Below are positions 1 through 64,000 of a stretch of 64,000 bases of DNA, piece by piece. Under the pieces are notes generated by a model. That model saw only the letters and a program-made list of their open reading frames with translations, was not told the origin of the DNA and did no database searches. The stretch's first letter is position 1, and the number at the start of each line of letters is the position of its first letter. A program made the position numbers and the translations under genes. The stretch spans positions 1 to 64,000 of the forward strand of contig JBFMAF010000040.1 in NCBI GenBank assembly GCA_040755995.1, given 5' to 3'. Origin of the DNA: Acidobacteriota bacterium (GTDB lineage Bacteria > Acidobacteriota > CAIWXX01).

Positions 1-257
1 TGTTCGCCGCCGCGGTGCAGGAAGGCTGGATGCTGCTGGCAGTGGCCGGCGTGGTCTTCTCGGCCGTGTCGCTGTACTACTACTTCAAGATCGCAGTGGC
101 GATGTACATGGGCGAGCCCACCGAGCGACTCGGCTTCAACGAATCTCCGGCCCTGGTGATATCGCTGATAGCGAGCGTCTCGGTGACGCTGGCCCTCGGC
201 CTCTATCCGGGCCCGCTTGTCGACCTGGCCCGCGCCAGCACGCTGTTGGCCCGATAG
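1..257 (+). CDS. nuoN: NADH-quinone oxidoreductase subunit N, 3' end (partial)
   Basis: Hydrophobic C-terminus with SAVSLYYYFKIAVAMY and LALGLYPGPL, typical of NuoN. The frame is open from the window edge. Confidence 0.85.
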   Translation, partial: FAAAVQEGWMLLAVAGVVFSAVSLYYYFKIAVAMYMGEPTERLGFNESPALVISLIASVSVTLALGLYPGPLVDLARASTLLAR

Positions 258-286
258 CGTTCAAGCGGCGCGCCCGATCCGTCGGG

Positions 287-671
287 CTACGGCATGTGCT
301 CCGACCATTGCTGCCGCGGTCCGTCCAACAGCACTCTCAGGTGGTTGAGTATGTCCCGCCCCATGATGCCGGGATCTTCCTCGATCAACAGATAGCGGCC
401 GCGAAAAGTCCGCTGCAGCACAATCAAGTCCAGCACCACCGCGTGCGCGAAGCTCTTGCTCCCGTCGAAGCCAAGGAGTTCGTATCGCTGGTCACCCAGC
501 AGCGCGGCGCCAGGCAATTCTACCTGCCGTGCGAGGGAGCAGCGTAATGTCGGCCCCAGTGTCCAGGAGCAACTCCACATCGGACGCAGCCGCGCCGGTG
601 ACCGGGTGACGCAGCGTCACCCGGACGACTGGCGCCGGCGGAGCGAAATGCGCTTCATCATAAGGGGGCAT
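287..671 (-). pseudogene. Retropepsin-like (clan AA) aspartyl protease, frameshifted
   Basis: ATG at 671 reads MPPYDEAHFAPPAPVVRVTL...LLDTGADITLLP (DTG motif). The C-terminal half (...IMGRDILNHLRVLLDGP) is in another frame. Removing one base near 523 joins them. Confidence 0.8.
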
Positions 672-873
672 CGGTCGAGGCCTCGATGATCTGTTTGACG
701 AAGTCAGCGGCTTGATCTGGATGCGCCAAGCGTGGACTGTAAACGCGGGCCGGCGAGGCTGCCGCGACGTCGGGGATGACCACGTAGACCTTGGTGTGTT
801 CAGGGAGTATCACGGGATCGCGGAGGCGGATCTGACCGCTCTCGACTATGCCTTCCACAGTCAGGATTGCCAT
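658..873 (-). CDS. Small antitoxin-like protein (DUF104/AF2212-like)
   Basis: MAILTVEGIVESGQIRLRDPVILPEHTKVYVVI matches the family pattern. A GAGG RBS lies upstream and the gene overlaps the protease start. Confidence 0.65.
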   Translation of the reverse strand: MAILTVEGIVESGQIRLRDPVILPEHTKVYVVIPDVAAASPARVYSPRLAHPDQAADFVKQIIEASTDAPL

Positions 874-1177
874 CTTGCACCTCTTGCTCTGTGGGACACC
901 AGACCCTAAAGCGTCCTTGAAGCTATCCATGCAATTCTACCAGTCCCCGCTACCCAGTTCCAGCAGCGGCCTTCGCTTCGCTCCGTGGCACATATCGGCC
1001 GCCCTCGTTCGTCGATTCGAAGGCAAGGTGGGCTGGCCGCCATAACCAGCCCCGCACTGAGTGCATCTGAGCACGCCGGGACGTTGTCAGCGGGCCCAGC
1101 CTGAGGTAGCATTGACAACGATGCCAAATCTGGGTCTATCGCGTGTGCACTCATTTCCCGCTTGCCGGGGCTGATCC

Positions 1178-4100
1178 ATGGACTTCCGGCTCTGCACTCA
1201 TTGTCATCAAGCATACGCCCAGTACACGACGTGCCCGGCGTGCAGGTCGCCTTTGTCTCTGGCCGACGAGGCGTATTTCGTCGGTGAGATATTCGGGAAG
1301 TATCGAATCGAATCAGTGATCGGGAAAGGCGGGATGGGTGTAGTGTACCGCGCGGTCCATACGGGGCTGGGGCGCGCGGCCGCGCTCAAGACCGTCTTCC
1401 TCGAGACCCCGAACGAAAGCCTGCTCAAACGATTCAAACGGGAGGCACAGCTGCTGGCACAGCTGGACCACCCGTGCATCGTGGAGGTCATCGACTACGA
1501 CGTGAGCGGATGGGGCATCCCGTACTACGTGATGGCGCTGCTGACGGGCAGGTCCTTCCGCGAGATCCTGAACGTCCAGAATCGAAGCCGGATGCCGTAT
1601 GACTATGCACCCATCATCCGTGACGTGGCCCAGGGGCTCGCCTACGCTCACGGCAAGGGCGTCGTTCATCGCGACCTCAAACCCGAGAACATCCAGGTGC
1701 ACCTCGCTGAACAGCGCGTCCGCGCGAAGATCCTCGATTTCGGAATTGCAAAGGTCATCGCCGCCCAAACCTGGGCAACGACGCTGACGATCACGGGCGG
1801 TATTGCGGGGACGCCCGCCTACCTGGCGCCCGAGCAGATCCTGGGAACGGAAATCGGCCCTTACACTGACCAGTACGCCATGGCGTTGATCGTCGCAGAG
1901 ATCATCGCCGGGCGCCCCGTGCGCGAGAGCCGACTTCTGGGAGAGATAATCCAGAAGGAGATCGCTCAGCCTCTATTGATCGAAGGCCCGGGGGTCAGCC
2001 GCGAGATCACCGACGCACTGAAGAGGGCCACGCAACCGGCCCCGGGCGACCGCTTCCCGGATGTCCTCTCTTTCGTGAGGGCACTGGGGCTTGCGGAGTC
2101 CGGGGAGGGCGACGCGTACGTCCTCGGATCCGGCTTGCTGGACACACCCGGCGCGGAGGGGCAGCCTGTGGGCGGACCGGTTCACATCGGCGACGACACT
2201 CGCCGGCATGACGGGCCGCGAACACTGGCGCACCCGTCTCGGCCGGACACTCGCCCCGCACTACCACTCACCCTCGAGTCCGGGCGAGCTGTGCGGCGGC
2301 GCCCGCGGACACCACTCATTCTGCTCACGATCGCCATCCTCGCGGTAGCAACTTCCCTCTCGCTGGTCTACCTGAGGCGCCCGCGATCCGCGGTGGTCGC
2401 CACCCCGAGCCCGGTGCAGGCGCCGGCGCCGCTGCCGCTCTTCCAGAAGCTCCTGGATCTGCCGGTGCCCGCCGACGCAACATCGGTCCTGACGCGAAAG
2501 GACAACATCGTCGTGGTGGGCGGACAGCAGTGCGTCTATGTCGTCAGCAAGGATCCCACTGTGGCACCGGCCCGGATCCCGCTCAGTCCCGATCAGGAAG
2601 TCTTGAGCGGGACACCGTTCGGGGAGGTCTACTTGAGGGACGGTGACCGGATTGTGCTTAAGACGTTCGTGCCGGAGAAGGAGGTGGCTTGGGCCGAGGG
2701 ACTCCCCGGGGCGCGGTCTCTGCATCTGTCGCCTGACGGCTCGAGGCTGGCCGCCGTGCAGGAGGGGCGGACGGAGATCTACGAACGGCAGGAAGCGCGC
2801 TTCAAGAAGAGCTGGGATATTCGCGCGGGCGTGGATGATGTCACGCGGCTGGAACAAGGCGGTCTCGCGCTTCGAATCAGCCGCGAGTACCTCGCCATGC
2901 TCGTCAAGGGGAGGCTGCATGCCTACTCCCTGACCACCCGGCGGCTGCTGCTCGACGCGGCAGTCCCCGAAATGCAGTTCAGTTCGTTGGCTGTCGATGA
3001 CGCATCCGGGTGTGTGGCCGTGGGGGGCTGGTTCAGCTCCGTCTATTTCTTCGATCTCCAGAAGGGCGGGGCCGGATCGTCAATCCCTGTCCACGGCCGT
3101 ACCGGAGCCCTCCTGTTCCTGCCCGACCACCCGACGCTCGTGATCGGGAGTGAGGCCGGGATCATGCTGTGGAGGCCGCGCGAGGGGGAAGTCGCGTCAT
3201 TCGGCAGCGACGAGAACAACATTCAGAGTCTGCAGTTCGCAGGATATCCCCTGGTCGCGCTCGACAGCCGGCAGCACAAGCTCATCCTCCTCGCGTATCG
3301 CGAGATCCCGATCGCGAGGAGCGTTTCGTTGAGCAAGAGCGAGATCTGGGCGGTCGATTCCGACGACAGTCATGTCTATGCCGGCGGCGGCAGTTCCGAC
3401 GGTACTCTCTACACCTACGGAATCGAAGACCAGAGGGTCTCGGCCTACTCGGTGCACTCCTTGGGAATCACGTCGCTCGCCCATCACGGCAACCACCTGG
3501 CCTCGGCGTCCGACGACAAGACCGTGGCCATCTGGGAGATCCCGTCGATGAAGGTGATCTGGCGGAGCCGGGCGCACGATTTCCTGGTGAACGGGCTGTT
3601 TGTCCAGGGACAGCCTCCGTCGCTCTGGTCTGTCTCCTCCGACGGAACGATCAAGAAGTGGGCGTGGCCGTCGCTGGAAGACGTTCTTTCAATCTCAACC
3701 TCCGATGTCGCCGGCCGTCGGTACAGCTTGCAGTGCGTCTGGGTCGATCCCTCGGAATCTACGATCGTGGCCGGCACATGGCGCAACGCGCTGCTCGTCG
3801 CGCGTCGCGGGGCGACGGGCACGTGGACTGCGAAGGTGTATCGAGTGCCGTCGCCCGGCATCTATCAGATGGCGTACCTGCCGGCAATCACGTCCTTGAT
3901 TCTCGTCGGATGCGATCACCCGTCCGGCGTGTATGTCTATGACCTCCGCCGCGGCGTGCTCCATTCGCTGCCCGCGTTCGAGACTGTGCTCAACGCGGTC
4001 ACGGCAGATCCGGACGGCAGCTCGGCTCACGTCTACGGCCTGGGCGTCGTCCTGGACTATCGCCTGAGTATGGACGATGCAGGTGCTCTCCAGTACGAGA

Positions 4101-4279
4101 TCGGCTGCCATCTCAGCACTGACATGGGCTATGCGATTTGCGCAACGCGCGCCCGCGTCGATTCCGGCGACTGCCATGTCATCGGCGCCGGCGACGGCGA
4201 CATGCGGTTCCTCCCGGTCGAGCCACTTGTTGGGCGTACGATACGCCGGGGGAGCAGTACCGGCAGCACATCCGACTGA
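1178..4279 (+). CDS. Ser/Thr protein kinase with N-terminal Zn ribbon, one TM helix and C-terminal WD40 repeats
   Basis: CTHC..CPAC; GKGGMGVVY, HRDLKPEN, DFG, GTPAYLAPEQ; TM segment PLILLTIAILAVATSLSLVYL; WD repeats LASASDDKTVAIWE and SVSSDGTIKKW. Confidence 0.92.
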   Translation: MDFRLCTHCHQAYAQYTTCPACRSPLSLADEAYFVGEIFGKYRIESVIGKGGMGVVYRAVHTGLGRAAALKTVFLETPNESLLKRFKREAQLLAQLDHPCIVEVIDYDVSGWGIPYYVMALLTGRSFREILNVQNRSRMPYDYAPIIRDVAQGLAYAHGKGVVHRDLKPENIQVHLAEQRVRAKILDFGIAKVIAAQTWATTLTITGGIAGTPAYLAPEQILGTEIGPYTDQYAMALIVAEIIAGRPVRESRLLGEIIQKEIAQPLLIEGPGVSREITDALKRATQPAPGDRFPDVLSFVRALGLAESGEGDAYVLGSGLLDTPGAEGQPVGGPVHIGDDTRRHDGPRTLAHPSRPDTRPALPLTLESGRAVRRRPRTPLILLTIAILAVATSLSLVYLRRPRSAVVATPSPVQAPAPLPLFQKLLDLPVPADATSVLTRKDNIVVVGGQQCVYVVSKDPTVAPARIPLSPDQEVLSGTPFGEVYLRDGDRIVLKTFVPEKEVAWAEGLPGARSLHLSPDGSRLAAVQEGRTEIYERQEARFKKSWDIRAGVDDVTRLEQGGLALRISREYLAMLVKGRLHAYSLTTRRLLLDAAVPEMQFSSLAVDDASGCVAVGGWFSSVYFFDLQKGGAGSSIPVHGRTGALLFLPDHPTLVIGSEAGIMLWRPREGEVASFGSDENNIQSLQFAGYPLVALDSRQHKLILLAYREIPIARSVSLSKSEIWAVDSDDSHVYAGGGSSDGTLYTYGIEDQRVSAYSVHSLGITSLAHHGNHLASASDDKTVAIWEIPSMKVIWRSRAHDFLVNGLFVQGQPPSLWSVSSDGTIKKWAWPSLEDVLSISTSDVAGRRYSLQCVWVDPSESTIVAGTWRNALLVARRGATGTWTAKVYRVPSPGIYQMAYLPAITSLILVGCDHPSGVYVYDLRRGVLHSLPAFETVLNAVTADPDGSSAHVYGLGVVLDYRLSMDDAGALQYEIGCHLSTDMGYAICATRARVDSGDCHVIGAGDGDMRFLPVEPLVGRTIRRGSSTGSTSD

Positions 4280-4376
4280 CCGGCGCGCACCTCGCCGGGC
4301 ATCAGGAAAGGACACGCGCCCGCCTCGCTACAGACCGAACCGCGCAGGCCCCACCGACCTCAGGTTCCCGCTTCGC

Positions 4377-5486
4377 TTAGTCTCCGAAGCAGATCCCCAG
4401 ATCGCGGGCGGTGAGCATGGTGTCGCAGTCGAGGGGCACGGATTTCATGCGCCCTGTGACCTGCTCGAGCGGCACGTAGCGCACGAAGGGCGGGTCGAGG
4501 GCTACCATTACGCCGGAGTTGCCTTCGTCCAGAGCCCTCACGGCGGCGGCGCCGAACCGGAGGCAGAGCAGGCGGTCGAATGATGTCGGGGAGCCGCCGC
4601 GGAGGAGGTGCCCGAGCACCACGGCGCGCGTCTCCTTGCCCGCCAGCGTCTGTATCTGCCGGGCCAGCACTTCGCCGATTCCCCCGAGCCTCTCTGCGCG
4701 CCCGATCTCCTTGTCCTTGATGACCATGCTTCCGCCCTTCGGCTTCGCCCCCTCGGCGACCACAACGATCGAGAAGACCCGCCCCATCTTCTCCCGCTCC
4801 CTTATCTTCTCCACCACCTTGTTGATGTCGTATGGGATCTCCGGGATCAGGATCACGTCGGCTGTGCCCGAGATGCCCGTGTTGAGCGCGATCCAGCCGG
4901 CGTACCGGCCCATCACTTCGACGACCATTACGCGCTGGTGGGCCTGGGCGGTCGAGTGGAGCCGGTCGAGGCACGCCGTGGCGAATGCCACCGCCGTGTC
5001 GAACCCGAACGTTATGACGGTCTTCTCGAGATCGTTGTCGATGGTCTTTGGAACGCCCACAACGCGCAACCCTTTCTTAGCGAAGACGTTGGCAATAGCG
5101 AGGGACCCATCGCCGCCGATCGCGACTAGCGCATCGATCTTGTTCCGGCGGAACCCCCGCATCACCTCCTCGGAACGGTCCACCTCACTCACCTTGCCGT
5201 CCTTACCGACGACCGGGTACTGCAGCGGGTTCCCCTTGTTGGTCGTGCCGAGGATTGTGCCACCCAGGTGCGTTATGCCCCTCACGGTGTCGCGTGTCAG
5301 CCTGATGAGCCCGCCCTTCGGATATCGCTCGGGGAGAAACACCCCATTGTAGCCGTCGCGAATGCCGTAGCATTCCCACCCTCGCCTCAAGGCCGAGATC
5401 GTGACCGCGCGTATGACCGCGTTCAACCCGGGCGCGTCACCGCCCCCGGTGTTGATGGCAATGCGGCGAATCTTGGTTCTCGGCAT
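4377..5486 (-). CDS. pfkA: 6-phosphofructokinase, probably ATP-dependent
   Basis: TGGGDAPGLN, GGDGS (Gly at the phosphoryl-donor position), PKTIDND, EVMGRYAGW. Start set at MPRTK after an AGGAGG RBS. Confidence 0.93.
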   Translation of the reverse strand: MPRTKIRRIAINTGGGDAPGLNAVIRAVTISALRRGWECYGIRDGYNGVFLPERYPKGGLIRLTRDTVRGITHLGGTILGTTNKGNPLQYPVVGKDGKVSEVDRSEEVMRGFRRNKIDALVAIGGDGSLAIANVFAKKGLRVVGVPKTIDNDLEKTVITFGFDTAVAFATACLDRLHSTAQAHQRVMVVEVMGRYAGWIALNTGISGTADVILIPEIPYDINKVVEKIREREKMGRVFSIVVVAEGAKPKGGSMVIKDKEIGRAERLGGIGEVLARQIQTLAGKETRAVVLGHLLRGGSPTSFDRLLCLRFGAAAVRALDEGNSGVMVALDPPFVRYVPLEQVTGRMKSVPLDCDTMLTARDLGICFGD

Positions 5487-5600
5487 GAGTGGCCTCCTTC
5501 CGTTGGGCAGTAGTGTACCACATCGGCGCTCGCTCGCCATGGCCGGATTGCTGCGAACAGCCCCAGGTGCTAGGATGTAAGCGTATCAAGGGGGAACGAG

Positions 5601-5963
5601 GTGAGCGCGTTCAGAGTCAACCTCATCGCTGTGAATCCCAACGACCCGACCAAAGCGACGCAGCCTCAGGAGGTGCTCGTCGACACGGGCTCCGAGCTGA
5701 GCTGGCTTCCTTCTGACGTGCTGAGTCGGGCGGACATCGGTCCAGTCAGGAAACGTACCTTTCAGACTGCCATGAAGCAGACCATCCAGAGGGAGATCCG
5801 CTACGCGATTCTTCGGGCCGAGGGCTACGAGACAATTGACGAGGTGGTCTTCGCTGAGCCAGGCGACATGGCCTTGCTCGGCGTGCGGACGATCGAGGGA
5901 TTCGGCGTGGCCGTCGACAACATCGCACACAGATTCATAGCCACGGTCACGATTGTGGCCTGA
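5601..5963 (+). CDS. Retropepsin-like (clan AA) aspartyl protease
   Basis: VLVDTGSELSWLP and ALLGVRTIEG motifs; 120 aa. Confidence 0.85.
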   Translation: MSAFRVNLIAVNPNDPTKATQPQEVLVDTGSELSWLPSDVLSRADIGPVRKRTFQTAMKQTIQREIRYAILRAEGYETIDEVVFAEPGDMALLGVRTIEGFGVAVDNIAHRFIATVTIVA

Positions 5964-6201
5964 TTCGCGAAGCTGAATCGGTCGGCCAACAACACCAGAG
6001 AGCCGGCACCACACCCAAGATACACGCGGACAGGACGCGCCACAGCCGCACCAAGAGCAAGCGCCGTGCTCCACACAACCCGCAAGATCGTGTCGTTGAT
6101 TCATACACGCTTGCAGTACTCCAAGCTGCGGCCATGTCACCGCTTGCGAAGTCGTGGCGCCCGGCCGCTGTGCTACCAGCGCATGCTTCTCACCAGAGAA
6201 G

Positions 6202-6660
6202 TCATGGCGCCTCAGGTGCAGACTTCGACGTATCCCCTTCCCACGCGCGCTCGACGAACTGGAACCTCTTCCTCCACTCGCGGGTTTGCTCCTCATTCAG
6301 CACGGCTTCGACCTCTTGCTTCATCTCATGCAGCTCCTTCGCGACGCGAGGCTGCGCCTCCCGCCGGATTGACAGCAGCACGACGAAGTGCCTGTCAACG
6401 ATCTCTCCAACCTTGGCCGCCTGCTCATCGGACAACCGCAATGATTTCTTCATGCGTGCCACAGCCCTCTCCGGCTCCCTTTCCGGGTGCACGTAGGCAT
6501 CTACGAGAGCCCGCCGCACTGCGATGAGGGTCAGGCTGGAGCCAATGATCGCGCCGCACACGAGAATGGCGAAGCCCAAGAGCACGGCGCGCCATGGCAC
6601 ACGCCTCGCCGCCGGGCGAATCGGAAGCTGGTCCGAACCGTTGGGAAGATCCAAGCTCAT
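6202..6660 (-). CDS. Membrane-anchored Spy/heavy-metal-sensor-like helical protein
   Basis: One TM segment followed by LRLSDEQ and VLNEEQ LTxxQ-like motifs. ATGA overlap with the upstream gene. Confidence 0.7.
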   Translation of the reverse strand: MSLDLPNGSDQLPIRPAARRVPWRAVLLGFAILVCGAIIGSSLTLIAVRRALVDAYVHPEREPERAVARMKKSLRLSDEQAAKVGEIVDRHFVVLLSIRREAQPRVAKELHEMKQEVEAVLNEEQTREWRKRFQFVERAWEGDTSKSAPEAP

Positions 6661-6932
6661 GGGATTCCCCCTGTGACCAGGCAAAAGAGGTTCAGGATCG
6701 GATCTCCCCACTGCGCCGTGGCCCGTAGTGCCAGGGCGGCTGTGATCGCCGCAAGGGACGCCGACCCGATGGCCACCCAGCGGAGAGGCCTCTCCATGAG
6801 CTCCACGGCACTGGCGCGTTCCCGGACGAGCGCCAGGAGATTGGAGGTGACGTCAACATGCGGAACCGGCTCCAACCGCGCTCGGGCGGCCAGCTTGCGT
6901 AGATGCTCATCCACCTCGTCGATACCTCTCAT
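6657..6932 (-). CDS. Putative anti-sigma factor (small, one TM helix)
   Basis: MRGIDEVDEHLRKLAARAR... followed by a TM segment. Coupled by ATGA directly after the ECF sigma gene, with a GGAGG RBS. Confidence 0.65.
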   Translation of the reverse strand: MRGIDEVDEHLRKLAARARLEPVPHVDVTSNLLALVRERASAVELMERPLRWVAIGSASLAAITAALALRATAQWGDPILNLFCLVTGGIP

Positions 6933-7588
6933 TTGTCCTCCCCGGTGATCCGGCGCAGCTTGCGTAACGCGCGCCAGCACTGGACCTTCACCATCGTCCG
7001 GCTCCAGCCGGTGCGCCGGGCGGTCTCTTCCGTCGTGCAATCCTCGAGATAGCGGAGCGTGAGTACGAGCCGGTCGCGCGGCGGCAGCCGGGCTAGGAGC
7101 CGGCTGACCTCCACCGCCGCCAGCTCCGGACTCATCTCTTCCAATGAAACGGCAGCGCCCTCCGTGAGCGGCGTCTCCTGACGGGTCCTCTGCCTGGCCC
7201 GGAGCTTCCAGTAGTGGAAGCCTCTCCGTGTGGCGACGCGCGTGAGCCAGTGCGAAAACGGCGCGTCCCCGCGGTAGGTGCGAAGACTCAGGTACGATTC
7301 GACGAATACATCCTGGACCAGTTCTATGTGCACCTGTTTGTCTCGAGAAAAGCGCCACATGATCGCCGAGACGTGATCCTGATACCGCGCGACCAACCGT
7401 CGATAGGACTCACCGTCTCCTTCGATGCTCCCTCGGATGTCGGCACGATCGACATCGAACGCCTCTTCCGAATGCTGCGACCCTCGCTCGTCCCCGCCTC
7501 GTGAGACGAAGGCGGCGAACGCAAGGCCCGTGACCCCCGCGTGTGTTGCGCCGGCTGCCGAAAGCGCCGGTACCCCGAGGAATTGCAC
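6929..7588 (-). CDS. ECF RNA polymerase sigma factor
   Basis: Region 2 (ELVQDVFVESY, FSHWLTRVA) and region 4 (LARLPPRDRLVLTLRYLE...EETA). The start codon is uncertain. Confidence 0.9.
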   Translation of the reverse strand: MQFLGVPALSAAGATHAGVTGLAFAAFVSRGGDERGSQHSEEAFDVDRADIRGSIEGDGESYRRLVARYQDHVSAIMWRFSRDKQVHIELVQDVFVESYLSLRTYRGDAPFSHWLTRVATRRGFHYWKLRARQRTRQETPLTEGAAVSLEEMSPELAAVEVSRLLARLPPRDRLVLTLRYLEDCTTEETARRTGWSRTMVKVQCWRALRKLRRITGEDK

Positions 7589-7591
7589 CCG

Positions 7592-8125
7592 TCAGCTCCC
7601 CGGAGCGATGGACTCGCCTCCGCTCCTGCCCAGCTGATCAATCCACTGATCCACTCGATTGTCCCGCTCTTCAATGAATTGCATCAGCACCTCGATTTGT
7701 TCCTCCGTCAGCACCTGACGAGCCTCCTTGCCGATGCGGGCCCTGAGGATCGCGGCCTCACCCATCGCAGATCCCAAATCGACTGCCGCTTCGCGAATCA
7801 CCTTCTCGCTGATCTCGTCCGAGAGCATAGCATCGCGCAAAACGCGTCGCTTGTCCACGACGTTTCGAACGATGGGCTGTGCCTCCTTGCGATGCGAGTC
7901 CATGACTTCCGCAATTCGTTCGCGCTGTTCCGCGGTCAGGTCCAACTCCTCGCCGAGCATCACCATCCTGCAGATGCTCCAGCGGATCAGGCGTGCAAGC
8001 GGGGAGTCGCCGAGTCTCTCCGCGCCCCGCGAACCACCGCCGCCGCCCGCTCCCGCCATCCCCATCAGTAGCACGCCGGCCAGTGCCACTCCACCAACCC
8101 CGATGAGCAAACTGTTTCTGTTCAT
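7592..8125 (-). CDS. Spy/CpxP family periplasmic chaperone-like protein
   Basis: Signal peptide plus two LTxEQ motifs (LDLTAEQ, VLTEEQ). Confidence 0.85.
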   Translation of the reverse strand: MNRNSLLIGVGGVALAGVLLMGMAGAGGGGGSRGAERLGDSPLARLIRWSICRMVMLGEELDLTAEQRERIAEVMDSHRKEAQPIVRNVVDKRRVLRDAMLSDEISEKVIREAAVDLGSAMGEAAILRARIGKEARQVLTEEQIEVLMQFIEERDNRVDQWIDQLGRSGGESIAPGS

Positions 8126-8177
8126 TCTCGCATCCCCCTTTCGAGTGTCTTCGGACGCTCATTCTTCTTATATTCAG

Positions 8178-8207
8178 GTGTACCTCCCGCTTGGCGGGGT
8201 TACACGC
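8178..8207 (-). promoter_or_regulatory. Putative ECF-type promoter motif, copy 1 (TGTAAC-N18-CAC)
   Basis: GCGTGTAACCC upstream of the spy-ECF operon. The same 11-mer and spacing recur at 8973-9002. Confidence 0.5.
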
Positions 8208-8458
8208 ACTTCGTTGTCACGGAACGCGTACGTCTCGGTTGCCATCGGCTCGATCAGTCGAGTCTAGTCGCCGATTCTTCCAAGAGTCGACGCGAACTCG
8301 ATGAGGATCTCGGATCCGCGGATTGCGCGCTCCAGGTGGTGGGGAGGTGCAAAGGGGTTTCATGGTGACGGCGAGTACGGCCACCCCGACGGCTCCACGG
8401 AGAATCCAAGACGAGGGTCTGGACTGCCGCGAAGGGTGTGAGGAAGTCCGAGTCATTC

Positions 8459-8941
8459 TCAGACCCCGGGGATCATGCGATCCGGCGAGCTGGTCCAGGC
8501 GTACTGCACGCGCTCGAGCAGGTCGGGTACCGAGAACGGCTTGAGGATGAGTCCCACTACGGCAGGATCATGGAACGCAGGCTCCAATGACCCGGAGTAG
8601 CCTGTCATCATCAGCACTTTGACGGATGGGTCCAGGGCCTTCAGCATAGCCAAGGTCTCGGCGCCGCTGATTCCAGGCATCATCAGGTCCATCACGACGA
8701 GGCGCACTCGCCGCGGATCTTCGGCGAATCGCATCACGCCGTCCGCACCGCTCGCCGCCAGCATGACGCTGTAGCCATTGGCCGCGAGGACCGATCTGAG
8801 AAGCTCGCGGATGGATGCTTCGTCATCCACGACGAGCACCTCCCCCTCGACGCGACGAGACACACTCGCCGCCGGTGGCCTCATCGGCCTGCCCTTCCTC
8901 CCTGCCTCTTCCTCCGTGATCCCCCCGCTGGTCGGCACCAT
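8459..8941 (-). CDS. Single-domain response regulator
   Basis: VLVVDDE, MDLMMPG, TG and KPF motifs; AGGAGG RBS. Confidence 0.9.
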   Translation of the reverse strand: MVPTSGGITEEEAGRKGRPMRPPAASVSRRVEGEVLVVDDEASIRELLRSVLAANGYSVMLAASGADGVMRFAEDPRRVRLVVMDLMMPGISGAETLAMLKALDPSVKVLMMTGYSGSLEPAFHDPAVVGLILKPFSVPDLLERVQYAWTSSPDRMIPGV

Positions 8942-8972
8942 AGCGTCCTCCTTGCCCCGTTCAATCCTAACT

Positions 8973-9002
8973 GTGCCGCCCGCGTCCGTGCGGGTTACAC
9001 GC
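8973..9002 (-). promoter_or_regulatory. Putative ECF-type promoter motif, copy 2
   Basis: GCGTGTAACCC...CAC with the same spacing as copy 1, upstream of the response regulator. Confidence 0.5.
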
Positions 9003-9162
9003 CCGCACGGTCAGCACCGATGGAGGTCGAGAGTGCGGACTAGCAGCGACTGCAGTGCGACTGTGGAATCAGACCCAAGACGCGCTGCACGGACCAGCGT
9101 ACAGCACTCCATGGGGCGTGTCCCACCGCACACCCGCCTCGACTGTCAGACGCAAACAGGTT

Positions 9163-12100
9163 TCAGGACTCTGAGCGCCAGAGAGTCTCCGCCGCGAAGC
9201 AGGTCCAACCCCACTTGAGCCATCTGACGAGAGAGACGGCAAGCCAGAGGGCCCAGGCGAGCATCGCAGCTCGATAGACCATCAGCGGCACCGAGAACAC
9301 CCAGGCGACTGGCAGCGTTTCATCGGACCGATCCTGGTACCAGCGCAGGAGCTGGGCGGTGGATCCGTTGCCCCGGATCTGCATGTCGGGGAGCCCGAGG
9401 AGCCCCTGTGCTATAGACCAGAAGAGGCATGCGAGGGCCACAAGCGTGAGCAACACGAGAAGCACCTGGATCAGGTTGAACGACCTGCTGGACGCGGACG
9501 GCCTTTCTTTACGGGCTCCGAGGGCCAGGAGCCAGATGACCACGAGGGCAGCTATGATGATCGGCGACTGCGTGAGCCCGAGGCCGAGCAGGAACCACTG
9601 CTTCCAGCGGAGCGGCGTGAGTTTGATCTGGCCAAGCCCGATGCTCGCCAGAAGGAATACAACCAGCAGGCTCCAGAAGAGAACCGCCGGACCGAGCCTG
9701 GGCCCGCCCACCAGGAGCGTCCAGCGATCAGCCGGCATCGTCACAGCCGCGTCGGCATTGACGCTTGCCAGCCCCGTGTCGAGGAGAGGCGTGCGGAACC
9801 GCAGCCCCACCCCCATGGATTGCTGCCACTTGATCTGTGCATTGTGAGACCCGGGCGTGACAGGGAACGTGACGCTTCCTTTCTCCAGCCGCAGCGGTTG
9901 GGCCACCCCGTCGATCGTCAGAAGTTGCAGGTCGGCTCCGTCGGGGAGTTTGACGATGTGCTGGCCGCCGCGGCTGCTGCGATAGCTCAACGTCAGCGTC
10001 GCGTCCGTCGCGCGCCGGCCCGGCATCACCGCCAGCGCGCTGTGGTCAATCGTCATGGTCTGCCCCGCAACGCCCTCGGGACGGCTGATGTCGATCTCGA
10101 CAGTCTCAGCCGGCCACGGGTGCCACTCGCGCACGCGCACGGGCGAGCCGCCCGGCGACAGCACCTGCGGAATGCCCCTGGTTTCGATGTGCCACATCGG
10201 GCTCGCGTCCAATCGCCAGACCTCCACCCATGGCACCGAATCCGGAGCCTTCAGCGCGATGCTGCCGGCCTCGGCGATCACCGATTCCCAGCGTACCTCG
10301 GTCGCCTGCGGACTCATGCTGACCAGCGCCTTCCGTTCCTTCGCCCTCACATCCGCGCTGGTGATCGACTCGCCCGGCAGAAGCGGCACCTCCACAACGA
10401 TCGCCGCTCCCACAGGCGTGAGCCGCGCGACACGGGTCTCGACCAGCCAGGAGAGCCCGACGCTGATCTCACGCTCTACTCGCACGAACGGCGGCAGCGA
10501 TTCCTGCGACAACAGCTCGCCGGTGCCACCTCGCGCGCCTCGCACGCGCGATAGCTGCAGGTTGTCCTCCGCGAGACCGTCCTCGTGGAGACCGTCGAGT
10601 ATCCAGCCGCTGACGCTGGCCTCCACGCGGTGCGGCTTGAGCGGCAGCGGAATCTGGACTGTGTCGCGGTCCGGCAGGGCTCCTTCGAGCAACACCTGAT
10701 GCGTGCCCGGCGAGAGCGGGATCCACAGAAGCCCGTCGCTCGTGCGCAGCATGCCTCGCGCCGGCGCCTCGTCGATCAGTACGCGATGGGGCGTCCACTG
10801 CTTGGCGATGCCCGGCAGCGGCACCGCAGTCACGGCTGCAGCGTCGATCTGTATGCGCGCTCGCAGGAAGGTTGGCGCGACTTCCAGTCTCATCCGCGGG
10901 CTCTGCGCACACTCAGGCTGGCAGCCGGGCTTCTCGAGCAGGCGCTTCCGGAGCTCCTCGAGCATTCCGCCTGGGGGGTACTCGGCACCGACCGCTGAGA
11001 GAGGATGCGCCAGCAGTAGGACCACGACTAGTGCAGCGGCGGACTTCGCACCTCCAAATCTGCCGCGAAGGCCGCGCAGAATCGGGCCCACAGGCTGGCC
11101 GAGCATGCAGAGCACGAGGGCAACCGCAAGCAGGATGCGAACGAAGGCGAGCACAAACTCGACGGACGGCGGGATCAGTAACAGCCGCAGCCGCTGATCG
11201 GCCTTCACCGGACCGCTCCACGCTAGCCTGACCGGGCTCATAGAGGTCCAGCAGGGAAGTCCTGGACCGGTGGATACCTGCGCTCTGGGATCAGGCGCGC
11301 GCACATTGCTTTCTTTCCAGGTTGCGATCTTGGCAGCTCTCCGGGTCGCGACCTCAGCCCGACTCGCCACATAGCCGAGGGACTCAAGCTGCTGCACCTT
11401 GTCCTCCACAGCCTGCTGACGCGCTCCCGGCTCCTCAGCCTTCTGGTGTGCTTCTTCCTCGAGGCGCGCTTTTTCCTCTGGCACACTCTCCACTTGCGCC
11501 GGGGCGACCAGTTTCTGCGGCCCGGGCGGGGGAGGAGGCGGCGGCTCCGGTATCACCTTCATCGTGGCCCGGGGTTCGGCGATCGGTTGCCCAAGCATCA
11601 TCGCATCAAACAGCCCCCAATCGCTGCGGCCGGTCCACGGTTGTTCGAGCTGCGGATAGATGGCGCCGCGAGCCTGCAGGATCAGAAACGGAATCGCGAT
11701 CAAGACAAGCACTACTCGAACCAGCATCCGATACGCTTTCATCCATCGCAAGAAACGTCCCTCTGGGAGCGCCCGGACGAGGGCTTCACCTGTGAGCAGG
11801 AAGAGCCACACCCACTGCGGCGCGCTCCTCTCGTGCCACAGAAGCACAACCGTGAGCAGGGCCACGGCGCCCCAGCGGCTGCCCCACAGTTTCATTGCGG
11901 AGATGCCGATGATCAGCACCAGGAAAAGATCGAGAAGGGTCCATGCGTCAATCCAGGTGGGCGACGCCCTGTCGACACCAATCGCGTGGATCAGGCGCCA
12001 GCCGGGAGGCAGATGGAGCGTCGCGGAGACTTCTTCGAAGTCGTGGTTCCAGCTCACCGCCGGCAGACTCAGCGTCGTCCCGTCGACTCGACTGTCGGAC

Positions 12101-13389
12101 TCCAGACTTAGCTGCCCCTGGCGCACTTCGATTCCCGCCGGGGCTCCTGGCTTGAGCGACGTTATGAACTGATCCTGGCCCGCGATGGCGACCCGCCCGA
12201 GCTTCGCCGGCGGCTGCATCTCGAGCCGCCACGACCGGCTGAGCGTCCCCGCGATGTTGTCCTTCACGGTGTAGCCGCCGCTCTTGAAGTCGAGCCAGAA
12301 CGTGCGATCCAGGGTCAGGCGGTCGGGGGCAGGGTCCGAATCGCCGCGCTTGCGCTCGACGAGCTTCATCGTGTCGCCGGGACGCACGAGATACGCCGGC
12401 AGCGTCCGCCACTCTTCCGGGAGCTGTGTCTGCTGTGGATCTATCGACGGCACGCCTTCGACGTTGACTACGCGCAGCGCCGGGCGCGCGTCGAATACCC
12501 AGGCTTCGTCCGTGTCCCACGGCCCATCGGGCGCCGGCAACGTCATGGCGCCTACAGGCCCCTCATGCCGCGCGGTCAACTCCAAGTTCCAACTGCCGCT
12601 TCTGACCTGCACGCGCAGGTGACCGTCCGGGTCGAGCCGCGACGGCAGAGGTCCTTGGAGCGACATCGGAACGAACCCCTCGGGCAGCGCCCGCCCGAGA
12701 GTGACTTCGCGGTTCCGTCCGGACACCTTGAGCTCCAGGCGCGTCACCAGCACGAGCGGGATGTCATCGACGATGCGGCGGTGCACGATGACGTCGAGGC
12801 GGTTTTCGGCTTCTTCGGCCGCCTGAGCTTTCTGAAGCCAGAGACGGCCTTGCTCATCACGGTTCGGGAATTCGACACGCCGGCCCCGGACCGTCACCGC
12901 GAGCAAGCCGGTCCCGGCAGGGACTTGCAGGAGCTCGGGGAGAGAGTCCCACTGGAAGCGGCCCGCCACCGAATGCACGCCAGGCGACAGCTTCACGCAC
13001 GGTGCGCCTTCCCGCGCGATCACCACGGCCGGCGCCCCGTCGACTCTGACGTCTTGTGGCCAGAGCTTCGAGTCGCCCGGCAATGCGGCCCAGTCCTCGG
13101 CGTAAACCCGCCAGTCTTGAGTGAACTGCCCGGACTTTTCGTCCAAGACCAGGGTGAGGGCTCCAGGCCAGACGCATTCCTGCCGATCCTCGGAGCCCAG
13201 AAAGAACGGGCAGAGCTGCCCTTCATATCCATGAAGCACCCAACCGACCCACGGGGCCAGCGGCTCCGGGACCTTCTCTCGTTGATCAGTCTGGGCGGCC
13301 GCAAAGTGGAGCGACGCGAGGAGACCGAGCGACAGTCCCAACGTCACCCTGATACCGCGCAACGTCGACGAATCGTTTCTTGCTGGCAT
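9163..13389 (-). CDS. Large uncharacterised polytopic membrane protein with an internal duplication
   Basis: 1408 aa; signal peptide; two soluble blocks each followed by a TM cluster; GGAGG RBS. Confidence 0.85.
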   Translation of the reverse strand: MPARNDSSTLRGIRVTLGLSLGLLASLHFAAAQTDQREKVPEPLAPWVGWVLHGYEGQLCPFFLGSEDRQECVWPGALTLVLDEKSGQFTQDWRVYAEDWAALPGDSKLWPQDVRVDGAPAVVIAREGAPCVKLSPGVHSVAGRFQWDSLPELLQVPAGTGLLAVTVRGRRVEFPNRDEQGRLWLQKAQAAEEAENRLDVIVHRRIVDDIPLVLVTRLELKVSGRNREVTLGRALPEGFVPMSLQGPLPSRLDPDGHLRVQVRSGSWNLELTARHEGPVGAMTLPAPDGPWDTDEAWVFDARPALRVVNVEGVPSIDPQQTQLPEEWRTLPAYLVRPGDTMKLVERKRGDSDPAPDRLTLDRTFWLDFKSGGYTVKDNIAGTLSRSWRLEMQPPAKLGRVAIAGQDQFITSLKPGAPAGIEVRQGQLSLESDSRVDGTTLSLPAVSWNHDFEEVSATLHLPPGWRLIHAIGVDRASPTWIDAWTLLDLFLVLIIGISAMKLWGSRWGAVALLTVVLLWHERSAPQWVWLFLLTGEALVRALPEGRFLRWMKAYRMLVRVVLVLIAIPFLILQARGAIYPQLEQPWTGRSDWGLFDAMMLGQPIAEPRATMKVIPEPPPPPPPGPQKLVAPAQVESVPEEKARLEEEAHQKAEEPGARQQAVEDKVQQLESLGYVASRAEVATRRAAKIATWKESNVRAPDPRAQVSTGPGLPCWTSMSPVRLAWSGPVKADQRLRLLLIPPSVEFVLAFVRILLAVALVLCMLGQPVGPILRGLRGRFGGAKSAAALVVVLLLAHPLSAVGAEYPPGGMLEELRKRLLEKPGCQPECAQSPRMRLEVAPTFLRARIQIDAAAVTAVPLPGIAKQWTPHRVLIDEAPARGMLRTSDGLLWIPLSPGTHQVLLEGALPDRDTVQIPLPLKPHRVEASVSGWILDGLHEDGLAEDNLQLSRVRGARGGTGELLSQESLPPFVRVEREISVGLSWLVETRVARLTPVGAAIVVEVPLLPGESITSADVRAKERKALVSMSPQATEVRWESVIAEAGSIALKAPDSVPWVEVWRLDASPMWHIETRGIPQVLSPGGSPVRVREWHPWPAETVEIDISRPEGVAGQTMTIDHSALAVMPGRRATDATLTLSYRSSRGGQHIVKLPDGADLQLLTIDGVAQPLRLEKGSVTFPVTPGSHNAQIKWQQSMGVGLRFRTPLLDTGLASVNADAAVTMPADRWTLLVGGPRLGPAVLFWSLLVVFLLASIGLGQIKLTPLRWKQWFLLGLGLTQSPIIIAALVVIWLLALGARKERPSASSRSFNLIQVLLVLLTLVALACLFWSIAQGLLGLPDMQIRGNGSTAQLLRWYQDRSDETLPVAWVFSVPLMVYRAAMLAWALWLAVSLVRWLKWGWTCFAAETLWRSES

Positions 13390-13529
13390 GGCAGACCTCC
13401 GCTCGTGGAATCCTATTCGATTGTCCCTAACCTAACACGACCCACCGCCGGCGTCTACTGCGCCGACGTGGAAGTGGAGATCGACGTGAAACCTGACGGA
13501 GCCTCATGTGCCGCGCTTTCCGACCATGA

Positions 13530-14417
13530 TCAAGTGACGGCGAACTCGCCCCGCTTCTCGCTGGGCAGCAGCGAGAGAAAGGCGTCGTCGAGCCGGCATG
13601 GAGCCGCCGTGGCGCCGGGCGGCGGTTCCGACGCGATGAGCTTCACCAGCACGCGGCCGTTGAGCGGGCGTCTCTCAGTCACCGGGTAACGCTTTTCCAG
13701 CGCGTCCAGCCGCTCCGGCTCCACCTCCACCTGCCACACTCGTTTCGCTTGCGCCTCGATCAGCTCGCCCGGACGCCCGGCGAACTCTACCCGGCCGTCG
13801 ACGAGTACGCACAGCTTGTCCGCGGCGCTGCTGATGTCTTCCAGGATGTGTGTCGAGAATATGACACAGGCCCGCGTGCCGATTTCCGCGATCAGGTTTC
13901 GGAAAAACACGCGCTCGCCCGGGTCCAGCCCAGTCGTGATCTCGTCGCAGATCAGCAGCTCCGGTCGATGGATGATGCCGATGGCGAATCCCAGCTTCCT
14001 GCGTTCGCCGCCGCTGAGCGCCCCGGCGCGGGCCCCGCTGCGATTAGCCAGGCCGATCAGGTCGATATGCGCGTCGACCCAGCCGCGTCTAGAACTGCGT
14101 CGCAAACGATACAGGTCGTAGAAGAGCTCCAGATTCTCCCGCACGGTCAGATCATCGACGACCCTGATGTGTTGAGGAACGTATCCGATGCGCCGCCGCA
14201 GCGGGCGCACGTTCCGGGAAGGCTCGATGCCGAAGATCGTGAGCGACCCGGTGCTGAGAGCGAGCTGTGTGGTGAGAACGCGCAGCAGTGTCGTCTTCCC
14301 CGCGCCGTTAGGCCCGATCATCCCGAAGACACCCGCCGAGGCGTCGAGCGAAACGCCGCGGAGCGCGTCCGTGCCGTCTGCGTACGTCTTGGTGATGTCG
14401 CGCGCCACGACGGTCAT
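13530..14417 (-). CDS. ABC transporter ATP-binding protein
   Basis: GPNGAGKTT, LSGGE, LLICDE, STH. Confidence 0.93.
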   Translation of the reverse strand: MTVVARDITKTYADGTDALRGVSLDASAGVFGMIGPNGAGKTTLLRVLTTQLALSTGSLTIFGIEPSRNVRPLRRRIGYVPQHIRVVDDLTVRENLELFYDLYRLRRSSRRGWVDAHIDLIGLANRSGARAGALSGGERRKLGFAIGIIHRPELLICDEITTGLDPGERVFFRNLIAEIGTRACVIFSTHILEDISSAADKLCVLVDGRVEFAGRPGELIEAQAKRVWQVEVEPERLDALEKRYPVTERRPLNGRVLVKLIASEPPPGATAAPCRLDDAFLSLLPSEKRGEFAVT

Positions 14418-17107
14418 CGCGTCTGCTCGGCTCCCTGTGCGGCGGGCACACCGGAATCGACCCCGCGCGGCTGGTCGACGATCTCGAAGGTACCTCCCGC
14501 CGGCGCGTCCGACCGATAGATCTGTCCCTTGGGATCGAAGTCGATGCGAATCGGTCTCGACGAGAGATCCACTTCGAGCACCGCCTCATGGTCGACGAAC
14601 ACCTGGCCGTGCCAGGTGTCGCCTTCCATGGTGATAGTCGCCGGCACGATCATCCGGCCATCCCAGTCGTTCGCGATCGCCGCCCTGGCGTGGTACTTGC
14701 CGTTCGAAAACCTCCATGCGACGGGGGAGTGCGACAGGCGGTAGTGCGGCAGGCGCGCGTTCTGGTAGTAGTCCTCCCAGAACCAGCTCAAGTCCTGCCC
14801 TTGGACATGAGCCTCTTCATTGACGATTTCGATGAAATCATCCGGAGTCGTGTGGCGGAAGCGGTGCTCGCGGAACAGCCGCCGGACACAGGCATGAAAT
14901 CGGTCATGGCCGAGCAGCGTGCTGAGGCAGGTGAGGAGGCGCGAGGCCTTCTCGGAGTATTGCCCGGGACCCGACGCTGCGACTCGCTTATCTCGCCGGG
15001 CCCGCTCCTCCCATTGTGCGAGCACCATACCGCGTTCGATGCCGGCGCTGACGCGAGGAACGACAGGATTCGCACCGCGCACACTGTGACCCCAGGCGCC
15101 CAGCTGCTCGGTTCGAAGAAAGGCTCCGAGGCAGTCCCTGAGCCCCGTATTGTAAAAGGGGTGCGTGGCGGCCGGGCCGCACAACATGCCCGCCGGCATC
15201 AACCACTCGACGCCGATGAGCAGCGGCCAACCGGTGACTCGCACCTCCTGCGCGCGGAACGGCATGAAGAGGGTAGCGACAGCCAGATCTCCCTTGCCCG
15301 CGATCGCCTGCACGGGCCGCGTAGGCCGGTCGTCGATATCGTTCAGAAACGCGGCGATATCGGCCAGTTTCTCGGGCAGCTCGCTCTGATCGATCCGGCA
15401 GCCGGGCGGGTAGTAGATCTCCACCTGTCGCTCGCCCACCTGCTGCGTCGCCTTCCTGAGTGCGCCGGCCGCTATCGACAGAGACCCCAGCTCGGATGGT
15501 CCGTAGGTACCCTTGTAGCGATACACGGCGCCGTCCGGCGAATTCTCTACATTAGTAGTAAAGCCTGGGAACGCCGCCTGCCATCCCCCCGGGGATGTGA
15601 CTGTCGCCGCACACTCTACGGGGCCGTCGCTTTCCCCGTTCATCAGCAGAGGAAACCAGTGGTCGTCGGGCATGAACCAGCAGTAGGAGGAAGCAGTGTG
15701 CGTGACGGCCGGGGCCTCGGAGTGGTAGTAGTACATCCCGGCGTACCACCGCAGCGCGGGCTCGCTGAATCTCCCCAGCGCGGCCCGGTAGTAGTTGTCG
15801 ATGAAGCCCTCGAACCGGAGCCGTACGCGATGCCGGCCGCGACCGTCGCACCGGATTAGAATGCGGTCGAGGCTTCTTCGCAGAGCCTCCACCCCGCGAC
15901 CATCGATCGTGGCCAGTGGAACTCGCAACCCCGAGTTGAGCACAAACACGAGGTCGGTCGTTCCGGAAGTCTCGATCACGTACTCGCATGTCCCGCTGAT
16001 AGGCCGCAGGCGCGTCCCCAGCGTGATGTCGATCGCGATGGATTCGATCCGCGCAGACGGGCGGCCGGGCGCCGCGAGGTCAGCATCGGCCTGTTGCTTC
16101 AGCTCCCTCCACAGCTCCTTCCGCTCCATCACCTCCTTCACAATCCAACCGCCGAGGGCGACCGGCATCACAGCGGCGACGAGCAGGCTCGCCCAGAGGG
16201 CGGCGCCACGGCCTTCAAAGAGGAGGAAGCGGTGGAGCGTCGTATGGAACGGCAGCTCGGACTTCCACAGCCGGTGATGGTCGCTCTCGCAGCTCCGCGT
16301 CAGGCCGCACGCGATGACGATCAGCAGGATGCCGGTCGCCGCGAGGAAGACGCGTTGGGTCACGATCTGGGCGAGCTCGTAGGAACTGAGGAGCGTGAAT
16401 CCGAACCACGGATTGAGGACATGCTCGGCGCTCCAGTTTACGGCAGCCCAATCGAGCGGTCCTGCGCCCAGGACGCGCAGATTCAGGTCGAGCAATATCG
16501 CACCGATCCGCTCGGCCTCCCCGGCCATTGCCGCCTGCACAACGAAGTAGACGCCTGCCGCGAGGCCGAACAGGCCGAGGAGCTGCGTGAGAATGTGCCG
16601 GGCCAGGCTCCCGACGAAGAGCCCGGCTGCGGCGCAGAGGAACACGGCCGGAATCGTGATAACACCCAGCGACAGAAACAGGTCCGCGGCGCCGACGCGG
16701 CCAAAGGCCATCCAACAGCTTGTCGAGACCACGATCGCATGGGCCGCCACCAGGGCGGCCAGCAGGCACTGCACTGCGGAGAACTTCGCGAGCACATAGG
16801 CGGTCTCGCTCACACCTGCTTGCAGCACGGCCTCCTGGGCTCCAGGTTGCCGGTCACGCGCCAGCAAAGGCAGGGTGAGCACCAGGGCCCCGAGCTCGAG
16901 AAGCAGCAGGGCGGCGATAATCTGCGGCTGCGCGAACGCCTCGGGGGCCACGTCGATGTCCCAGTCCTCCGAAGGTCGCAGCCATGTGTGGATGATCACT
17001 GTGAGCACCACCAACCCGACGAGCAGAGCATACGGCAGCGCGCGTCGAAGCTGCCTGCGCAGCTCCGTTCGAAAGACGACCCTGAAGCCCGACCACGCAT
17101 CCGTCAT
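14414..17107 (-). CDS. ABC-2-type permease fused to a degenerate M1 aminopeptidase-like domain
   Basis: N-terminal multi-TM region (FRTELRRQLR...). The C-terminal YSEKAS..LLG..F...TPDDF...QDLSWFW resembles the M1 family. No HExxH is present. ATGA-coupled start. Confidence 0.75.
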   Translation of the reverse strand: MTDAWSGFRVVFRTELRRQLRRALPYALLVGLVVLTVIIHTWLRPSEDWDIDVAPEAFAQPQIIAALLLLELGALVLTLPLLARDRQPGAQEAVLQAGVSETAYVLAKFSAVQCLLAALVAAHAIVVSTSCWMAFGRVGAADLFLSLGVITIPAVFLCAAAGLFVGSLARHILTQLLGLFGLAAGVYFVVQAAMAGEAERIGAILLDLNLRVLGAGPLDWAAVNWSAEHVLNPWFGFTLLSSYELAQIVTQRVFLAATGILLIVIACGLTRSCESDHHRLWKSELPFHTTLHRFLLFEGRGAALWASLLVAAVMPVALGGWIVKEVMERKELWRELKQQADADLAAPGRPSARIESIAIDITLGTRLRPISGTCEYVIETSGTTDLVFVLNSGLRVPLATIDGRGVEALRRSLDRILIRCDGRGRHRVRLRFEGFIDNYYRAALGRFSEPALRWYAGMYYYHSEAPAVTHTASSYCWFMPDDHWFPLLMNGESDGPVECAATVTSPGGWQAAFPGFTTNVENSPDGAVYRYKGTYGPSELGSLSIAAGALRKATQQVGERQVEIYYPPGCRIDQSELPEKLADIAAFLNDIDDRPTRPVQAIAGKGDLAVATLFMPFRAQEVRVTGWPLLIGVEWLMPAGMLCGPAATHPFYNTGLRDCLGAFLRTEQLGAWGHSVRGANPVVPRVSAGIERGMVLAQWEERARRDKRVAASGPGQYSEKASRLLTCLSTLLGHDRFHACVRRLFREHRFRHTTPDDFIEIVNEEAHVQGQDLSWFWEDYYQNARLPHYRLSHSPVAWRFSNGKYHARAAIANDWDGRMIVPATITMEGDTWHGQVFVDHEAVLEVDLSSRPIRIDFDPKGQIYRSDAPAGGTFEIVDQPRGVDSGVPAAQGAEQTR

Positions 17108-20100
17108 GGCAGTTCCCATGAGAGCATGCTGATGCGCTGTTCGCCGATCATCGCGACGAACGCGTCTTCCAGGCGGGGTGGGTCGGCGCGAAAGCTGCCG
17201 ATCGGCGGCCGCATCTCTCCCACCACTCGCACGGCCCATCGCCCCTCGAGCTTGGACCGGCTCACGAACTGGCAGCCCTCGACGCACAAGCGCTCCATCT
17301 GCTCCACCTCGACCTCGCCCACAAACACCTTGCCCTCAAGCCGCTTCAGGCAGTCTGCTATGTCGCCGTCGTACAGAACGCGCCCGCGGTGGAGTATGGC
17401 GAGGCGCGAGCAGATCGCTTCGACGTCCTCGACCAGATGCGTCGCGAACAAGACGATGCGGTCCCGCCCGAGGCCGGCGATCAGTCTGCGGAAGGGGATT
17501 CGCACCTCGGGATCCAGGCCGCTGGTGGGCTCGTCCAGAATCAGCAACTCGGGGTTGCAGAGCAGCGCGCGAGCGATATCGACCCGCTTCGCGTAGCCTC
17601 CCGAGAGATCTCTAATGACCTTGCCGGCCTGGTCTGCAAGGCCTGCCTCTTGCAAGGCCTCGTCCACTCGCGCGAACCCGCTGAGCCTTCCCATGTACTC
17701 CAGGTACTCGCGCACAGTGAGGGCCGCGTAGCCGCCGCTGTTCTGGGGAACGATGTCAACTGTGCCGCGTTCGGCGGAACGTAGAATATCGCGCGCGCCG
17801 AGGATCGCGGCACCGCGCGCAGGCTTGAGATCGCCTGCCAGTATGCGCAGCAGAGTAGTCTTGCCGGCGCCGTTCGGCCCCAGCAGCCCGAAGACACCGG
17901 GCTCCACCCGCAGCGAGACCCGATCCAGAGCGATCACACCGGACTGGTTGCCGTACCGATGCGTGACGTTTCGGATCACGAGGGCGGGCGGGCCCGGTTG
18001 AAAGTCAGCCTGGGCGCCGCGCGTCGTGGGCAAACGCCGTAGCAGCAGCTCGGGCGAGAGCAGCGACCAGATCTCGCCGAGCATGAGTGCAGCGGCCGGC
18101 ACCCAGAGCAGGCCGGCCAGCTCCAGCGGCAATCCCGACACGCAGAGGCTCAGCGGCGCCAGCAGCCCCAGCACGGCGAGCTCGACGCCGGTCCGCCGCG
18201 CCGGGTGCCTCGCGGCCGCTCCCGCATTGGCTGCAAGGAAAAGCAGCACACTGCTCACGAGGAGCAGCGTTGCTTGCGAGCCCCATTCGCGCACTGTTCC
18301 GCTCAGCTCGATTGCAGCGCAGGAGCCCAGCATGACGACAGTCACGCCTGCGGCGAGCGACAGGATTCTCGAGTTGCCCGCGCCGCCGAGGGCGGCGGCG
18401 AGTGCTGTTGCAAAGACGGTGGCTGCCAGGAGGCAGACGAAGACTACCTGCACGCCGCTCAGGAACGCGCCCCGAGTCGTCACCCGTATGAGCAGGCCCA
18501 GGCCCGGCAAATTCGCGAGGTCCTGTGCAGCGAGGTCTCGTTGCAGCGGCGTGGTACCTGGTCTCAGCGTGACGGTGATTCTCTCGAACGCCTTTCCATC
18601 GCGCCTTTCCAGCGCACTGGGAGACTCGACAAGCTGCGGCTCCACAACATCTCCCACGGCCAGCGCCGTGGAGCCCGAGGAGCTCTTGCCGGACAATGGC
18701 AGAGGCGAATCGAGGATGGATGTGAGCCTGGGCGCACTCTCGCCGTCATCGTTCAACGCGAGCCTGCAGTTGAACCGGTGGCCGCGCCAGAGGACCTCAC
18801 CGGCTTCCATTCCTCGAGGTTGTGCCACGGCCAGGATCGCGAGTGCCTGATCGACCTGAGCATCGGTCGCATGGGCGCGCCGCTCCATCACCCAGCCCGG
18901 TTCCACGTGAGCTCCGGCGTAGTCGACTTCGACGACACCGCGCAGAGGCCGGATGAGGGGAGCGAGTGCGCGGCATTGCGTCTGCAGGTAGGCTCGATCG
19001 GGATGCTCGGCCTCCAGCCACAGCGTCTCGTCATTCGCAGGTTCCTCGTGAAGGATCGGCTGCGATCGGGTCAAGAACTCACCTTCGCGGGGTGGGAGCT
19101 GGTCGACCTGCCGGACTCGACTCACGCGTGGAACGGTCTCGATCGACTGGATGATCTTCTTCGCTGCGGACTCGGCGGTGCCTGTTCCAATGCGGCTGGT
19201 CAGAAACCAACGGTCCCTCTCGCGGTCCATGCGAAACGAAGCCACGAGACCGCTCGCCCGCAGTCTCATCGCGACATCGTTGACGCTCCCGTCGTCGCAC
19301 GACATCTCCACGTACACAAGATCACCGCGGCGTCCCAGGGCCTCGCCGCGGCGGCCCAGGTCTTTGAACACAGTGAAGAAGCCCGCGACACCGTAGACGA
19401 GGACGATGGAGGTAGCGAGCGCTAACCGGCGGAGGAATGCATGTCTCGCGCGAAGGGCCGTCCTGGTGAGCCGTCCGGCCGGGCTCCATCCAGCGGCCTC
19501 AATCGAATCTGTGGGCGGCCGCATCAGCAACGCGAGCACCACGGTGCCGCCGACGGTCACGAGCCAGGCTTGGGCCGCCTCCCATGGCACGATCGCAGGG
19601 GCATCGAGAAGGAGCGATGCCAGTGCGATGACCAGCCCGGCGACCGCAGCGAGGACCGCCACGCGCTTTGCGAATTCCGCCGCATCAGCACTGCGACGCG
19701 AGCAAGCCGACTGTACCAGGGACGCGAAAGCTGTCGCCAGACCCAGGCCCCAGCCGCAGAGAGCCTCCATGGACAAACTGCGCTGCGTCGCAGCAGCAAG
19801 GAGAGGCCACAGGGACGAGGCGCAGACGATGGCGCAGTCGAGACGCAGCACAGCTGCTGCATGCGCACCCGCTAACAGCAGCAGGACAGAGGTGAGACCG
19901 AGAAGGAGGGCGACGATCAGCAGCAGCCGCGCCAGAAACCGATGAGGATCGGCACGAGCATCGAAGATCAGATTCTCGCCGCCCGGCGTTCGCTCCTGTA
20001 TGCTCCGGAACACAGCACGCTGATTTGCGTCCGTCTTGGTGAAGACCTTCATCGAGATGTGTGGCACGCCGTCGATGAACGTGCCAGGGAGTCCAGTGTC

Positions 20101-20814
20101 GAAACTCGGTCGGAGCCTGGCGACATCGGCCAGGCGGATTCGCCGGCCCTGATCATCGATCCATTCCAAGCGGTCAAGATCGGGTGGAGCGCCTGAGCTG
20201 ACGCGGATCCGGCGCCGCTCGAATTCGAACGGACCGGAGGCAGCACTTCTCGCTCCGGCGATGAGCGATTGGACGTCAGTGACAGTACGCCCCGCAGCCG
20301 CCAGGCGGAGCGGATCGAGAGTAACCCAAAGAACCTGCCTTGGCGCCGGCGCGATTTCGATTCGTTCGACCCCATCGGTCGAGAGCACCGCCGGACTCAG
20401 GACTCGCTCCGTCCAGAGCGCGGCGGCGTCCCAATCTTTCGCCGGGACAAGGACGAGGAAGCAGGGCAATGCCGGCTTCTGCTCTGCCGGCATCCTCACG
20501 ACCGCACCTGGGAACGAGAGCGATGCCCACTGCAACACTTCAGTCGCGACGCTGGCCTCGTCGCCGCTGATTTCGATCCGTTGACTCCCGTCCGAGAAGC
20601 TCCATCGCAGTCTGCACTGTGGATAGCTGGCTCGGATGCGGCTCTCCTGCTTCACCCATGCCCGCTCCACGTCGCTCGCAGGCGCGTCGCATCCGTCGAT
20701 CGTAACCTGCACCCCGGCACCGGCAGCGGGGCAGAGCGACAGCGGCAGCCTGTTCCAGGCAAACACCCAGAAGAGAATGCCAGCGAAGCCCAGCCCGGCC
20801 CACCAGCGCTTCAC
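17104..20814 (-). CDS. Fusion of a divergent AcrB-like RND permease with a C-terminal ABC ATPase
   Basis: RND-like motifs (DGVERIE..VTLDPLRLAAAGRTVTDV, IRLADVA, KTDAN, SPSALERRDG) are in frame with GLLGPNGAGKTT, LSGGY, LLILDEPT and ATH. The GTG start overlaps the MFP stop. Confidence 0.8.
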   Translation of the reverse strand: MKRWWAGLGFAGILFWVFAWNRLPLSLCPAAGAGVQVTIDGCDAPASDVERAWVKQESRIRASYPQCRLRWSFSDGSQRIEISGDEASVATEVLQWASLSFPGAVVRMPAEQKPALPCFLVLVPAKDWDAAALWTERVLSPAVLSTDGVERIEIAPAPRQVLWVTLDPLRLAAAGRTVTDVQSLIAGARSAASGPFEFERRRIRVSSGAPPDLDRLEWIDDQGRRIRLADVARLRPSFDTGLPGTFIDGVPHISMKVFTKTDANQRAVFRSIQERTPGGENLIFDARADPHRFLARLLLIVALLLGLTSVLLLLAGAHAAAVLRLDCAIVCASSLWPLLAAATQRSLSMEALCGWGLGLATAFASLVQSACSRRSADAAEFAKRVAVLAAVAGLVIALASLLLDAPAIVPWEAAQAWLVTVGGTVVLALLMRPPTDSIEAAGWSPAGRLTRTALRARHAFLRRLALATSIVLVYGVAGFFTVFKDLGRRGEALGRRGDLVYVEMSCDDGSVNDVAMRLRASGLVASFRMDRERDRWFLTSRIGTGTAESAAKKIIQSIETVPRVSRVRQVDQLPPREGEFLTRSQPILHEEPANDETLWLEAEHPDRAYLQTQCRALAPLIRPLRGVVEVDYAGAHVEPGWVMERRAHATDAQVDQALAILAVAQPRGMEAGEVLWRGHRFNCRLALNDDGESAPRLTSILDSPLPLSGKSSSGSTALAVGDVVEPQLVESPSALERRDGKAFERITVTLRPGTTPLQRDLAAQDLANLPGLGLLIRVTTRGAFLSGVQVVFVCLLAATVFATALAAALGGAGNSRILSLAAGVTVVMLGSCAAIELSGTVREWGSQATLLLVSSVLLFLAANAGAAARHPARRTGVELAVLGLLAPLSLCVSGLPLELAGLLWVPAAALMLGEIWSLLSPELLLRRLPTTRGAQADFQPGPPALVIRNVTHRYGNQSGVIALDRVSLRVEPGVFGLLGPNGAGKTTLLRILAGDLKPARGAAILGARDILRSAERGTVDIVPQNSGGYAALTVREYLEYMGRLSGFARVDEALQEAGLADQAGKVIRDLSGGYAKRVDIARALLCNPELLILDEPTSGLDPEVRIPFRRLIAGLGRDRIVLFATHLVEDVEAICSRLAILHRGRVLYDGDIADCLKRLEGKVFVGEVEVEQMERLCVEGCQFVSRSKLEGRWAVRVVGEMRPPIGSFRADPPRLEDAFVAMIGEQRISMLSWELP

Positions 20815-21848
20815 GGCTGGGCCGTCTCGATCTTTACAAAAGTGCCGGGGGCGAGCCGGTCGAGGGCGCTGCGGGCGACCGCGTCGCCGGGGGACAGGCC
20901 GGATAGAATCGCGACCCACTGCGAGGTTTCCTCGCCCAGCGCGACCGGCTGCAGCACGACCGATCCGTACTTGCTGAAGAAGCTGCGGCGTTTGATGAGG
21001 AAGACGTGCGGTTGGCGGTTCACGTAAATCACGCAATCCGGCGGCACGCACACGGAAGGCGAGGCCGTGGACTTCTCGGCGCTGAGAACGGCGCGGGCAC
21101 CCGGAGCGAGTCCGGCTGGCGGGAGGAATGTGGCCATCACTTTGAAGCGGCCCGGAATGGTCTCGTCCGGCGTGGCCCGGCCGAGCGCCGCAGGGATGGG
21201 CGGTGCGTGGCCAACTGCAGTCAGATTCCATCGCTCGCAGTTCTCCATTCGCCGCCACTCCTCGGACTCGCAGTATCCTTCGAACTTCCAGCGATCCACC
21301 TGCGCGAGCCGGCAGAGCGGATCACCCTCGCGGACCTCGCCGCCGTCCGCCACATCCGTCCGCCACACGATTTCGCCGTCCACGGGCATGCGCACGCACG
21401 CGCGCGCGAGCTGAATCTCCACAAGCCGCAGCTCGGCCTGCGCCTCGGCCAGTCGCGCCTCGTACTCCCGCAGATCGCGGATCGAGATGAGACCGAACGA
21501 CTGCGCCTCGCGTTGCTGCTTCAGTCGATCCTCTGCGAATGCGAGCCGCTGTTTCATGGCCTCGCGGCGGGCCTCCAGCTCGGGCGAGCGAATCGTGGCG
21601 ACGCATTCGCCCTTCCGAAACCCGCGCCCCGGGTGCTCCCAGTGCACGGACCCGCTCAGCGGCGTGCGGAGCTCGGTTTCGTGCTCCGGGAGCACGGCAC
21701 CGCTGACCTCGAAGGTCAGAATGTTCGCGCCGGGTTTGATTTCAAATACCGTCACTCTGACCGCGTTGGCGAGGAATCGCTCCGGTGGTTGTCCGCAGCC
21801 GCTCAGGAGCCATGACAGCACTAGAACAGGCCAGAGAGCCCTTCTCAC
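20811..21848 (-). CDS. Efflux RND periplasmic adaptor (membrane fusion protein), lipoprotein
   Basis: Lipobox LSGC; alpha-hairpin; VRMPVDGEI..V..G..VREGDPL; ILSGLSPGDAV. Confidence 0.88.
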   Translation of the reverse strand: MRRALWPVLVLSWLLSGCGQPPERFLANAVRVTVFEIKPGANILTFEVSGAVLPEHETELRTPLSGSVHWEHPGRGFRKGECVATIRSPELEARREAMKQRLAFAEDRLKQQREAQSFGLISIRDLREYEARLAEAQAELRLVEIQLARACVRMPVDGEIVWRTDVADGGEVREGDPLCRLAQVDRWKFEGYCESEEWRRMENCERWNLTAVGHAPPIPAALGRATPDETIPGRFKVMATFLPPAGLAPGARAVLSAEKSTASPSVCVPPDCVIYVNRQPHVFLIKRRSFFSKYGSVVLQPVALGEETSQWVAILSGLSPGDAVARSALDRLAPGTFVKIETAQP

Positions 21849-22546
21849 TACTCACCTCCAACCAGGCGCTGCCGCCGCAACGAGGTTCCGGCGAACAGCA
21901 GGAGTGTCACAGCGACGAGGATCAGTGCGGATTCTCTGAGGAGTCTGTCGAGGCCCTGACGATCGGCCTCACCGCCCAGCACATCTCCCATGACCGGTAC
22001 CATGAGCGACACGCCCGCGAGCAGCGCGGCCGACTCCGTCCGAAATCGGACGCCGGTCAGGAAGCCGGCGGAGATGGAGAGGATGAGTGGGGAGGCTAGT
22101 CGCGCGAGCATCTCCTGCGTACTCACCGGAACGACGATCCACGTGACGAGCTGATTGGTGCTCAGGGCGCCCAACATGGAGAAGACCGCTACCAGGAGCA
22201 GGCGCCTGACGTAGACCGCAATCGGATTAGCCAGTCTGGATATGGCTGCGCGCACGCCGCATTGCGCGTCGCCGAGCGCCACCTCGGCGGCCATCACCAT
22301 GCCGACCAGCGCCCAGGGAACGATGTTGGCGAACCGGTAGACCGTCTCGACGTAGCCTTCCCCGTAGTCCTCGACGCTCCAGATGAACACGCACAGGTAC
22401 ACCTCCGCGACGACCAGTAGCAGAACGACGCGGGCTCGAAAGAGAAGCTTGAGCTCGGTCTCTATCAGTCGAAGCGTGGTTCGGAGCCATGGCCACGCGG
22501 GGAGTCTTGCGCGCCTGTCCGGCGCGGGCTGTGCATCGTTGCCCAT
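21848..22546 (-). CDS. Putative ABC permease-like membrane protein
   Basis: LIETELKLLFR followed by about six TM segments. The stop overlaps the MFP start. The start codon is uncertain. Confidence 0.6.
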   Translation of the reverse strand: MGNDAQPAPDRRARLPAWPWLRTTLRLIETELKLLFRARVVLLLVVAEVYLCVFIWSVEDYGEGYVETVYRFANIVPWALVGMVMAAEVALGDAQCGVRAAISRLANPIAVYVRRLLLVAVFSMLGALSTNQLVTWIVVPVSTQEMLARLASPLILSISAGFLTGVRFRTESAALLAGVSLMVPVMGDVLGGEADRQGLDRLLRESALILVAVTLLLFAGTSLRRQRLVGGE

Positions 22547-22553
22547 CCTTGTT

Positions 22554-22766
22554 CTAACATACCTCCGGACTGCGAGTTTCATTCCGCGCGCCGCCGGGCG
22601 CAAGCTTGTAGCCCAATGCGGCGTAATACGTGTTGTCATTGCTGCAATCGTCGATCACAATGATCTCTTCGGCTTTCTCCATCACCTCCGATGGAATGCG
22701 CCGGAGGGTGTCCTCAAGGGTGGTGACCGCATCATATGCGACAACAAGTATGGCGATTCGCTTCAT
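22554..22766 (-). pseudogene. Glycosyltransferase family 2, N-terminal remnant
   Basis: IAILVVAYDA..TL..TL.RIP...IIVIDDCSNDNT is a GT2 N-terminus. Similarity ends after about 54 aa. Confidence 0.8.
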
Positions 22767-24655
22767 CGGCTCATCTGCGCACGCAATGTCGCGCTGGAGC
22801 CGCCCGCCTGCGAACCTGAACCAGGCTCTGACGACATTGAGGGCCCCGCCGATCTGCCGCCATGGGACCAGCGACTGTCCAGACCGGTGGCCGGGATGGA
22901 AGCGCCATGCAGAACCTCGCGTATTTCAAGGCCGCGGTTGTGCCACAGAATGCGCGTCCCGGTCTCGAGGAAATATTCCCAGGCAGCCGCGTCCGATTGA
23001 TTCTCCCATCGGAGCACGCGGTACCCCGGGCCATTCAATCGTCTCACCTCATTCCAGTTGATGAACAGATGACTGTACCCCTCCCTCGCGATTCGATCGC
23101 CGATCTCCTCGGCGCTCCGGGCTTCCTCCACGATCTCCTGCGCATACTGCATGTCGTAGGCCGAGCTCACCTGATGGGGTCGTGGGCATCCCCAGGGCCT
23201 GCCTTCACCCACGATGAGAAGCCTCGCGCTGAGCGGCAGCAGAGTGCTGCATCGATCATAGCCCGGCAGTGGATCGCTTATCGTGACGCGGTGTCTCCAC
23301 TCCTGCGCTGAGATCCGGCCCGACCAGAGCTCATGTATCCCGAGCACCCCGAGCATGAAGGCGAGTAGCTGGTACAGGCCCAACAGCACACCGCATGCCA
23401 GGGCGACACCGGCGGCCTTTGCCAGCCTCCGCGAAAGACGCGCCGTTCCGGCCGACGCCAGGGCCGCCCACAATGCCGCCATCGGCATCGCGTAGCGGAC
23501 GGTGTGCGAGGTCGCCAGCCAGCCGGCGAGCAACATGACCAACACCAGACCTGTCATCCGTGTCCGCCAACTGCTCGCTCCTCTCGCTCCCAGTGCCCCG
23601 AGGACGGCCAGTGGGGCTGCGAGCAAGACCCATACGCCGAGCCCGCCCTCGCCCGAGGCAAGGTACGCGAGGGAGTCTACGAGTCCGGAGAGGCTGCGTG
23701 ATCCTTCGTGGACAAGGGCTCCGAATCGATCCGCGTCACGCATCGTCCAACCTGCCGTGTCTATCACACTCCTCAGGAGCGGGAAGACCGGGTTCCCTGT
23801 TTGGAGGAGATTCCGAACCAGCCAGAATGAGGGAACCGCCACCGCCACCACGCCCGCGGCGATGACAACCCGCGCTCTGGACCGATGGTAGATGAAAGCG
23901 GCCGCGCCGATCGCAAGTGCCGGGAGAGCGGCCTGGTACTTGGTAGCGAGAGCCAATCCGAGGGGCAACCCAAGTCGCCAGGGTGACAGACCGCCGTCTT
24001 CCGTCAGGTGGTGGAAGGCGGCCAGGACTCCGAGCAGCATCAAGTGGTCGACTGAGCCGACAGTGGCCAACCATGTCGCGTGCCAACAACCGATAAGCAG
24101 AGCCGGCGCGAGTGGGCTCCAACCGCCTCCCCCGAGATTACGGGCAATGGCTACGAGGGTCCCGAGGCAGATCACGAACATCGCCCAGTGCAGACCGGCG
24201 GCCGACTCGGGATGTGCCATCACCACAGGGATCATGTAAACAGTCTGACCAGCCAGCGGGAAGCGGCTCATGACGAAATGGTCCATGGGAGCATAGCTCC
24301 CGTTCATGAGCCAGCTCCATGGCAACCCGATGTGATATACGAGCGAGTCGTAGAAGTACGGTGGAGCCAGCCACGCCCAGGCCGCAGAAAGCGTTGCGGC
24401 ACAGTAACAGGCTGCGGTCTTCCAATGGAAACGGACCAGCCTGGCGGCCTTGACTGCGCCTGCGGTGAGGAGCAAGAGTCCAACGCACACAGCGGCGAAC
24501 GGCGAAACGATGGAAGCCGTCAGGGCCATGGGCCAGCACAGCAGACACCACCCACGTACCCACCGATCGCAGGCGGATGTGCCGCCCGCCAGGCTCCCCA
24601 TGCCCACAATTCCGGCGGCAATGCAGCCTGTCAATAGGACTGCGATCACCTCCAC
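22763..24655 (-). CDS. Polytopic membrane protein, putative GT-C-fold glycosyltransferase-like
   Basis: Many TM segments; YDSLVYH..LP, LATKY and TGNPVFP motifs; coupled to the GT2 remnant. Confidence 0.65.
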   Translation of the reverse strand: MEVIAVLLTGCIAAGIVGMGSLAGGTSACDRWVRGWCLLCWPMALTASIVSPFAAVCVGLLLLTAGAVKAARLVRFHWKTAACYCAATLSAAWAWLAPPYFYDSLVYHIGLPWSWLMNGSYAPMDHFVMSRFPLAGQTVYMIPVVMAHPESAAGLHWAMFVICLGTLVAIARNLGGGGWSPLAPALLIGCWHATWLATVGSVDHLMLLGVLAAFHHLTEDGGLSPWRLGLPLGLALATKYQAALPALAIGAAAFIYHRSRARVVIAAGVVAVAVPSFWLVRNLLQTGNPVFPLLRSVIDTAGWTMRDADRFGALVHEGSRSLSGLVDSLAYLASGEGGLGVWVLLAAPLAVLGALGARGASSWRTRMTGLVLVMLLAGWLATSHTVRYAMPMAALWAALASAGTARLSRRLAKAAGVALACGVLLGLYQLLAFMLGVLGIHELWSGRISAQEWRHRVTISDPLPGYDRCSTLLPLSARLLIVGEGRPWGCPRPHQVSSAYDMQYAQEIVEEARSAEEIGDRIAREGYSHLFINWNEVRRLNGPGYRVLRWENQSDAAAWEYFLETGTRILWHNRGLEIREVLHGASIPATGLDSRWSHGGRSAGPSMSSEPGSGSQAGGSSATLRAQMSR

Positions 24656-24806
24656 CGCTCCTCATCCGGGCCGGCTGACCGTTTCATTGCCGTCTCGTCT
24701 GCCATGGGCGTGATCCTATGAGAAAAGCAGCAGCCGCGCCAGTGTCTTACGGAGCGCGAGTCCCGATGCGGCCGTGTGCTTTGGAAGGCAACGCCTGGCC
24801 GATTGC

Positions 24807-24992
24807 CTACGTCGTGGCCCGGCACAGGATGGCAGGCTTCGCATTCAGGGTTGGGACCAGCCCGCTGAGCCACAGCGCATCCACTCCGATGTCAGCAGAC
24901 GTTTGCGGCTTGCGGTCGTTGAGGGAGTCGAGCTTTGTGACGAGTATCGCCAAAGCAATCAGACACGGCAGCAACCCGGTGCCTCGCGTCAT
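24807..24992 (-). pseudogene. GH13 alpha-amylase-like remnant
   Basis: AGGAGG RBS and a signal-like start, then TKLDSLNDRKPQTSADIGVDALWL, resembling the GH13 KLDYLND...DLGVDALWL segment. Confidence 0.6.
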
Positions 24993-25015
24993 CGGCCTCC
25001 TTCCCGCAGCGCTGT

Positions 25016-25040
25016 TGTGGACTCATGACGCGCTGTGTAG
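25016..25040. repeat. Dispersed repeat copy, 24/25 identical to the reverse complement of 47097-47121
   Basis: TGTGGACTCATGACGCGCTGTGTAG here versus TGTGGACTCATGACGCGCTGTATAG. Confidence 0.75.
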
Positions 25041-25054
25041 AATCCGGGATGCGC

Positions 25055-27952
25055 ATGGGATTCGCGGAAGAGATCGTGCTGCTGGTGCTGGACGCGGACA
25101 CCGGTTTCATTCGGCCTCTCCCCGCCGGCACTCTCGAATGCGCGATAGCAGGGGCCGTCCTCTTCGATCTGGCGTTCGCACGGCGGATCGATAGCGACCT
25201 GCGCGATGTCTTTGTATTGATCTCCGGACCGACCGGCAGCCCGCCGCTCGACAGAGCCCTCACGCCGCTCCTCGCTTATGGCCGCACACTGGCGATCCGT
25301 GATGCACTCGCGATCGTCGCGATGGTGGCGCCGGATATCCTCGACGAGCTCCTCGACAAGCTCGTACGCGACGGAGTCCTCAGTCGCCGCCACGGCTGGC
25401 GCCCGGCCGATTGGAGCCGCGCGCTGGACGCCCGCAGGCGAATCAGGTCGGCCATACTGGGCGACGAAGTGCCGGACCCGCGCGATGCCGCGCTGGTCAG
25501 CCTGGTCGATGCTTCTGGACTCATGTGGCGGCTGTTCACAACGGACGAGCTGTCTGGCCGCGAGGAACGTGTCCGCCTGCTGGCCGGCATCGAACCGATC
25601 GGGAGATGGATCGCCGAGGCGATCCGCTCACTCGACCGGCCATCGATAGAAGAGACTGGCAAAGCGATACTCGGCCTGCAGCATGATGCTCCCGTACAGC
25701 ATGCAGGAGGCGCCCGCGCGGTGGTCTCCGCGATGAACCACATCCTGGTCGATATGGGAATCGCCAAAGGCATGCTGGCTCTCGGCAAGATCAACCAACG
25801 CGACGGCTTCGACTGCCCCGCATGCGCGTGGCCTGATCCCGATGAGCGGGCTCGCTTCGAGCTTTGCGAGAACGGAGCGAAGTTCATCGGTTCGGAAGCC
25901 ACCACAGAGTTGATCGCCGATGACTTCTTCAGGCGATGGCGGCTGGAAGACCTGATGTTCCAGTCCGACTATTGGCTCGAGCGGCAGGGACGGCTGTCCC
26001 GCCCTATGGTGCGCAGGGATGGATCTCAACATTACGAGCCGATCACATATGAACAAGCGTTCGAGCTTATCGCGCGCGAGCTGAACAAACTCAGCTCGCC
26101 CGACGAAGCGGTTTTCTATGCTGGCGGGCGCACGAGCAATGAGGCCGCGTTCATTTACCAGCTCTTCGCGCGCCTCTTTGGAACCAATAACTTGCCGGGT
26201 AGCGCGAACCTGTGCCACGAGCCGTCTGCCAGTGGACTGGTAGCCAGCCTGGGCTCGGGCAAGGGCACCGTGTCTCTCGATGACATTCATCGAGCGGGGG
26301 CGATCTTCATCTTCGGGCACAACCCGGGCTCGAATCATCCTCGAATGCTCACTGCCTTGCAGCGGGCGGCTCGCGCCGGTTGCCGCATCGTCGCCGTCAA
26401 CCCGCTTCCCGAAGCAGGGTTGCTCCGCTTCGCCAATCCCTACGAAATCCGCGGCCTTTTCGGAGGCAGCACCCAGCTCGCGTCTCTCTTCATTCCCGTC
26501 AGGATCAATGGTGACATGGCGCTGCTCAAAGGGATGATGAAGCGCATCCTGGAGGAAGAGGATCGGCGCCCCGGGAAGGTGCTCGATCACGAATTCATCA
26601 CAACGCACACGTCCGGGTTCCCGGAATTGAAGCGGGCCTTGGACGAGCTGGCGTGGGAGCCGATCGAGGAACAGAGCGGAGTGGGGAGGGAGCTGATCGA
26701 TCAGGCTGCGCGAGTGTACATGGAAGCGGAGAGTGTCGTTGCGAGCTGGTGCCTTGGTATCACCCAACACAGCAACGCAACAGCCACGGTACAGGAGATC
26801 GTGAACCTCTTGCTCCTGCGCGGCAACATCGGAAAGCCCGGCGCAGGCGTCCTGCCGGTGCGCGGGCACAGCAACGTTCAGGGATGCAGGACCATGGGGA
26901 TTGGGGAAAAAATCCCTGACTGGTTCCTCGATGCGCTCGGGCGTGAATTCGCATTCACTCCGCCCCGCGCAGCAGGATTGAATGCGGTCGAGGCCATCCG
27001 GGCCATGCACGACGGAAGGTGCAGGTCGTTCGTGTCGCTCGGCGGCAACGTCGCCGCATCCGGACCGGATAGCGAGCTCACCATACAGGCTCTGGAGCGC
27101 TGCAGGCTCACCGTGATGATCTCGACCAAGCTCAACCGCAGCCATGTTGCAGCGGGACGCTGCGGGATCATACTCCCATGCCTGGGGCGAACTGAGATCG
27201 ATGTCGAGGAATCTGGACAGCAGTTCGTCACAGTGGAGAATGCGATGGGGGAGGTGCATGACTCGCGGGGCTGCCTGCAGCCTGCAGCGCAAGGATTGTA
27301 CAGCGAACCCCGGATCATAGCCGGCATCGCCGCCGCTACGCTTGGCGAGCGTGGGGGCGTGCCGTGGCGCCAGTTCGCTTCAAACTACGACCTGATCCGC
27401 GACTCGATCTCGCGTGTCGTACCCGGGCTCGCGGACTTCAACACGCGCGTGAGGCGCGGCGGCATCCTGATGCCGAATCCCGCACGAGTCCGCCAGTTCA
27501 ACTGCGCTGGTGGGCGCGCCCGGTTCACGGTGCACGACCTCCGTGCGGATCGGCCCGTTCCAGGCCAGTTCCTGTTGATGACCATCCGCAGCCATGATCA
27601 ATTCGACACCATGATATTCGGGCTAAACGATCGATATCGCGGGATTCTGAACAACAGGCGCGTGGTACTGATGAACGTCGACGATATGCAGGAGCATGGA
27701 ATCCGACCGGGCAGTCTCGTCGACATGACCTGTGAAACCGGAGGAAGAGTCAGAACGATGCGCTTCATGCATGCCGTGGGATACCCCATACCGCGCGGAT
27801 GTGCAGCGACTTACTTCCCTGAGGCAAACGCGATCGTGCCGATCGAGGTCACGGATCTGCCGAGCGGCACGCCGGGTTCGAAATCGGTTGTCGTGGCCAT
27901 CAGGCCGTCTGGGCGGCACATCGAACTCGAAATCGGCTGTCGTTACGATTAG
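25055..27952 (+). CDS. GPP34/GOLPH3-like domain fused to a FdhF/YdeP family molybdopterin oxidoreductase
   Basis: N-terminal FAEEIVLLVLD..TG...AGAVLFDLA..RI...PDPRDAALVSL; then GFDCPACAWPDP, CENGAK, NLCHE, PVRGHSNVQG, RSHDQF, YFPEAN. The start is at 25049 or 25055. Confidence 0.85.
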   Translation: MGFAEEIVLLVLDADTGFIRPLPAGTLECAIAGAVLFDLAFARRIDSDLRDVFVLISGPTGSPPLDRALTPLLAYGRTLAIRDALAIVAMVAPDILDELLDKLVRDGVLSRRHGWRPADWSRALDARRRIRSAILGDEVPDPRDAALVSLVDASGLMWRLFTTDELSGREERVRLLAGIEPIGRWIAEAIRSLDRPSIEETGKAILGLQHDAPVQHAGGARAVVSAMNHILVDMGIAKGMLALGKINQRDGFDCPACAWPDPDERARFELCENGAKFIGSEATTELIADDFFRRWRLEDLMFQSDYWLERQGRLSRPMVRRDGSQHYEPITYEQAFELIARELNKLSSPDEAVFYAGGRTSNEAAFIYQLFARLFGTNNLPGSANLCHEPSASGLVASLGSGKGTVSLDDIHRAGAIFIFGHNPGSNHPRMLTALQRAARAGCRIVAVNPLPEAGLLRFANPYEIRGLFGGSTQLASLFIPVRINGDMALLKGMMKRILEEEDRRPGKVLDHEFITTHTSGFPELKRALDELAWEPIEEQSGVGRELIDQAARVYMEAESVVASWCLGITQHSNATATVQEIVNLLLLRGNIGKPGAGVLPVRGHSNVQGCRTMGIGEKIPDWFLDALGREFAFTPPRAAGLNAVEAIRAMHDGRCRSFVSLGGNVAASGPDSELTIQALERCRLTVMISTKLNRSHVAAGRCGIILPCLGRTEIDVEESGQQFVTVENAMGEVHDSRGCLQPAAQGLYSEPRIIAGIAAATLGERGGVPWRQFASNYDLIRDSISRVVPGLADFNTRVRRGGILMPNPARVRQFNCAGGRARFTVHDLRADRPVPGQFLLMTIRSHDQFDTMIFGLNDRYRGILNNRRVVLMNVDDMQEHGIRPGSLVDMTCETGGRVRTMRFMHAVGYPIPRGCAATYFPEANAIVPIEVTDLPSGTPGSKSVVVAIRPSGRHIELEIGCRYD

Positions 27953-28154
27953 GTCGTCTCTCAGAGCCAGCCTGGAATCACACGCAGACGCGGGCTGATG
28001 GTCACAGTCCGTCCCACCCATGATAGTGTGGTAGAGTAGCTGCGCTTTGGGCTGTTCCGGCATTAGAAGGGAGACTTGATGTCGTTTCGTCACCGGGGAG
28101 GCGCTAGAAATCCAAGCCGGCTGCGCCGATCGCCGCTGAGGCACTAGTGGAGGA

Positions 28155-29579
28155 ATGTCGATGTCACGCGCAATCGAGATCGTGACCCGGGCCGCCGCAT
28201 GCGCAGCGGCCTTTCGCAAGCTCGACCAGAGGCAGACGGATCGCGTCGTCCGAGCGGTCTACCTTGCAGCCATGGGCCAGCGGGTAAAGCTCGCCAAGAT
28301 GGCGCACGAGGAGACGGGCATAGGGGAGTGGCGGCACAAGGTGATCAAGAACGTCATCGCCACCCAGTTGGTGTATGAGGATATCAAGAACCAGAAAACC
28401 GTAGGTGTAATCTCGGAGGACTCGCTGAAGGGGCTGGTGGAGGTGGCCCAACCGCTCGGCCCGATCCTTGGGTTGATCCCTGTGAACAACCCGACGTCAA
28501 CCACGATCTTCAAGGCACTGATCTGCATGAAGACGCGCAACCCGCTCATCATCAGCCCGCATCCTGCGGCCCGCAAGTCCATCAGCGCTTCCGCTGAGAC
28601 CTGCTACGAGGCGGCCCGGGAAGCCGGCGCGCCCGAAGACTGCATCCAGTGGCTCGACAAGCCGTCAAGCAAGACGACCGACGAGCTCATGAAGCAGCCG
28701 CGTCTGGCGCTTATTCTGGCAACCGGCACCGACACGCTCGTGCGAAAGGCCAGCATGTCCGGCACGCCTGTGATCGGTGTCGGGCCGGGGAATGTGCCCG
28801 TGTACATCGGGGAGACGGCGGATATCCCGTTTGCTGTACGGAGCATCGTCGAGTCGAAGACTTTCGACAACGGGAGCGTGTGCGCGAGCGAGCAGGCGGT
28901 GGTGGTGAAGAAGGCGGTGGCGGAGAAGGTGATGGCCGAGTTCCGGCGCCAGGGCGGCCACTTCCTGAGCCCCGAGGAGATCGAGAGGGTCAGCCTCATT
29001 GCGTACGATGAGAAGCGAGGGGCGATGACCCCGCGTATTGTAGGACAGAGTGTGCAACGAATCGCGGAAATGGCCGGGATCACCGTCCCGCGCGGATCAG
29101 TCTTGCTGCTCGCCCCGCTTACCGCAATCGGCAGGGACCAGCCGCTTTCGGCGGAGATACTGGCGCCGATACTGGCCTTCTACATCGAAGAGGACTTTGA
29201 CCCGTCCATCCGGCGGTGCTCGGAGGTCACGCGATTCGGCGGCCTGGGCCATACGGCCGTTATCTATTCGAACAGAGACGAGCGCATCGAGTATTTCTCC
29301 CAAGTCGTGGACGCCAGCCGAATCCTGGTCAACATGCCGTCCACTCAGGGGGCGCTGGGCGGCATCTTCAACACGCTCAGCCCGTCGTTCACGCTCAGTT
29401 GCGGCACCGGCGGGAACAACATCACCACGGACAACATCACCGCCCGGCACCTGCTCAACATCCACCGCATCACTCGCAGGAGACCCAATCCGCGCTGGGT
29501 CGGCTTCGACCAGCAGCGCTATCTGGACGAGTCGGCGACGCCCGAGGCGATCGAAGCTGGATTTAATCGGAACTACTGA
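28155..29579 (+). CDS. CoA-acylating aldehyde dehydrogenase (like the AdhE N-terminal domain)
   Basis: PLGPILGLIPVNNPTST, GVGPGNVP, SKTFDNGSVCASEQ, EILAP, GHTA. Confidence 0.9.
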   Translation: MSMSRAIEIVTRAAACAAAFRKLDQRQTDRVVRAVYLAAMGQRVKLAKMAHEETGIGEWRHKVIKNVIATQLVYEDIKNQKTVGVISEDSLKGLVEVAQPLGPILGLIPVNNPTSTTIFKALICMKTRNPLIISPHPAARKSISASAETCYEAAREAGAPEDCIQWLDKPSSKTTDELMKQPRLALILATGTDTLVRKASMSGTPVIGVGPGNVPVYIGETADIPFAVRSIVESKTFDNGSVCASEQAVVVKKAVAEKVMAEFRRQGGHFLSPEEIERVSLIAYDEKRGAMTPRIVGQSVQRIAEMAGITVPRGSVLLLAPLTAIGRDQPLSAEILAPILAFYIEEDFDPSIRRCSEVTRFGGLGHTAVIYSNRDERIEYFSQVVDASRILVNMPSTQGALGGIFNTLSPSFTLSCGTGGNNITTDNITARHLLNIHRITRRRPNPRWVGFDQQRYLDESATPEAIEAGFNRNY

Positions 29580-29708
29580 ATGGCGATGTAGTCTCCGAAA
29601 TCCGGTCGCCCTGGACAAGCTGCTACGGGAGCGGGACTGGCGACATTACCTTCCGTGTGCGCGTGCTGGTTGCCAGCCGAGCCTCGGCAGGTGTAGTGTC
29701 TCACCCTT

Positions 29709-31007
29709 GTGCACTGGATAGTTTCGGTCCCTGCGTTCGTGAAGGTCACGGTGACCTTTGCGAGCATACTCATGGTGACCCGTCTCAAGGTTCCCCTGGG
29801 GCTCTCCATCCTGCTGCACTCGCTCCTGCTCACGGCGTGGTCGGGGGCAGGGACAGAGGGTTTCCTCCATCAGGCCGAGAGCCTGCTCCTACCGGAGAAC
29901 TACCTCCTGCTCGTCCTGATCTACCTGCTCTTGTTCTTCACCGAGGCGCTCAATGTCACGGGCAGGATGGAGCAGACGGTGAACGCTTTGAAAAGGCGGT
30001 TCCGGAGCATGCGATTCCTCATCGCCGGGCTGCCCGCTCTGGTGGGACTTCTGCCGATGCCGGGTGGCGCCCTTATCTCGGCTCCGCTTCTCGACTCAGT
30101 CGATACGCGGAAGCAACTCGACCCGGCGCACAAGTCGATCCTGAACTACTGGTTCAGACATATCTGGGAGTACTGGTGGCCGCTTTATCCCGGGGTCATC
30201 ATGGCGGTCAAGTACGCTGCTATTCCGGCGGGCCTCTTCTTCATGATTCAGATGCCGTTCACGATCGCCGCCGCGGTCATTGGGTACTTCCTTCTGTTGC
30301 GGAGGGTGAACACGGAGGACCGCGTTGGTGACGGCGAGGCGCTCGATTTCGGAGCCGTCTCGTCGACGCTGGTGCCGATCGGCCTCCTCGTCGGCACTTC
30401 GATCGCGGGTTCGTTTCTCCTGCCCCTCTCCGGACTGAACGACACCCTCGCCAACATCGTCTCGGTGCTCCTCGGACTCCTCCTCGCACTCCTTCTCGTC
30501 TTCCACAACAACGGGCGGGTCTTGCGGAAAGCGGCTCGCATGACGAGATCGAAATCGACGTGGCTCATGATGCTGGTGGTGCTTGGGATACAGGCGTTTT
30601 CGACGACGCTCAAGACGCCGCTCGGGCACGGGGCAACGCTGGTCTCGCTCATGCGCGACGAGTTTTTCGCGATTGGCGTGCCGCTGGTGCTCGTCATGAT
30701 CGCGATACCGTTCGTTTCAGGGGCTGTGACGGGGGTGGCGCTCGGGTTTGTCGGAGCGAGCTTTCCGCTTGTGTTCGCTCTGCTCGGGCATGCCCCGCCG
30801 CTCAACGAGCTCGTCGCGACCTGCGCGCTGGCATACGGGTCAGGGTACATGGGCATGATCATGTCGCCGGTGCACATCTGTTACGTTGTATCGAACCAGT
30901 ACTTCAAGACCGGGATGCACGAGACCTACCGCTACCTCTGGAGATCTGTCATCCTGATGTTCGCAGTCTCGTTCTTTCTTGCCGGAACCTACTACCTCGC
31001 GTTCTAG
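29709..31007 (+). CDS. DUF401 family membrane protein
   Basis: PALVGLLPMPGGALISAP, NYWFRHIWEYWWPLYPG, SPVHIC. Confidence 0.85.
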   Translation: MHWIVSVPAFVKVTVTFASILMVTRLKVPLGLSILLHSLLLTAWSGAGTEGFLHQAESLLLPENYLLLVLIYLLLFFTEALNVTGRMEQTVNALKRRFRSMRFLIAGLPALVGLLPMPGGALISAPLLDSVDTRKQLDPAHKSILNYWFRHIWEYWWPLYPGVIMAVKYAAIPAGLFFMIQMPFTIAAAVIGYFLLLRRVNTEDRVGDGEALDFGAVSSTLVPIGLLVGTSIAGSFLLPLSGLNDTLANIVSVLLGLLLALLLVFHNNGRVLRKAARMTRSKSTWLMMLVVLGIQAFSTTLKTPLGHGATLVSLMRDEFFAIGVPLVLVMIAIPFVSGAVTGVALGFVGASFPLVFALLGHAPPLNELVATCALAYGSGYMGMIMSPVHICYVVSNQYFKTGMHETYRYLWRSVILMFAVSFFLAGTYYLAF

Positions 31008-31044
31008 AAGCGCTGGCGCTGACGAGCTCTGATCCGGGGCGTCG

Positions 31045-32214
31045 TCACTGAGGTCGCAGGTGGCGCCTGGTGAACATCCAAGAGCCGGCGGCGAAGCACA
31101 CTGCCGTGAGAAAGACGATGGCTCCCAGCTCGAAGGATGCATCTCCGAGTCCGGCCTTATTATTCAGGATTTTCCCGATGGCGGCGCTGGCGTGGGTTGT
31201 GGGAAGTATGTCATTCGCGTTGATGACGCGGCCGCCGAGTGTGAACACACGTAAGCTCGGCAGCGGGATCATGCCGCCGGAGAAGAACATCAGGATGAAA
31301 TACGGAAAGCACCCGACGGTCATCAGGTCGAAGATGGTCCGCAACGAAGCGGCCACGAGGACGCTGATGGCCATGACGGCAAGCGAGGACAGGATGCCCA
31401 CTACCGCAAGCGCCAGGAGCGACCCGGAGCTCCTGTAGCCCAACGAATAGGCGGTGAGGTAAGTGAGGGCGAGCGCCCCCAGCCCGATGATCACCTGCGT
31501 AGTGGACTCGGCCAAGAGCCACTCGAACGGCGTCATGTTGGACATCCTGAGGCGAACGATCGTGCCCTTGTCCTTCTCCCTGATCAGCGAGCCGGCTGCC
31601 GTGAACATCAGGTTGATGAAGGCCAAGACAAGGAGTCCGGGAACGTAGAGGTCGAAATCGGAGAGCGATCTGGCAGCGCCGCTCTGCTCCACCTGCACCT
31701 CCAGCGGTCCTCTATCTCCGGTGAGCAACGAGGACAGCTGGTAGGCCGTGTAGTCTGCCCACACGGCAGCCATGAGGTAGCTTGCGTTGGATCGATCTCC
31801 GAACGTCTTGATGACGGCGGGCGGCGGCGCTTTCCCCTGCATGTAGTCCACGAGGACTCGCGAAAAGTCCTCGGGTATGATCACCGCCAGATCCGCAGCC
31901 CGGTCGTTCACCCGCTTCCTCGCTTCGTCCATGTCCCCGGCTGTGCGCACGCTCACGATCTGGGCTCCCTGTTCGGATCTCACCTTCGAAAGCTCCTCGA
32001 CCAATCGCTCTCCGGCGTTGAAGGCAGCGCCGTTCCTGTCGGCCGCCCCCTTGTCGAGATTCAGAACGGTGATCTGGTAGACCTTGGTTGCGCTGTCGAA
32101 GTAGAAGTACATCAGGAAGACAAAGAACGGGGCTATCGAAAGGACGAGGATGAGCACCTTCCAGTCCCGGATGTTCTCCGTCACGCTCTTCCGGAACAGC
32201 GCGAGCCACCTCAT
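31045..32214 (-). CDS. ABC-2 transporter permease
   Basis: TM helix, extracytoplasmic domain, then further TMs; REKDKGTIVRL; FFSGGMIP. Confidence 0.9.
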   Translation of the reverse strand: MRWLALFRKSVTENIRDWKVLILVLSIAPFFVFLMYFYFDSATKVYQITVLNLDKGAADRNGAAFNAGERLVEELSKVRSEQGAQIVSVRTAGDMDEARKRVNDRAADLAVIIPEDFSRVLVDYMQGKAPPPAVIKTFGDRSNASYLMAAVWADYTAYQLSSLLTGDRGPLEVQVEQSGAARSLSDFDLYVPGLLVLAFINLMFTAAGSLIREKDKGTIVRLRMSNMTPFEWLLAESTTQVIIGLGALALTYLTAYSLGYRSSGSLLALAVVGILSSLAVMAISVLVAASLRTIFDLMTVGCFPYFILMFFSGGMIPLPSLRVFTLGGRVINANDILPTTHASAAIGKILNNKAGLGDASFELGAIVFLTAVCFAAGSWMFTRRHLRPQ

Positions 32215-33161
32215 TCTCGCAGCCTCCTCCCCGTCAACGCTATGAATACGTCTTCGAGCGTCTTCTTGCGAACGGCGTAGTCGACGACTTGGATCTCCGA
32301 GCTCCTCAGTCTCTCCATCAAGAGCGGGAGCACCCGGAGCAGGTCCGTCCCGACAAGTCTCAGCGCTCCATTCTGACAGGTGACGCGCTTCACCTCTTCA
32401 GCAAGCTCCGTGCGCAGCCATGCCACCAGTTCGGGCGCGTCTCGTGAAAGCTGAACCTCCAGGATGTCCCCTTCGCCGATGTGGTTCTTGAGGTTCTCGG
32501 AAGTGTCCAGCACAAGCAGCTTCCCGTGGTCGATGATCGCAATCCGGTCGGCCAGACGATCGGCCTCGTCCATCTCGTGCGTCGTCAGGATGACGGTGGA
32601 CTTCCGGGCCAGGCTCTTGATGAACTCGCGGACCAGTATGCGGCTCTGTGGATCCAACCCCGCCTGTGGCTCGTCCAGTATGAGGATCTCAGGCTCTTGA
32701 ACGAGAGCGAGTGCGATGTTCAGCCGCCGCTTCATCCCACCCGAAAGGGTCTTTGCGAGGTGGTGTGCCCTCTCAGTCAGGCCGAGCCGGTCGAGCAGAT
32801 CGCGCGATCTCCTGCGTGCCTCCCTGCGCGGAACGTCGTAGACGCAGCCGACGAACTCGATCTGCTCCTGGCACGTCAACGATTCCCAGATAACCAGCTC
32901 CTGCGGGCAGAGGCCGATCATTCGCTTGTGGTCGCGGAAATCGCTCGCCACCCGCCGGCCGTTCAGGAGCACCTCTCCTGAGTCGATCTTGAGGAGGCCG
33001 CAAATCATGCTGATCGTGGTCGTCTTTCCCGCTCCATTCGGGCCGAGGAAGCCGAAGACCTCGCCGCGGAGGACGTCCAACGACAGGTCGTTGACGGCGA
33101 CCAGGCCGCCGTACGACTTGGTCAGGCCTCTCAGGCTGACTGCGACATCAGAGCCGGCCAT
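32211..33161 (-). CDS. ABC transporter ATP-binding protein
   Basis: GPNGAGKTT, LSGGMKRR, ILDEP, TTH. Start chosen from a GGAG RBS. Confidence 0.93.
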   Translation of the reverse strand: MAGSDVAVSLRGLTKSYGGLVAVNDLSLDVLRGEVFGFLGPNGAGKTTTISMICGLLKIDSGEVLLNGRRVASDFRDHKRMIGLCPQELVIWESLTCQEQIEFVGCVYDVPRREARRRSRDLLDRLGLTERAHHLAKTLSGGMKRRLNIALALVQEPEILILDEPQAGLDPQSRILVREFIKSLARKSTVILTTHEMDEADRLADRIAIIDHGKLLVLDTSENLKNHIGEGDILEVQLSRDAPELVAWLRTELAEEVKRVTCQNGALRLVGTDLLRVLPLLMERLRSSEIQVVDYAVRKKTLEDVFIALTGRRLRE

Positions 33162-33256
33162 CCACATTCTCCGGGCTGCATCGACGAAGTCTGGTGTCCA
33201 CTGAACCATCGCAGCCGTCCCTGCGCCCCCAAGCCGAATTCACTGATCGCATCGGA

Positions 33257-33337
33257 CTTGGGCATGCCACGCTGCTCACATATCTCCCGGACTCGCTTCC
33301 CAACCTGCCATCCGTTCATGCCCGGCATCCCGAGGTC
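33257..33337 (-). pseudogene. Receiver-domain remnant
   Basis: Isolated DLGMPGMNGWQVGKRVREIC segment without the rest of the domain. Confidence 0.65.
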
Positions 33338-33399
33338 GGCTTCGCCCATGCCCTGCAGGACGATCTGATGGATTTGACTGTGGTCCATGATAAGCCCCC

Positions 33400-34041
33400 T
33401 CATCGCGAGAGGATTGCCCGAACTGGTGATGCCTCGCAGCCTTTGATTCTCAACGGAAGGCACAGAAGGGTGTACCGGCCCGGAGAGACCGCACCCAGGT
33501 CGATTCCTTCCAGGATAAGAACGTCTCTTCCCAGGAGCCTGCGATGGGTTGGGAAGGCCTGGTCACCGTACTGTTCGATGGTGATGTAATCGATGCCCAC
33601 CAGGCGGACGCCTTTCGTCGCACATACATCGGCGGCTTCAGGCGAGAGATACACGAACTGCTCGGAAAAGACTGCTGATCGCGAGCGGCCTTGCCGAGAG
33701 TTCTCAGTCTTGAACAGGAGGGCACCGCCCGGCTCGATCTGCAGGCGTTCCAATTCGGCGGGTCGTATCACTCTCTTGTCTTCGATCTCGACAACCTCGG
33801 CCGGAAGGATAAACTCCGATACTGAGAACTGGTCGATGGTCTTTCCGCCCGCAATGAAGTGAGCCGGTGAATCCAGATGAGTCCCGGAATGCGCGCTCAT
33901 AGTGAGCCTGGACAGATCATATAGGCCACCCTCTCGTAGGGTCCAAACGAGATCTCTAGAGAACGGCGTGTCTCCCGGGTAGTCTATGGAATCCCCACCC
34001 AGGGTGACGCTGATGTCGTAGACAAGATGAGAAATTCTCAT
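33400..34041 (-). CDS. Cyclase family metal hydrolase (kynurenine formamidase-like)
   Basis: HSGTHLDSPAH, VGIDY, LCLPLRI..EASPVRA. Confidence 0.92.
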   Translation of the reverse strand: MRISHLVYDISVTLGGDSIDYPGDTPFSRDLVWTLREGGLYDLSRLTMSAHSGTHLDSPAHFIAGGKTIDQFSVSEFILPAEVVEIEDKRVIRPAELERLQIEPGGALLFKTENSRQGRSRSAVFSEQFVYLSPEAADVCATKGVRLVGIDYITIEQYGDQAFPTHRRLLGRDVLILEGIDLGAVSPGRYTLLCLPLRIKGCEASPVRAILSR

Positions 34042-34293
34042 CGGGCCCATGCCTCCTGAGAAGGTCCCTGCAATGACGAGCCGTTCCATTCTTGCAGATC
34101 GGGCCGCAGATATCAACTTCACCGCGCCATCGGGCGCTTAGCGAATCTGCAGGAGGGCTTGGTCGCCGCTCCCAAGTCGTACCCCTACCCCTTCTCGTGC
34201 ACGTTCCCGACGCATCCTACCCGGGTACGCGAACGGATACGGGTACCGGCACGGTCCATGGGCACGAGCCGCGGCCCCGCGGCCCAGGCGTCC

Positions 34294-34323
34294 TTGTCAC
34301 GATCCGTCTGGGCGTGGTAGCAT
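34294..34323 (+). promoter_or_regulatory. Putative sigma70 promoter for the histidine kinase
   Basis: TTGTCA-N18-TAGCAT with an extended TG. Confidence 0.45.
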
Positions 34324-34426
34324 TGTTTTCCACTGGATGCCGATGAGCTGACCAAGAGATCAGGCAGATGGAGGACTCCTGCTAAGTGTCTTCAGGGACT
34401 GGCGGATACGGACGCTGCTGCCGGTA

Positions 34427-35869
34427 GTGCTGATCCACGCGACCGCTTTCGTGGTCCTGTACCTGGCGGTATACCGGATAGCGGTTGGTGAGATTCTCAG
34501 GACGCACAAGGTCGGAGCTGCGATTCTACTTGATGAGGTGGAGTTTGTGCTCGGCAGCTACATGCAGGCACACGATGCCTCCACCGTTCGCGCCACGATC
34601 AAGGAACAGTCTCGCACCAAGCACGCCATGACGCTCCATCTTTTCGATCCGCGCGGCCTACTGGTGGCTTCGAACGATGGCGCCGCCACGGAGGCGGACA
34701 CGTCGGAGTACCGGAAGGCACTCGATGCCGCCGCACCAGGGGGAACAGCATGGTCGACGCGCGAGGACGGCGGATACAGGTTGTACGGGACCAGACTGAT
34801 CGCCAACAGCCCTCAGTGCTTCGGATGTCATGATCCGCGTTGGAAGTCCACGGGCACCATCCAGATGGCTCTCGACCTGACCCCCTACATGGACGACGCC
34901 AGGGGCCGTCTCCGATTGCACCTCGGGATACTGGCGGCAGTGTGGATCGGACTCCTTCTCGTCATGACACGAGTGAAGGACAAGGTGATCGGGCAGCCTA
35001 TCGCGCGGATAAAGCGCACCATTGCCGACGCGGGCCTCGACACTCGACCAGCCGGCGACAAGGACCTGGACGCACTGGCGTCGAATCTGCACGAGGCGCT
35101 GTGGGAGCTCATCGAGAAGCAACGCCGTCGAGAACAGAGCATCACGACGAAGATGGCGCGCGCCGAGCAGCTGGCAGCTCTAGGCGAGCTGGCCGCCGGG
35201 CTCACGCACGAGATCAAGAACCCGCTGGCAGGCATCGCCGCAGCAGTCGAGGTCCTTCGGAGCGAGCTGCCGGCCGAACAGACTCGGGTTCGCCAGATTC
35301 ACGATGAGATCCTCCGGGAAGTAGCCAGAGTGAGCGCGACGCTGGACGGACTCTTGAGCGTCGCACGGCCGCGCCCGCCGCAGCGGAAAGAAGTGGATCT
35401 CGGCTCGATCGTGCGGGACGTCGTGGTGCTCGTCGACCCGCGGTTGCGCGGACGCGGAATCAAACTCGATGTCGAAGCGGCCTCGGTCATGCCCAAACTT
35501 TCGCTCGATCCGGGTCTGATCACACAGCTCCTGCTCAACCTGCTCAACAACAGCATACAGGCACTTCCTTCGGGTGGACGGATCGCCGTTCTTCTGTCGC
35601 CGTTCCCGAAAAACGACGGCGTCGTCCTCGTCGTGGCTGACACCGGTCAGGGAATCGAGGCCCAGCACCTCGAGAGGATCTTTGAGCCGTTCTTCACGAC
35701 GAAGGAGCACGGGACGGGACTGGGACTGACCATTTGCCGGCAGATCGTGGAACAGCACGGTGGTACGATCTCGGTGGAAAGCGAACGCGGAAAAGGCACG
35801 AAGGTTGTGATCCTTCTGCCGATGAGCGCGAAAGGTTCTGGCAGCGATGGCCCTGATACTGCTCGTTGA
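34427..35869 (+). CDS. Sensor histidine kinase with an extracytoplasmic CxxCH motif
   Basis: Two TMs flank CFGCH; HEIKNPL, NLLNNS, DTGQGI, PFFTTK, GTGLGL. The true start may be about 16 codons upstream. Confidence 0.92.
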   Translation: MLIHATAFVVLYLAVYRIAVGEILRTHKVGAAILLDEVEFVLGSYMQAHDASTVRATIKEQSRTKHAMTLHLFDPRGLLVASNDGAATEADTSEYRKALDAAAPGGTAWSTREDGGYRLYGTRLIANSPQCFGCHDPRWKSTGTIQMALDLTPYMDDARGRLRLHLGILAAVWIGLLLVMTRVKDKVIGQPIARIKRTIADAGLDTRPAGDKDLDALASNLHEALWELIEKQRRREQSITTKMARAEQLAALGELAAGLTHEIKNPLAGIAAAVEVLRSELPAEQTRVRQIHDEILREVARVSATLDGLLSVARPRPPQRKEVDLGSIVRDVVVLVDPRLRGRGIKLDVEAASVMPKLSLDPGLITQLLLNLLNNSIQALPSGGRIAVLLSPFPKNDGVVLVVADTGQGIEAQHLERIFEPFFTTKEHGTGLGLTICRQIVEQHGGTISVESERGKGTKVVILLPMSAKGSGSDGPDTAR

Positions 35870-37229
35870 AGACGAGAACCTTCTGCGCTGGGCGCTGCGC
35901 AGAAAGCTCGAACAGCGCGGGCACGTGGTGCACGAGGCCGCGGACCTGGCAGAGGCGCACTTCCACGTAACGCAACATCGCCCCGAAGTAATCATCCTCG
36001 ACGTCAACCTTCCCGACGGCAACGGGCTCGACTTCCTAGCCTCACACCAGGACTCGATCACCGAGAGCATGGTGCTCGTCATCACGGCGGTCGGACAGGT
36101 CGAGGATGCTGTGCGGGCGATGAAGATGGGGGTGATCGACTTCCTATCGAAGCCCGTCGACCACGAACAGCTTGTGGCCGCGATCGAGCACGCCGTGGCG
36201 CGGCAGCGGGAGCGGAGCGAGGCCGAGGGGTTCCGTCGCGCGCGTGAGGGGCTTACTCGTGTCAAGATCATCGCCGCCTCACCGGCGATGCGCGACGTCC
36301 TCACGCTCGCTACAGGTGTGGCCGCTTCCACCGCGACGACGATCCTCATCGAGAGCGAGACCGGCACAGGCAAGGAGATTCTCGCCCGCCACGTCCACGC
36401 CAACTCGCCTCGCGCGGACGCTCCTTTCCTGGCGCTGAACTGTGCCGCCCTGCCCGAGCACCTCGTCGAAAGCGAGCTCTTCGGCCACGAAAAGGGAGCG
36501 TTCACGGACGCCAAGGCGACCAGGAAAGGGATCTTCGAGCTGGCCAACAGCGGCACAGTGGTGCTCGACGAAATCGGCGACCTGCCGATTGTGCTTCAGG
36601 CCAAGCTATTGCGATTCCTCGAGGATTGGACGTTCCGCCGGATCGGAGGCTCGCGCGAAATCATGGTGGACGTGCGCGTGGTCGCTCTGACGAACCGGAG
36701 CCTTGATGAGCTCGTCGCCGCCGGTGAGTTCCGTCGCGATCTGCTTTACAGGCTCAATGTCTTCCCGATCACCATCCCGCCGCTTCGCGATCGTCGAGAG
36801 GATATCGAACCGCTGGCCCTGCATTTCGTCCAGCTCTTCAACGAGAGACTGAAGAAGAACGTGCAGGGGCTGACCTCCGCGGCTCTTGGCAAGCTGATCG
36901 CCTACCCGTGGCCGGGAAACGTTCGAGAGCTGCGGAACGCGATCGAGCGGGCGGTGATCCTCGAACGGGGCACCAGCCTCGACGCCGCTGCGTTTCCTCT
37001 GGATTTCGTCGAGCAGGCGCAGCGCGCCTCCAGCCTGCCTGCCAGCTTCCCGGACGGAATGGGACTCGACGAGGTCGAACGATTGGCGCTCCAACGCGCG
37101 TTGGACGCGTGTAACTGGAATCAGAGCCACGCGGCTCGTCTCTTGAAGATCTCGCGCGACCGGCTCCGGTACAAGATGAAGAAGCACGGCCTGGCTGGAC
37201 ATGACGGAGTGGGAGCCCTCAGCGAGTGA
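35847..37229 (+). CDS. Sigma54-dependent (NtrC-type) response regulator
   Basis: Receiver domain; ETGTGKE, ESELFGHEKGAFTDA, WPGNVREL; Fis-type HTH. Confidence 0.95.
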   Translation: MALILLVEDENLLRWALRRKLEQRGHVVHEAADLAEAHFHVTQHRPEVIILDVNLPDGNGLDFLASHQDSITESMVLVITAVGQVEDAVRAMKMGVIDFLSKPVDHEQLVAAIEHAVARQRERSEAEGFRRAREGLTRVKIIAASPAMRDVLTLATGVAASTATTILIESETGTGKEILARHVHANSPRADAPFLALNCAALPEHLVESELFGHEKGAFTDAKATRKGIFELANSGTVVLDEIGDLPIVLQAKLLRFLEDWTFRRIGGSREIMVDVRVVALTNRSLDELVAAGEFRRDLLYRLNVFPITIPPLRDRREDIEPLALHFVQLFNERLKKNVQGLTSAALGKLIAYPWPGNVRELRNAIERAVILERGTSLDAAAFPLDFVEQAQRASSLPASFPDGMGLDEVERLALQRALDACNWNQSHAARLLKISRDRLRYKMKKHGLAGHDGVGALSE

Positions 37230-37362
37230 TCCGAGGCCTCACATAGTGCGAGGCCGGCCTGACGGCTTCCGCTGTTTCGAGTGCCGGCGCGATGCCTCGC
37301 GCGAAGCGGAGCCCCCGTAGGGCCAATTCGTACGCGGACTTTTCAGGCCGTCGCCTCGGCCC

Positions 37363-39309
37363 TCACTTGAGAATGAACCTCACAGTGTTGCTGGATACTC
37401 CGCCGACCCTCGCGTACACATCTACGGTCGTGTGGCTCTTCAGCCGCCGCGGTATCGTGATCCAGATGCACGCAGGCGAGACCTTCTTGATCTTCGCGCT
37501 GCGCCCGCCGAAGACAACCGCCACGGACCTCTTGTCCGAGCCGAAGCCGCTCCCGATAACCTTGGCAGCGCTGCCAGGTTTGCCAGACCTGCTCTTGACG
37601 GTGGAGATGAATGGCGCCGAGCCCGTGGGGATGACCGTAACGAGGACGTCGTCGGTGTCTGAGAGCCTGCCGTCGCTGACGGTCAGGCGGAAGAGCAGAG
37701 ACGCCGCTGTGGACGGAGCCGCGAAGGTGGGGTCGCTCGTCGTGGCTCCGCTCAGCACCACAGCCGTTCCGCTAATCTGCTGCCACCCGTAGGTGATGCC
37801 GTCGCCGTCAGGGTCGCGGCTGCCCGAGCCGTCCAGGAGCACATCGGATGCCGCCGGCACGGTCTGATCTTCTCCCGCATCCGCCGCAGGTCGCCGGTTC
37901 TCTCCGCTGGAGATGGGAATCGGATTTCGGTAGTACTCCGCAGCAGCCATCCGCAGGTAGCCGCCGTCGTCATCTACAACCGTGCTCGCACGATCGTTGC
38001 AGATCTGGCCGGTCGACACGCCGTCGCTAGTGCATACAGCGGCCGGGTTTGTCGTGCCGTCGCCTTCTCCGTCCCACTGCACAGTGCTCCCGGTGTTGCC
38101 GCATCCGAATTGCAGGCCTATGATCCCGACGTCGATCAGTTCCTGGACATGCCCGAAGAAATACTCGGCACGATTGTCCTGGTAGTGACCCCATGTGTTG
38201 TTCATCGACCGGAAATACTGGTTCCCGATCGGGACTTGCCAGACGATCACCGGCTTCGCGGTCGTTTCCACGAATCCGCGCACGTAGGCTTCCCAGCGAT
38301 GGAAGTTCGGCAGAACCGCGTTGTACCGGTCCCAGAAGGCGTCCTGCCTTCCGTACACGTACTTGTAGAAGCCGGCGTCGCGATCGGCGACGTCGTTGAA
38401 GACGAGGTCGTACCGCGTCGTGCCGCTGCCGACGCGCGCTACACCGCACAGGTTCGCGAACTGCCCGGCCTGGCGGCCGAGGGCCGCGACGTCGAGGCCC
38501 GGGTCGGTCGATGAACCCACGTCCCAACGCGTGGCCCAGTTGCTCAGGTGGAAGGCCATGAGGACGTTGGGCGCGTAGAGGTCGCGAATGTGGAGTAGCG
38601 CGAGATTGAACCCGGCGAATGTATTCGGAAAGCCGGCCACATCAACGACACCCGAGCTCGCGACCGCGGCCCTCAGCAGCGACGGGTCGTTTCCCTGCCC
38701 GTCGCAGAACCCGTAGCAGGAGCCGCTCGGGTCGAGCACGGCATGCTGCGCATATCCGGCCAGATCTCCCTCGATGTGAACGATCGCAGTCCGCCCGAAC
38801 CCTTGCACCCCGTTGTGGGTGCCGGGTCCCAGTCGCTTCATCAACAGAATGAAGTCCTCGAAATACGCGCGCATGACCGTCGGCGAATTCAGATTGGCCA
38901 GGTCGCGCCGCGATTCCGCGCAGGAGTCGCATGGACCGGAGCTCTGCAGGAGCTGGTAGTACGGAAAGGTCGGAATGTAGCCGCGCGCCGCGCACCCCTG
39001 TGCATAGTACAGAGGGAACATCGCATTCGAATTCCACGTTGCCCAGCCCGATCCTGTGTTCGCTCCGCCGCACAGGTACTGATAAGCGTAGTCCCACGGG
39101 ACGCCCGTCGCGGGCATCCAGCCGTAGATGCCGGTGTCGTCCGGATGAGCCGCGAGGCCGACGGCGAAGTGATCCGGCAGCCCCGCAGGGACATCCGCAG
39201 CCTGCGCAGATCCGAGAGGGCAAGAGCACCATAGAGCCGCGAGGAGCGCCGGCCGGCCGAGCAGGCGATTGATGAGGAGAAATCGCGGCGAATGTGAGCA
39301 GATTCTCAT
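37363..39309 (-). CDS. Secreted protein: putative glycoside-hydrolase-like domain, PKD-like domain and C-terminal IPT/TIG domain
   Basis: Signal peptide; aromatic-rich core (WDYAYQYL, VHIEGD); ADAGEDQTV..LDGSGSRDPDGD; basic IPT-like tail. The start is approximate. Confidence 0.7.
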   Translation of the reverse strand: MRICSHSPRFLLINRLLGRPALLAALWCSCPLGSAQAADVPAGLPDHFAVGLAAHPDDTGIYGWMPATGVPWDYAYQYLCGGANTGSGWATWNSNAMFPLYYAQGCAARGYIPTFPYYQLLQSSGPCDSCAESRRDLANLNSPTVMRAYFEDFILLMKRLGPGTHNGVQGFGRTAIVHIEGDLAGYAQHAVLDPSGSCYGFCDGQGNDPSLLRAAVASSGVVDVAGFPNTFAGFNLALLHIRDLYAPNVLMAFHLSNWATRWDVGSSTDPGLDVAALGRQAGQFANLCGVARVGSGTTRYDLVFNDVADRDAGFYKYVYGRQDAFWDRYNAVLPNFHRWEAYVRGFVETTAKPVIVWQVPIGNQYFRSMNNTWGHYQDNRAEYFFGHVQELIDVGIIGLQFGCGNTGSTVQWDGEGDGTTNPAAVCTSDGVSTGQICNDRASTVVDDDGGYLRMAAAEYYRNPIPISSGENRRPAADAGEDQTVPAASDVLLDGSGSRDPDGDGITYGWQQISGTAVVLSGATTSDPTFAAPSTAASLLFRLTVSDGRLSDTDDVLVTVIPTGSAPFISTVKSRSGKPGSAAKVIGSGFGSDKRSVAVVFGGRSAKIKKVSPACIWITIPRRLKSHTTVDVYARVGGVSSNTVRFILK

Positions 39310-39540
39310 CGCGTCCACGAGTCGACGATTCGGTGTAATGTCGCAACGTATCACAACTGTGCGGCTCCGCATGTGATCCCCGTCACACTGAGGTGGTCTC
39401 GCCAGACTCCGCGATCCTGCCAGCTTCCGGCGCTGGCGCGTGCGCATTAGCTGGCGCCTAGACCGGGCAGCGCCCATGTCGCGATGGTGCAGGGAGACAC
39501 CCGCAGCTCAGCCGGGCGGTGAATGTGAGCGCCCGCACGC

Positions 39541-40899
39541 TCAGGCTTCGGCGCTCTTCCCGAACTCCCCCTCCCATCGCGCCACCACCACCGTGGCAAG
39601 GCAGTTGCCGATGACGTTGGTCGATGTGCGTGCCATGTCCATGAGCTCGTCGATGCCCAGGATGATGAAGATCGGCTCGATCGGAAGGTTGAAGGAGGAG
39701 GCAGTGCCGAGCAGGATCACGAGCGCCGCACGCGGCACTCCGGCCACACCCTTGCTGGTCAACATCAGCGTGAAGACTATCAGAAGCTGGTGGCCGACAC
39801 TCAGATGAATGTTTGCTGACTGGGCGACGAAGATGGTGGCGAGCGATAGATAGAGCGTGGTGCCGTCGAGGTTGAAGCTGTAGCCGGTGGGCATGACGAA
39901 CGCAACGATCTTGCGCGGCACGCCGATGGATTCCATGGCCTCCATGGCGCGCGGAAGTGCCGCCTCGGAGCTCGTGGTGGCGAACGCGATCGAGACCGGC
40001 TCGGCTATGGCCAGCACGAATCGTTTGACCGGAGCCCGCACGATGAGCGCAACCGGGAGGAGCACCACCAGGATGAAGAGGATGAGCGAAGCGTAGAACG
40101 TCGCGAGCAGCTTGAAGAGGTTCAGGAGGATGCCCAGCCCCATGTGACCGACTGTGTACGCGATCGCGGCACCGACGCCGATGGGCGCGAACAGCATGAC
40201 GATGTTCGTGAATTTGAACATCACCTCGGCGAGTCCCTCGGCGAACTTCACCATGGGCCGGCGGCGGCCCTCCGGCAGCATCGCCAGCGCCACACCGAAC
40301 AGGAGCGAGAAGACGACGACCTGCAGCACCTGCCCCTCCGCGATCGCCTTGGCGATGTTCTCGGGAAAGATGTGCGTGATGATTTCCGTCGGCGTCTGCT
40401 TGACCACCTCGAGCTTCTCCGATGGAGCGGGAGGCGGCAGGTTGATCCCCTGGCCGGCCTTGGAGATGTTGATGGCACCGAGGCCGATGAAAAGCGCGAT
40501 CGTGGTGACGATCTCGAAGTAGACGAGCGCCTTGAGGCCCATCCGTCCGACCTGCTTGAGATCAGAGTGTCCGGCGATTCCTACTACAAGCGTAGAGAAG
40601 AGCAGTGGAGCGATGATCGTCTTTATCATCCGCAGGAAAACGAGCGAGAAGACCCGCAGGTTCACCGCCACATGCGGCCAGTCGTGACCAATCTCCGCCC
40701 CAACGGCCATGCTCACGAGAATCCACGTCGTCAAGGACCTTCGGTGATAGGCGTAGACGACCAGCGCTGCAATCGATGCCCATCGCGACAGGGCGAGCAC
40801 TACTGCCGGGACCCTCGCGACTTCGAGCGAGGCGACGGTGGTCAGGATCGCTGCGAGGCCGAGCAGCCCGAGGAACGCGAGTGCTGCACGGCTCTTCAT
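39541..40899 (-). CDS. Dicarboxylate/amino acid:cation symporter (GltP/DctA family)
   Basis: AFATTSSEAALP, PTGYSFNLDGT, TSKGVAGVPR, MDMARTSTNVIGN. Confidence 0.95.
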   Translation of the reverse strand: MKSRAALAFLGLLGLAAILTTVASLEVARVPAVVLALSRWASIAALVVYAYHRRSLTTWILVSMAVGAEIGHDWPHVAVNLRVFSLVFLRMIKTIIAPLLFSTLVVGIAGHSDLKQVGRMGLKALVYFEIVTTIALFIGLGAINISKAGQGINLPPPAPSEKLEVVKQTPTEIITHIFPENIAKAIAEGQVLQVVVFSLLFGVALAMLPEGRRRPMVKFAEGLAEVMFKFTNIVMLFAPIGVGAAIAYTVGHMGLGILLNLFKLLATFYASLILFILVVLLPVALIVRAPVKRFVLAIAEPVSIAFATTSSEAALPRAMEAMESIGVPRKIVAFVMPTGYSFNLDGTTLYLSLATIFVAQSANIHLSVGHQLLIVFTLMLTSKGVAGVPRAALVILLGTASSFNLPIEPIFIILGIDELMDMARTSTNVIGNCLATVVVARWEGEFGKSAEA

Positions 40900-40996
40900 T
40901 TGCTCGGCCGGCGAAGAGGGAATGCGGGCGCACGGTCGCGTGCGACCCCGGCCGCAGAGGTAATCGCCGGCGCACGAGCCACACCCATGAGTCGGA

Positions 40997-41026
40997 AGCA
41001 TACTCGCGCACGGCTGGAGCGGTCAA
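40997..41026 (-). promoter_or_regulatory. Putative sigma70 promoter for the symporter
   Basis: TTGACC-N18-TATGCT on the minus strand. Confidence 0.5.
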
Positions 41027-41189
41027 GACCGAGTCGAGACTGACTGGTGGCACGGCCTATCTCGCAGCGTGAGTCTTGGTGCATGTCCGTCACTTCCCGG
41101 CGCGGCGACTTGTGTCCGGTCGGGCGCCTGGCTTATGGTATTCATCGGAGACGGCGGATCTGTCCGCCAAATCATAAGGAGGGGAGACG

Positions 41190-42305
41190 ATGAGAGTGGC
41201 TGTACTCGGCGCGGGTCACGGCGGGCAGGCGATCGCTGCGGACCTCACGCTTGGAGGACACGAGGTCAGGCTGGCCGCTGTCCCAGAGCACTCGACGGGC
41301 CTGCGGCTCTTGCAGGCGTTTGGGGGCATTGTGCTCGAAGGTGTCTCATCGAGCGGCGCACAGCCCGGGTTCGCCAGGCCGGCGATGCTCACCACCGACG
41401 TGGCGGCGGCGATCAAGGGCGCAGATGTGCTCATGATCGTCGTTCCCGCCTTCGCGCAGGACGTCTACATGAGGCTGATCGTCGAACACGGTGAGAGGGG
41501 ACAGATCGTCGTATTCAATCCCGGCAAGTTCGGGTCGCTCGCGTTCGTCAAGATGCTGAAGGACGCGGGCCGTGAAGGCGAGTTCGTGGTAGGGGAGACA
41601 AGCTCCCTCATCTATGCCGCCAAGACCAAGGGGCTGGGCCATGTGAACATCAAGGCGGTGAAGAAGGAGCTGCCGTTCGCGGCGCTGCCTTCGGTGCGGA
41701 CGGCGGAGGCGCTGATGACACTGATGGATCTTTATCCACAGCTCACGCCGGCTTACAACGTCTTGCAGACGAGTGTGGATGCGCCGGGGCTCATCATTCA
41801 TCCGATCTCGACGCTCATGAACATGAGCCGGATCGAACAGATCGGACCGTATCGGAATTCCCACTACGACATCACGCCCTCGGTGGCGCGCGTGATGGAG
41901 TCGGTCGACTCGGAGCGCATGACTATCGCCCGGGCCCTCTGCTACGAGACGTTCTCCTTCATGGAGACGATGCAGATCATGTACAAGGTCAGGGGAGAGA
42001 GCGTCTATGACACAATGTACCAGATCAGCGCGCACAACGTGCAGATGGCGCCGGAAAACCTGCAGCATCGGTACGTGACGGAGGACATACCTTTCGGGCT
42101 GGTCACCCTGGCGTCGCTGGGGCGCATGTTGGGAATCGCGACACCCTGCATGAACGCCGTCGTGCAGATCGCATGCATGGCCAACGGTGTGGACTACTGG
42201 AGCACCGGCCGCACCGTGGAGAGTCTCGGCATCAGGCACATGTCCCGGCGCGAGCTGGTCGCCTACGCCGTCGTGGGAGCTCAGGCCGGGAGAGGGGCCT
42301 CCTAG
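41190..42305 (+). CDS. NAD/NADP octopine/nopaline (opine) dehydrogenase family
   Basis: VAVLGAGHGG, IIHP, HRYVTEDIPFGLV, GRTVESLG. Confidence 0.9.
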   Translation: MRVAVLGAGHGGQAIAADLTLGGHEVRLAAVPEHSTGLRLLQAFGGIVLEGVSSSGAQPGFARPAMLTTDVAAAIKGADVLMIVVPAFAQDVYMRLIVEHGERGQIVVFNPGKFGSLAFVKMLKDAGREGEFVVGETSSLIYAAKTKGLGHVNIKAVKKELPFAALPSVRTAEALMTLMDLYPQLTPAYNVLQTSVDAPGLIIHPISTLMNMSRIEQIGPYRNSHYDITPSVARVMESVDSERMTIARALCYETFSFMETMQIMYKVRGESVYDTMYQISAHNVQMAPENLQHRYVTEDIPFGLVTLASLGRMLGIATPCMNAVVQIACMANGVDYWSTGRTVESLGIRHMSRRELVAYAVVGAQAGRGAS

Positions 42306-42412
42306 AGCAGTGAGTCGCGCTGGTCCGACTAGGAGCAATCACGTGGGCGCCTGTACGCTCTGCTGGGGTCGATAGCGCAGTTCAAGATCGCCCGTGCGGG
42401 CATTCGGCAAGC

Positions 42413-43873
42413 ATGAATCAGGCCATTGTAGTGGATCCGAGAAGGCAACGGGCGCTCATTCTGAGCGTCGCGTTTGCGTCGTTCATGGTGAACCTCGACA
42501 CCTACATCGTGAACATCAGCCTGCCCGCTATCACCGACTACTTCGACGCCACCACCAGCGAGGTGTCGTGGGTGTCCCTCACGTATAACCTTACGGTAGC
42601 CAGCCTGTTGCTGATATTTGGGAAACTCGGCGACCGTGTTGGAATGAAGAAGCTCTTCATGTACGGCTATGCTGTCTTCACGGCCAGCTCGCTGCTCTGC
42701 GGCCTCTCCACGCACATGAGCTGGCTGCTTGCGGGCCGATGCTTGCAGGGGATCGGCGCGTCGGTGCTGTACGCCATGACGCCGGCGATGATCTCGAAGT
42801 TCCTGCCGAAGGAGATCCGAGGTGTTGCGTTCGGTACGCTCGCCACCGTGGCCGCGCTGGGGATAACGGTTGCTGCGCCGCTAGGCGGGCTGCTGACCGG
42901 GCTTCTCTCATGGCACTGGATTTTTCTCATCAATATTCCAACCGGAGTCGTCGCGATCATCGTGTGTCACTGGGTGGTCCCCCAGGACTCCCCTGAGACC
43001 GGGGCGTCAGGATGCTTTGACATCGCCGGAGCCGTGCTCAGCTTCACCGCGGCACTCACCTTGGTCTTCACTATGAACCAGGGGCACGAGACGGGCTGGG
43101 CATCCTCGGTAATCGTCAGCTCTTTCCTCCTCTCTGTGCTCTCTTTCGTCCTGTTTCTCCTCCGGGAGCGGTCGGCTGCCACACCGTTGCTCGAGCTCCG
43201 CCTCTTCAGCAATCTGGCCTTCACGCTGGGAAATCTGGCGAGCGTGCTGGCTTTTGCCTTTCTCGCCGGCCACAATTTCCTCCTCCCGTTCTATCTCACT
43301 CTGGTAGCCGGCATGCGGATCGAGAAGGCCGGTGCGATATATCTCATCTACTCGCTGGTCTACATGGCGGTGGGCCCGGCGGCGGGCAGAATCTCGAAGC
43401 GCGTCCCGCCTCGCACTCTCTGCACTGCTTCGATGATCCTCGGCGCCTTTACCGCCTTCGGCTTTGCCGTCTCGCTCTCGCTTCCGGCCCTGTGGCCTGT
43501 GATGACGTACCTGGTGCTCCTCGGCGTCACCTTCGGTCTCTTCGTCACGTCGAACAACACCGTAGTCATGGACATGGCCCCCGATGGAAAACAAGGGATG
43601 GTGTCCGGCGTCTACCGTATGTTTAACCGGCTCGGCATGACCTTCGGCGTGTGCTTCTTCGAGACCGTGTTCTCCCACCTGCTGGCCGTCCACACGATGG
43701 CCGGCAAGGTGGACTACGAGACGCTTCCCCGGGCCCTTCTCGCGCGAGGATTCAAGTACAGCTATCTCGCCGGCGCGGCGGTGCTTTTCGTCGCGATGGC
43801 ATTCTCATGGCTCGCCAGGTCGCGCCCGCCGACGGGAGTTTCTCGGGGGACAGCTTCTGCAGCCGTTGGGTGA
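42413..43873 (+). CDS. MFS drug:H+ antiporter-2 (EmrB/QacA-like)
   Basis: LDTYIVNISLP, GKLGDRVG, WHWIFLINIP; about 14 TM segments. Confidence 0.92.
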   Translation: MNQAIVVDPRRQRALILSVAFASFMVNLDTYIVNISLPAITDYFDATTSEVSWVSLTYNLTVASLLLIFGKLGDRVGMKKLFMYGYAVFTASSLLCGLSTHMSWLLAGRCLQGIGASVLYAMTPAMISKFLPKEIRGVAFGTLATVAALGITVAAPLGGLLTGLLSWHWIFLINIPTGVVAIIVCHWVVPQDSPETGASGCFDIAGAVLSFTAALTLVFTMNQGHETGWASSVIVSSFLLSVLSFVLFLLRERSAATPLLELRLFSNLAFTLGNLASVLAFAFLAGHNFLLPFYLTLVAGMRIEKAGAIYLIYSLVYMAVGPAAGRISKRVPPRTLCTASMILGAFTAFGFAVSLSLPALWPVMTYLVLLGVTFGLFVTSNNTVVMDMAPDGKQGMVSGVYRMFNRLGMTFGVCFFETVFSHLLAVHTMAGKVDYETLPRALLARGFKYSYLAGAAVLFVAMAFSWLARSRPPTGVSRGTASAAVG

Positions 43874-43898
43874 TGTCAGGAATTGCTATCGGCTGCAT
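43836..43898 (-). pseudogene. Possible N-terminal remnant of a small antitoxin-like (DUF2281-like) gene
   Basis: GGAGG RBS, then MQPIAIPDITQRLQKLSPEKL, which runs antisense into the 3' end of the MFS gene. Confidence 0.4.
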
Positions 43899-44049
43899 GG
43901 AACTTCCCTCCATTCCGAATATGCCACGGCGCGCCGCCTGAGACGAGCCCTGGGCCACACTGGCGACACCGGCGGGCCCCGGGCTCGGGCTCCGTCGTTA
44001 GGCGGCGATGCAGCTGCAATCGTGATATAGTAGGAGAAGAGGGTTTGCG

Positions 44050-44310
44050 ATGGGAGCAACCGTCGTATCAGTCGAGATACCAAGAGACATACTCGAGTCC
44101 GCGCGTCTGTCTGGTGCAGAGTTGAAGGTTGAGCTCGCTGTACATCTGTATGCACAGGGCCGTCTCTCAATCGGCAAGGCACGTGAGCTTGCCGGGATGT
44201 CTCTCTGGGAGTTCCGGCAGGTTTTGGGGTCCCGCCGGATACCCGCCCACTATGACGAGTGCGACCTGCGTGCGGATCAGGTTGTTCTCCATGGTGGCGA
44301 TCGACCTTGA
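44050..44310 (+). CDS. UPF0175 family antitoxin-like protein
   Basis: ELAVHLYAQGRLSIGKARELAGMSLWEF. Confidence 0.9.
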   Translation: MGATVVSVEIPRDILESARLSGAELKVELAVHLYAQGRLSIGKARELAGMSLWEFRQVLGSRRIPAHYDECDLRADQVVLHGGDRP

Positions 44311-44831
44311 TCGTCGTCTGTGATACATCGCCATTGACCAACCTGGCGGCGGTCGGACATTTCGACCTGCTCCGACAGATCTTCGATCGCCTCCACGTCG
44401 CATCGGGAGTGCTGACTGAGCTTACGGCTGGCGTGACTGCGTGCCCCGGACATACGGAGACCATGTAGGCAGCGTGGATAGAAAATCACGAGGTGCGCAA
44501 TCGGGCGCTGGTAACCGTACTTGAGCGGGATCTGGATCTCGGCGAGTCGGAGTCGATCGCCCTGGCAGTGGATCTCACGGCGGATTTGGTGCCTCTTGAT
44601 GAAAAGGAGGCCAGACGGGAGGCGGAGAGGTTGGGCCTGAACGTGATGGGGGTTGTAGGCGTCCTCTTGGAAGCGAAAGCACGTGGCCTTGTTAGCGCTG
44701 TGCGACCGCTCCTCGATTCGCTACGTCACGACGCTGGATTCTGGCTGAGCGATGCGGTATATCAATCGGCCCTGGGGCTGGCCGGCGAGTCCGCGGGAGC
44801 ACAGTCGCCCGACGAGCAGCCCAGCAGCTGA
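44307..44831 (+). pseudogene. DUF3368 PIN-domain protein interrupted by an in-frame TAG
   Basis: IVVCDTSPL...ETM*AAWIE...LDLGESESIALA...DEKEARR...GFWLS in one frame; TAG at 44466-44468. Confidence 0.85.
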
Positions 44832-45007
44832 ATCGCCTTGACGGCGAGCACAACCGGGCGTATACCACCACCAGAGAGATCGCCGCAGCCGCCCGCGAGG
44901 TGATGTGTGCGATGGCGGTCTCTCATCGATCAAGCATCAGGAGGACAAAGTTGGGCACGTACAAAGGCGTTGCATCGCGATCGGCAGAGGCGTGCTTGCG
45001 GACCCCG

Positions 45008-46831
45008 ATGCGCATCGGCAAACCACGTGAACGCCGGCTGCTCCCGGGCGCACTGCTGCTCGCCGCCGCCTCGTCGGCGCTGGGAGCCCCGTCCAGGATC
45101 GCTGAGATCAAGACGTACGGCTGCTTCGAGACGGCCGGAGTCATCATCAAGGTCGACAAGATGGATTTCGACGAGACGGCCTCAATCGAGTATCGCCGGT
45201 CCGGCGAGACCGCCTACAAGCGGGGACACGACTTCGTGCGATACGATGGGAACCACATGGCCACTAGCCTCTTCGGACTCCAACTGAACAGCACTTACGA
45301 AATTCGGGCGACGCTGGCCGATCCTGACGGAACCATGGGCAAAAACCCGCAGACATCGACCGTCAAGACCAGGGCCGAGTACGCTCTGCCCAACCCGGTC
45401 CGCACCGTCAACGTCTCCTCCCAGCAGCAGCTCGACGCGGCGGTTCGAAACGCCAGGCCGGGCGACGAGATCAGGCTGGCCGCCGGCACCTACTCCGGCG
45501 GCATACACATCTTCGGCAAGTCAGGGAACGCCGCCCACCCGATCGTTTTCACCTCGCAAGGCACGGTGCGCGCAGTCGTCCAGGGGACGAGCGATGGAGG
45601 CGTCCAGCTCGAGAACGCGAACTACTACGTTCTCGACAACCTCGAGATTCACAACGAGAAGGGCGACGGCGTTTACATCAGGGGCTCTCATGACATTGTC
45701 ATCCGTCGCTGCTACATCCACGACAGCCTGCCCGGGGACTACACCAGTAACGTCACGATCCAGCACAGTGAAGAGGCGAATCCGCCGTACGCAGGCAACC
45801 ACCTGATCATGGACAACGTCATCGGTGACGACAAGCACGACCCGGTGGACGAGAACCAGGGACCGGGGCCCAGCTACGAGAACACGCCGGGCCAGTCCTA
45901 CTTCGGCATCAGCATGTTCTACCAGCCCGGGGCCTTCGTCACGATCCGGGGGAACACCATCTACGGTGTCGTCGACGGCATCCATCCGGCGGGGGACGAA
46001 GGCGGCGAGCCCGTGCTGGGTCCGGACGACAAGGATGTGCTCGACACCTGGAGGGACCAGAATCTCGACCTCTACGACAACGTGATCTGCGACTGCAAGG
46101 ACGACGCGATCGAGTGCGACGGCCACATCACGAATGGCCGCATCTTCAGGAACCGGATCGGCAAGTGCGAGAACGCGATCACGACCTCACCCTTCTACCC
46201 GGGGCCTCTCTTCGTCCTCCGGAATTTCATCCACGGATTTCACCAGGGGTGCCTCAAGCAGAACACAGGGGTGGAGGGCATCACGAGGAAGGTCTTTTTC
46301 TATCATAACACCATCATGGAGAAGACCCGCGCGTCACGGCCGCATTGCGAAAGCGAATACTGTCTGTATCGGGGCGAGCCCGCGCTGCAGCAGGATTTCG
46401 TTTACAAGAACAACGTCTTCTTCGCGCGCGGCCGCGTCTACAACGGCGACATGTACACGGAGGACAACTACCACAAGAACGACGTCTTCGATTACAACTT
46501 GATGTACAGCACGCGCCAGACAGATCGCGAGGTCGCGTACAAGTGGGTTTGCGAATACGGCGATCCGCTCAACAACACGCGCTATGAGACGATGGCGGCG
46601 TTCAGAGCGGCGGTGAAGCAGGAGACGCACGGGAAGTGGGCCAATCCGCGCCTCCGCACGAACCTCCTGCCGGGCTACCCCGCGAGCTCCAAGCTTCTCG
46701 ACCTGCGCCTGAAGCCCGGCTCACCCGCAATCGACGCGGGTGTCGTCATCCCGGGGATCAACGACGCCTACTCCGGCGCCGCTCCGGATATCGGCGCAGA
46801 TGAGACGATGCCTGGGCGCACCTCGCAGTAG
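45008..46831 (+). CDS. Secreted right-handed parallel beta-helix protein (pectin lyase-like fold)
   Basis: Signal peptide, FN3-like N-terminus, PGDEIRLAAGTY, repeated I..N.I units, DDAIECDG, C-terminal LKPGSPAIDAG..PDIGA. Confidence 0.82.
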   Translation: MRIGKPRERRLLPGALLLAAASSALGAPSRIAEIKTYGCFETAGVIIKVDKMDFDETASIEYRRSGETAYKRGHDFVRYDGNHMATSLFGLQLNSTYEIRATLADPDGTMGKNPQTSTVKTRAEYALPNPVRTVNVSSQQQLDAAVRNARPGDEIRLAAGTYSGGIHIFGKSGNAAHPIVFTSQGTVRAVVQGTSDGGVQLENANYYVLDNLEIHNEKGDGVYIRGSHDIVIRRCYIHDSLPGDYTSNVTIQHSEEANPPYAGNHLIMDNVIGDDKHDPVDENQGPGPSYENTPGQSYFGISMFYQPGAFVTIRGNTIYGVVDGIHPAGDEGGEPVLGPDDKDVLDTWRDQNLDLYDNVICDCKDDAIECDGHITNGRIFRNRIGKCENAITTSPFYPGPLFVLRNFIHGFHQGCLKQNTGVEGITRKVFFYHNTIMEKTRASRPHCESEYCLYRGEPALQQDFVYKNNVFFARGRVYNGDMYTEDNYHKNDVFDYNLMYSTRQTDREVAYKWVCEYGDPLNNTRYETMAAFRAAVKQETHGKWANPRLRTNLLPGYPASSKLLDLRLKPGSPAIDAGVVIPGINDAYSGAAPDIGADETMPGRTSQ

Positions 46832-47100
46832 GCCGAACAGGGCATGCATGAATCGCTGATGCGGTGGACCCGGAGGAACCGTAGTAGAAGCATGAGCGTG
46901 GAGGCAGGCTGCGCCTGCGACGGGCAAATGGACCTGGCGATCACCGCAGGCGCCACGAGACGCCGCGCTGGTCGAGGTCGCCGCCTACCTAAATCCGCCG
47001 AACAAGCATCGACCATGCGGCTTCGACGTCGTCGCCAGACGCGGCTGGGTCCGAGACGCCCAGCTCAGTGACCCGACGCCATCGCCGGAGGCGGACCTAT

Positions 47101-47159
47101 ACAGCGCGTCATGAGTCCACAGCCGATTCAACGGGTCGATGCAATGTATGACGCGCTGT
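47101..47159. repeat. Short element with perfect 12-bp inverted repeats (MITE/REP-like)
   Basis: ACAGCGCGTCAT (47101-47112) ... ATGACGCGCTGT (47148-47159); related copy at 25016-25040. Confidence 0.7.
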
Positions 47160-47254
47160 GTTCGCAGGGGTGGCCCCAGGCCTTGCATCTGCGGCCATTC
47201 GGCCGCGCAAGGCCCGAGCCCTCCCCCGGAAGCCCCACGGGCATACCGCGCGAC

Positions 47255-50200
47255 TTATGTCGCGCTGTATAACGGTGGCAGGGCCTTTGACTTCAACCCT
47301 TCGTTGATCTTCGGGAGGGAGGCGCTCATTAGCGCATCGAATTCCTTCGCGACGTCATCCAGCTGGCGTTGAAGCACTTCGATGCGTTCCATCTGATACT
47401 GAGCCGGGCGACCCTCGTACGACATGATCGAGCCGTAGAGCGAATCGGCGTGCTCGCGCAATCGTTCCTCGCCGGTGATAGCGCCGCCCTCCTTGGTCGC
47501 GACGATCTTTTTCCGGATCGCGTCTGCCTGCGCTGAGAAGTCCTCGATCTCCTTGCGCAAGGCGTCCGTCGTCGGCAGCTTCCCGGCCGACTGACCGGCC
47601 ATGACGCGAGCGGCCGTGATCCGGTCCACCAGGTCGCTCATAGCGCCGAACAGTCCGTGCACGCGCATGGCTGCGTCGAACTGCGCCTTGCGATCTTCGA
47701 CCGTGAACGTTGCGCGGCGGTCGAGTCCTATCTCGAGCTTCGTCTCGTAGACGTCCTCTCCCTTGGTCAGGCGTACGGTGTAGGTGCCTGGAACGACGCG
47801 CGGCCCGCGGGAGGAGCCGAAGGCGACCTGAGCCGCCTTGGGCACGCGCGGCGGAGGAACGTTCATCCCCCACGTCACCTGGTTGATGCCCCGGCGCTTG
47901 CTCGCCGGGATCGTATCGATCGTCTTCCCATCGGGCCCCAGGATCTCCAGCTTGATCGGGCCGAAGAGGTGGCGAGTGCGCTGGTAGTAGGTGATCATGG
48001 CGCCGCCCGGCGGGTTCTCCCCGAAGTACGTTGCGTCGCCTTCGGACCAGCCTCCCATGCCGCGGATGCGCTGCGTGATGGGTCTGGTCGAGAGGAAGGC
48101 GGCATCCTTCAGCAGCAGTTCGTCCGTCAGATCGCGCAGAGGAGTAATGTCGTCCACGATCCGGATGCCGCGCCCGTGAGTCGCGAGCACCAGGTCGTTG
48201 TCGCGGGCCTGGATGGCGATGTCACGCACGGCGACGCTGGGGAATTCACCGCCCTTGAACTCGGCCCACTGCTTCCCACCGTCGATCGTGATCCACAGGC
48301 CGAATTCGGTGCCGACGAAGAGCAGGTCACGCTTGAACGTGTCCTCTTTGACCACGTGCGCATAGCCGCGAAGACCTTGCTCGGGACCTGCGATCTTTGC
48401 CCAGGTCTTGCCGTAGTCGGTTGTCCTGTAAACATACGGCGCCATGTCGCCGAATGTGTGCCGATCGAAGGTCGCATAGGCGGTGGCGGCGTCATAGCGG
48501 CTGGCCTCGATCCACGATACCCATGAATTCTTCGGCAGCCCCTTCACGTTGGCGGCGACGTTTGTCCAGCTCTTCCCGCCGTCGCGCGTCAGCTGCACAT
48601 TTCCGTCGTCAGTGCCGACCCAGATCACCTGTCCGTCACGCGGCGATTCGGAGATCGAGTAGATAGTGGTGTGCATTTCGGCCGAGGAGTTGTCCACGGT
48701 AATGCCGCCGGACAGCTCCTGCTTCTGCTTCTCTGCATCGTTCGTGGTCAAATCCGGCGAAATGCGTTCCCATGTGTGCCCATGGTCGCGCGAGCGGAAG
48801 AGGAACTGGGCGCCGATGTAGATCGTCCCCTTTTCGTTTGGGCTCATGTGGATGGGTGTATTCCAGTTGAAGCGCAGCCTCTCCTGGTAGCCGGCCTGGG
48901 GCTGAATGCGGCGGGCGTCGCGCGTCTTCCGGTTGAACCGCGCGATCTCGCCGCCCTGCGTCTCGGCGTAGACGTAGTCGGGGTCGGCGGGGTCGGAGAA
49001 CACCCAGAAGCCGTCGCCGTACAGCACGCTCTCCCAGCGCGAGTTCGTGATGCCGCCCGGGTACTCGGAGTCTCCGATCCAATTCGTGTTGTCCTGCAGA
49101 CCGCCGTATACCTGGTAGGGATCCCTGTCGTCCGCGCTCACGTGATAGAACTGACCGAGCGGCAGGTTCATCGCCATCCACCAGCGGTTGCCTCCGTCGT
49201 ACGAAATCCAGAGCCCTCCGTCGTCGCCGCCGATCACGTGCTTGGGATTCTCCGGGTCGATCCAGAGGTCATGCCAGTCGCCATGGGCGCCGCCGCCAGT
49301 GTCGCTAAAGCTCTTGCCGCCGTCCTCGCTCACGATTAGCCCGCCATTCGGCTTGAAGAGCCGGTCGGGATTCGTCGGGTCGACCACCAGCTTGGCGAAG
49401 TAGAACGGCCGCCATACCATCATCTGGCTCTTGTCGCGCTTCTCCCAGGTCGCGCCGCCATCGTCCGAGCGATACAGAGCGGAGTCCACTCCTTCGATGA
49501 AGGCGTACACGATCTTGTTGTTCGACGGGGCGAACGTGACCTCGATGCGCCCGTAAGGCTTCGGCGGCAGACCGTTCTTCCCCGCATCGAGCTCTGTCCA
49601 GGTCGCTCCACCATCTTCGGACCTGAAGAGGCCGCTGCCGCTTGGACCATCAGGTCCGTTGCCGCCGGATCGGAATGTCCAGCCCTTGCGCCGGAAGTCC
49701 CAGAGCGCCGCAAAGAGTGTGTCGGGATTCTGGGGATCCATCGTGACGGCGGAGCAACCTGTCGAGAGATTCTTGCCTGCAAGAACCAACTTCCAGCTCT
49801 TGCCCCCGTCGGCGGTCTTGTACAGCCCGCGCTCAGCGGAATCGCTCCACAACTTCCCCGGCACAGCCGCGTACACCACGTCGCTGTTCTTGGGATGGAC
49901 CACGATCTGGCTGATCCGTTCGGACTCCTTCAGGCCCAGGTTTGTCCACGTCTCACCCCCGTCGGTCGACCTGTAGATCCCGTCGCCAATCGAGACCGAA
50001 TTGCGTACCCAGGACTCGCCCGTGCCCACCCAGATAACATCGGGATTGGACGGGTCGACGGTCACCGCGCCGATGGATTGCACCGGGTTCTTGTCGAAAA
50101 CCGGCTTGAAGGTCGTTCCGCCGTCCTCGGACTTCCACACGCCGCCGCTGGCGGCTCCTACGTAAATCAGCGTCTTGCCGCCACGGTTGGCCGCGGCGAG

Positions 50201-50377
50201 CGCCGCGATGCGGCCGCTCATCCTGGCCGAGCCGATGTCGCGCGCTCTGAGACCGGAGATGACACCGGCATCGAACCGCGCCGGCGGCAGGGCGGCCTTG
50301 CTTTGCGCCGCGATCTGCGAGGATGTCGAGCAGAGGACCGCCGTCCAGAGTGCCGTGATCAGGTGGGTGAGTCTCAT
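47255..50377 (-). CDS. Secreted BNR/Asp-box repeat beta-propeller protein (VPS10/sialidase-like)
   Basis: Signal peptide and many SxDGGxTW repeats. Confidence 0.9.
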   Translation of the reverse strand: MRLTHLITALWTAVLCSTSSQIAAQSKAALPPARFDAGVISGLRARDIGSARMSGRIAALAAANRGGKTLIYVGAASGGVWKSEDGGTTFKPVFDKNPVQSIGAVTVDPSNPDVIWVGTGESWVRNSVSIGDGIYRSTDGGETWTNLGLKESERISQIVVHPKNSDVVYAAVPGKLWSDSAERGLYKTADGGKSWKLVLAGKNLSTGCSAVTMDPQNPDTLFAALWDFRRKGWTFRSGGNGPDGPSGSGLFRSEDGGATWTELDAGKNGLPPKPYGRIEVTFAPSNNKIVYAFIEGVDSALYRSDDGGATWEKRDKSQMMVWRPFYFAKLVVDPTNPDRLFKPNGGLIVSEDGGKSFSDTGGGAHGDWHDLWIDPENPKHVIGGDDGGLWISYDGGNRWWMAMNLPLGQFYHVSADDRDPYQVYGGLQDNTNWIGDSEYPGGITNSRWESVLYGDGFWVFSDPADPDYVYAETQGGEIARFNRKTRDARRIQPQAGYQERLRFNWNTPIHMSPNEKGTIYIGAQFLFRSRDHGHTWERISPDLTTNDAEKQKQELSGGITVDNSSAEMHTTIYSISESPRDGQVIWVGTDDGNVQLTRDGGKSWTNVAANVKGLPKNSWVSWIEASRYDAATAYATFDRHTFGDMAPYVYRTTDYGKTWAKIAGPEQGLRGYAHVVKEDTFKRDLLFVGTEFGLWITIDGGKQWAEFKGGEFPSVAVRDIAIQARDNDLVLATHGRGIRIVDDITPLRDLTDELLLKDAAFLSTRPITQRIRGMGGWSEGDATYFGENPPGGAMITYYQRTRHLFGPIKLEILGPDGKTIDTIPASKRRGINQVTWGMNVPPPRVPKAAQVAFGSSRGPRVVPGTYTVRLTKGEDVYETKLEIGLDRRATFTVEDRKAQFDAAMRVHGLFGAMSDLVDRITAARVMAGQSAGKLPTTDALRKEIEDFSAQADAIRKKIVATKEGGAITGEERLREHADSLYGSIMSYEGRPAQYQMERIEVLQRQLDDVAKEFDALMSASLPKINEGLKSKALPPLYSAT

Positions 50378-51135
50378 CGTTGCTTCTCCCCTCCGGCCGG
50401 CGCGGCCGGGAAATGGAAGAGCGCGTCATCCAAATCGACTTTTGTTTCCACTTTCTCAATCATCAGCTTGTACCCTTTAGGCTGGCCCTTCGCACCGATC
50501 TCGATTGAGAACGGCATGTAAACCCCGCTGACCAGCTCGTAGTCACCGAGGTCCGTTTCGACAATCTCTTCGACCCCGCGTCTCCTGGTCTGGTCGATTT
50601 CGCGGATCTCGAGAAAGTAGTCCGGATCGAGATAGATGTATCTGATGTCGCCGTCCTTGAACGTGACCTTGATCTTGTGGGCTTCGGTGCCGTCGACGTC
50701 TTCGGTGCCCAGATGCTCGACGAGATTGCCTTTCGACTTGTAGTCCACCAGCGGTCCGTCCATGTCAGCCATCCGCTTCAGGCCCTTCGCGTCGTCGGCC
50801 GACATCTGCTCGGGGTCCATTCGGCCCCCGTACGGTGATATCTGCCAGCCGACGCCGCCATCGTAGGCTGTGACAGCGGTGAGTCCCTGCCAGATCACCT
50901 CCGTGCGCACCATCCCCGGACGCTTCATTAACCGTGTTGTGTTCAGGACAAGGGCCGAGCCGCGAGAGCCCATTCGAACCTTGCCCGTTGCCCGAATCGA
51001 CGTGATCGCCCGGATCTTGTCGATCCCGCCTCTGGCCTCGACATTCCTGGCGATCAGCTCGTCCACCGTGAGCGCCTTCGCGCTCCCACCGGCCAAGAGC
51101 ATCAACGCAACCGCGAGCCCGCTAGACAGACGCAT
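50374..51135 (-). CDS. LolA-like outer membrane lipoprotein-sorting family protein
   Basis: Signal peptide; LTVDELIARNVEARGG; YDGGVGW; coupled to the BNR gene. Confidence 0.7.
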   Translation of the reverse strand: MRLSSGLAVALMLLAGGSAKALTVDELIARNVEARGGIDKIRAITSIRATGKVRMGSRGSALVLNTTRLMKRPGMVRTEVIWQGLTAVTAYDGGVGWQISPYGGRMDPEQMSADDAKGLKRMADMDGPLVDYKSKGNLVEHLGTEDVDGTEAHKIKVTFKDGDIRYIYLDPDYFLEIREIDQTRRRGVEEIVETDLGDYELVSGVYMPFSIEIGAKGQPKGYKLMIEKVETKVDLDDALFHFPAAPAGGEKQR

Positions 51136-51262
51136 GCACACACCTCCCGCTTCATCGTCGTCTCCGCACAAGAGAAGAATACGTTGCCGGAACGAAGAAG
51201 TTCACGGCGGCTCGCGCCGTTGTCGAGCCCGCTTCTTGTCGCGGCGTGGTGAACGGCCGGCC

Positions 51263-53350
51263 CTACCGCCTCCCCTCCATCTCTTCGGCGAGATCGCCGG
51301 CGCCGTAGATTTTGCGCAGCGACTCGATTATGGCGGCGGTGTGCACGGACACGCAGCGGTTGGCGGTTTCGTCGAAAATGAACCGGCCCGGCAGGCTCTC
51401 GATGTTCCCATCGAAAACGACACCGACGATCTCGCCCGCGGTGTTGACTACGGGCGAGCCGGAGTTGCCCCCGATGATGTCTGATGTGCAGACGAAGTTC
51501 ATCGGAGTCGAAAGGTCCAACTGGTCTCTCCCATTCAGCCAGCCCTCCGGCAGGTCGAACGGCGGCCGGTAGTCGAAGCTCGCGGCTCGGTCGTACAGGC
51601 CGAACAGAGTCGTCTTGGACGGCGCCTTCGTGCCGTTCATCGGAAAGCCCTTCACAACACCGGGCGAGAGCCGCAGGGTGGAGGTAGCATCGGGGTAGAT
51701 GGTCCTGCCGCCGACGGCGAAACGCGCCTTGCCGATCTTCTCGGCCGCGGACGTCAGCGCGCTTTCCACGTTCTGTTCCTGCCAGGTGTTCATTTCGCGC
51801 AAGATTGGATCGACGCGCAGCGCGAATCGGATGAGTGGATCCTCCGAAGCTCTGACTGCCTTCTCTCCCCCCTTCACCAGCCGCTGGCGGACGGCTGGAT
51901 CCGCAAGCCCTGTCCCACCAATGACCTCGTGTGCCACCTCAGCGGGGGCACGTCCCGCCAGCGCCGCCTTCACAAACGGATCGTCCGCGCCGAGGGCTTC
52001 CAGCGACTGCGCAAGGCTGTCGGCTGCCAGCGCCTCTTCAAAGTCGAGGTAGACGGGCGCAGGAGAGAACATCTTGAAGCGAAGCGAATCGAGACGAGAG
52101 TCGTAGAATTCCTTGAGGCGCGCTCCGTCGGGCTTCTTCACCTCGACCACGTACCGTACGATGTTGAGCGCAATTGCCGGAAGCCGATAGCCGCCGATAC
52201 GACGGAAGTAGTACGCAGAGTATTTCTCAGCAGCCTTCTCTTCGGCAGCCGCCACCGCGTCCCATGCGTCGCCGTAGTCGCTCTGCCATTGCTCGTGGCC
52301 CGCGATGAGCTTCCGCAGCTCCGTCTCCTCCTTCATCTTCTGCGCCATCAGTCGAGGATCCAGCAGGCCCGCGTGCTCGCCGTCGCGCGACTTGATGCGG
52401 TTGGATAGGCTGTAGAGCTGTGCCGACGCGCGGCGCGCCTGCTCGGGTCCCTGTGTGGCGAAGCGTTTGACGGCATCAAGCTGCCGGCGCCAGTCCTTGA
52501 GACGAACCGGGTACGTGTAGTCTCGCTCGAATTCAAGTTGCTTCACGGTCAGGAGCCTATCCGTCGATCCGGGGTGGCCCGAGACGAACACCAGCTCTCC
52601 GTCTGCAGCGCCGTTGGCGTTCCATCGTAGAAAGGCGGGACTCTGAATGGGCACGCCATTCTCGTACACACGAAAGACTGTGATGTCCAAGTCGTAGCGC
52701 GGGTAGGTGAAGTTGTCCGGGTCTCCTCCGTAAAACGCGATTTGCATCTCTGGCGCGAACACCAGGCGCACATCCGTGTACTTCTTGTATCGATAGAGCC
52801 AATACTCTCCGCCGTGATAGAGCGCGATCACATCCGACCGCAGTCCGGTTCCGGCGAGGCTTTCCTTCTCGATCTTGGCCTTCTCGGCATTTCGGGCATC
52901 GAGTGCGTCCTCCTCGGTCATGCCCGGTTTCACGACACCCTGGACGCGCGCCGTCACGTCTTCCATCGAGATGAGGACGTTGAGCTCGATGTCCGGGCAC
53001 TTGAGCTCTTCTTCGCGCTTCCGCGCGTGGAAGCCGTCCTTCACGTAGTCCTTCTCCGGTGTGGACACCTTCTGGAGCTGGCCGCGCCCTACGTGGTGGT
53101 TCGTAAGCACCAGTCCATCCGGGCTCACGAAGGAGCCCGAGGCCCCGTCGCCGATGCGCACTGAAGCGAGACGCAGGTGGTCGAGCCACTCCTGCGAGGG
53201 CTCGAACCCGTGCCGCTCCTTCAGCAGCGCGCGCGGCGGGTTGTCGAAAGTCCACATCCCTTCGTCGCCTGAGGCAACAGACGAGGCGAGGAGGATCGAG
53301 ATGCTTACCATGGTGCAAATCAACAGGGTGGGACCAATTCGTGCTGTCAT
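51263..53350 (-). CDS. S46 family dipeptidyl peptidase (DPP7-like)
   Basis: DEGMW, TNHHV, DNFTYPR, DIIGGNSGSPV; FDGN has Gly at the S1 position, as in DPP7. Confidence 0.93.
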   Translation of the reverse strand: MTARIGPTLLICTMVSISILLASSVASGDEGMWTFDNPPRALLKERHGFEPSQEWLDHLRLASVRIGDGASGSFVSPDGLVLTNHHVGRGQLQKVSTPEKDYVKDGFHARKREEELKCPDIELNVLISMEDVTARVQGVVKPGMTEEDALDARNAEKAKIEKESLAGTGLRSDVIALYHGGEYWLYRYKKYTDVRLVFAPEMQIAFYGGDPDNFTYPRYDLDITVFRVYENGVPIQSPAFLRWNANGAADGELVFVSGHPGSTDRLLTVKQLEFERDYTYPVRLKDWRRQLDAVKRFATQGPEQARRASAQLYSLSNRIKSRDGEHAGLLDPRLMAQKMKEETELRKLIAGHEQWQSDYGDAWDAVAAAEEKAAEKYSAYYFRRIGGYRLPAIALNIVRYVVEVKKPDGARLKEFYDSRLDSLRFKMFSPAPVYLDFEEALAADSLAQSLEALGADDPFVKAALAGRAPAEVAHEVIGGTGLADPAVRQRLVKGGEKAVRASEDPLIRFALRVDPILREMNTWQEQNVESALTSAAEKIGKARFAVGGRTIYPDATSTLRLSPGVVKGFPMNGTKAPSKTTLFGLYDRAASFDYRPPFDLPEGWLNGRDQLDLSTPMNFVCTSDIIGGNSGSPVVNTAGEIVGVVFDGNIESLPGRFIFDETANRCVSVHTAAIIESLRKIYGAGDLAEEMEGRR

Positions 53351-53492
53351 TCTGCCTCCGATCGTCTCGACGTTTCCGTCCGGGCTGCAGCGGGACATCC
53401 TGTCCGATCCCGCGACCGGACCGCGAGCAATGGTAGCACACGTGACGGGCAGCCAGGCAACTTCGCCCGGGTCGGGTGGCGGGTCCGGCAGT

Positions 53493-53521
53493 TTGACATG
53501 CTCCGCCTCGCTCGCTACCAT
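53493..53521 (+). promoter_or_regulatory. Putative sigma70 promoter of mdh
   Basis: TTGACA-N17-TACCAT. Confidence 0.6.
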
Positions 53522-53682
53522 GCTATCCCCATGGACGGGAGAATGCTCCCCATGCACGTCACTGCACCCCACCGGGGTGCTCCGACTCAAGCAGCGACGG
53601 TGCCGGTCCGGCATGGACGGCAGGATCGCCGCGTCACTCTGTATCACATTCATTACCCATAACACCCAACTAAGGAGGATAC

Positions 53683-54612
53683 ATGCGTAAGAAGATCACG
53701 GTCATTGGCGCCGGGCGCGTGGGCGAGACTACGACTCACATCCTGGCGAAGAGGGCCCTGGGCGATATCGTGTTGGTGGATATCGTCCCGAACATGGCTG
53801 AGGGCAAGGCACTGGACCTCATGCAGCTCAGGCCGATCGATGACTCTGACGTGACGATCACGGGCACGACGAGCTACGAGCCGACGGCCGGCTCGGACGT
53901 CGTCGTCATCACGTCCGGCATGCCGCGCAAGCCGGGTGAGAGCCGCGAGGATCTGCTGAAGAAGAACATCGCCATTGTGAAGCCGGTCTCCGAGCAGGTG
54001 ATGAAGCACTCGCCGAACGCCTTCATCATCATGGTCGCGAACCCGCTCGACACGATGACCTGGGTGGCGAAGAAGATCACGGGCTGGCCGCGCAACCGCG
54101 TATTCGGCATGGCCGGCATTCTGGACACGGCGCGGCTCCGCTGCTTCCTGGCAATGGAGCTGGGCTGCTCGGTGAAGGACGTCCAGGCGTTCGTGCTCGG
54201 GGGCCATGGTGACGAGATGGTGCCGGTGGTGCGCTACGCGTCGATGGGCGGAATCCCGGTCGAGAAGCTCGTGCCCAAGGAGAGGCTCGATGCGATCGTG
54301 AAGCGCACGCGTGGAGCCGGAGGCGAGATCGTGAAGCTGCTCGGCTTCAGCGCCTACTACTCGCCGGCCGCCGCCGCGGTCGAAATGGTCCAGTCCGTGC
54401 TGAAGGACGAGAAGAGGATCGTGCCCTGCTCGGCATACCTCGAAGGCGAATACGGCGCGAAGGACATCTACCTGGGCGTGCCGGTCATGCTCGGGAAGAA
54501 CGGCATGGAGAAGATCTTCGAGATCGATCTGACCGACGAAGAGAAGGGCATGCTGGCCAATTCAGTCAAACTCTGCTCCGAGTCAATCGACGAGGCCCGC
54601 AAGCTTCTGTAG
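53683..54612 (+). CDS. mdh: Malate dehydrogenase (LDH-like)
   Basis: GAGRVG, GMPRKPGESREDLL (Arg specificity residue), LDTAR, GGHGD; TAAGGAGG RBS. Confidence 0.95.
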   Translation: MRKKITVIGAGRVGETTTHILAKRALGDIVLVDIVPNMAEGKALDLMQLRPIDDSDVTITGTTSYEPTAGSDVVVITSGMPRKPGESREDLLKKNIAIVKPVSEQVMKHSPNAFIIMVANPLDTMTWVAKKITGWPRNRVFGMAGILDTARLRCFLAMELGCSVKDVQAFVLGGHGDEMVPVVRYASMGGIPVEKLVPKERLDAIVKRTRGAGGEIVKLLGFSAYYSPAAAAVEMVQSVLKDEKRIVPCSAYLEGEYGAKDIYLGVPVMLGKNGMEKIFEIDLTDEEKGMLANSVKLCSESIDEARKLL

Positions 54613-54632
54613 GAAATCGTCTCTCTTCCGAC

Positions 54633-54668
54633 GGGGGTCCGCCTACGGGCGCGACCCCCTCGCTCTTT
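54633..54668 (+). terminator. Probable intrinsic terminator after mdh
   Basis: GGGGGTC-CGCC...GGCG-CGACCCCC stem followed by CTCTTT (a weak U tract). Confidence 0.6.
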
Positions 54669-54851
54669 GGGGATGGGTGTGTGTCCGTGCCGCGCCATTG
54701 CGGTGTTGGGTAGCCGTTCTTGGGCGCGTGCGAGTTGACGATGTTAGCAGGCGCGGGCTCGCCGACTATTGGCGTCGACGGCAACGGCGGGGTTGGGTAT
54801 GATCGGCCGTTGAAGGTGAGCCAGGATCAGGATGGGAGTGCCTGAGAACCC

Positions 54852-56402
54852 ATGAACAACATCTTCCTGACCAACCTCTGCAACAATCACTGCCCGTACT
54901 GTTTCGCGCGGGGGAAGCTGAAGCGGTCTCACCAGGAGTGTGTCGACGGCGACTTTCTGTCGATGGCGGATGCCAGGCTCGTCGCCGAGTTCTTCGAGGA
55001 GAGCAAGCTGATTTCGTTCCTGGGCGGCGAGCCGACGCTCCACCCGCAGTTTCGGGAGATAACCGACATCTTCGTGGAGAAGGGGTATCAGATATTCCTT
55101 TTCACCAATGGGCTCTTCGACAGATCCATCCGGGAGTTTCTGAGTGGGCAGCAGCAGCTCTTTTACGTATTCAACATCAACGACCCCGCGCTGTACCGGG
55201 AAGACCAGTGGAGAATGATCCTGGACAATTTGGGAGCCCTGAGAGAGAAGGTCAATTCCCTCGCCCTGGCGATCTATGACGTCGAGCAGGACTGCTCTCA
55301 CGTTGCGAGGCTGGCGATAGAGTACGGGATCAAGGCCGTCAAGATCGCCGTGGCTGCTCCGAGTCATGACGACGGCAATCGAAGGATCCCCTTTGAGGAG
55401 AAACACCGAGTGGCCGGCCGGCTCGCCGAATTCGTTGAGCGCCTGTCCGAGGCCGGCATCCTGGCCTACGGCGAATGCGAGAAGCTGAAACCTTGCATGT
55501 TCGACGACCGATCCAGGGAGAGGATTCTCGCGTCGAAATGGATCGGGAATCTGTATGTAAACAAGCAGTGCAGAGAAGGTGGGAACATAGACATCGGCCC
55601 TGATCTGACCGTCTGGCGCTGCTACTCTTTTCCGAAGTCCATGGGAAAGAGGCTGACCGATTTCCGGAGCCCGGAGGAAATTCGAGATTACTCCAGGCAG
55701 AAGTACGACCTTCTGTTCTTCAACTACTACTGGCTGGACAGGTGCTTTGACTGCGACTATTCAATGGACCAGCGATGTGAAGGCGGCTGTCTGCTGAGGA
55801 TTCTCCGGAAATACGAAGAGCGTGAAGCCTACTTCTACGATCACCACTACGCGGAGCAGCTGGAGCGCGCGGGAGATGCCAGACTGGCCAGCCTCTATGA
55901 GAACCCGAGTCGCATCGAGCTGGCGAATATCGAGGGACGAGCTCCGAGACTGACGGTGGAGAATGCGCGCGCGGATGGCGCGGAGATAGTGCTGACGCCG
56001 TTCCTCCACCATTTCTCGCCGTTCGACGTGACCCTCTTCACAGTCCACGGCGAAGCGCGTTTTTTCCCCAGCCGGATCAAGGTTTGCGCGGGGCCCGTCC
56101 GCGTGGCGCTGGAGCCTGGAGGGACCGGTTGGAGGAGGACCAGGTGCGTCACGGAGGCAGACTTCTTGTCCGAACCGTGGCCGATCTACGAGACGGACTT
56201 CCGAGAGATCACGTGGCTGCACCCGGAGATAACACTACCGGACCCCAGCGCCGTGGCCATCTATTACACGGCGATCGCCGAGGACGGCCGTGAGATCTTC
56301 TGTTCCCTATCGCCGCAGGGATTCTCCTGGCTTGGTTGGACGTCCGGGTCCGAGTGCCTCAACGTGAGAGACCTCGTGCGGTCTCGACGGGAAACGCTGT
56401 GA
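54852..56402 (+). CDS. Radical SAM protein with a SPASM-like domain and an unknown C-terminal domain
   Basis: CNNHCPYC, GGEPTLHP, TNG; C...IGPDLTVWRC...CFDC-x7-C-x3-C. Confidence 0.88.
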   Translation: MNNIFLTNLCNNHCPYCFARGKLKRSHQECVDGDFLSMADARLVAEFFEESKLISFLGGEPTLHPQFREITDIFVEKGYQIFLFTNGLFDRSIREFLSGQQQLFYVFNINDPALYREDQWRMILDNLGALREKVNSLALAIYDVEQDCSHVARLAIEYGIKAVKIAVAAPSHDDGNRRIPFEEKHRVAGRLAEFVERLSEAGILAYGECEKLKPCMFDDRSRERILASKWIGNLYVNKQCREGGNIDIGPDLTVWRCYSFPKSMGKRLTDFRSPEEIRDYSRQKYDLLFFNYYWLDRCFDCDYSMDQRCEGGCLLRILRKYEEREAYFYDHHYAEQLERAGDARLASLYENPSRIELANIEGRAPRLTVENARADGAEIVLTPFLHHFSPFDVTLFTVHGEARFFPSRIKVCAGPVRVALEPGGTGWRRTRCVTEADFLSEPWPIYETDFREITWLHPEITLPDPSAVAIYYTAIAEDGREIFCSLSPQGFSWLGWTSGSECLNVRDLVRSRRETL

Positions 56403-56409
56403 GCCGGGT

Positions 56410-58479
56410 ATGAACGGGGGACCTGTCCGCATGGCCGAGACGGGTGTGGACGTATGCCTTGTCTACATGCCATACGCCCCTATCGAGCCTCCTCCTCTCG
56501 GCATCGCACTGCTTGCGGGTGGAGCGAGGCGGGCGGGACTCTCCGTCGCAGCCCTGTATCCATCGTTCATGTTCGCAGAGAGAATCGGCTACTTCGTCTA
56601 CAGGGCCGTCCTGGAGGCGATCGGCGGATTTCAGATTGCCGAGTGGACGTTTTCGAAAGTCGCCTTCGCGGATTTCCGACCTGATGACGAGACCTTCCTC
56701 AGCGAGTACCTCGACTCCGAGCGACGACACGACCCGGCCAAGTTCGACCTGCTTTTTCGCGACGAGGGCTCCTTCCTTGAGGCCCTGCAGGGGATACGCG
56801 CTGCGGCCGAGCCGTTCATCAACGAGCTTGCCCGGGAGATCATGGAGCGGCAGCCCAAGATCGTCGGCTGCAGCTCGACGTACTATCAGAACTGCTCGTC
56901 CCTCGCGCTGCTGCGCAAGCTCAAGGAGCTCAGTCCCGGCACGATCACGATGATGGGTGGGGCCAACTGTGAAGGCTCCATGGGCGTGGTCGTGAAACGC
57001 GCATTTCCGTGGGTGGACGTGGTGGTTTCAGGCGAGGCCGATGAGCTGTTTGTGCCTCTCTGCCGGAGGCTCCTCGAACCGGGCAAAGACGCCCTCGGGC
57101 AAGAACTCCCCTCAGGTGTATTTACGTCGCGGATTCAGGGCGAAACCCCGGCGATGGACGCTCCCGTTGCGATGGTCACCGGCTTGAGCGAGCTCCCGCT
57201 GCCGGACTACAGCGAGTACTTCGAGGAACGTGCCTCGTTCTCATACGAGACAGCTCTCTCGGCGCCCAGTCTGTCCATCGAAACGTCACGTGGATGCTGG
57301 TGGGGCCACAAGGGCCAGTGCGCATTCTGCGGAGGAAACGGTCAGAGGATCTGCTACCGGGCGAAGAGACCCGACCAGGTGCTGCTCGAGATTGGCGCAC
57401 TCAGCGACAGATACTCGGTAAGTCGGTTCGTTGCCACGGACAACATCCTTGACCTGTCATATTTCACGAGTGTGCTGCGCGAGCTGGCCGGCACGGATCC
57501 CCCGATGTACTCGTTCTTTTTCTCCGTCGCATCGAACCTGAGCGAGGCTCAGTGCAAACGTCTCGTCGAGGCCGGCGTGACCAGAATGCAGCCGGGCATC
57601 GAGAGTCTACACGACGAGCTTCTGGCGCTCATGAACAAGGGGAACACCGCGGTCGGAAACATAGCGCTGCTGAAGTTTGCTTGCGAGAACGGCATCAAGA
57701 CTACCTGGAACATCCTCGTGGATATCCCAGGGGAACAGGACGAGTGGTACGGCGAGATGGCTGAGCTGATCCCCCTCATCGCACACCTTCAGCCGCCTCA
57801 CAAGATCATGTCGGTTCACTTCGAGCGCTTCAGTTCGTACCATCGCGATCAAGCCCGTCACGGGCTCGCTCTCACGCCGCATCGCTGGTACTCGTACGTC
57901 TATCCGCTCACGCCAGGTGAGTTGCATGATTTCGCCCGCCTCTTCGAGAATCAAAACCGCGCAGCGCCGGGGGAGACGCGGGGCAGGAGGGCGCTTGAGA
58001 AAGCCGCGCTGGCGTGGATGCAGTCGCACAGCCGGGGCGAGTCGGAACAGGAGCCGCCGATGCTGACGGTGAGGGAAGAGAACGGCCGCTCAGTCATCAG
58101 GGATACGAGACCCTGTGCTATCGCGAACGAGGCGGTGCTCGACGACATCGCAGCCGTCGTCTATCGCGCCTGCCACGCGCCGCGGTCGCTCGAGACCCTC
58201 TCCAGAATCCTGGGCTCTTCGACGGAGCGGTTCTTCTCGGGCGCCGCCATCAGCCGGGCGGTCGAGGACTTGAGCGAACGCCGGCTCCTCTTGCAGCTCA
58301 GCGGCCGGCACCTCGCTCTGGCCCTGCGCGAGCCCCTCAAGCCCTTCGTCTATCCGCCCGATTACAGCCTCCCACGCCTGCAGTCAGTGCTGTCGAGGAG
58401 CGGGAAGTCGTACTGGAGAGTCCTTGAAGCCCTCGACAGGCAAGTGGCATCCCGGCACCTCTCCATTTTGCTCGCGTGA
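56410..58479 (+). CDS. Cobalamin-dependent radical SAM methyltransferase, RiPP-maturation type
   Basis: B12-binding region (PKIVGCSS, MGGANCEGSMG, SGEAD); ETSRGCWWG..QCAFC (Cx7Cx2C); QPGIESL; helical C-terminus. Confidence 0.9.
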   Translation: MNGGPVRMAETGVDVCLVYMPYAPIEPPPLGIALLAGGARRAGLSVAALYPSFMFAERIGYFVYRAVLEAIGGFQIAEWTFSKVAFADFRPDDETFLSEYLDSERRHDPAKFDLLFRDEGSFLEALQGIRAAAEPFINELAREIMERQPKIVGCSSTYYQNCSSLALLRKLKELSPGTITMMGGANCEGSMGVVVKRAFPWVDVVVSGEADELFVPLCRRLLEPGKDALGQELPSGVFTSRIQGETPAMDAPVAMVTGLSELPLPDYSEYFEERASFSYETALSAPSLSIETSRGCWWGHKGQCAFCGGNGQRICYRAKRPDQVLLEIGALSDRYSVSRFVATDNILDLSYFTSVLRELAGTDPPMYSFFFSVASNLSEAQCKRLVEAGVTRMQPGIESLHDELLALMNKGNTAVGNIALLKFACENGIKTTWNILVDIPGEQDEWYGEMAELIPLIAHLQPPHKIMSVHFERFSSYHRDQARHGLALTPHRWYSYVYPLTPGELHDFARLFENQNRAAPGETRGRRALEKAALAWMQSHSRGESEQEPPMLTVREENGRSVIRDTRPCAIANEAVLDDIAAVVYRACHAPRSLETLSRILGSSTERFFSGAAISRAVEDLSERRLLLQLSGRHLALALREPLKPFVYPPDYSLPRLQSVLSRSGKSYWRVLEALDRQVASRHLSILLA

Positions 58480-58523
58480 GCGCGCGAGGGAGCCAGCGGG
58501 CTGGAGCCCCGCGGACAGGGAAT

Positions 58524-58904
58524 CTACCGGAGGCCGAGTCCGCGCCGAAGGACGACTCGCAAGCGCCGCACAATGCGGACGGCATCATTCGCCTCAGGGA
58601 CGGTGGCCGTCATTCCAGGATAGCGGATGAGCACGCCATAGGGGTTGAGAGCCCGAACCAGCGGCGAGTGCGTGCGCAGACTCGTGTCGCATACGGCACA
58701 CAACTCCAGCAGATCTTCCAGATCGTGGATGCGCGGTGGCGTGACTCCGTGAGCCGTCAAGTAGGCTTTCAGGTACTTCTCCAGGCACTGCTGGCAATGA
58801 TAGCAGACCGCGTCAGGCAGTGGTTCCCTACGACGGCGATTCAGCGCGACGGCACTCTTGTAATCCGTCTCGGCCTTCGAGATCCACTCATCGAGCAGAC
58901 TCAC
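58524..58904 (-). CDS. HEPN domain protein
   Basis: WISKAETD, CYHCQQCLEKYLKA, PRIHDL, RYP. Confidence 0.92.
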   Translation of the reverse strand: MSLLDEWISKAETDYKSAVALNRRRREPLPDAVCYHCQQCLEKYLKAYLTAHGVTPPRIHDLEDLLELCAVCDTSLRTHSPLVRALNPYGVLIRYPGMTATVPEANDAVRIVRRLRVVLRRGLGLR

Positions 58905-59265
58905 GGCGATACAGCACCTTGCCCTTCTCTAGGATCTCGGCGATGAAGAAGTCGCCCATCGCGAGCCGGTCCTCGATCTCAGCGGGAGTGCGAACGATAA
59001 TGTCCATAGGCAAAAAGCGAACCTTGGCCACCTCCCTGACACGCCTGATCCGTTGCGCCATCAGCTCGTCGGAGTCCATGATCACCAACAGATCCAGGTC
59101 GCTGTTGATGTTCGGCGTACCGTATGCGTGAGAGCCGAAGAGGACAATCCCGTATGGTTGGAAGGTGTCGACGATGCGTCGTGTCATACTGGACAGGAGC
59201 GCATCCGTGACAGCGGGTCTCAGTTCTGCCCAGTTGACAGCCGCGAGATCTCTCCTTTCGCTCAT
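58888..59265 (-). CDS. Minimal nucleotidyltransferase (MNT antitoxin)
   Basis: LFGSHAYG...SDLDLLVI; overlaps the HEPN gene. Confidence 0.92.
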   Translation of the reverse strand: MSERRDLAAVNWAELRPAVTDALLSSMTRRIVDTFQPYGIVLFGSHAYGTPNINSDLDLLVIMDSDELMAQRIRRVREVAKVRFLPMDIIVRTPAEIEDRLAMGDFFIAEILEKGKVLYRRESAR

Positions 59266-59473
59266 GCCGTCCTTTTAACTCAAAAGCTTCTGCGGCGCAA
59301 CCGTGCTGGTGCACGTGGAGGAATCGAGCTGATCACAGCGAGGGCGCCAGGCAGGGACCCGAGCTCTTCTCCCTCGGCTCCCACGCCCGGTTGTGTCACC
59401 CCGGTTCGTATCTCCATCACCGCATCTCCTCCTGCTTCGACGCCCCTTCTGCTCGGAGCCGTGCACGAGGGAT

Positions 59474-59630
59474 CTACTTCACCCGGAATGCAACAGTATT
59501 GCTCTTGGCCCCGTTCGAGACAACATAGACGCTCACGTTTCCCTTCTTGCACTTGCTCGGAATCGTCACCTGCAGGCTCGTTGCCCCGGCGCGCTTGATC
59601 ACAGCCTTGTTCTTTCCGAAGTAGGGGATA
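59474..59630 (-). pseudogene. Orphan C-terminal IPT/TIG domain fragment
   Basis: FGKNKAVIKR...VTIP...VSVYVVSNGAKSNTVAFRVK aligns by eye with the tail of the 37363-39309 protein. Confidence 0.65.
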
Positions 59631-59731
59631 TCGGCGGCGCTGCTCATGGCGAATTTGCAGGCCGCCCTCCGGGGGCAGGCGATGAACGCACCCGATGATG
59701 GACCCTGCCTCAACGAATCAGATGGCGATGA

Positions 59732-61246
59732 TCAATAGCCGTCCTTGCAATACGTGTCTGGGCCCGGCCGGATGAAGGTCGACAAGTCTAGCTGAGCGGT
59801 CGGATCCATGCGGTTATTGTCATCATGGTACTTGGAGGTGGCCAGCTTCAGTGGCACATTCATATGAGGTTGGAATCCATAACGGTCGACAAGGGTTCTA
59901 TACTGCCGGATGTTGCCACCCTTCTTCACCCTCAACACCATGTAGTCCGAGGCCCAGATGATGTCCCTGCCTTCAACCGGGTAATCCTCGCCCGGGAAGT
60001 GGTTCCTGACGCTCTGGAGCGCGCAGGCGACTGTGTCATTGGCTGCCGGGAAATGCGCGAGAACGGCGAGCCTCGGGCGGGGATTGATCTGGCTGAGAAG
60101 GTAGCCGTAAGCCCCTTGCGGCGTGTGGGAGCTCTCTTCTACCGTCTTGGCCATGTGGACCCCGAGTACAAACTTCGGGTCATTCCAATCCGGCGCCGTT
60201 ATGCCCATATTCTTCATCGTCAGGATTTCCGGCGGCAGGATCATCTCGTGTATGAACACGTCCGCGCCGGCCGCCATATCTATGCTGACAGTCTCGGGCC
60301 TCGTATCACTGCTGTAAACCATGGAAATGCCGTTCCATTCGACCTTGTACCCCATGGAGCCCTTCCTGCAGTGGATAACCGGGAAGTGCGTGATCTTCAC
60401 CCCGGTTTTCGGGTTGTCGTAAGCGACACCTACACTCTTCCAGTCCAATTCGATCGGGACCATCGCAAAGCCATCGTATGGGGGATCATCGGAGACGGGA
60501 ACGGGATCGCATGGCAGCCCCCACGAGTCTTTCGTAGGAACTTCATAATTATCAGGTCCAACGGTGGTCTTCAGGAAGCTAAAGCTCTCCGAATGCCAGC
60601 GCATCGCATCACGCATGTGAGAGCAGAAACTGTTGACACCATCCTGGTACTTCCTGGCCGGATTGGTTCCCCAGGCGGGAGACAGCACTCCCGAAGGCGA
60701 CTGACCCCAGACGTACAGTGGAGTCTTGCGGTCTTCGGCAGGTCCGAAGCAGTAGACGCATGGCAGATCGCCCATGTGATCTCCATGCAGGTGGGTGATG
60801 AAGATCTTGTCCATCCTGCCGTACGAAATCCCCATAGCGCCGTAGTTATTCGCTGTTCCCGGGCCGATGTCGAAGACGAAAGAGTCTTTCGCTTTGCCCC
60901 ATCCATCGAGGGGGCCTTTTTCCCATGGTCCTACCTCAACGAAGATGCTCATCAACTGCTGCGTCCTTCTGGCAGGGGGGAAGTTTGTCCCTAGAAACGT
61001 GATCCGCATTTCATCTTCGTCGAGGTTCTGCTGCATCTGCTCCGAGAAATCCGGCAATGTGAGCGGATAGTCATACCTCATCGTCTGATCCTTGGGCACC
61101 GGATAGCCGCAGGCATTAGGGCCGCATTGCAGGATATCGTCCGCAGCCCCAGCGATGGTGCCTCCAGCCGCCAGCCCGCCGATCGCAAGCCCGGAAGTCT
61201 TCAACAGGTCCCGCCTCGTTATTCCTTCGTTTGAATTCCCACTCAT
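59732..61246 (-). CDS. Tat-exported MBL-fold metallohydrolase (RNase Z/arylsulfatase-like)
   Basis: TRRDLLK twin-arginine signal; ITFLGT, THLHGDH, SDT, IHE, SHT; GAGGAGG RBS. Confidence 0.88.
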   Translation of the reverse strand: MSGNSNEGITRRDLLKTSGLAIGGLAAGGTIAGAADDILQCGPNACGYPVPKDQTMRYDYPLTLPDFSEQMQQNLDEDEMRITFLGTNFPPARRTQQLMSIFVEVGPWEKGPLDGWGKAKDSFVFDIGPGTANNYGAMGISYGRMDKIFITHLHGDHMGDLPCVYCFGPAEDRKTPLYVWGQSPSGVLSPAWGTNPARKYQDGVNSFCSHMRDAMRWHSESFSFLKTTVGPDNYEVPTKDSWGLPCDPVPVSDDPPYDGFAMVPIELDWKSVGVAYDNPKTGVKITHFPVIHCRKGSMGYKVEWNGISMVYSSDTRPETVSIDMAAGADVFIHEMILPPEILTMKNMGITAPDWNDPKFVLGVHMAKTVEESSHTPQGAYGYLLSQINPRPRLAVLAHFPAANDTVACALQSVRNHFPGEDYPVEGRDIIWASDYMVLRVKKGGNIRQYRTLVDRYGFQPHMNVPLKLATSKYHDDNNRMDPTAQLDLSTFIRPGPDTYCKDGY

Positions 61247-61769
61247 CGATCATCCTCCTCTAGCGTTCTTCTTTGTCCCGAAATAATCGCCCCCGTTATC
61301 TCGACAACATACAGGAGCGGCTCCGTGTGCCATGTGAATCAATAGACCGGGGATATTCAGCGCAATCCATCTTTCGCTGCTCTCGCCATCAGGCCACCCA
61401 TGGCAGCGTCCAACTCGTCCTGGTTCGGCTTCCCCTTCAGCTCCCTGACAAGCGCCAGTAGCGCCCCGCTCAGTTCAGACTCACTTGCCACTTTCTCAGC
61501 TTTGAGCCAACTCATGAAACTTAAGAACTCGCTTTCAAGTGACTGCTTTCGAGAGCCCGAACTCCATGAGCATTAGACAACATATGGACAAATCCCACCA
61601 CTGTTTTTTCCATGTGTGGTTCGGCTGCTCGGATGAATGACTGTGCCGGCATTAGCCTGTACTTGCTCTTTTCATATGGCACTGGATCCATGAAGAAACC
61701 GCGAGGCCACACCGGTTTCTGACCCGTGGTATCCAGAATGACGTTGCGCAGAAGCGCGGCGGGTGTTTC

Positions 61770-62676
61770 CTACTGCAGTATGACGAAGTCTCGACTGGAG
61801 ATGTCGAAGAAGATGCTTCCCACGGACTCTATCTTGACCCGGGCCCTCATGGTCGCTACGCGAGGCACAATGATTGTGTGGGATCCGTCATTGGGAATCG
61901 CGTCGGCCAGGATGTAGGGAAAGGACTGCCCCCTGTCGATGGACAGCAGGATCCGGACGAGCTCGGTGCCGATCGGCGGCAGATTCGTGCCCGCGACTTT
62001 CCACTTGACCGTGCGCCTCTGCCCCGCGACCCAGTTGACCGGCCCGTTTGGACTGCTGACCGCAAAGGGGCCGGCCGAGGCGACCGACGTAACCCGCATC
62101 GAGTCGAAAGCCACACCTGATCCGCCTGCGCGATTGTCGCGGACGGTCACGCGAAACGCCATGGTCCGGTCCGTAACAGGTAGCGTTTCGCCCAAGGTCG
62201 ACGAATTCGAGAGGATGTCTCCGAGCCTGGGAAACGTGCGAGTGGGTAGTGTCGTGGGCGGAAAGGAACGGAATATCGGCCTCGTTCCGTCATCGCCCAT
62301 CGGAGGCGATGCATCGCCCAGATCGAACTCCTCCCAACAGTACGTGAGCACGTCGCCGTCCGGATCGGTTGCGGATGCGGTGAGCGCGAACGACGGGCGG
62401 CTCGGTATTGTATAGTCGATCCCGGCCTCGACCGCCGGCCGCCTGTTCCGGGTTGCAAGGTGTTTTGAGCAGTAGTCCTCGGAGAACGCAATGCGCTGAC
62501 TGATCTCCTCCAGGCTGCCCGCGTGGAAGTAGTCATCGCTGTGCGGCTGGAGGCTCTCCTGCTCGCAGTCACCGGCATAGCTCATGATGGTGGACCCGCT
62601 TCCGGGCTCGTACGCCCTCCTGGCGGTCCTGGAACAGCAGCACCGAGAACACCCGTGGACGAAGTCTGCAGTTCAT
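61770..62676 (-). pseudogene. Reprolysin-like (M12) metallopeptidase with an internal deletion
   Basis: An RBS and the start MNCRLRPRVFSVLLF are joined out of frame to AYEPGSGSTIMSYAG.C...YFH..S. The HExxH zinc motif is absent. Confidence 0.78.
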
Positions 62677-62868
62677 AACACCTCTCCGGAATATCTGACA
62701 CAGACTCGAGTCGCCGTCAATCAGGCAGTGGGGCGGCGAGGACCATAAACCACTCACACCCCGCTTGATTGGGTGGCGGGCGATGCGGCCCCAGCCGCTT
62801 GAGCTCGGGCCGGCGGCTCATCGAACCGCGTACGGGCGCTTCCCTCAGACACCAGGGCGGCCGGCAGA

Positions 62869-64000
62869 TCATGGTAGGCTTTCCGCTCTACCGGCCGGAC
62901 GATGCAACGCATCATGCACCTCCCGCAGGAGCTCCGTGAGCAAGAAGGGTTTGCTCAAGAAGGCCACACTGCCTGGCCCCGGCTTCATCAGACCTCTGAT
63001 ATCGTGACTGCGTTCACGAAGGACGATCAGCGGCGGACGGCCCGGGTGAGACATCAGTCGCTGTGCCGCGTGCAGCCCACCGGAACGAGGCCCGGCGAGA
63101 TCGACGATGACGACATCGGCATCGCGCAAGTGTGAATCGACGACACCGGGTGCATCCGACACGCTCGCCAAGGGGATGGTGGCGTAGCCTGCGTCCTTCA
63201 GCGCCGTGCATACCAGGTCGAGCATTTCGGCATCTTCGTTCAGGACGAGCACCGTGGCGCTTGGCTCGCTCTCCGGAGGCGCACGAGTGAATCCGACCGG
63301 CTGGTCTTGCAGACTTCCGCTCGGGTCCAGTGGGAAGTAGACCGAGATAGTCGCTCCCTGCATCTGAACGCTGCTGATCCGCATCGCGCCTCCAAGCCTC
63401 TTGACAATGCCGCGGGCAGTCGAGACTCGGCGAGCGACTGGCCCGTCCCGATCGTCCGGTTCACCGGGCGAATTCAGGATGCGTTCCAGATCTTCCAGAT
63501 GAGGCCGCTCTCCCGTGTCTCGAATTCCGAGAACGATGCAGCGGCCCGGATTCATGCCGAGTGCGCGGGCGAGCGGTTCATCAAGAGCGCCGCGGAGTGT
63601 TTTTACCAGAATGGTGCCGGATTCCCCAACGGCGTCGATTGCATTCTGCATCAGCAACACGAGGACACGTTGCACCTCGGCCCGATCCCCACCTATGGGC
63701 AGGGCCTCCGTGTGCAGGTCGAGGCGGACCTCGATCGCCGGGCCGAGCCCGTACTCGACCATCGAGACGGTTTCCCGGGCGAGCGGGTTCAAGTCGAATG
63801 TCTCACGTGTCTCCGGGTATCGATAGGCGAAACCGAGGAGGCAATCGACGAGCCTGATGATGGACTGTGTGGATCTGCTGATCGCTTCGATCTGCCGGGC
63901 TTGGGGGCTCTGTTCCTCCACGGTGGCTCTGAGCATAGAGGCACGAGCAAGGATCGAGGAGAAAGAGTTTCCGAGGAGGTGGGCGATGCCGGATGCCACG
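62869..64000 (-). CDS. Hybrid histidine kinase/receiver protein, 3' part, with degenerate kinase motifs
   Basis: GIAHLLGN, QNAIDA and IRDTG are present but the F and G2 boxes are not. The receiver domain has VD and KPF. The frame is open at the window edge. Confidence 0.82.
   Translation of the reverse strand, partial: VASGIAHLLGNSFSSILARASMLRATVEEQSPQARQIEAISRSTQSIIRLVDCLLGFAYRYPETRETFDLNPLARETVSMVEYGLGPAIEVRLDLHTEALPIGGDRAEVQRVLVLLMQNAIDAVGESGTILVKTLRGALDEPLARALGMNPGRCIVLGIRDTGERPHLEDLERILNSPGEPDDRDGPVARRVSTARGIVKRLGGAMRISSVQMQGATISVYFPLDPSGSLQDQPVGFTRAPPESEPSATVLVLNEDAEMLDLVCTALKDAGYATIPLASVSDAPGVVDSHLRDADVVIVDLAGPRSGGLHAAQRLMSHPGRPPLIVLRERSHDIRGLMKPGPGSVAFLSKPFLLTELLREVHDALHRPAGRAESLP

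Follow-up and report, generated by a model that had tools for sequence, protein, structure and literature searches.

The window analysed here is a stretch of 64,000 nucleotides from an Acidobacteriota bacterium. Five of its genes overlap start to stop on the minus strand, in the order permease B, periplasmic adaptor (MFP), RND*-NBD fusion, permease A-M1* and free NBD. The features annotated in this operon are as follows.

21848..22639, minus strand: permease B, an ABC-2-like TMD of 263 aa counted from the first ATG (hhalign to the cassette permease B, 94.7%, E 6e-8)
20811..21848, minus strand: MFP, 345 aa (TIGR01730 E 1e-21, under the cut-off; cassette MFP HMM E 2e-36)
17104..20814, minus strand: RND2*-NBD fusion gene, 1236 aa (Pfam, homologues, AF2 model and Foldseek)
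18034..20814, minus strand: RND body, residues 1-927, with 12 TM helices (AF2 model, Foldseek)
19702..19770, minus strand: TM4, residues 349-371, D407/D408 positions reading Q368/S369 (AF2 model)
18217..18279, minus strand: TM10, residues 846-866, no charged residue, K940 position Ala
18142..18201, minus strand: TM11, residues 872-891, R971/T978 positions T/L, low model confidence
17983..18033, minus strand: linker of about 17 residues joining TM12 to the first NBD strand (AF2 model)
17107..17982, minus strand: fused ABC NBD, residues 945-1236, DrrA/GldA-like and of the ABC-2 type, all motifs present (Pfam ABC_tran E 4e-27)
14414..17107, minus strand: permease A, an ABC-2 TMD with an M1-aminopeptidase fold, 897 aa (Pfam ABC2_membrane_2 and Peptidase_M1, both weak; cassette HMM E 3e-37)
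13530..14417, minus strand: free ABC NBD, 295 aa, motifs intact (Pfam, motif alignment)

The fusion gene was found to be one open frame with no stop inside, as a preliminary description of this DNA had stated. Its GTG start overlaps the stop of the MFP gene (GTGA) and its own stop overlaps the ATG of the next gene (ATGA). The homologues P0003 and P0004 share 39% identity with the window's protein (the query) over 99% of its length, and P0175 is an additional member of P0003's cluster; these rule out an assembly artefact, a source of error that the preliminary description had raised. A search of representatives gave strong matches to the query and P0004 only, two among 18, none of the 914 plasmid records searched covers 80% of a long fusion, and the 80 matches kept from a metagenome scan with the clade alignment covered the ABC domain only. 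In VIA-align, the NBD took up the rows. The long open frames of G003, G018 and G021 turned out to be ordinary RNDs.

By sequence the RND part is weak, with an ACR_tran score of 24.7 bits against a Pfam cut-off of 28 and no phmmer match in the PDB. Foldseek nevertheless matched its AF2 model to AcrB/AcrD at E 5e-26, with a TM by target of about 0.5 and 13-15% identity across some 1030-1100 columns, and in Atlas features the body scores 0.92 to ACR_tran clusters. The model has the 12 TM helices and two large periplasmic loops of the RND superfamily fold and keeps both the porter (PN/PC) and the docking (DN/DC) subdomains, in agreement with the RND assignment first made from the sequence.

The loss of the proton relay was also borne out. 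The stretch quoted earlier as the TM4 equivalent corresponds to residues 346-368 (window positions 19711-19779) and thus overlaps TM4 of the model, and the columns of AcrB D407, D408, K940, R971 and T978 read Q, S, A, T and L in the query, the last two having been placed on what we take to be the TM11 motif. The TM4 core contains no Asp or Glu, with E350 sitting at the periplasmic cap. That another acid might occupy the relay site had been named as a possible objection; it fails for the TM4 and TM10 cores, both free of acids, but not for TM11, where E878 (18181-18183) is kept in 4/4 clade members; in three of these the D407 position is occupied by Lys. E878 may therefore leave a proton site possible, in a region where pLDDT is low. 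The TM register is weak throughout the query's clade (hhalign probability 0.15 and 0.06; pLDDT below 50 at 886-939), and the HAE-1 relay is judged absent from the aligned residues, with the register of TM11 uncertain. A profile-profile alignment of the clade's TM halves to intact RNDs failed.

The long branches observed in the NBD and RND trees, the absence of RND1 (the second RND of related cassettes) and the failure to find the fusion in the two other genomes of the family would suit a functionless, drifting RND body in which only the ABC transporter matters. We regard this as very improbable, as the 927-residue body is intact with all its subdomains in four clade proteins, of which three share about 39% identity with the query, the same body occurs in 58 short forms of the fusion, and the MFP is retained and translationally coupled.

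The C-terminal ABC ATPase is intact, as had been claimed: Walker A lies at residues 979-986 (window positions 17857-17880), the Q-loop at Q1024, Walker B at D1094/E1095 and the H-loop at H1126, and the signature reads LSGGY at 1070-1074 where the family reads SGGM. The motif set is complete and ATP hydrolysis is predicted from it. The domain superposes on 1vpl with Z 28.1 and an rmsd of 1.7 over 216 aligned positions. Within the clade the NBD is 67% identical, compared with 21-44% for the RND subdomains. In complex models, the fused NBD scored 0.64 with permease B against 0.00 for the best control, a mark that 116 of 157 solved complexes attain, as do 2 of 215 mismatches; these counts apply only roughly because our own alignments were used. 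The docking runs agree on at least 85% of contacts with a partner pLDDT of at least 71, and the modelled interface places NBD residues 1020-1045 on residues 84-99 of permease B, that is, the Q-loop groove on the coupling helix. As this is a textbook NBD-TMD pair, the score may stem from likeness to solved structures.

The distance from the T978 column to Walker A was found to be 97 residues in the query, 95-134 in the relay-less forms and 318-355 in the long forms. This shrinkage, seen exactly in the forms without a relay, and the retained porter domains are what would be expected if NBDs on the RND protomers paired with each other or with the free NBD and drove the porter cycle through TM12. 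An RND trimer is ill-suited to an NBD dimer, the coupling groove of the NBD is predicted to fit permease B, every complete cassette examined retains two ABC-2 permeases, and model confidence in the linker region is low; such a swap of energy source within the RND is, in our estimate, improbable. The preliminary description had offered either a switch of the RND from proton motive force to ATP or a passive scaffold tethering the ATPase. The scaffold fits the evidence, while the switch is disfavoured because ordinary partners for the ATPase, a second NBD as well as two ABC-2 permeases, are encoded in the operon, and docking of the fused NBD on one of these permeases is predicted.

With two TMD genes and two NBDs, the operon has the composition of a type V (ABC-2) exporter; coupling of the fused NBD to permease B is predicted by the model, and the free NBD would couple to permease A. 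The true start of permease B may be about 40 codons further in. Permease B was missed by the cassette HMM search despite its hhalign match, and 12 of the 58 members of its family match ABC2_membrane_2. The C-terminal part of permease A matches M1 aminopeptidases (Foldseek E 7e-14) and has the M1 fold without the zinc motif: HEXXH is absent, and a vestige of it aligns with the L221/L222 motif. It is thus a dead peptidase fold, and 63 of 64 cassette permeases A likewise have no HEXXH. The ATG of the free NBD overlaps the stop of permease A. The MFP carries an LSGC, which we take to be lipobox-like, and a full-length hairpin in which the RLS tip positions read Q/A/S, so the tip motif is eroded. 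No gene for an outer-membrane channel (OMF) was found in the operon; 33 OEP domain matches occur elsewhere in the genome. The upstream glycosyltransferase-like gene and the downstream 1408-aa gene were excluded from the cassette because neither had a tblastn match in any fetched locus, and no cargo or biosynthetic gene is conserved near the cassette.

In related genomes the fusion belongs to a conserved six-gene cassette comprising a free ATPase, an ABC-2 permease with a dead M1 fold, a second permease, an MFP, RND1 and the RND2-ATPase. Of 57 Thermoanaerobaculia-type loci, 47 carry permease A, permease B, an MFP and RND1 around the fusion; the truncated RND1 of L084 was entered in this count by hand, and the remaining 10 loci are interrupted by contig ends. 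Both permeases were observed in 15/15 long-form stretches, with differing gene orders. The homologous fusions were checked for the same relay loss, as had been proposed: D407, or an Asp or Glu in the TM4 core, occurs in none of the 58 short forms and none of the four proteins of the query's clade, but in all 21 long forms. Since these long fusions keep D407, the fusion came before the relay was lost. Where AcrB has DD/K, the residues of the intact members are D/N and N, which makes the AcrB residues the wrong baseline. The cassette, this order of events, the D/N and N baseline and the missing RND1 were not part of the earlier reading. A single and a multiple origin of the fusion were not separated by the NBD tree, which was built by a quick method with the careful search unfinished. 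The query and the short forms group together in the RND tree, which may reflect long-branch attraction.

RND1 keeps D407 in 46 of 48 short-form and in 12 of 12 long-form cassettes, and proton coupling accordingly looks selected in most lineages, judging from this residue. Its relay is also lost in L077 and L081, and in L084 RND1 is reduced to one TM helix plus the periplasmic domains; the NBD motifs persist where the RND1 relay is lost or RND1 is absent. The window's five-gene operon has no RND1, a layout seen in this one genome only, the contigs of P0003, P0004, P0175 and P0177 being left out of the comparison. An HMM search found no RND1 orthologue elsewhere in G000. The best match was a DD/K pair on C35 (G000:C35:209706-215920) at 818 bits; true members score at least 963 bits (self-included), except two degenerate ones at 604 and 752. 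At three further loci of this genome (L220-L222), NBDs of the same subfamily lie beside ABC-2 or ABC-2/M1 permeases, and no RND ORF was seen there.

The conservation of D407 in RND1 raises the question of whether the RND module of the query still pumps with the help of protons, either by forming an MdtB2C-like heterotrimer with an intact RND in trans, such as the paralogous C35 pair, or by means of a new site around E878. The C35 pair is sister to the long-form RND1 and RND2 in the RND tree, E878 is conserved across the clade, and a division of labour in which MdtB gives energy and MdtC binds substrate is described (PMC4338810). We consider such dual energy unlikely, if the least unlikely of the alternatives. 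The C35 pair already possesses an MFP and a partner of its own, and in the tree it falls beside the ABC-free pair of L012 rather than beside the cassette RND1; none of the 58 short forms has an acid in the TM11 core; the low identity of the query to solved RNDs also counts against it; and L077, L081 and L084 illustrate that relay loss is possible in RND1 too.

We therefore favour, as probable, a reading in which the fused ATPase powers the ABC-2 exporter, with the RND body serving as a tether and as a periplasmic adaptor to the MFP. In its favour we count the cassette context, the two permeases of the long forms, the L220-L222 loci, the docking model, the pattern of relay loss in the fusion and in RND1, the persistence of the NBD motifs, the higher identity of the NBD and the MmpL7 precedent discussed below. 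Against it stand the textbook nature of the docked pair, D407 in most RND1 proteins, the single genome behind the RND1-less layout, E878, the weak TM register, the eroded MFP tip, and the lack of an outer-membrane channel gene in the operon and of a conserved cargo gene nearby. The protein would be one subunit of a hybrid envelope exporter in which ATP is spent in the type V exporter and not in the RND. The fused NBD would grip permease B in the usual manner, by Q-loop groove and coupling helix, as modelled, the free NBD would sit on permease A, and the two permeases and two NBDs would form one heteromeric exporter. The linker of only 17 residues suggests that this exporter lies against the RND in the inner membrane. 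With porter and docking domains retained, the relay-less RND oligomer would act as a passive adaptor, holding the MFP and handing cargo towards an outer-membrane channel encoded elsewhere. The cargo might be a lipid or lipopeptide bound to the membrane, which the dead peptidase fold in the periplasm would bind or hold. On this view, what was once a pump body now seems to act as a passive adaptor within a hitherto undescribed hybrid export machine.

RND exporters, which are proton-driven, and ABC exporters, which are ATP-driven, are taught as alternative engines of tripartite systems. No paper on the fusion was found in a literature search conducted outside subscription journals, TCDB and supplements; the Lipocone preprint that came up is unrelated. 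On balance we lean towards regarding the system as a new class of envelope transporter: an RND oligomer with a covalent type V NBD would act as the periplasmic funnel and MFP adaptor of an ABC exporter, and a graded series would run from proton-competent to ATP-only systems with the window, whose cassette has no proton-competent RND, as its end point. If this is true, the covalent hybrid and the stepwise natural loss of its proton machinery show that an RND head can be reused as a passive adaptor, and the hybrid opens to direct test the standing question of how relay-less RNDs, MmpL7 among them, work together with ABC exporters. The five-gene operon without RND1 is the simplest version found, and hence the cleanest to express and image.

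For relay-less MmpL7, a scaffold role has been suggested in which it supports the type V exporter DrrABC (PMC11539658, PMC8427324). This MmpL7-DrrABC system of mycobacterial PDIM export is the closest analogue, being an RND without relay residues that has a genetic link to a type V ABC exporter, one whose two permeases differ. However, MmpL7 is MmpL-type, has no MFP, is a polypeptide separate from the NBD and has not been shown to contact it directly, whereas the fusion is AcrB-type with a covalent NBD, and the window system adds an MFP, a second NBD and a dead peptidase fold. Because of this architecture and the lack of conserved biosynthetic neighbours, the window system is not an MmpL-type RND inside a lipid biosynthesis cluster, and the likeness is one of working only.

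MdtABC and MuxABC resemble the cassette in having two RND paralogues and an MFP in one operon, with labour divided. In the tree, an ABC-free tandem pair is placed together with the RND1 and RND2 of the long forms, and the top PDB match of the long-form profile is MdtB. MdtABC has no ABC parts and has relay residues in both subunits, whereas the window has the relay-less subunit only; a heteromeric RND of two paralogues with at least one intact relay is thus found in most relatives and not in the window. With AcrB-type HAE-1 pumps the fusion system shares the full RND fold and an adjoining MFP, but all five relay positions are changed, an NBD is added at the C-terminus and the operon has no OMF gene. 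The ABC-2 exporters of L221/L222 have the same NBD subfamily and a homologous permease-peptidase fusion; unlike the cassettes, they keep HEXXH and have no RND or MFP. Finally, MacAB-TolC performs ATP-driven envelope export through an MFP, which is docked by the periplasmic domain of MacB itself, whereas in the proposed fusion system an RND head would dock the MFP for a different ABC fold.

The fusion, in which an RND body is joined to a C-terminal ABC ATPase (NBD), is encoded by a single gene:

17104-20814, reverse strand, RND2*-NBD fusion gene, stop-free frame of 1236 residues

The frame is unbroken, as the preliminary description had it, and both of the domains proposed there were recovered. 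Pfam places ABC_tran at residues 963-1098 (E 4e-27) and an ACR_tran stretch, below threshold, at residues 135-275. The AF2 model of residues 1-1200 (alignment of 83 rows; mean pLDDT 75, pTM 0.57) consists of TM1, the PN/DN subdomains, TM2-7, the PC/DC subdomains, TM8-12 and an NBD starting at residue 945, with pLDDT mostly 80-95 in the periplasmic domains and NBD and 45-70 in the TM helices. In Foldseek, AcrB and AcrD match it across about 1030-1100 aligned columns (E 5e-26). By the tests applied, the protein has an RND fold and intact NBD motifs and lacks the HAE-1 relay, and its operon lacks the two-RND arrangement. Two homologues match it over 99% of its length at 39% identity and a third protein falls in the same cluster, so the junction is biological and the suspicion of an assembly artefact can be dropped.

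According to the accessible text of PMC8277102, AcrB requires D407, D408, K940 and R971, and T978 bonds D407. These five columns are occupied by Q, S, A, T and L in the window fusion, by K, T/A, A, L and L in its three relatives, and by D, N, N, R and T in 21/21 long fusions. The loss of D407/D408 described earlier therefore stands and is shared by the relay-less short forms (TM4-core acid in 0/58, and in 0/4 of the clade formed by the query and its relatives), but not by the long fusions. In any register the query has no acid in TM4 or TM10, whereas the TM11 mapping depends on the register. Three observations count against a clean loss: E878 in TM11 is kept in 4/4 clade members, an acid sits four positions beyond the K940 column, where TM10 ends on the cytoplasmic side, in 33/58 short forms, and the clade TM halves gave no usable match when aligned by profile with intact RNDs. 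The retained glutamate would fit one form of a rival reading, a dual energy supply with proton drive through E878 or through an RND partner in trans, which we consider unlikely. The D407 position (19711-19713) is Gln in the query and Lys in the three relatives, all with the same TM11 Glu (18181-18183 in the window); the Lys and Glu of the relatives are possibly a charge-reversed D407-R971 pair.

Five window genes overlap stop to start in the order permease B, MFP, RND*-NBD, permease A and free NBD. Three short fusions used as queries against genomes gave 80 loci, almost all of them with Thermoanaerobaculia, Holophagales or Acidobacteriota in the title, and with the order free NBD, permease A, permease B, MFP, RND1, RND2*-NBD. 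All four tested partners were present at 47/57 loci with a full-length fusion, the remaining 10 ending at contig edges, and no conserved neighbours outside the six cassette genes were found in the fetched loci. Window permease A and MFP match their cassette HMMs (E 3e-37 and 2e-36), and permease B is not matched by its HMM but has an hhalign match of 94.7%. Permease A is predicted to combine an ABC-2 TMD with an M1-aminopeptidase body, which would be periplasmic given a seventh helix; HEXXH is missing from it and from 63/64 relatives. With just two candidates considered in each genome and some matches incomplete, the long-form profile (E 1e-200 or better) matched 37 of 401 genomes of the phylum (Acidobacteriota, to judge from these matches) and a mixed profile (E 1e-150 or better) 42, this genome included; the family's 2 other genomes yielded no fusion. 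Long fusions are also named from Bacteroidaceae, and some already carry JGI automatic names of the type AcrB/ABC ATPase. Both permeases occur in 15/15 fetched long-form stretches, with permease A divergently transcribed in five (L204, L209, L210, L211, L216) and the free NBD adjoining in four. At L210:9902-14014, RND1 was found only as its C-terminal 257 aa, abutting the divergent permease A, and neither MFP nor free NBD was seen.

Other genes of the window were also recorded. A co-directional 630-aa polytopic membrane protein just upstream of the cassette (22763-24655, reverse strand) looks like a GT-C glycosyltransferase (weak LIC_10190-family match, E 7e-7), and tblastn against all fetched loci gave no match. 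The free NBD is followed, after 141 bases, by a 1408-aa membrane protein (9163-13389, reverse strand) that has no Pfam or NCBIfam match and was not seen beside other cassettes. On the forward strand, a GPP34 (Golgi phosphoprotein 3) domain and a molybdopterin oxidoreductase share one 975-aa frame (25025-27952), and the translation of 1178-4279 shows a Ser/Thr kinase-like part fused to beta-propeller-like repeats.

The related loci can be arranged, we infer, in a graded series from ABC-free pairs to the window. ABC-free tandem RND pairs (L012 and one on contig C35 of this genome, G000) are sisters to long-form RND1 and RND2 in a FastTree tree; long branches are poorly placed in both this tree and the NBD tree, and neither establishes that the fusion arose once. 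In the pair at L012:5265-11593, TM4 carries D/N and TM10 carries N, so this single-Asp motif, which is probably proton-competent, occurs without any ATPase. Long forms retain D407 in RND1 (12/12 aligned) and in RND2. Short forms lack it in RND2 and retain it in RND1 in 46/48, four mis-picked or frameshifted loci having been left out beforehand. It is gone from RND1 too in L077 and L081, both single MAG records. The RND1 of L084 (L084:5226-6923, 565 aa) comprises one N-terminal TM helix and periplasmic subdomains and overlaps the RND2 start, although an assembly error is possible, as this is one record only. RND1 is missing from the window, and the 14 full-length RNDs found elsewhere in the genome (99.84% complete) all fall outside the cassette RND1 group. 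The NBD motifs are intact at each sampled step. Long fusions (P0005 residues ~1040-1270, and others) carry about 220 extra residues, roughly 3-4 hydrophobic helices, between TM12 and the NBD, and this stretch is missing in all relay-less forms.

NBDs of the fused NBD's subfamily adjoin ABC-2 or ABC-2/M1 permeases at RND-free loci of this genome (L220-L222); the fused NBD has ordinary partners available. Modelled as a complex with permease B, residues 935-1200 reach a score of 0.64 (best control 0.00), against a mark reached by 116/157 solved pairs and 2/215 mismatched pairs that is only roughly applicable here. The runs have at least 85% of their contacts in common, partner pLDDT is no lower than 71, and NBD residues 1020-1045 are placed on permease B residues 84-99 and 11-25; this interface is of the textbook type, and the model may pass through likeness. 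With a linker of only about 17 residues from TM12 to the NBD, the exporter would have to sit next to the RND, where the fused NBD would work with permease B. These partners, the modelled docking and the short linker lead us to read the RND body as probably a tether and adaptor to the MFP. The passive scaffold proposed earlier is thus retained, and its counterpart, a switch in which ATP drives the RND directly, seems quite improbable with such partners at hand. That the RND body is a relic we regard as very improbable. The MFP hairpin is full length with Q/A/S at the RLS tip positions, a motif that is not absolute in the available text of PMC4446572, and OMF genes lie outside the operon (33 domain matches elsewhere in the genome).

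The RND-NBD fusion is real and undescribed within the searchable open literature: no paper on it was found in open-access sources, and the available portions of PMC3924187 and the Lipocone preprint do not mention it. The new element in the window is the RND1-less end of the graded series. Among known systems, RND paralogues divide labour in MdtB2C, as described in the accessible part of PMC4338810. The closest working analogue is MmpL7-DrrABC, a relay-less RND linked to a type V ABC exporter; in the available text of PMC11539658 and PMC8427324, MmpL7 has none of the relay residues, and its role as a scaffold for the type V exporter DrrABC is put forward as a proposal, not backed by direct evidence.
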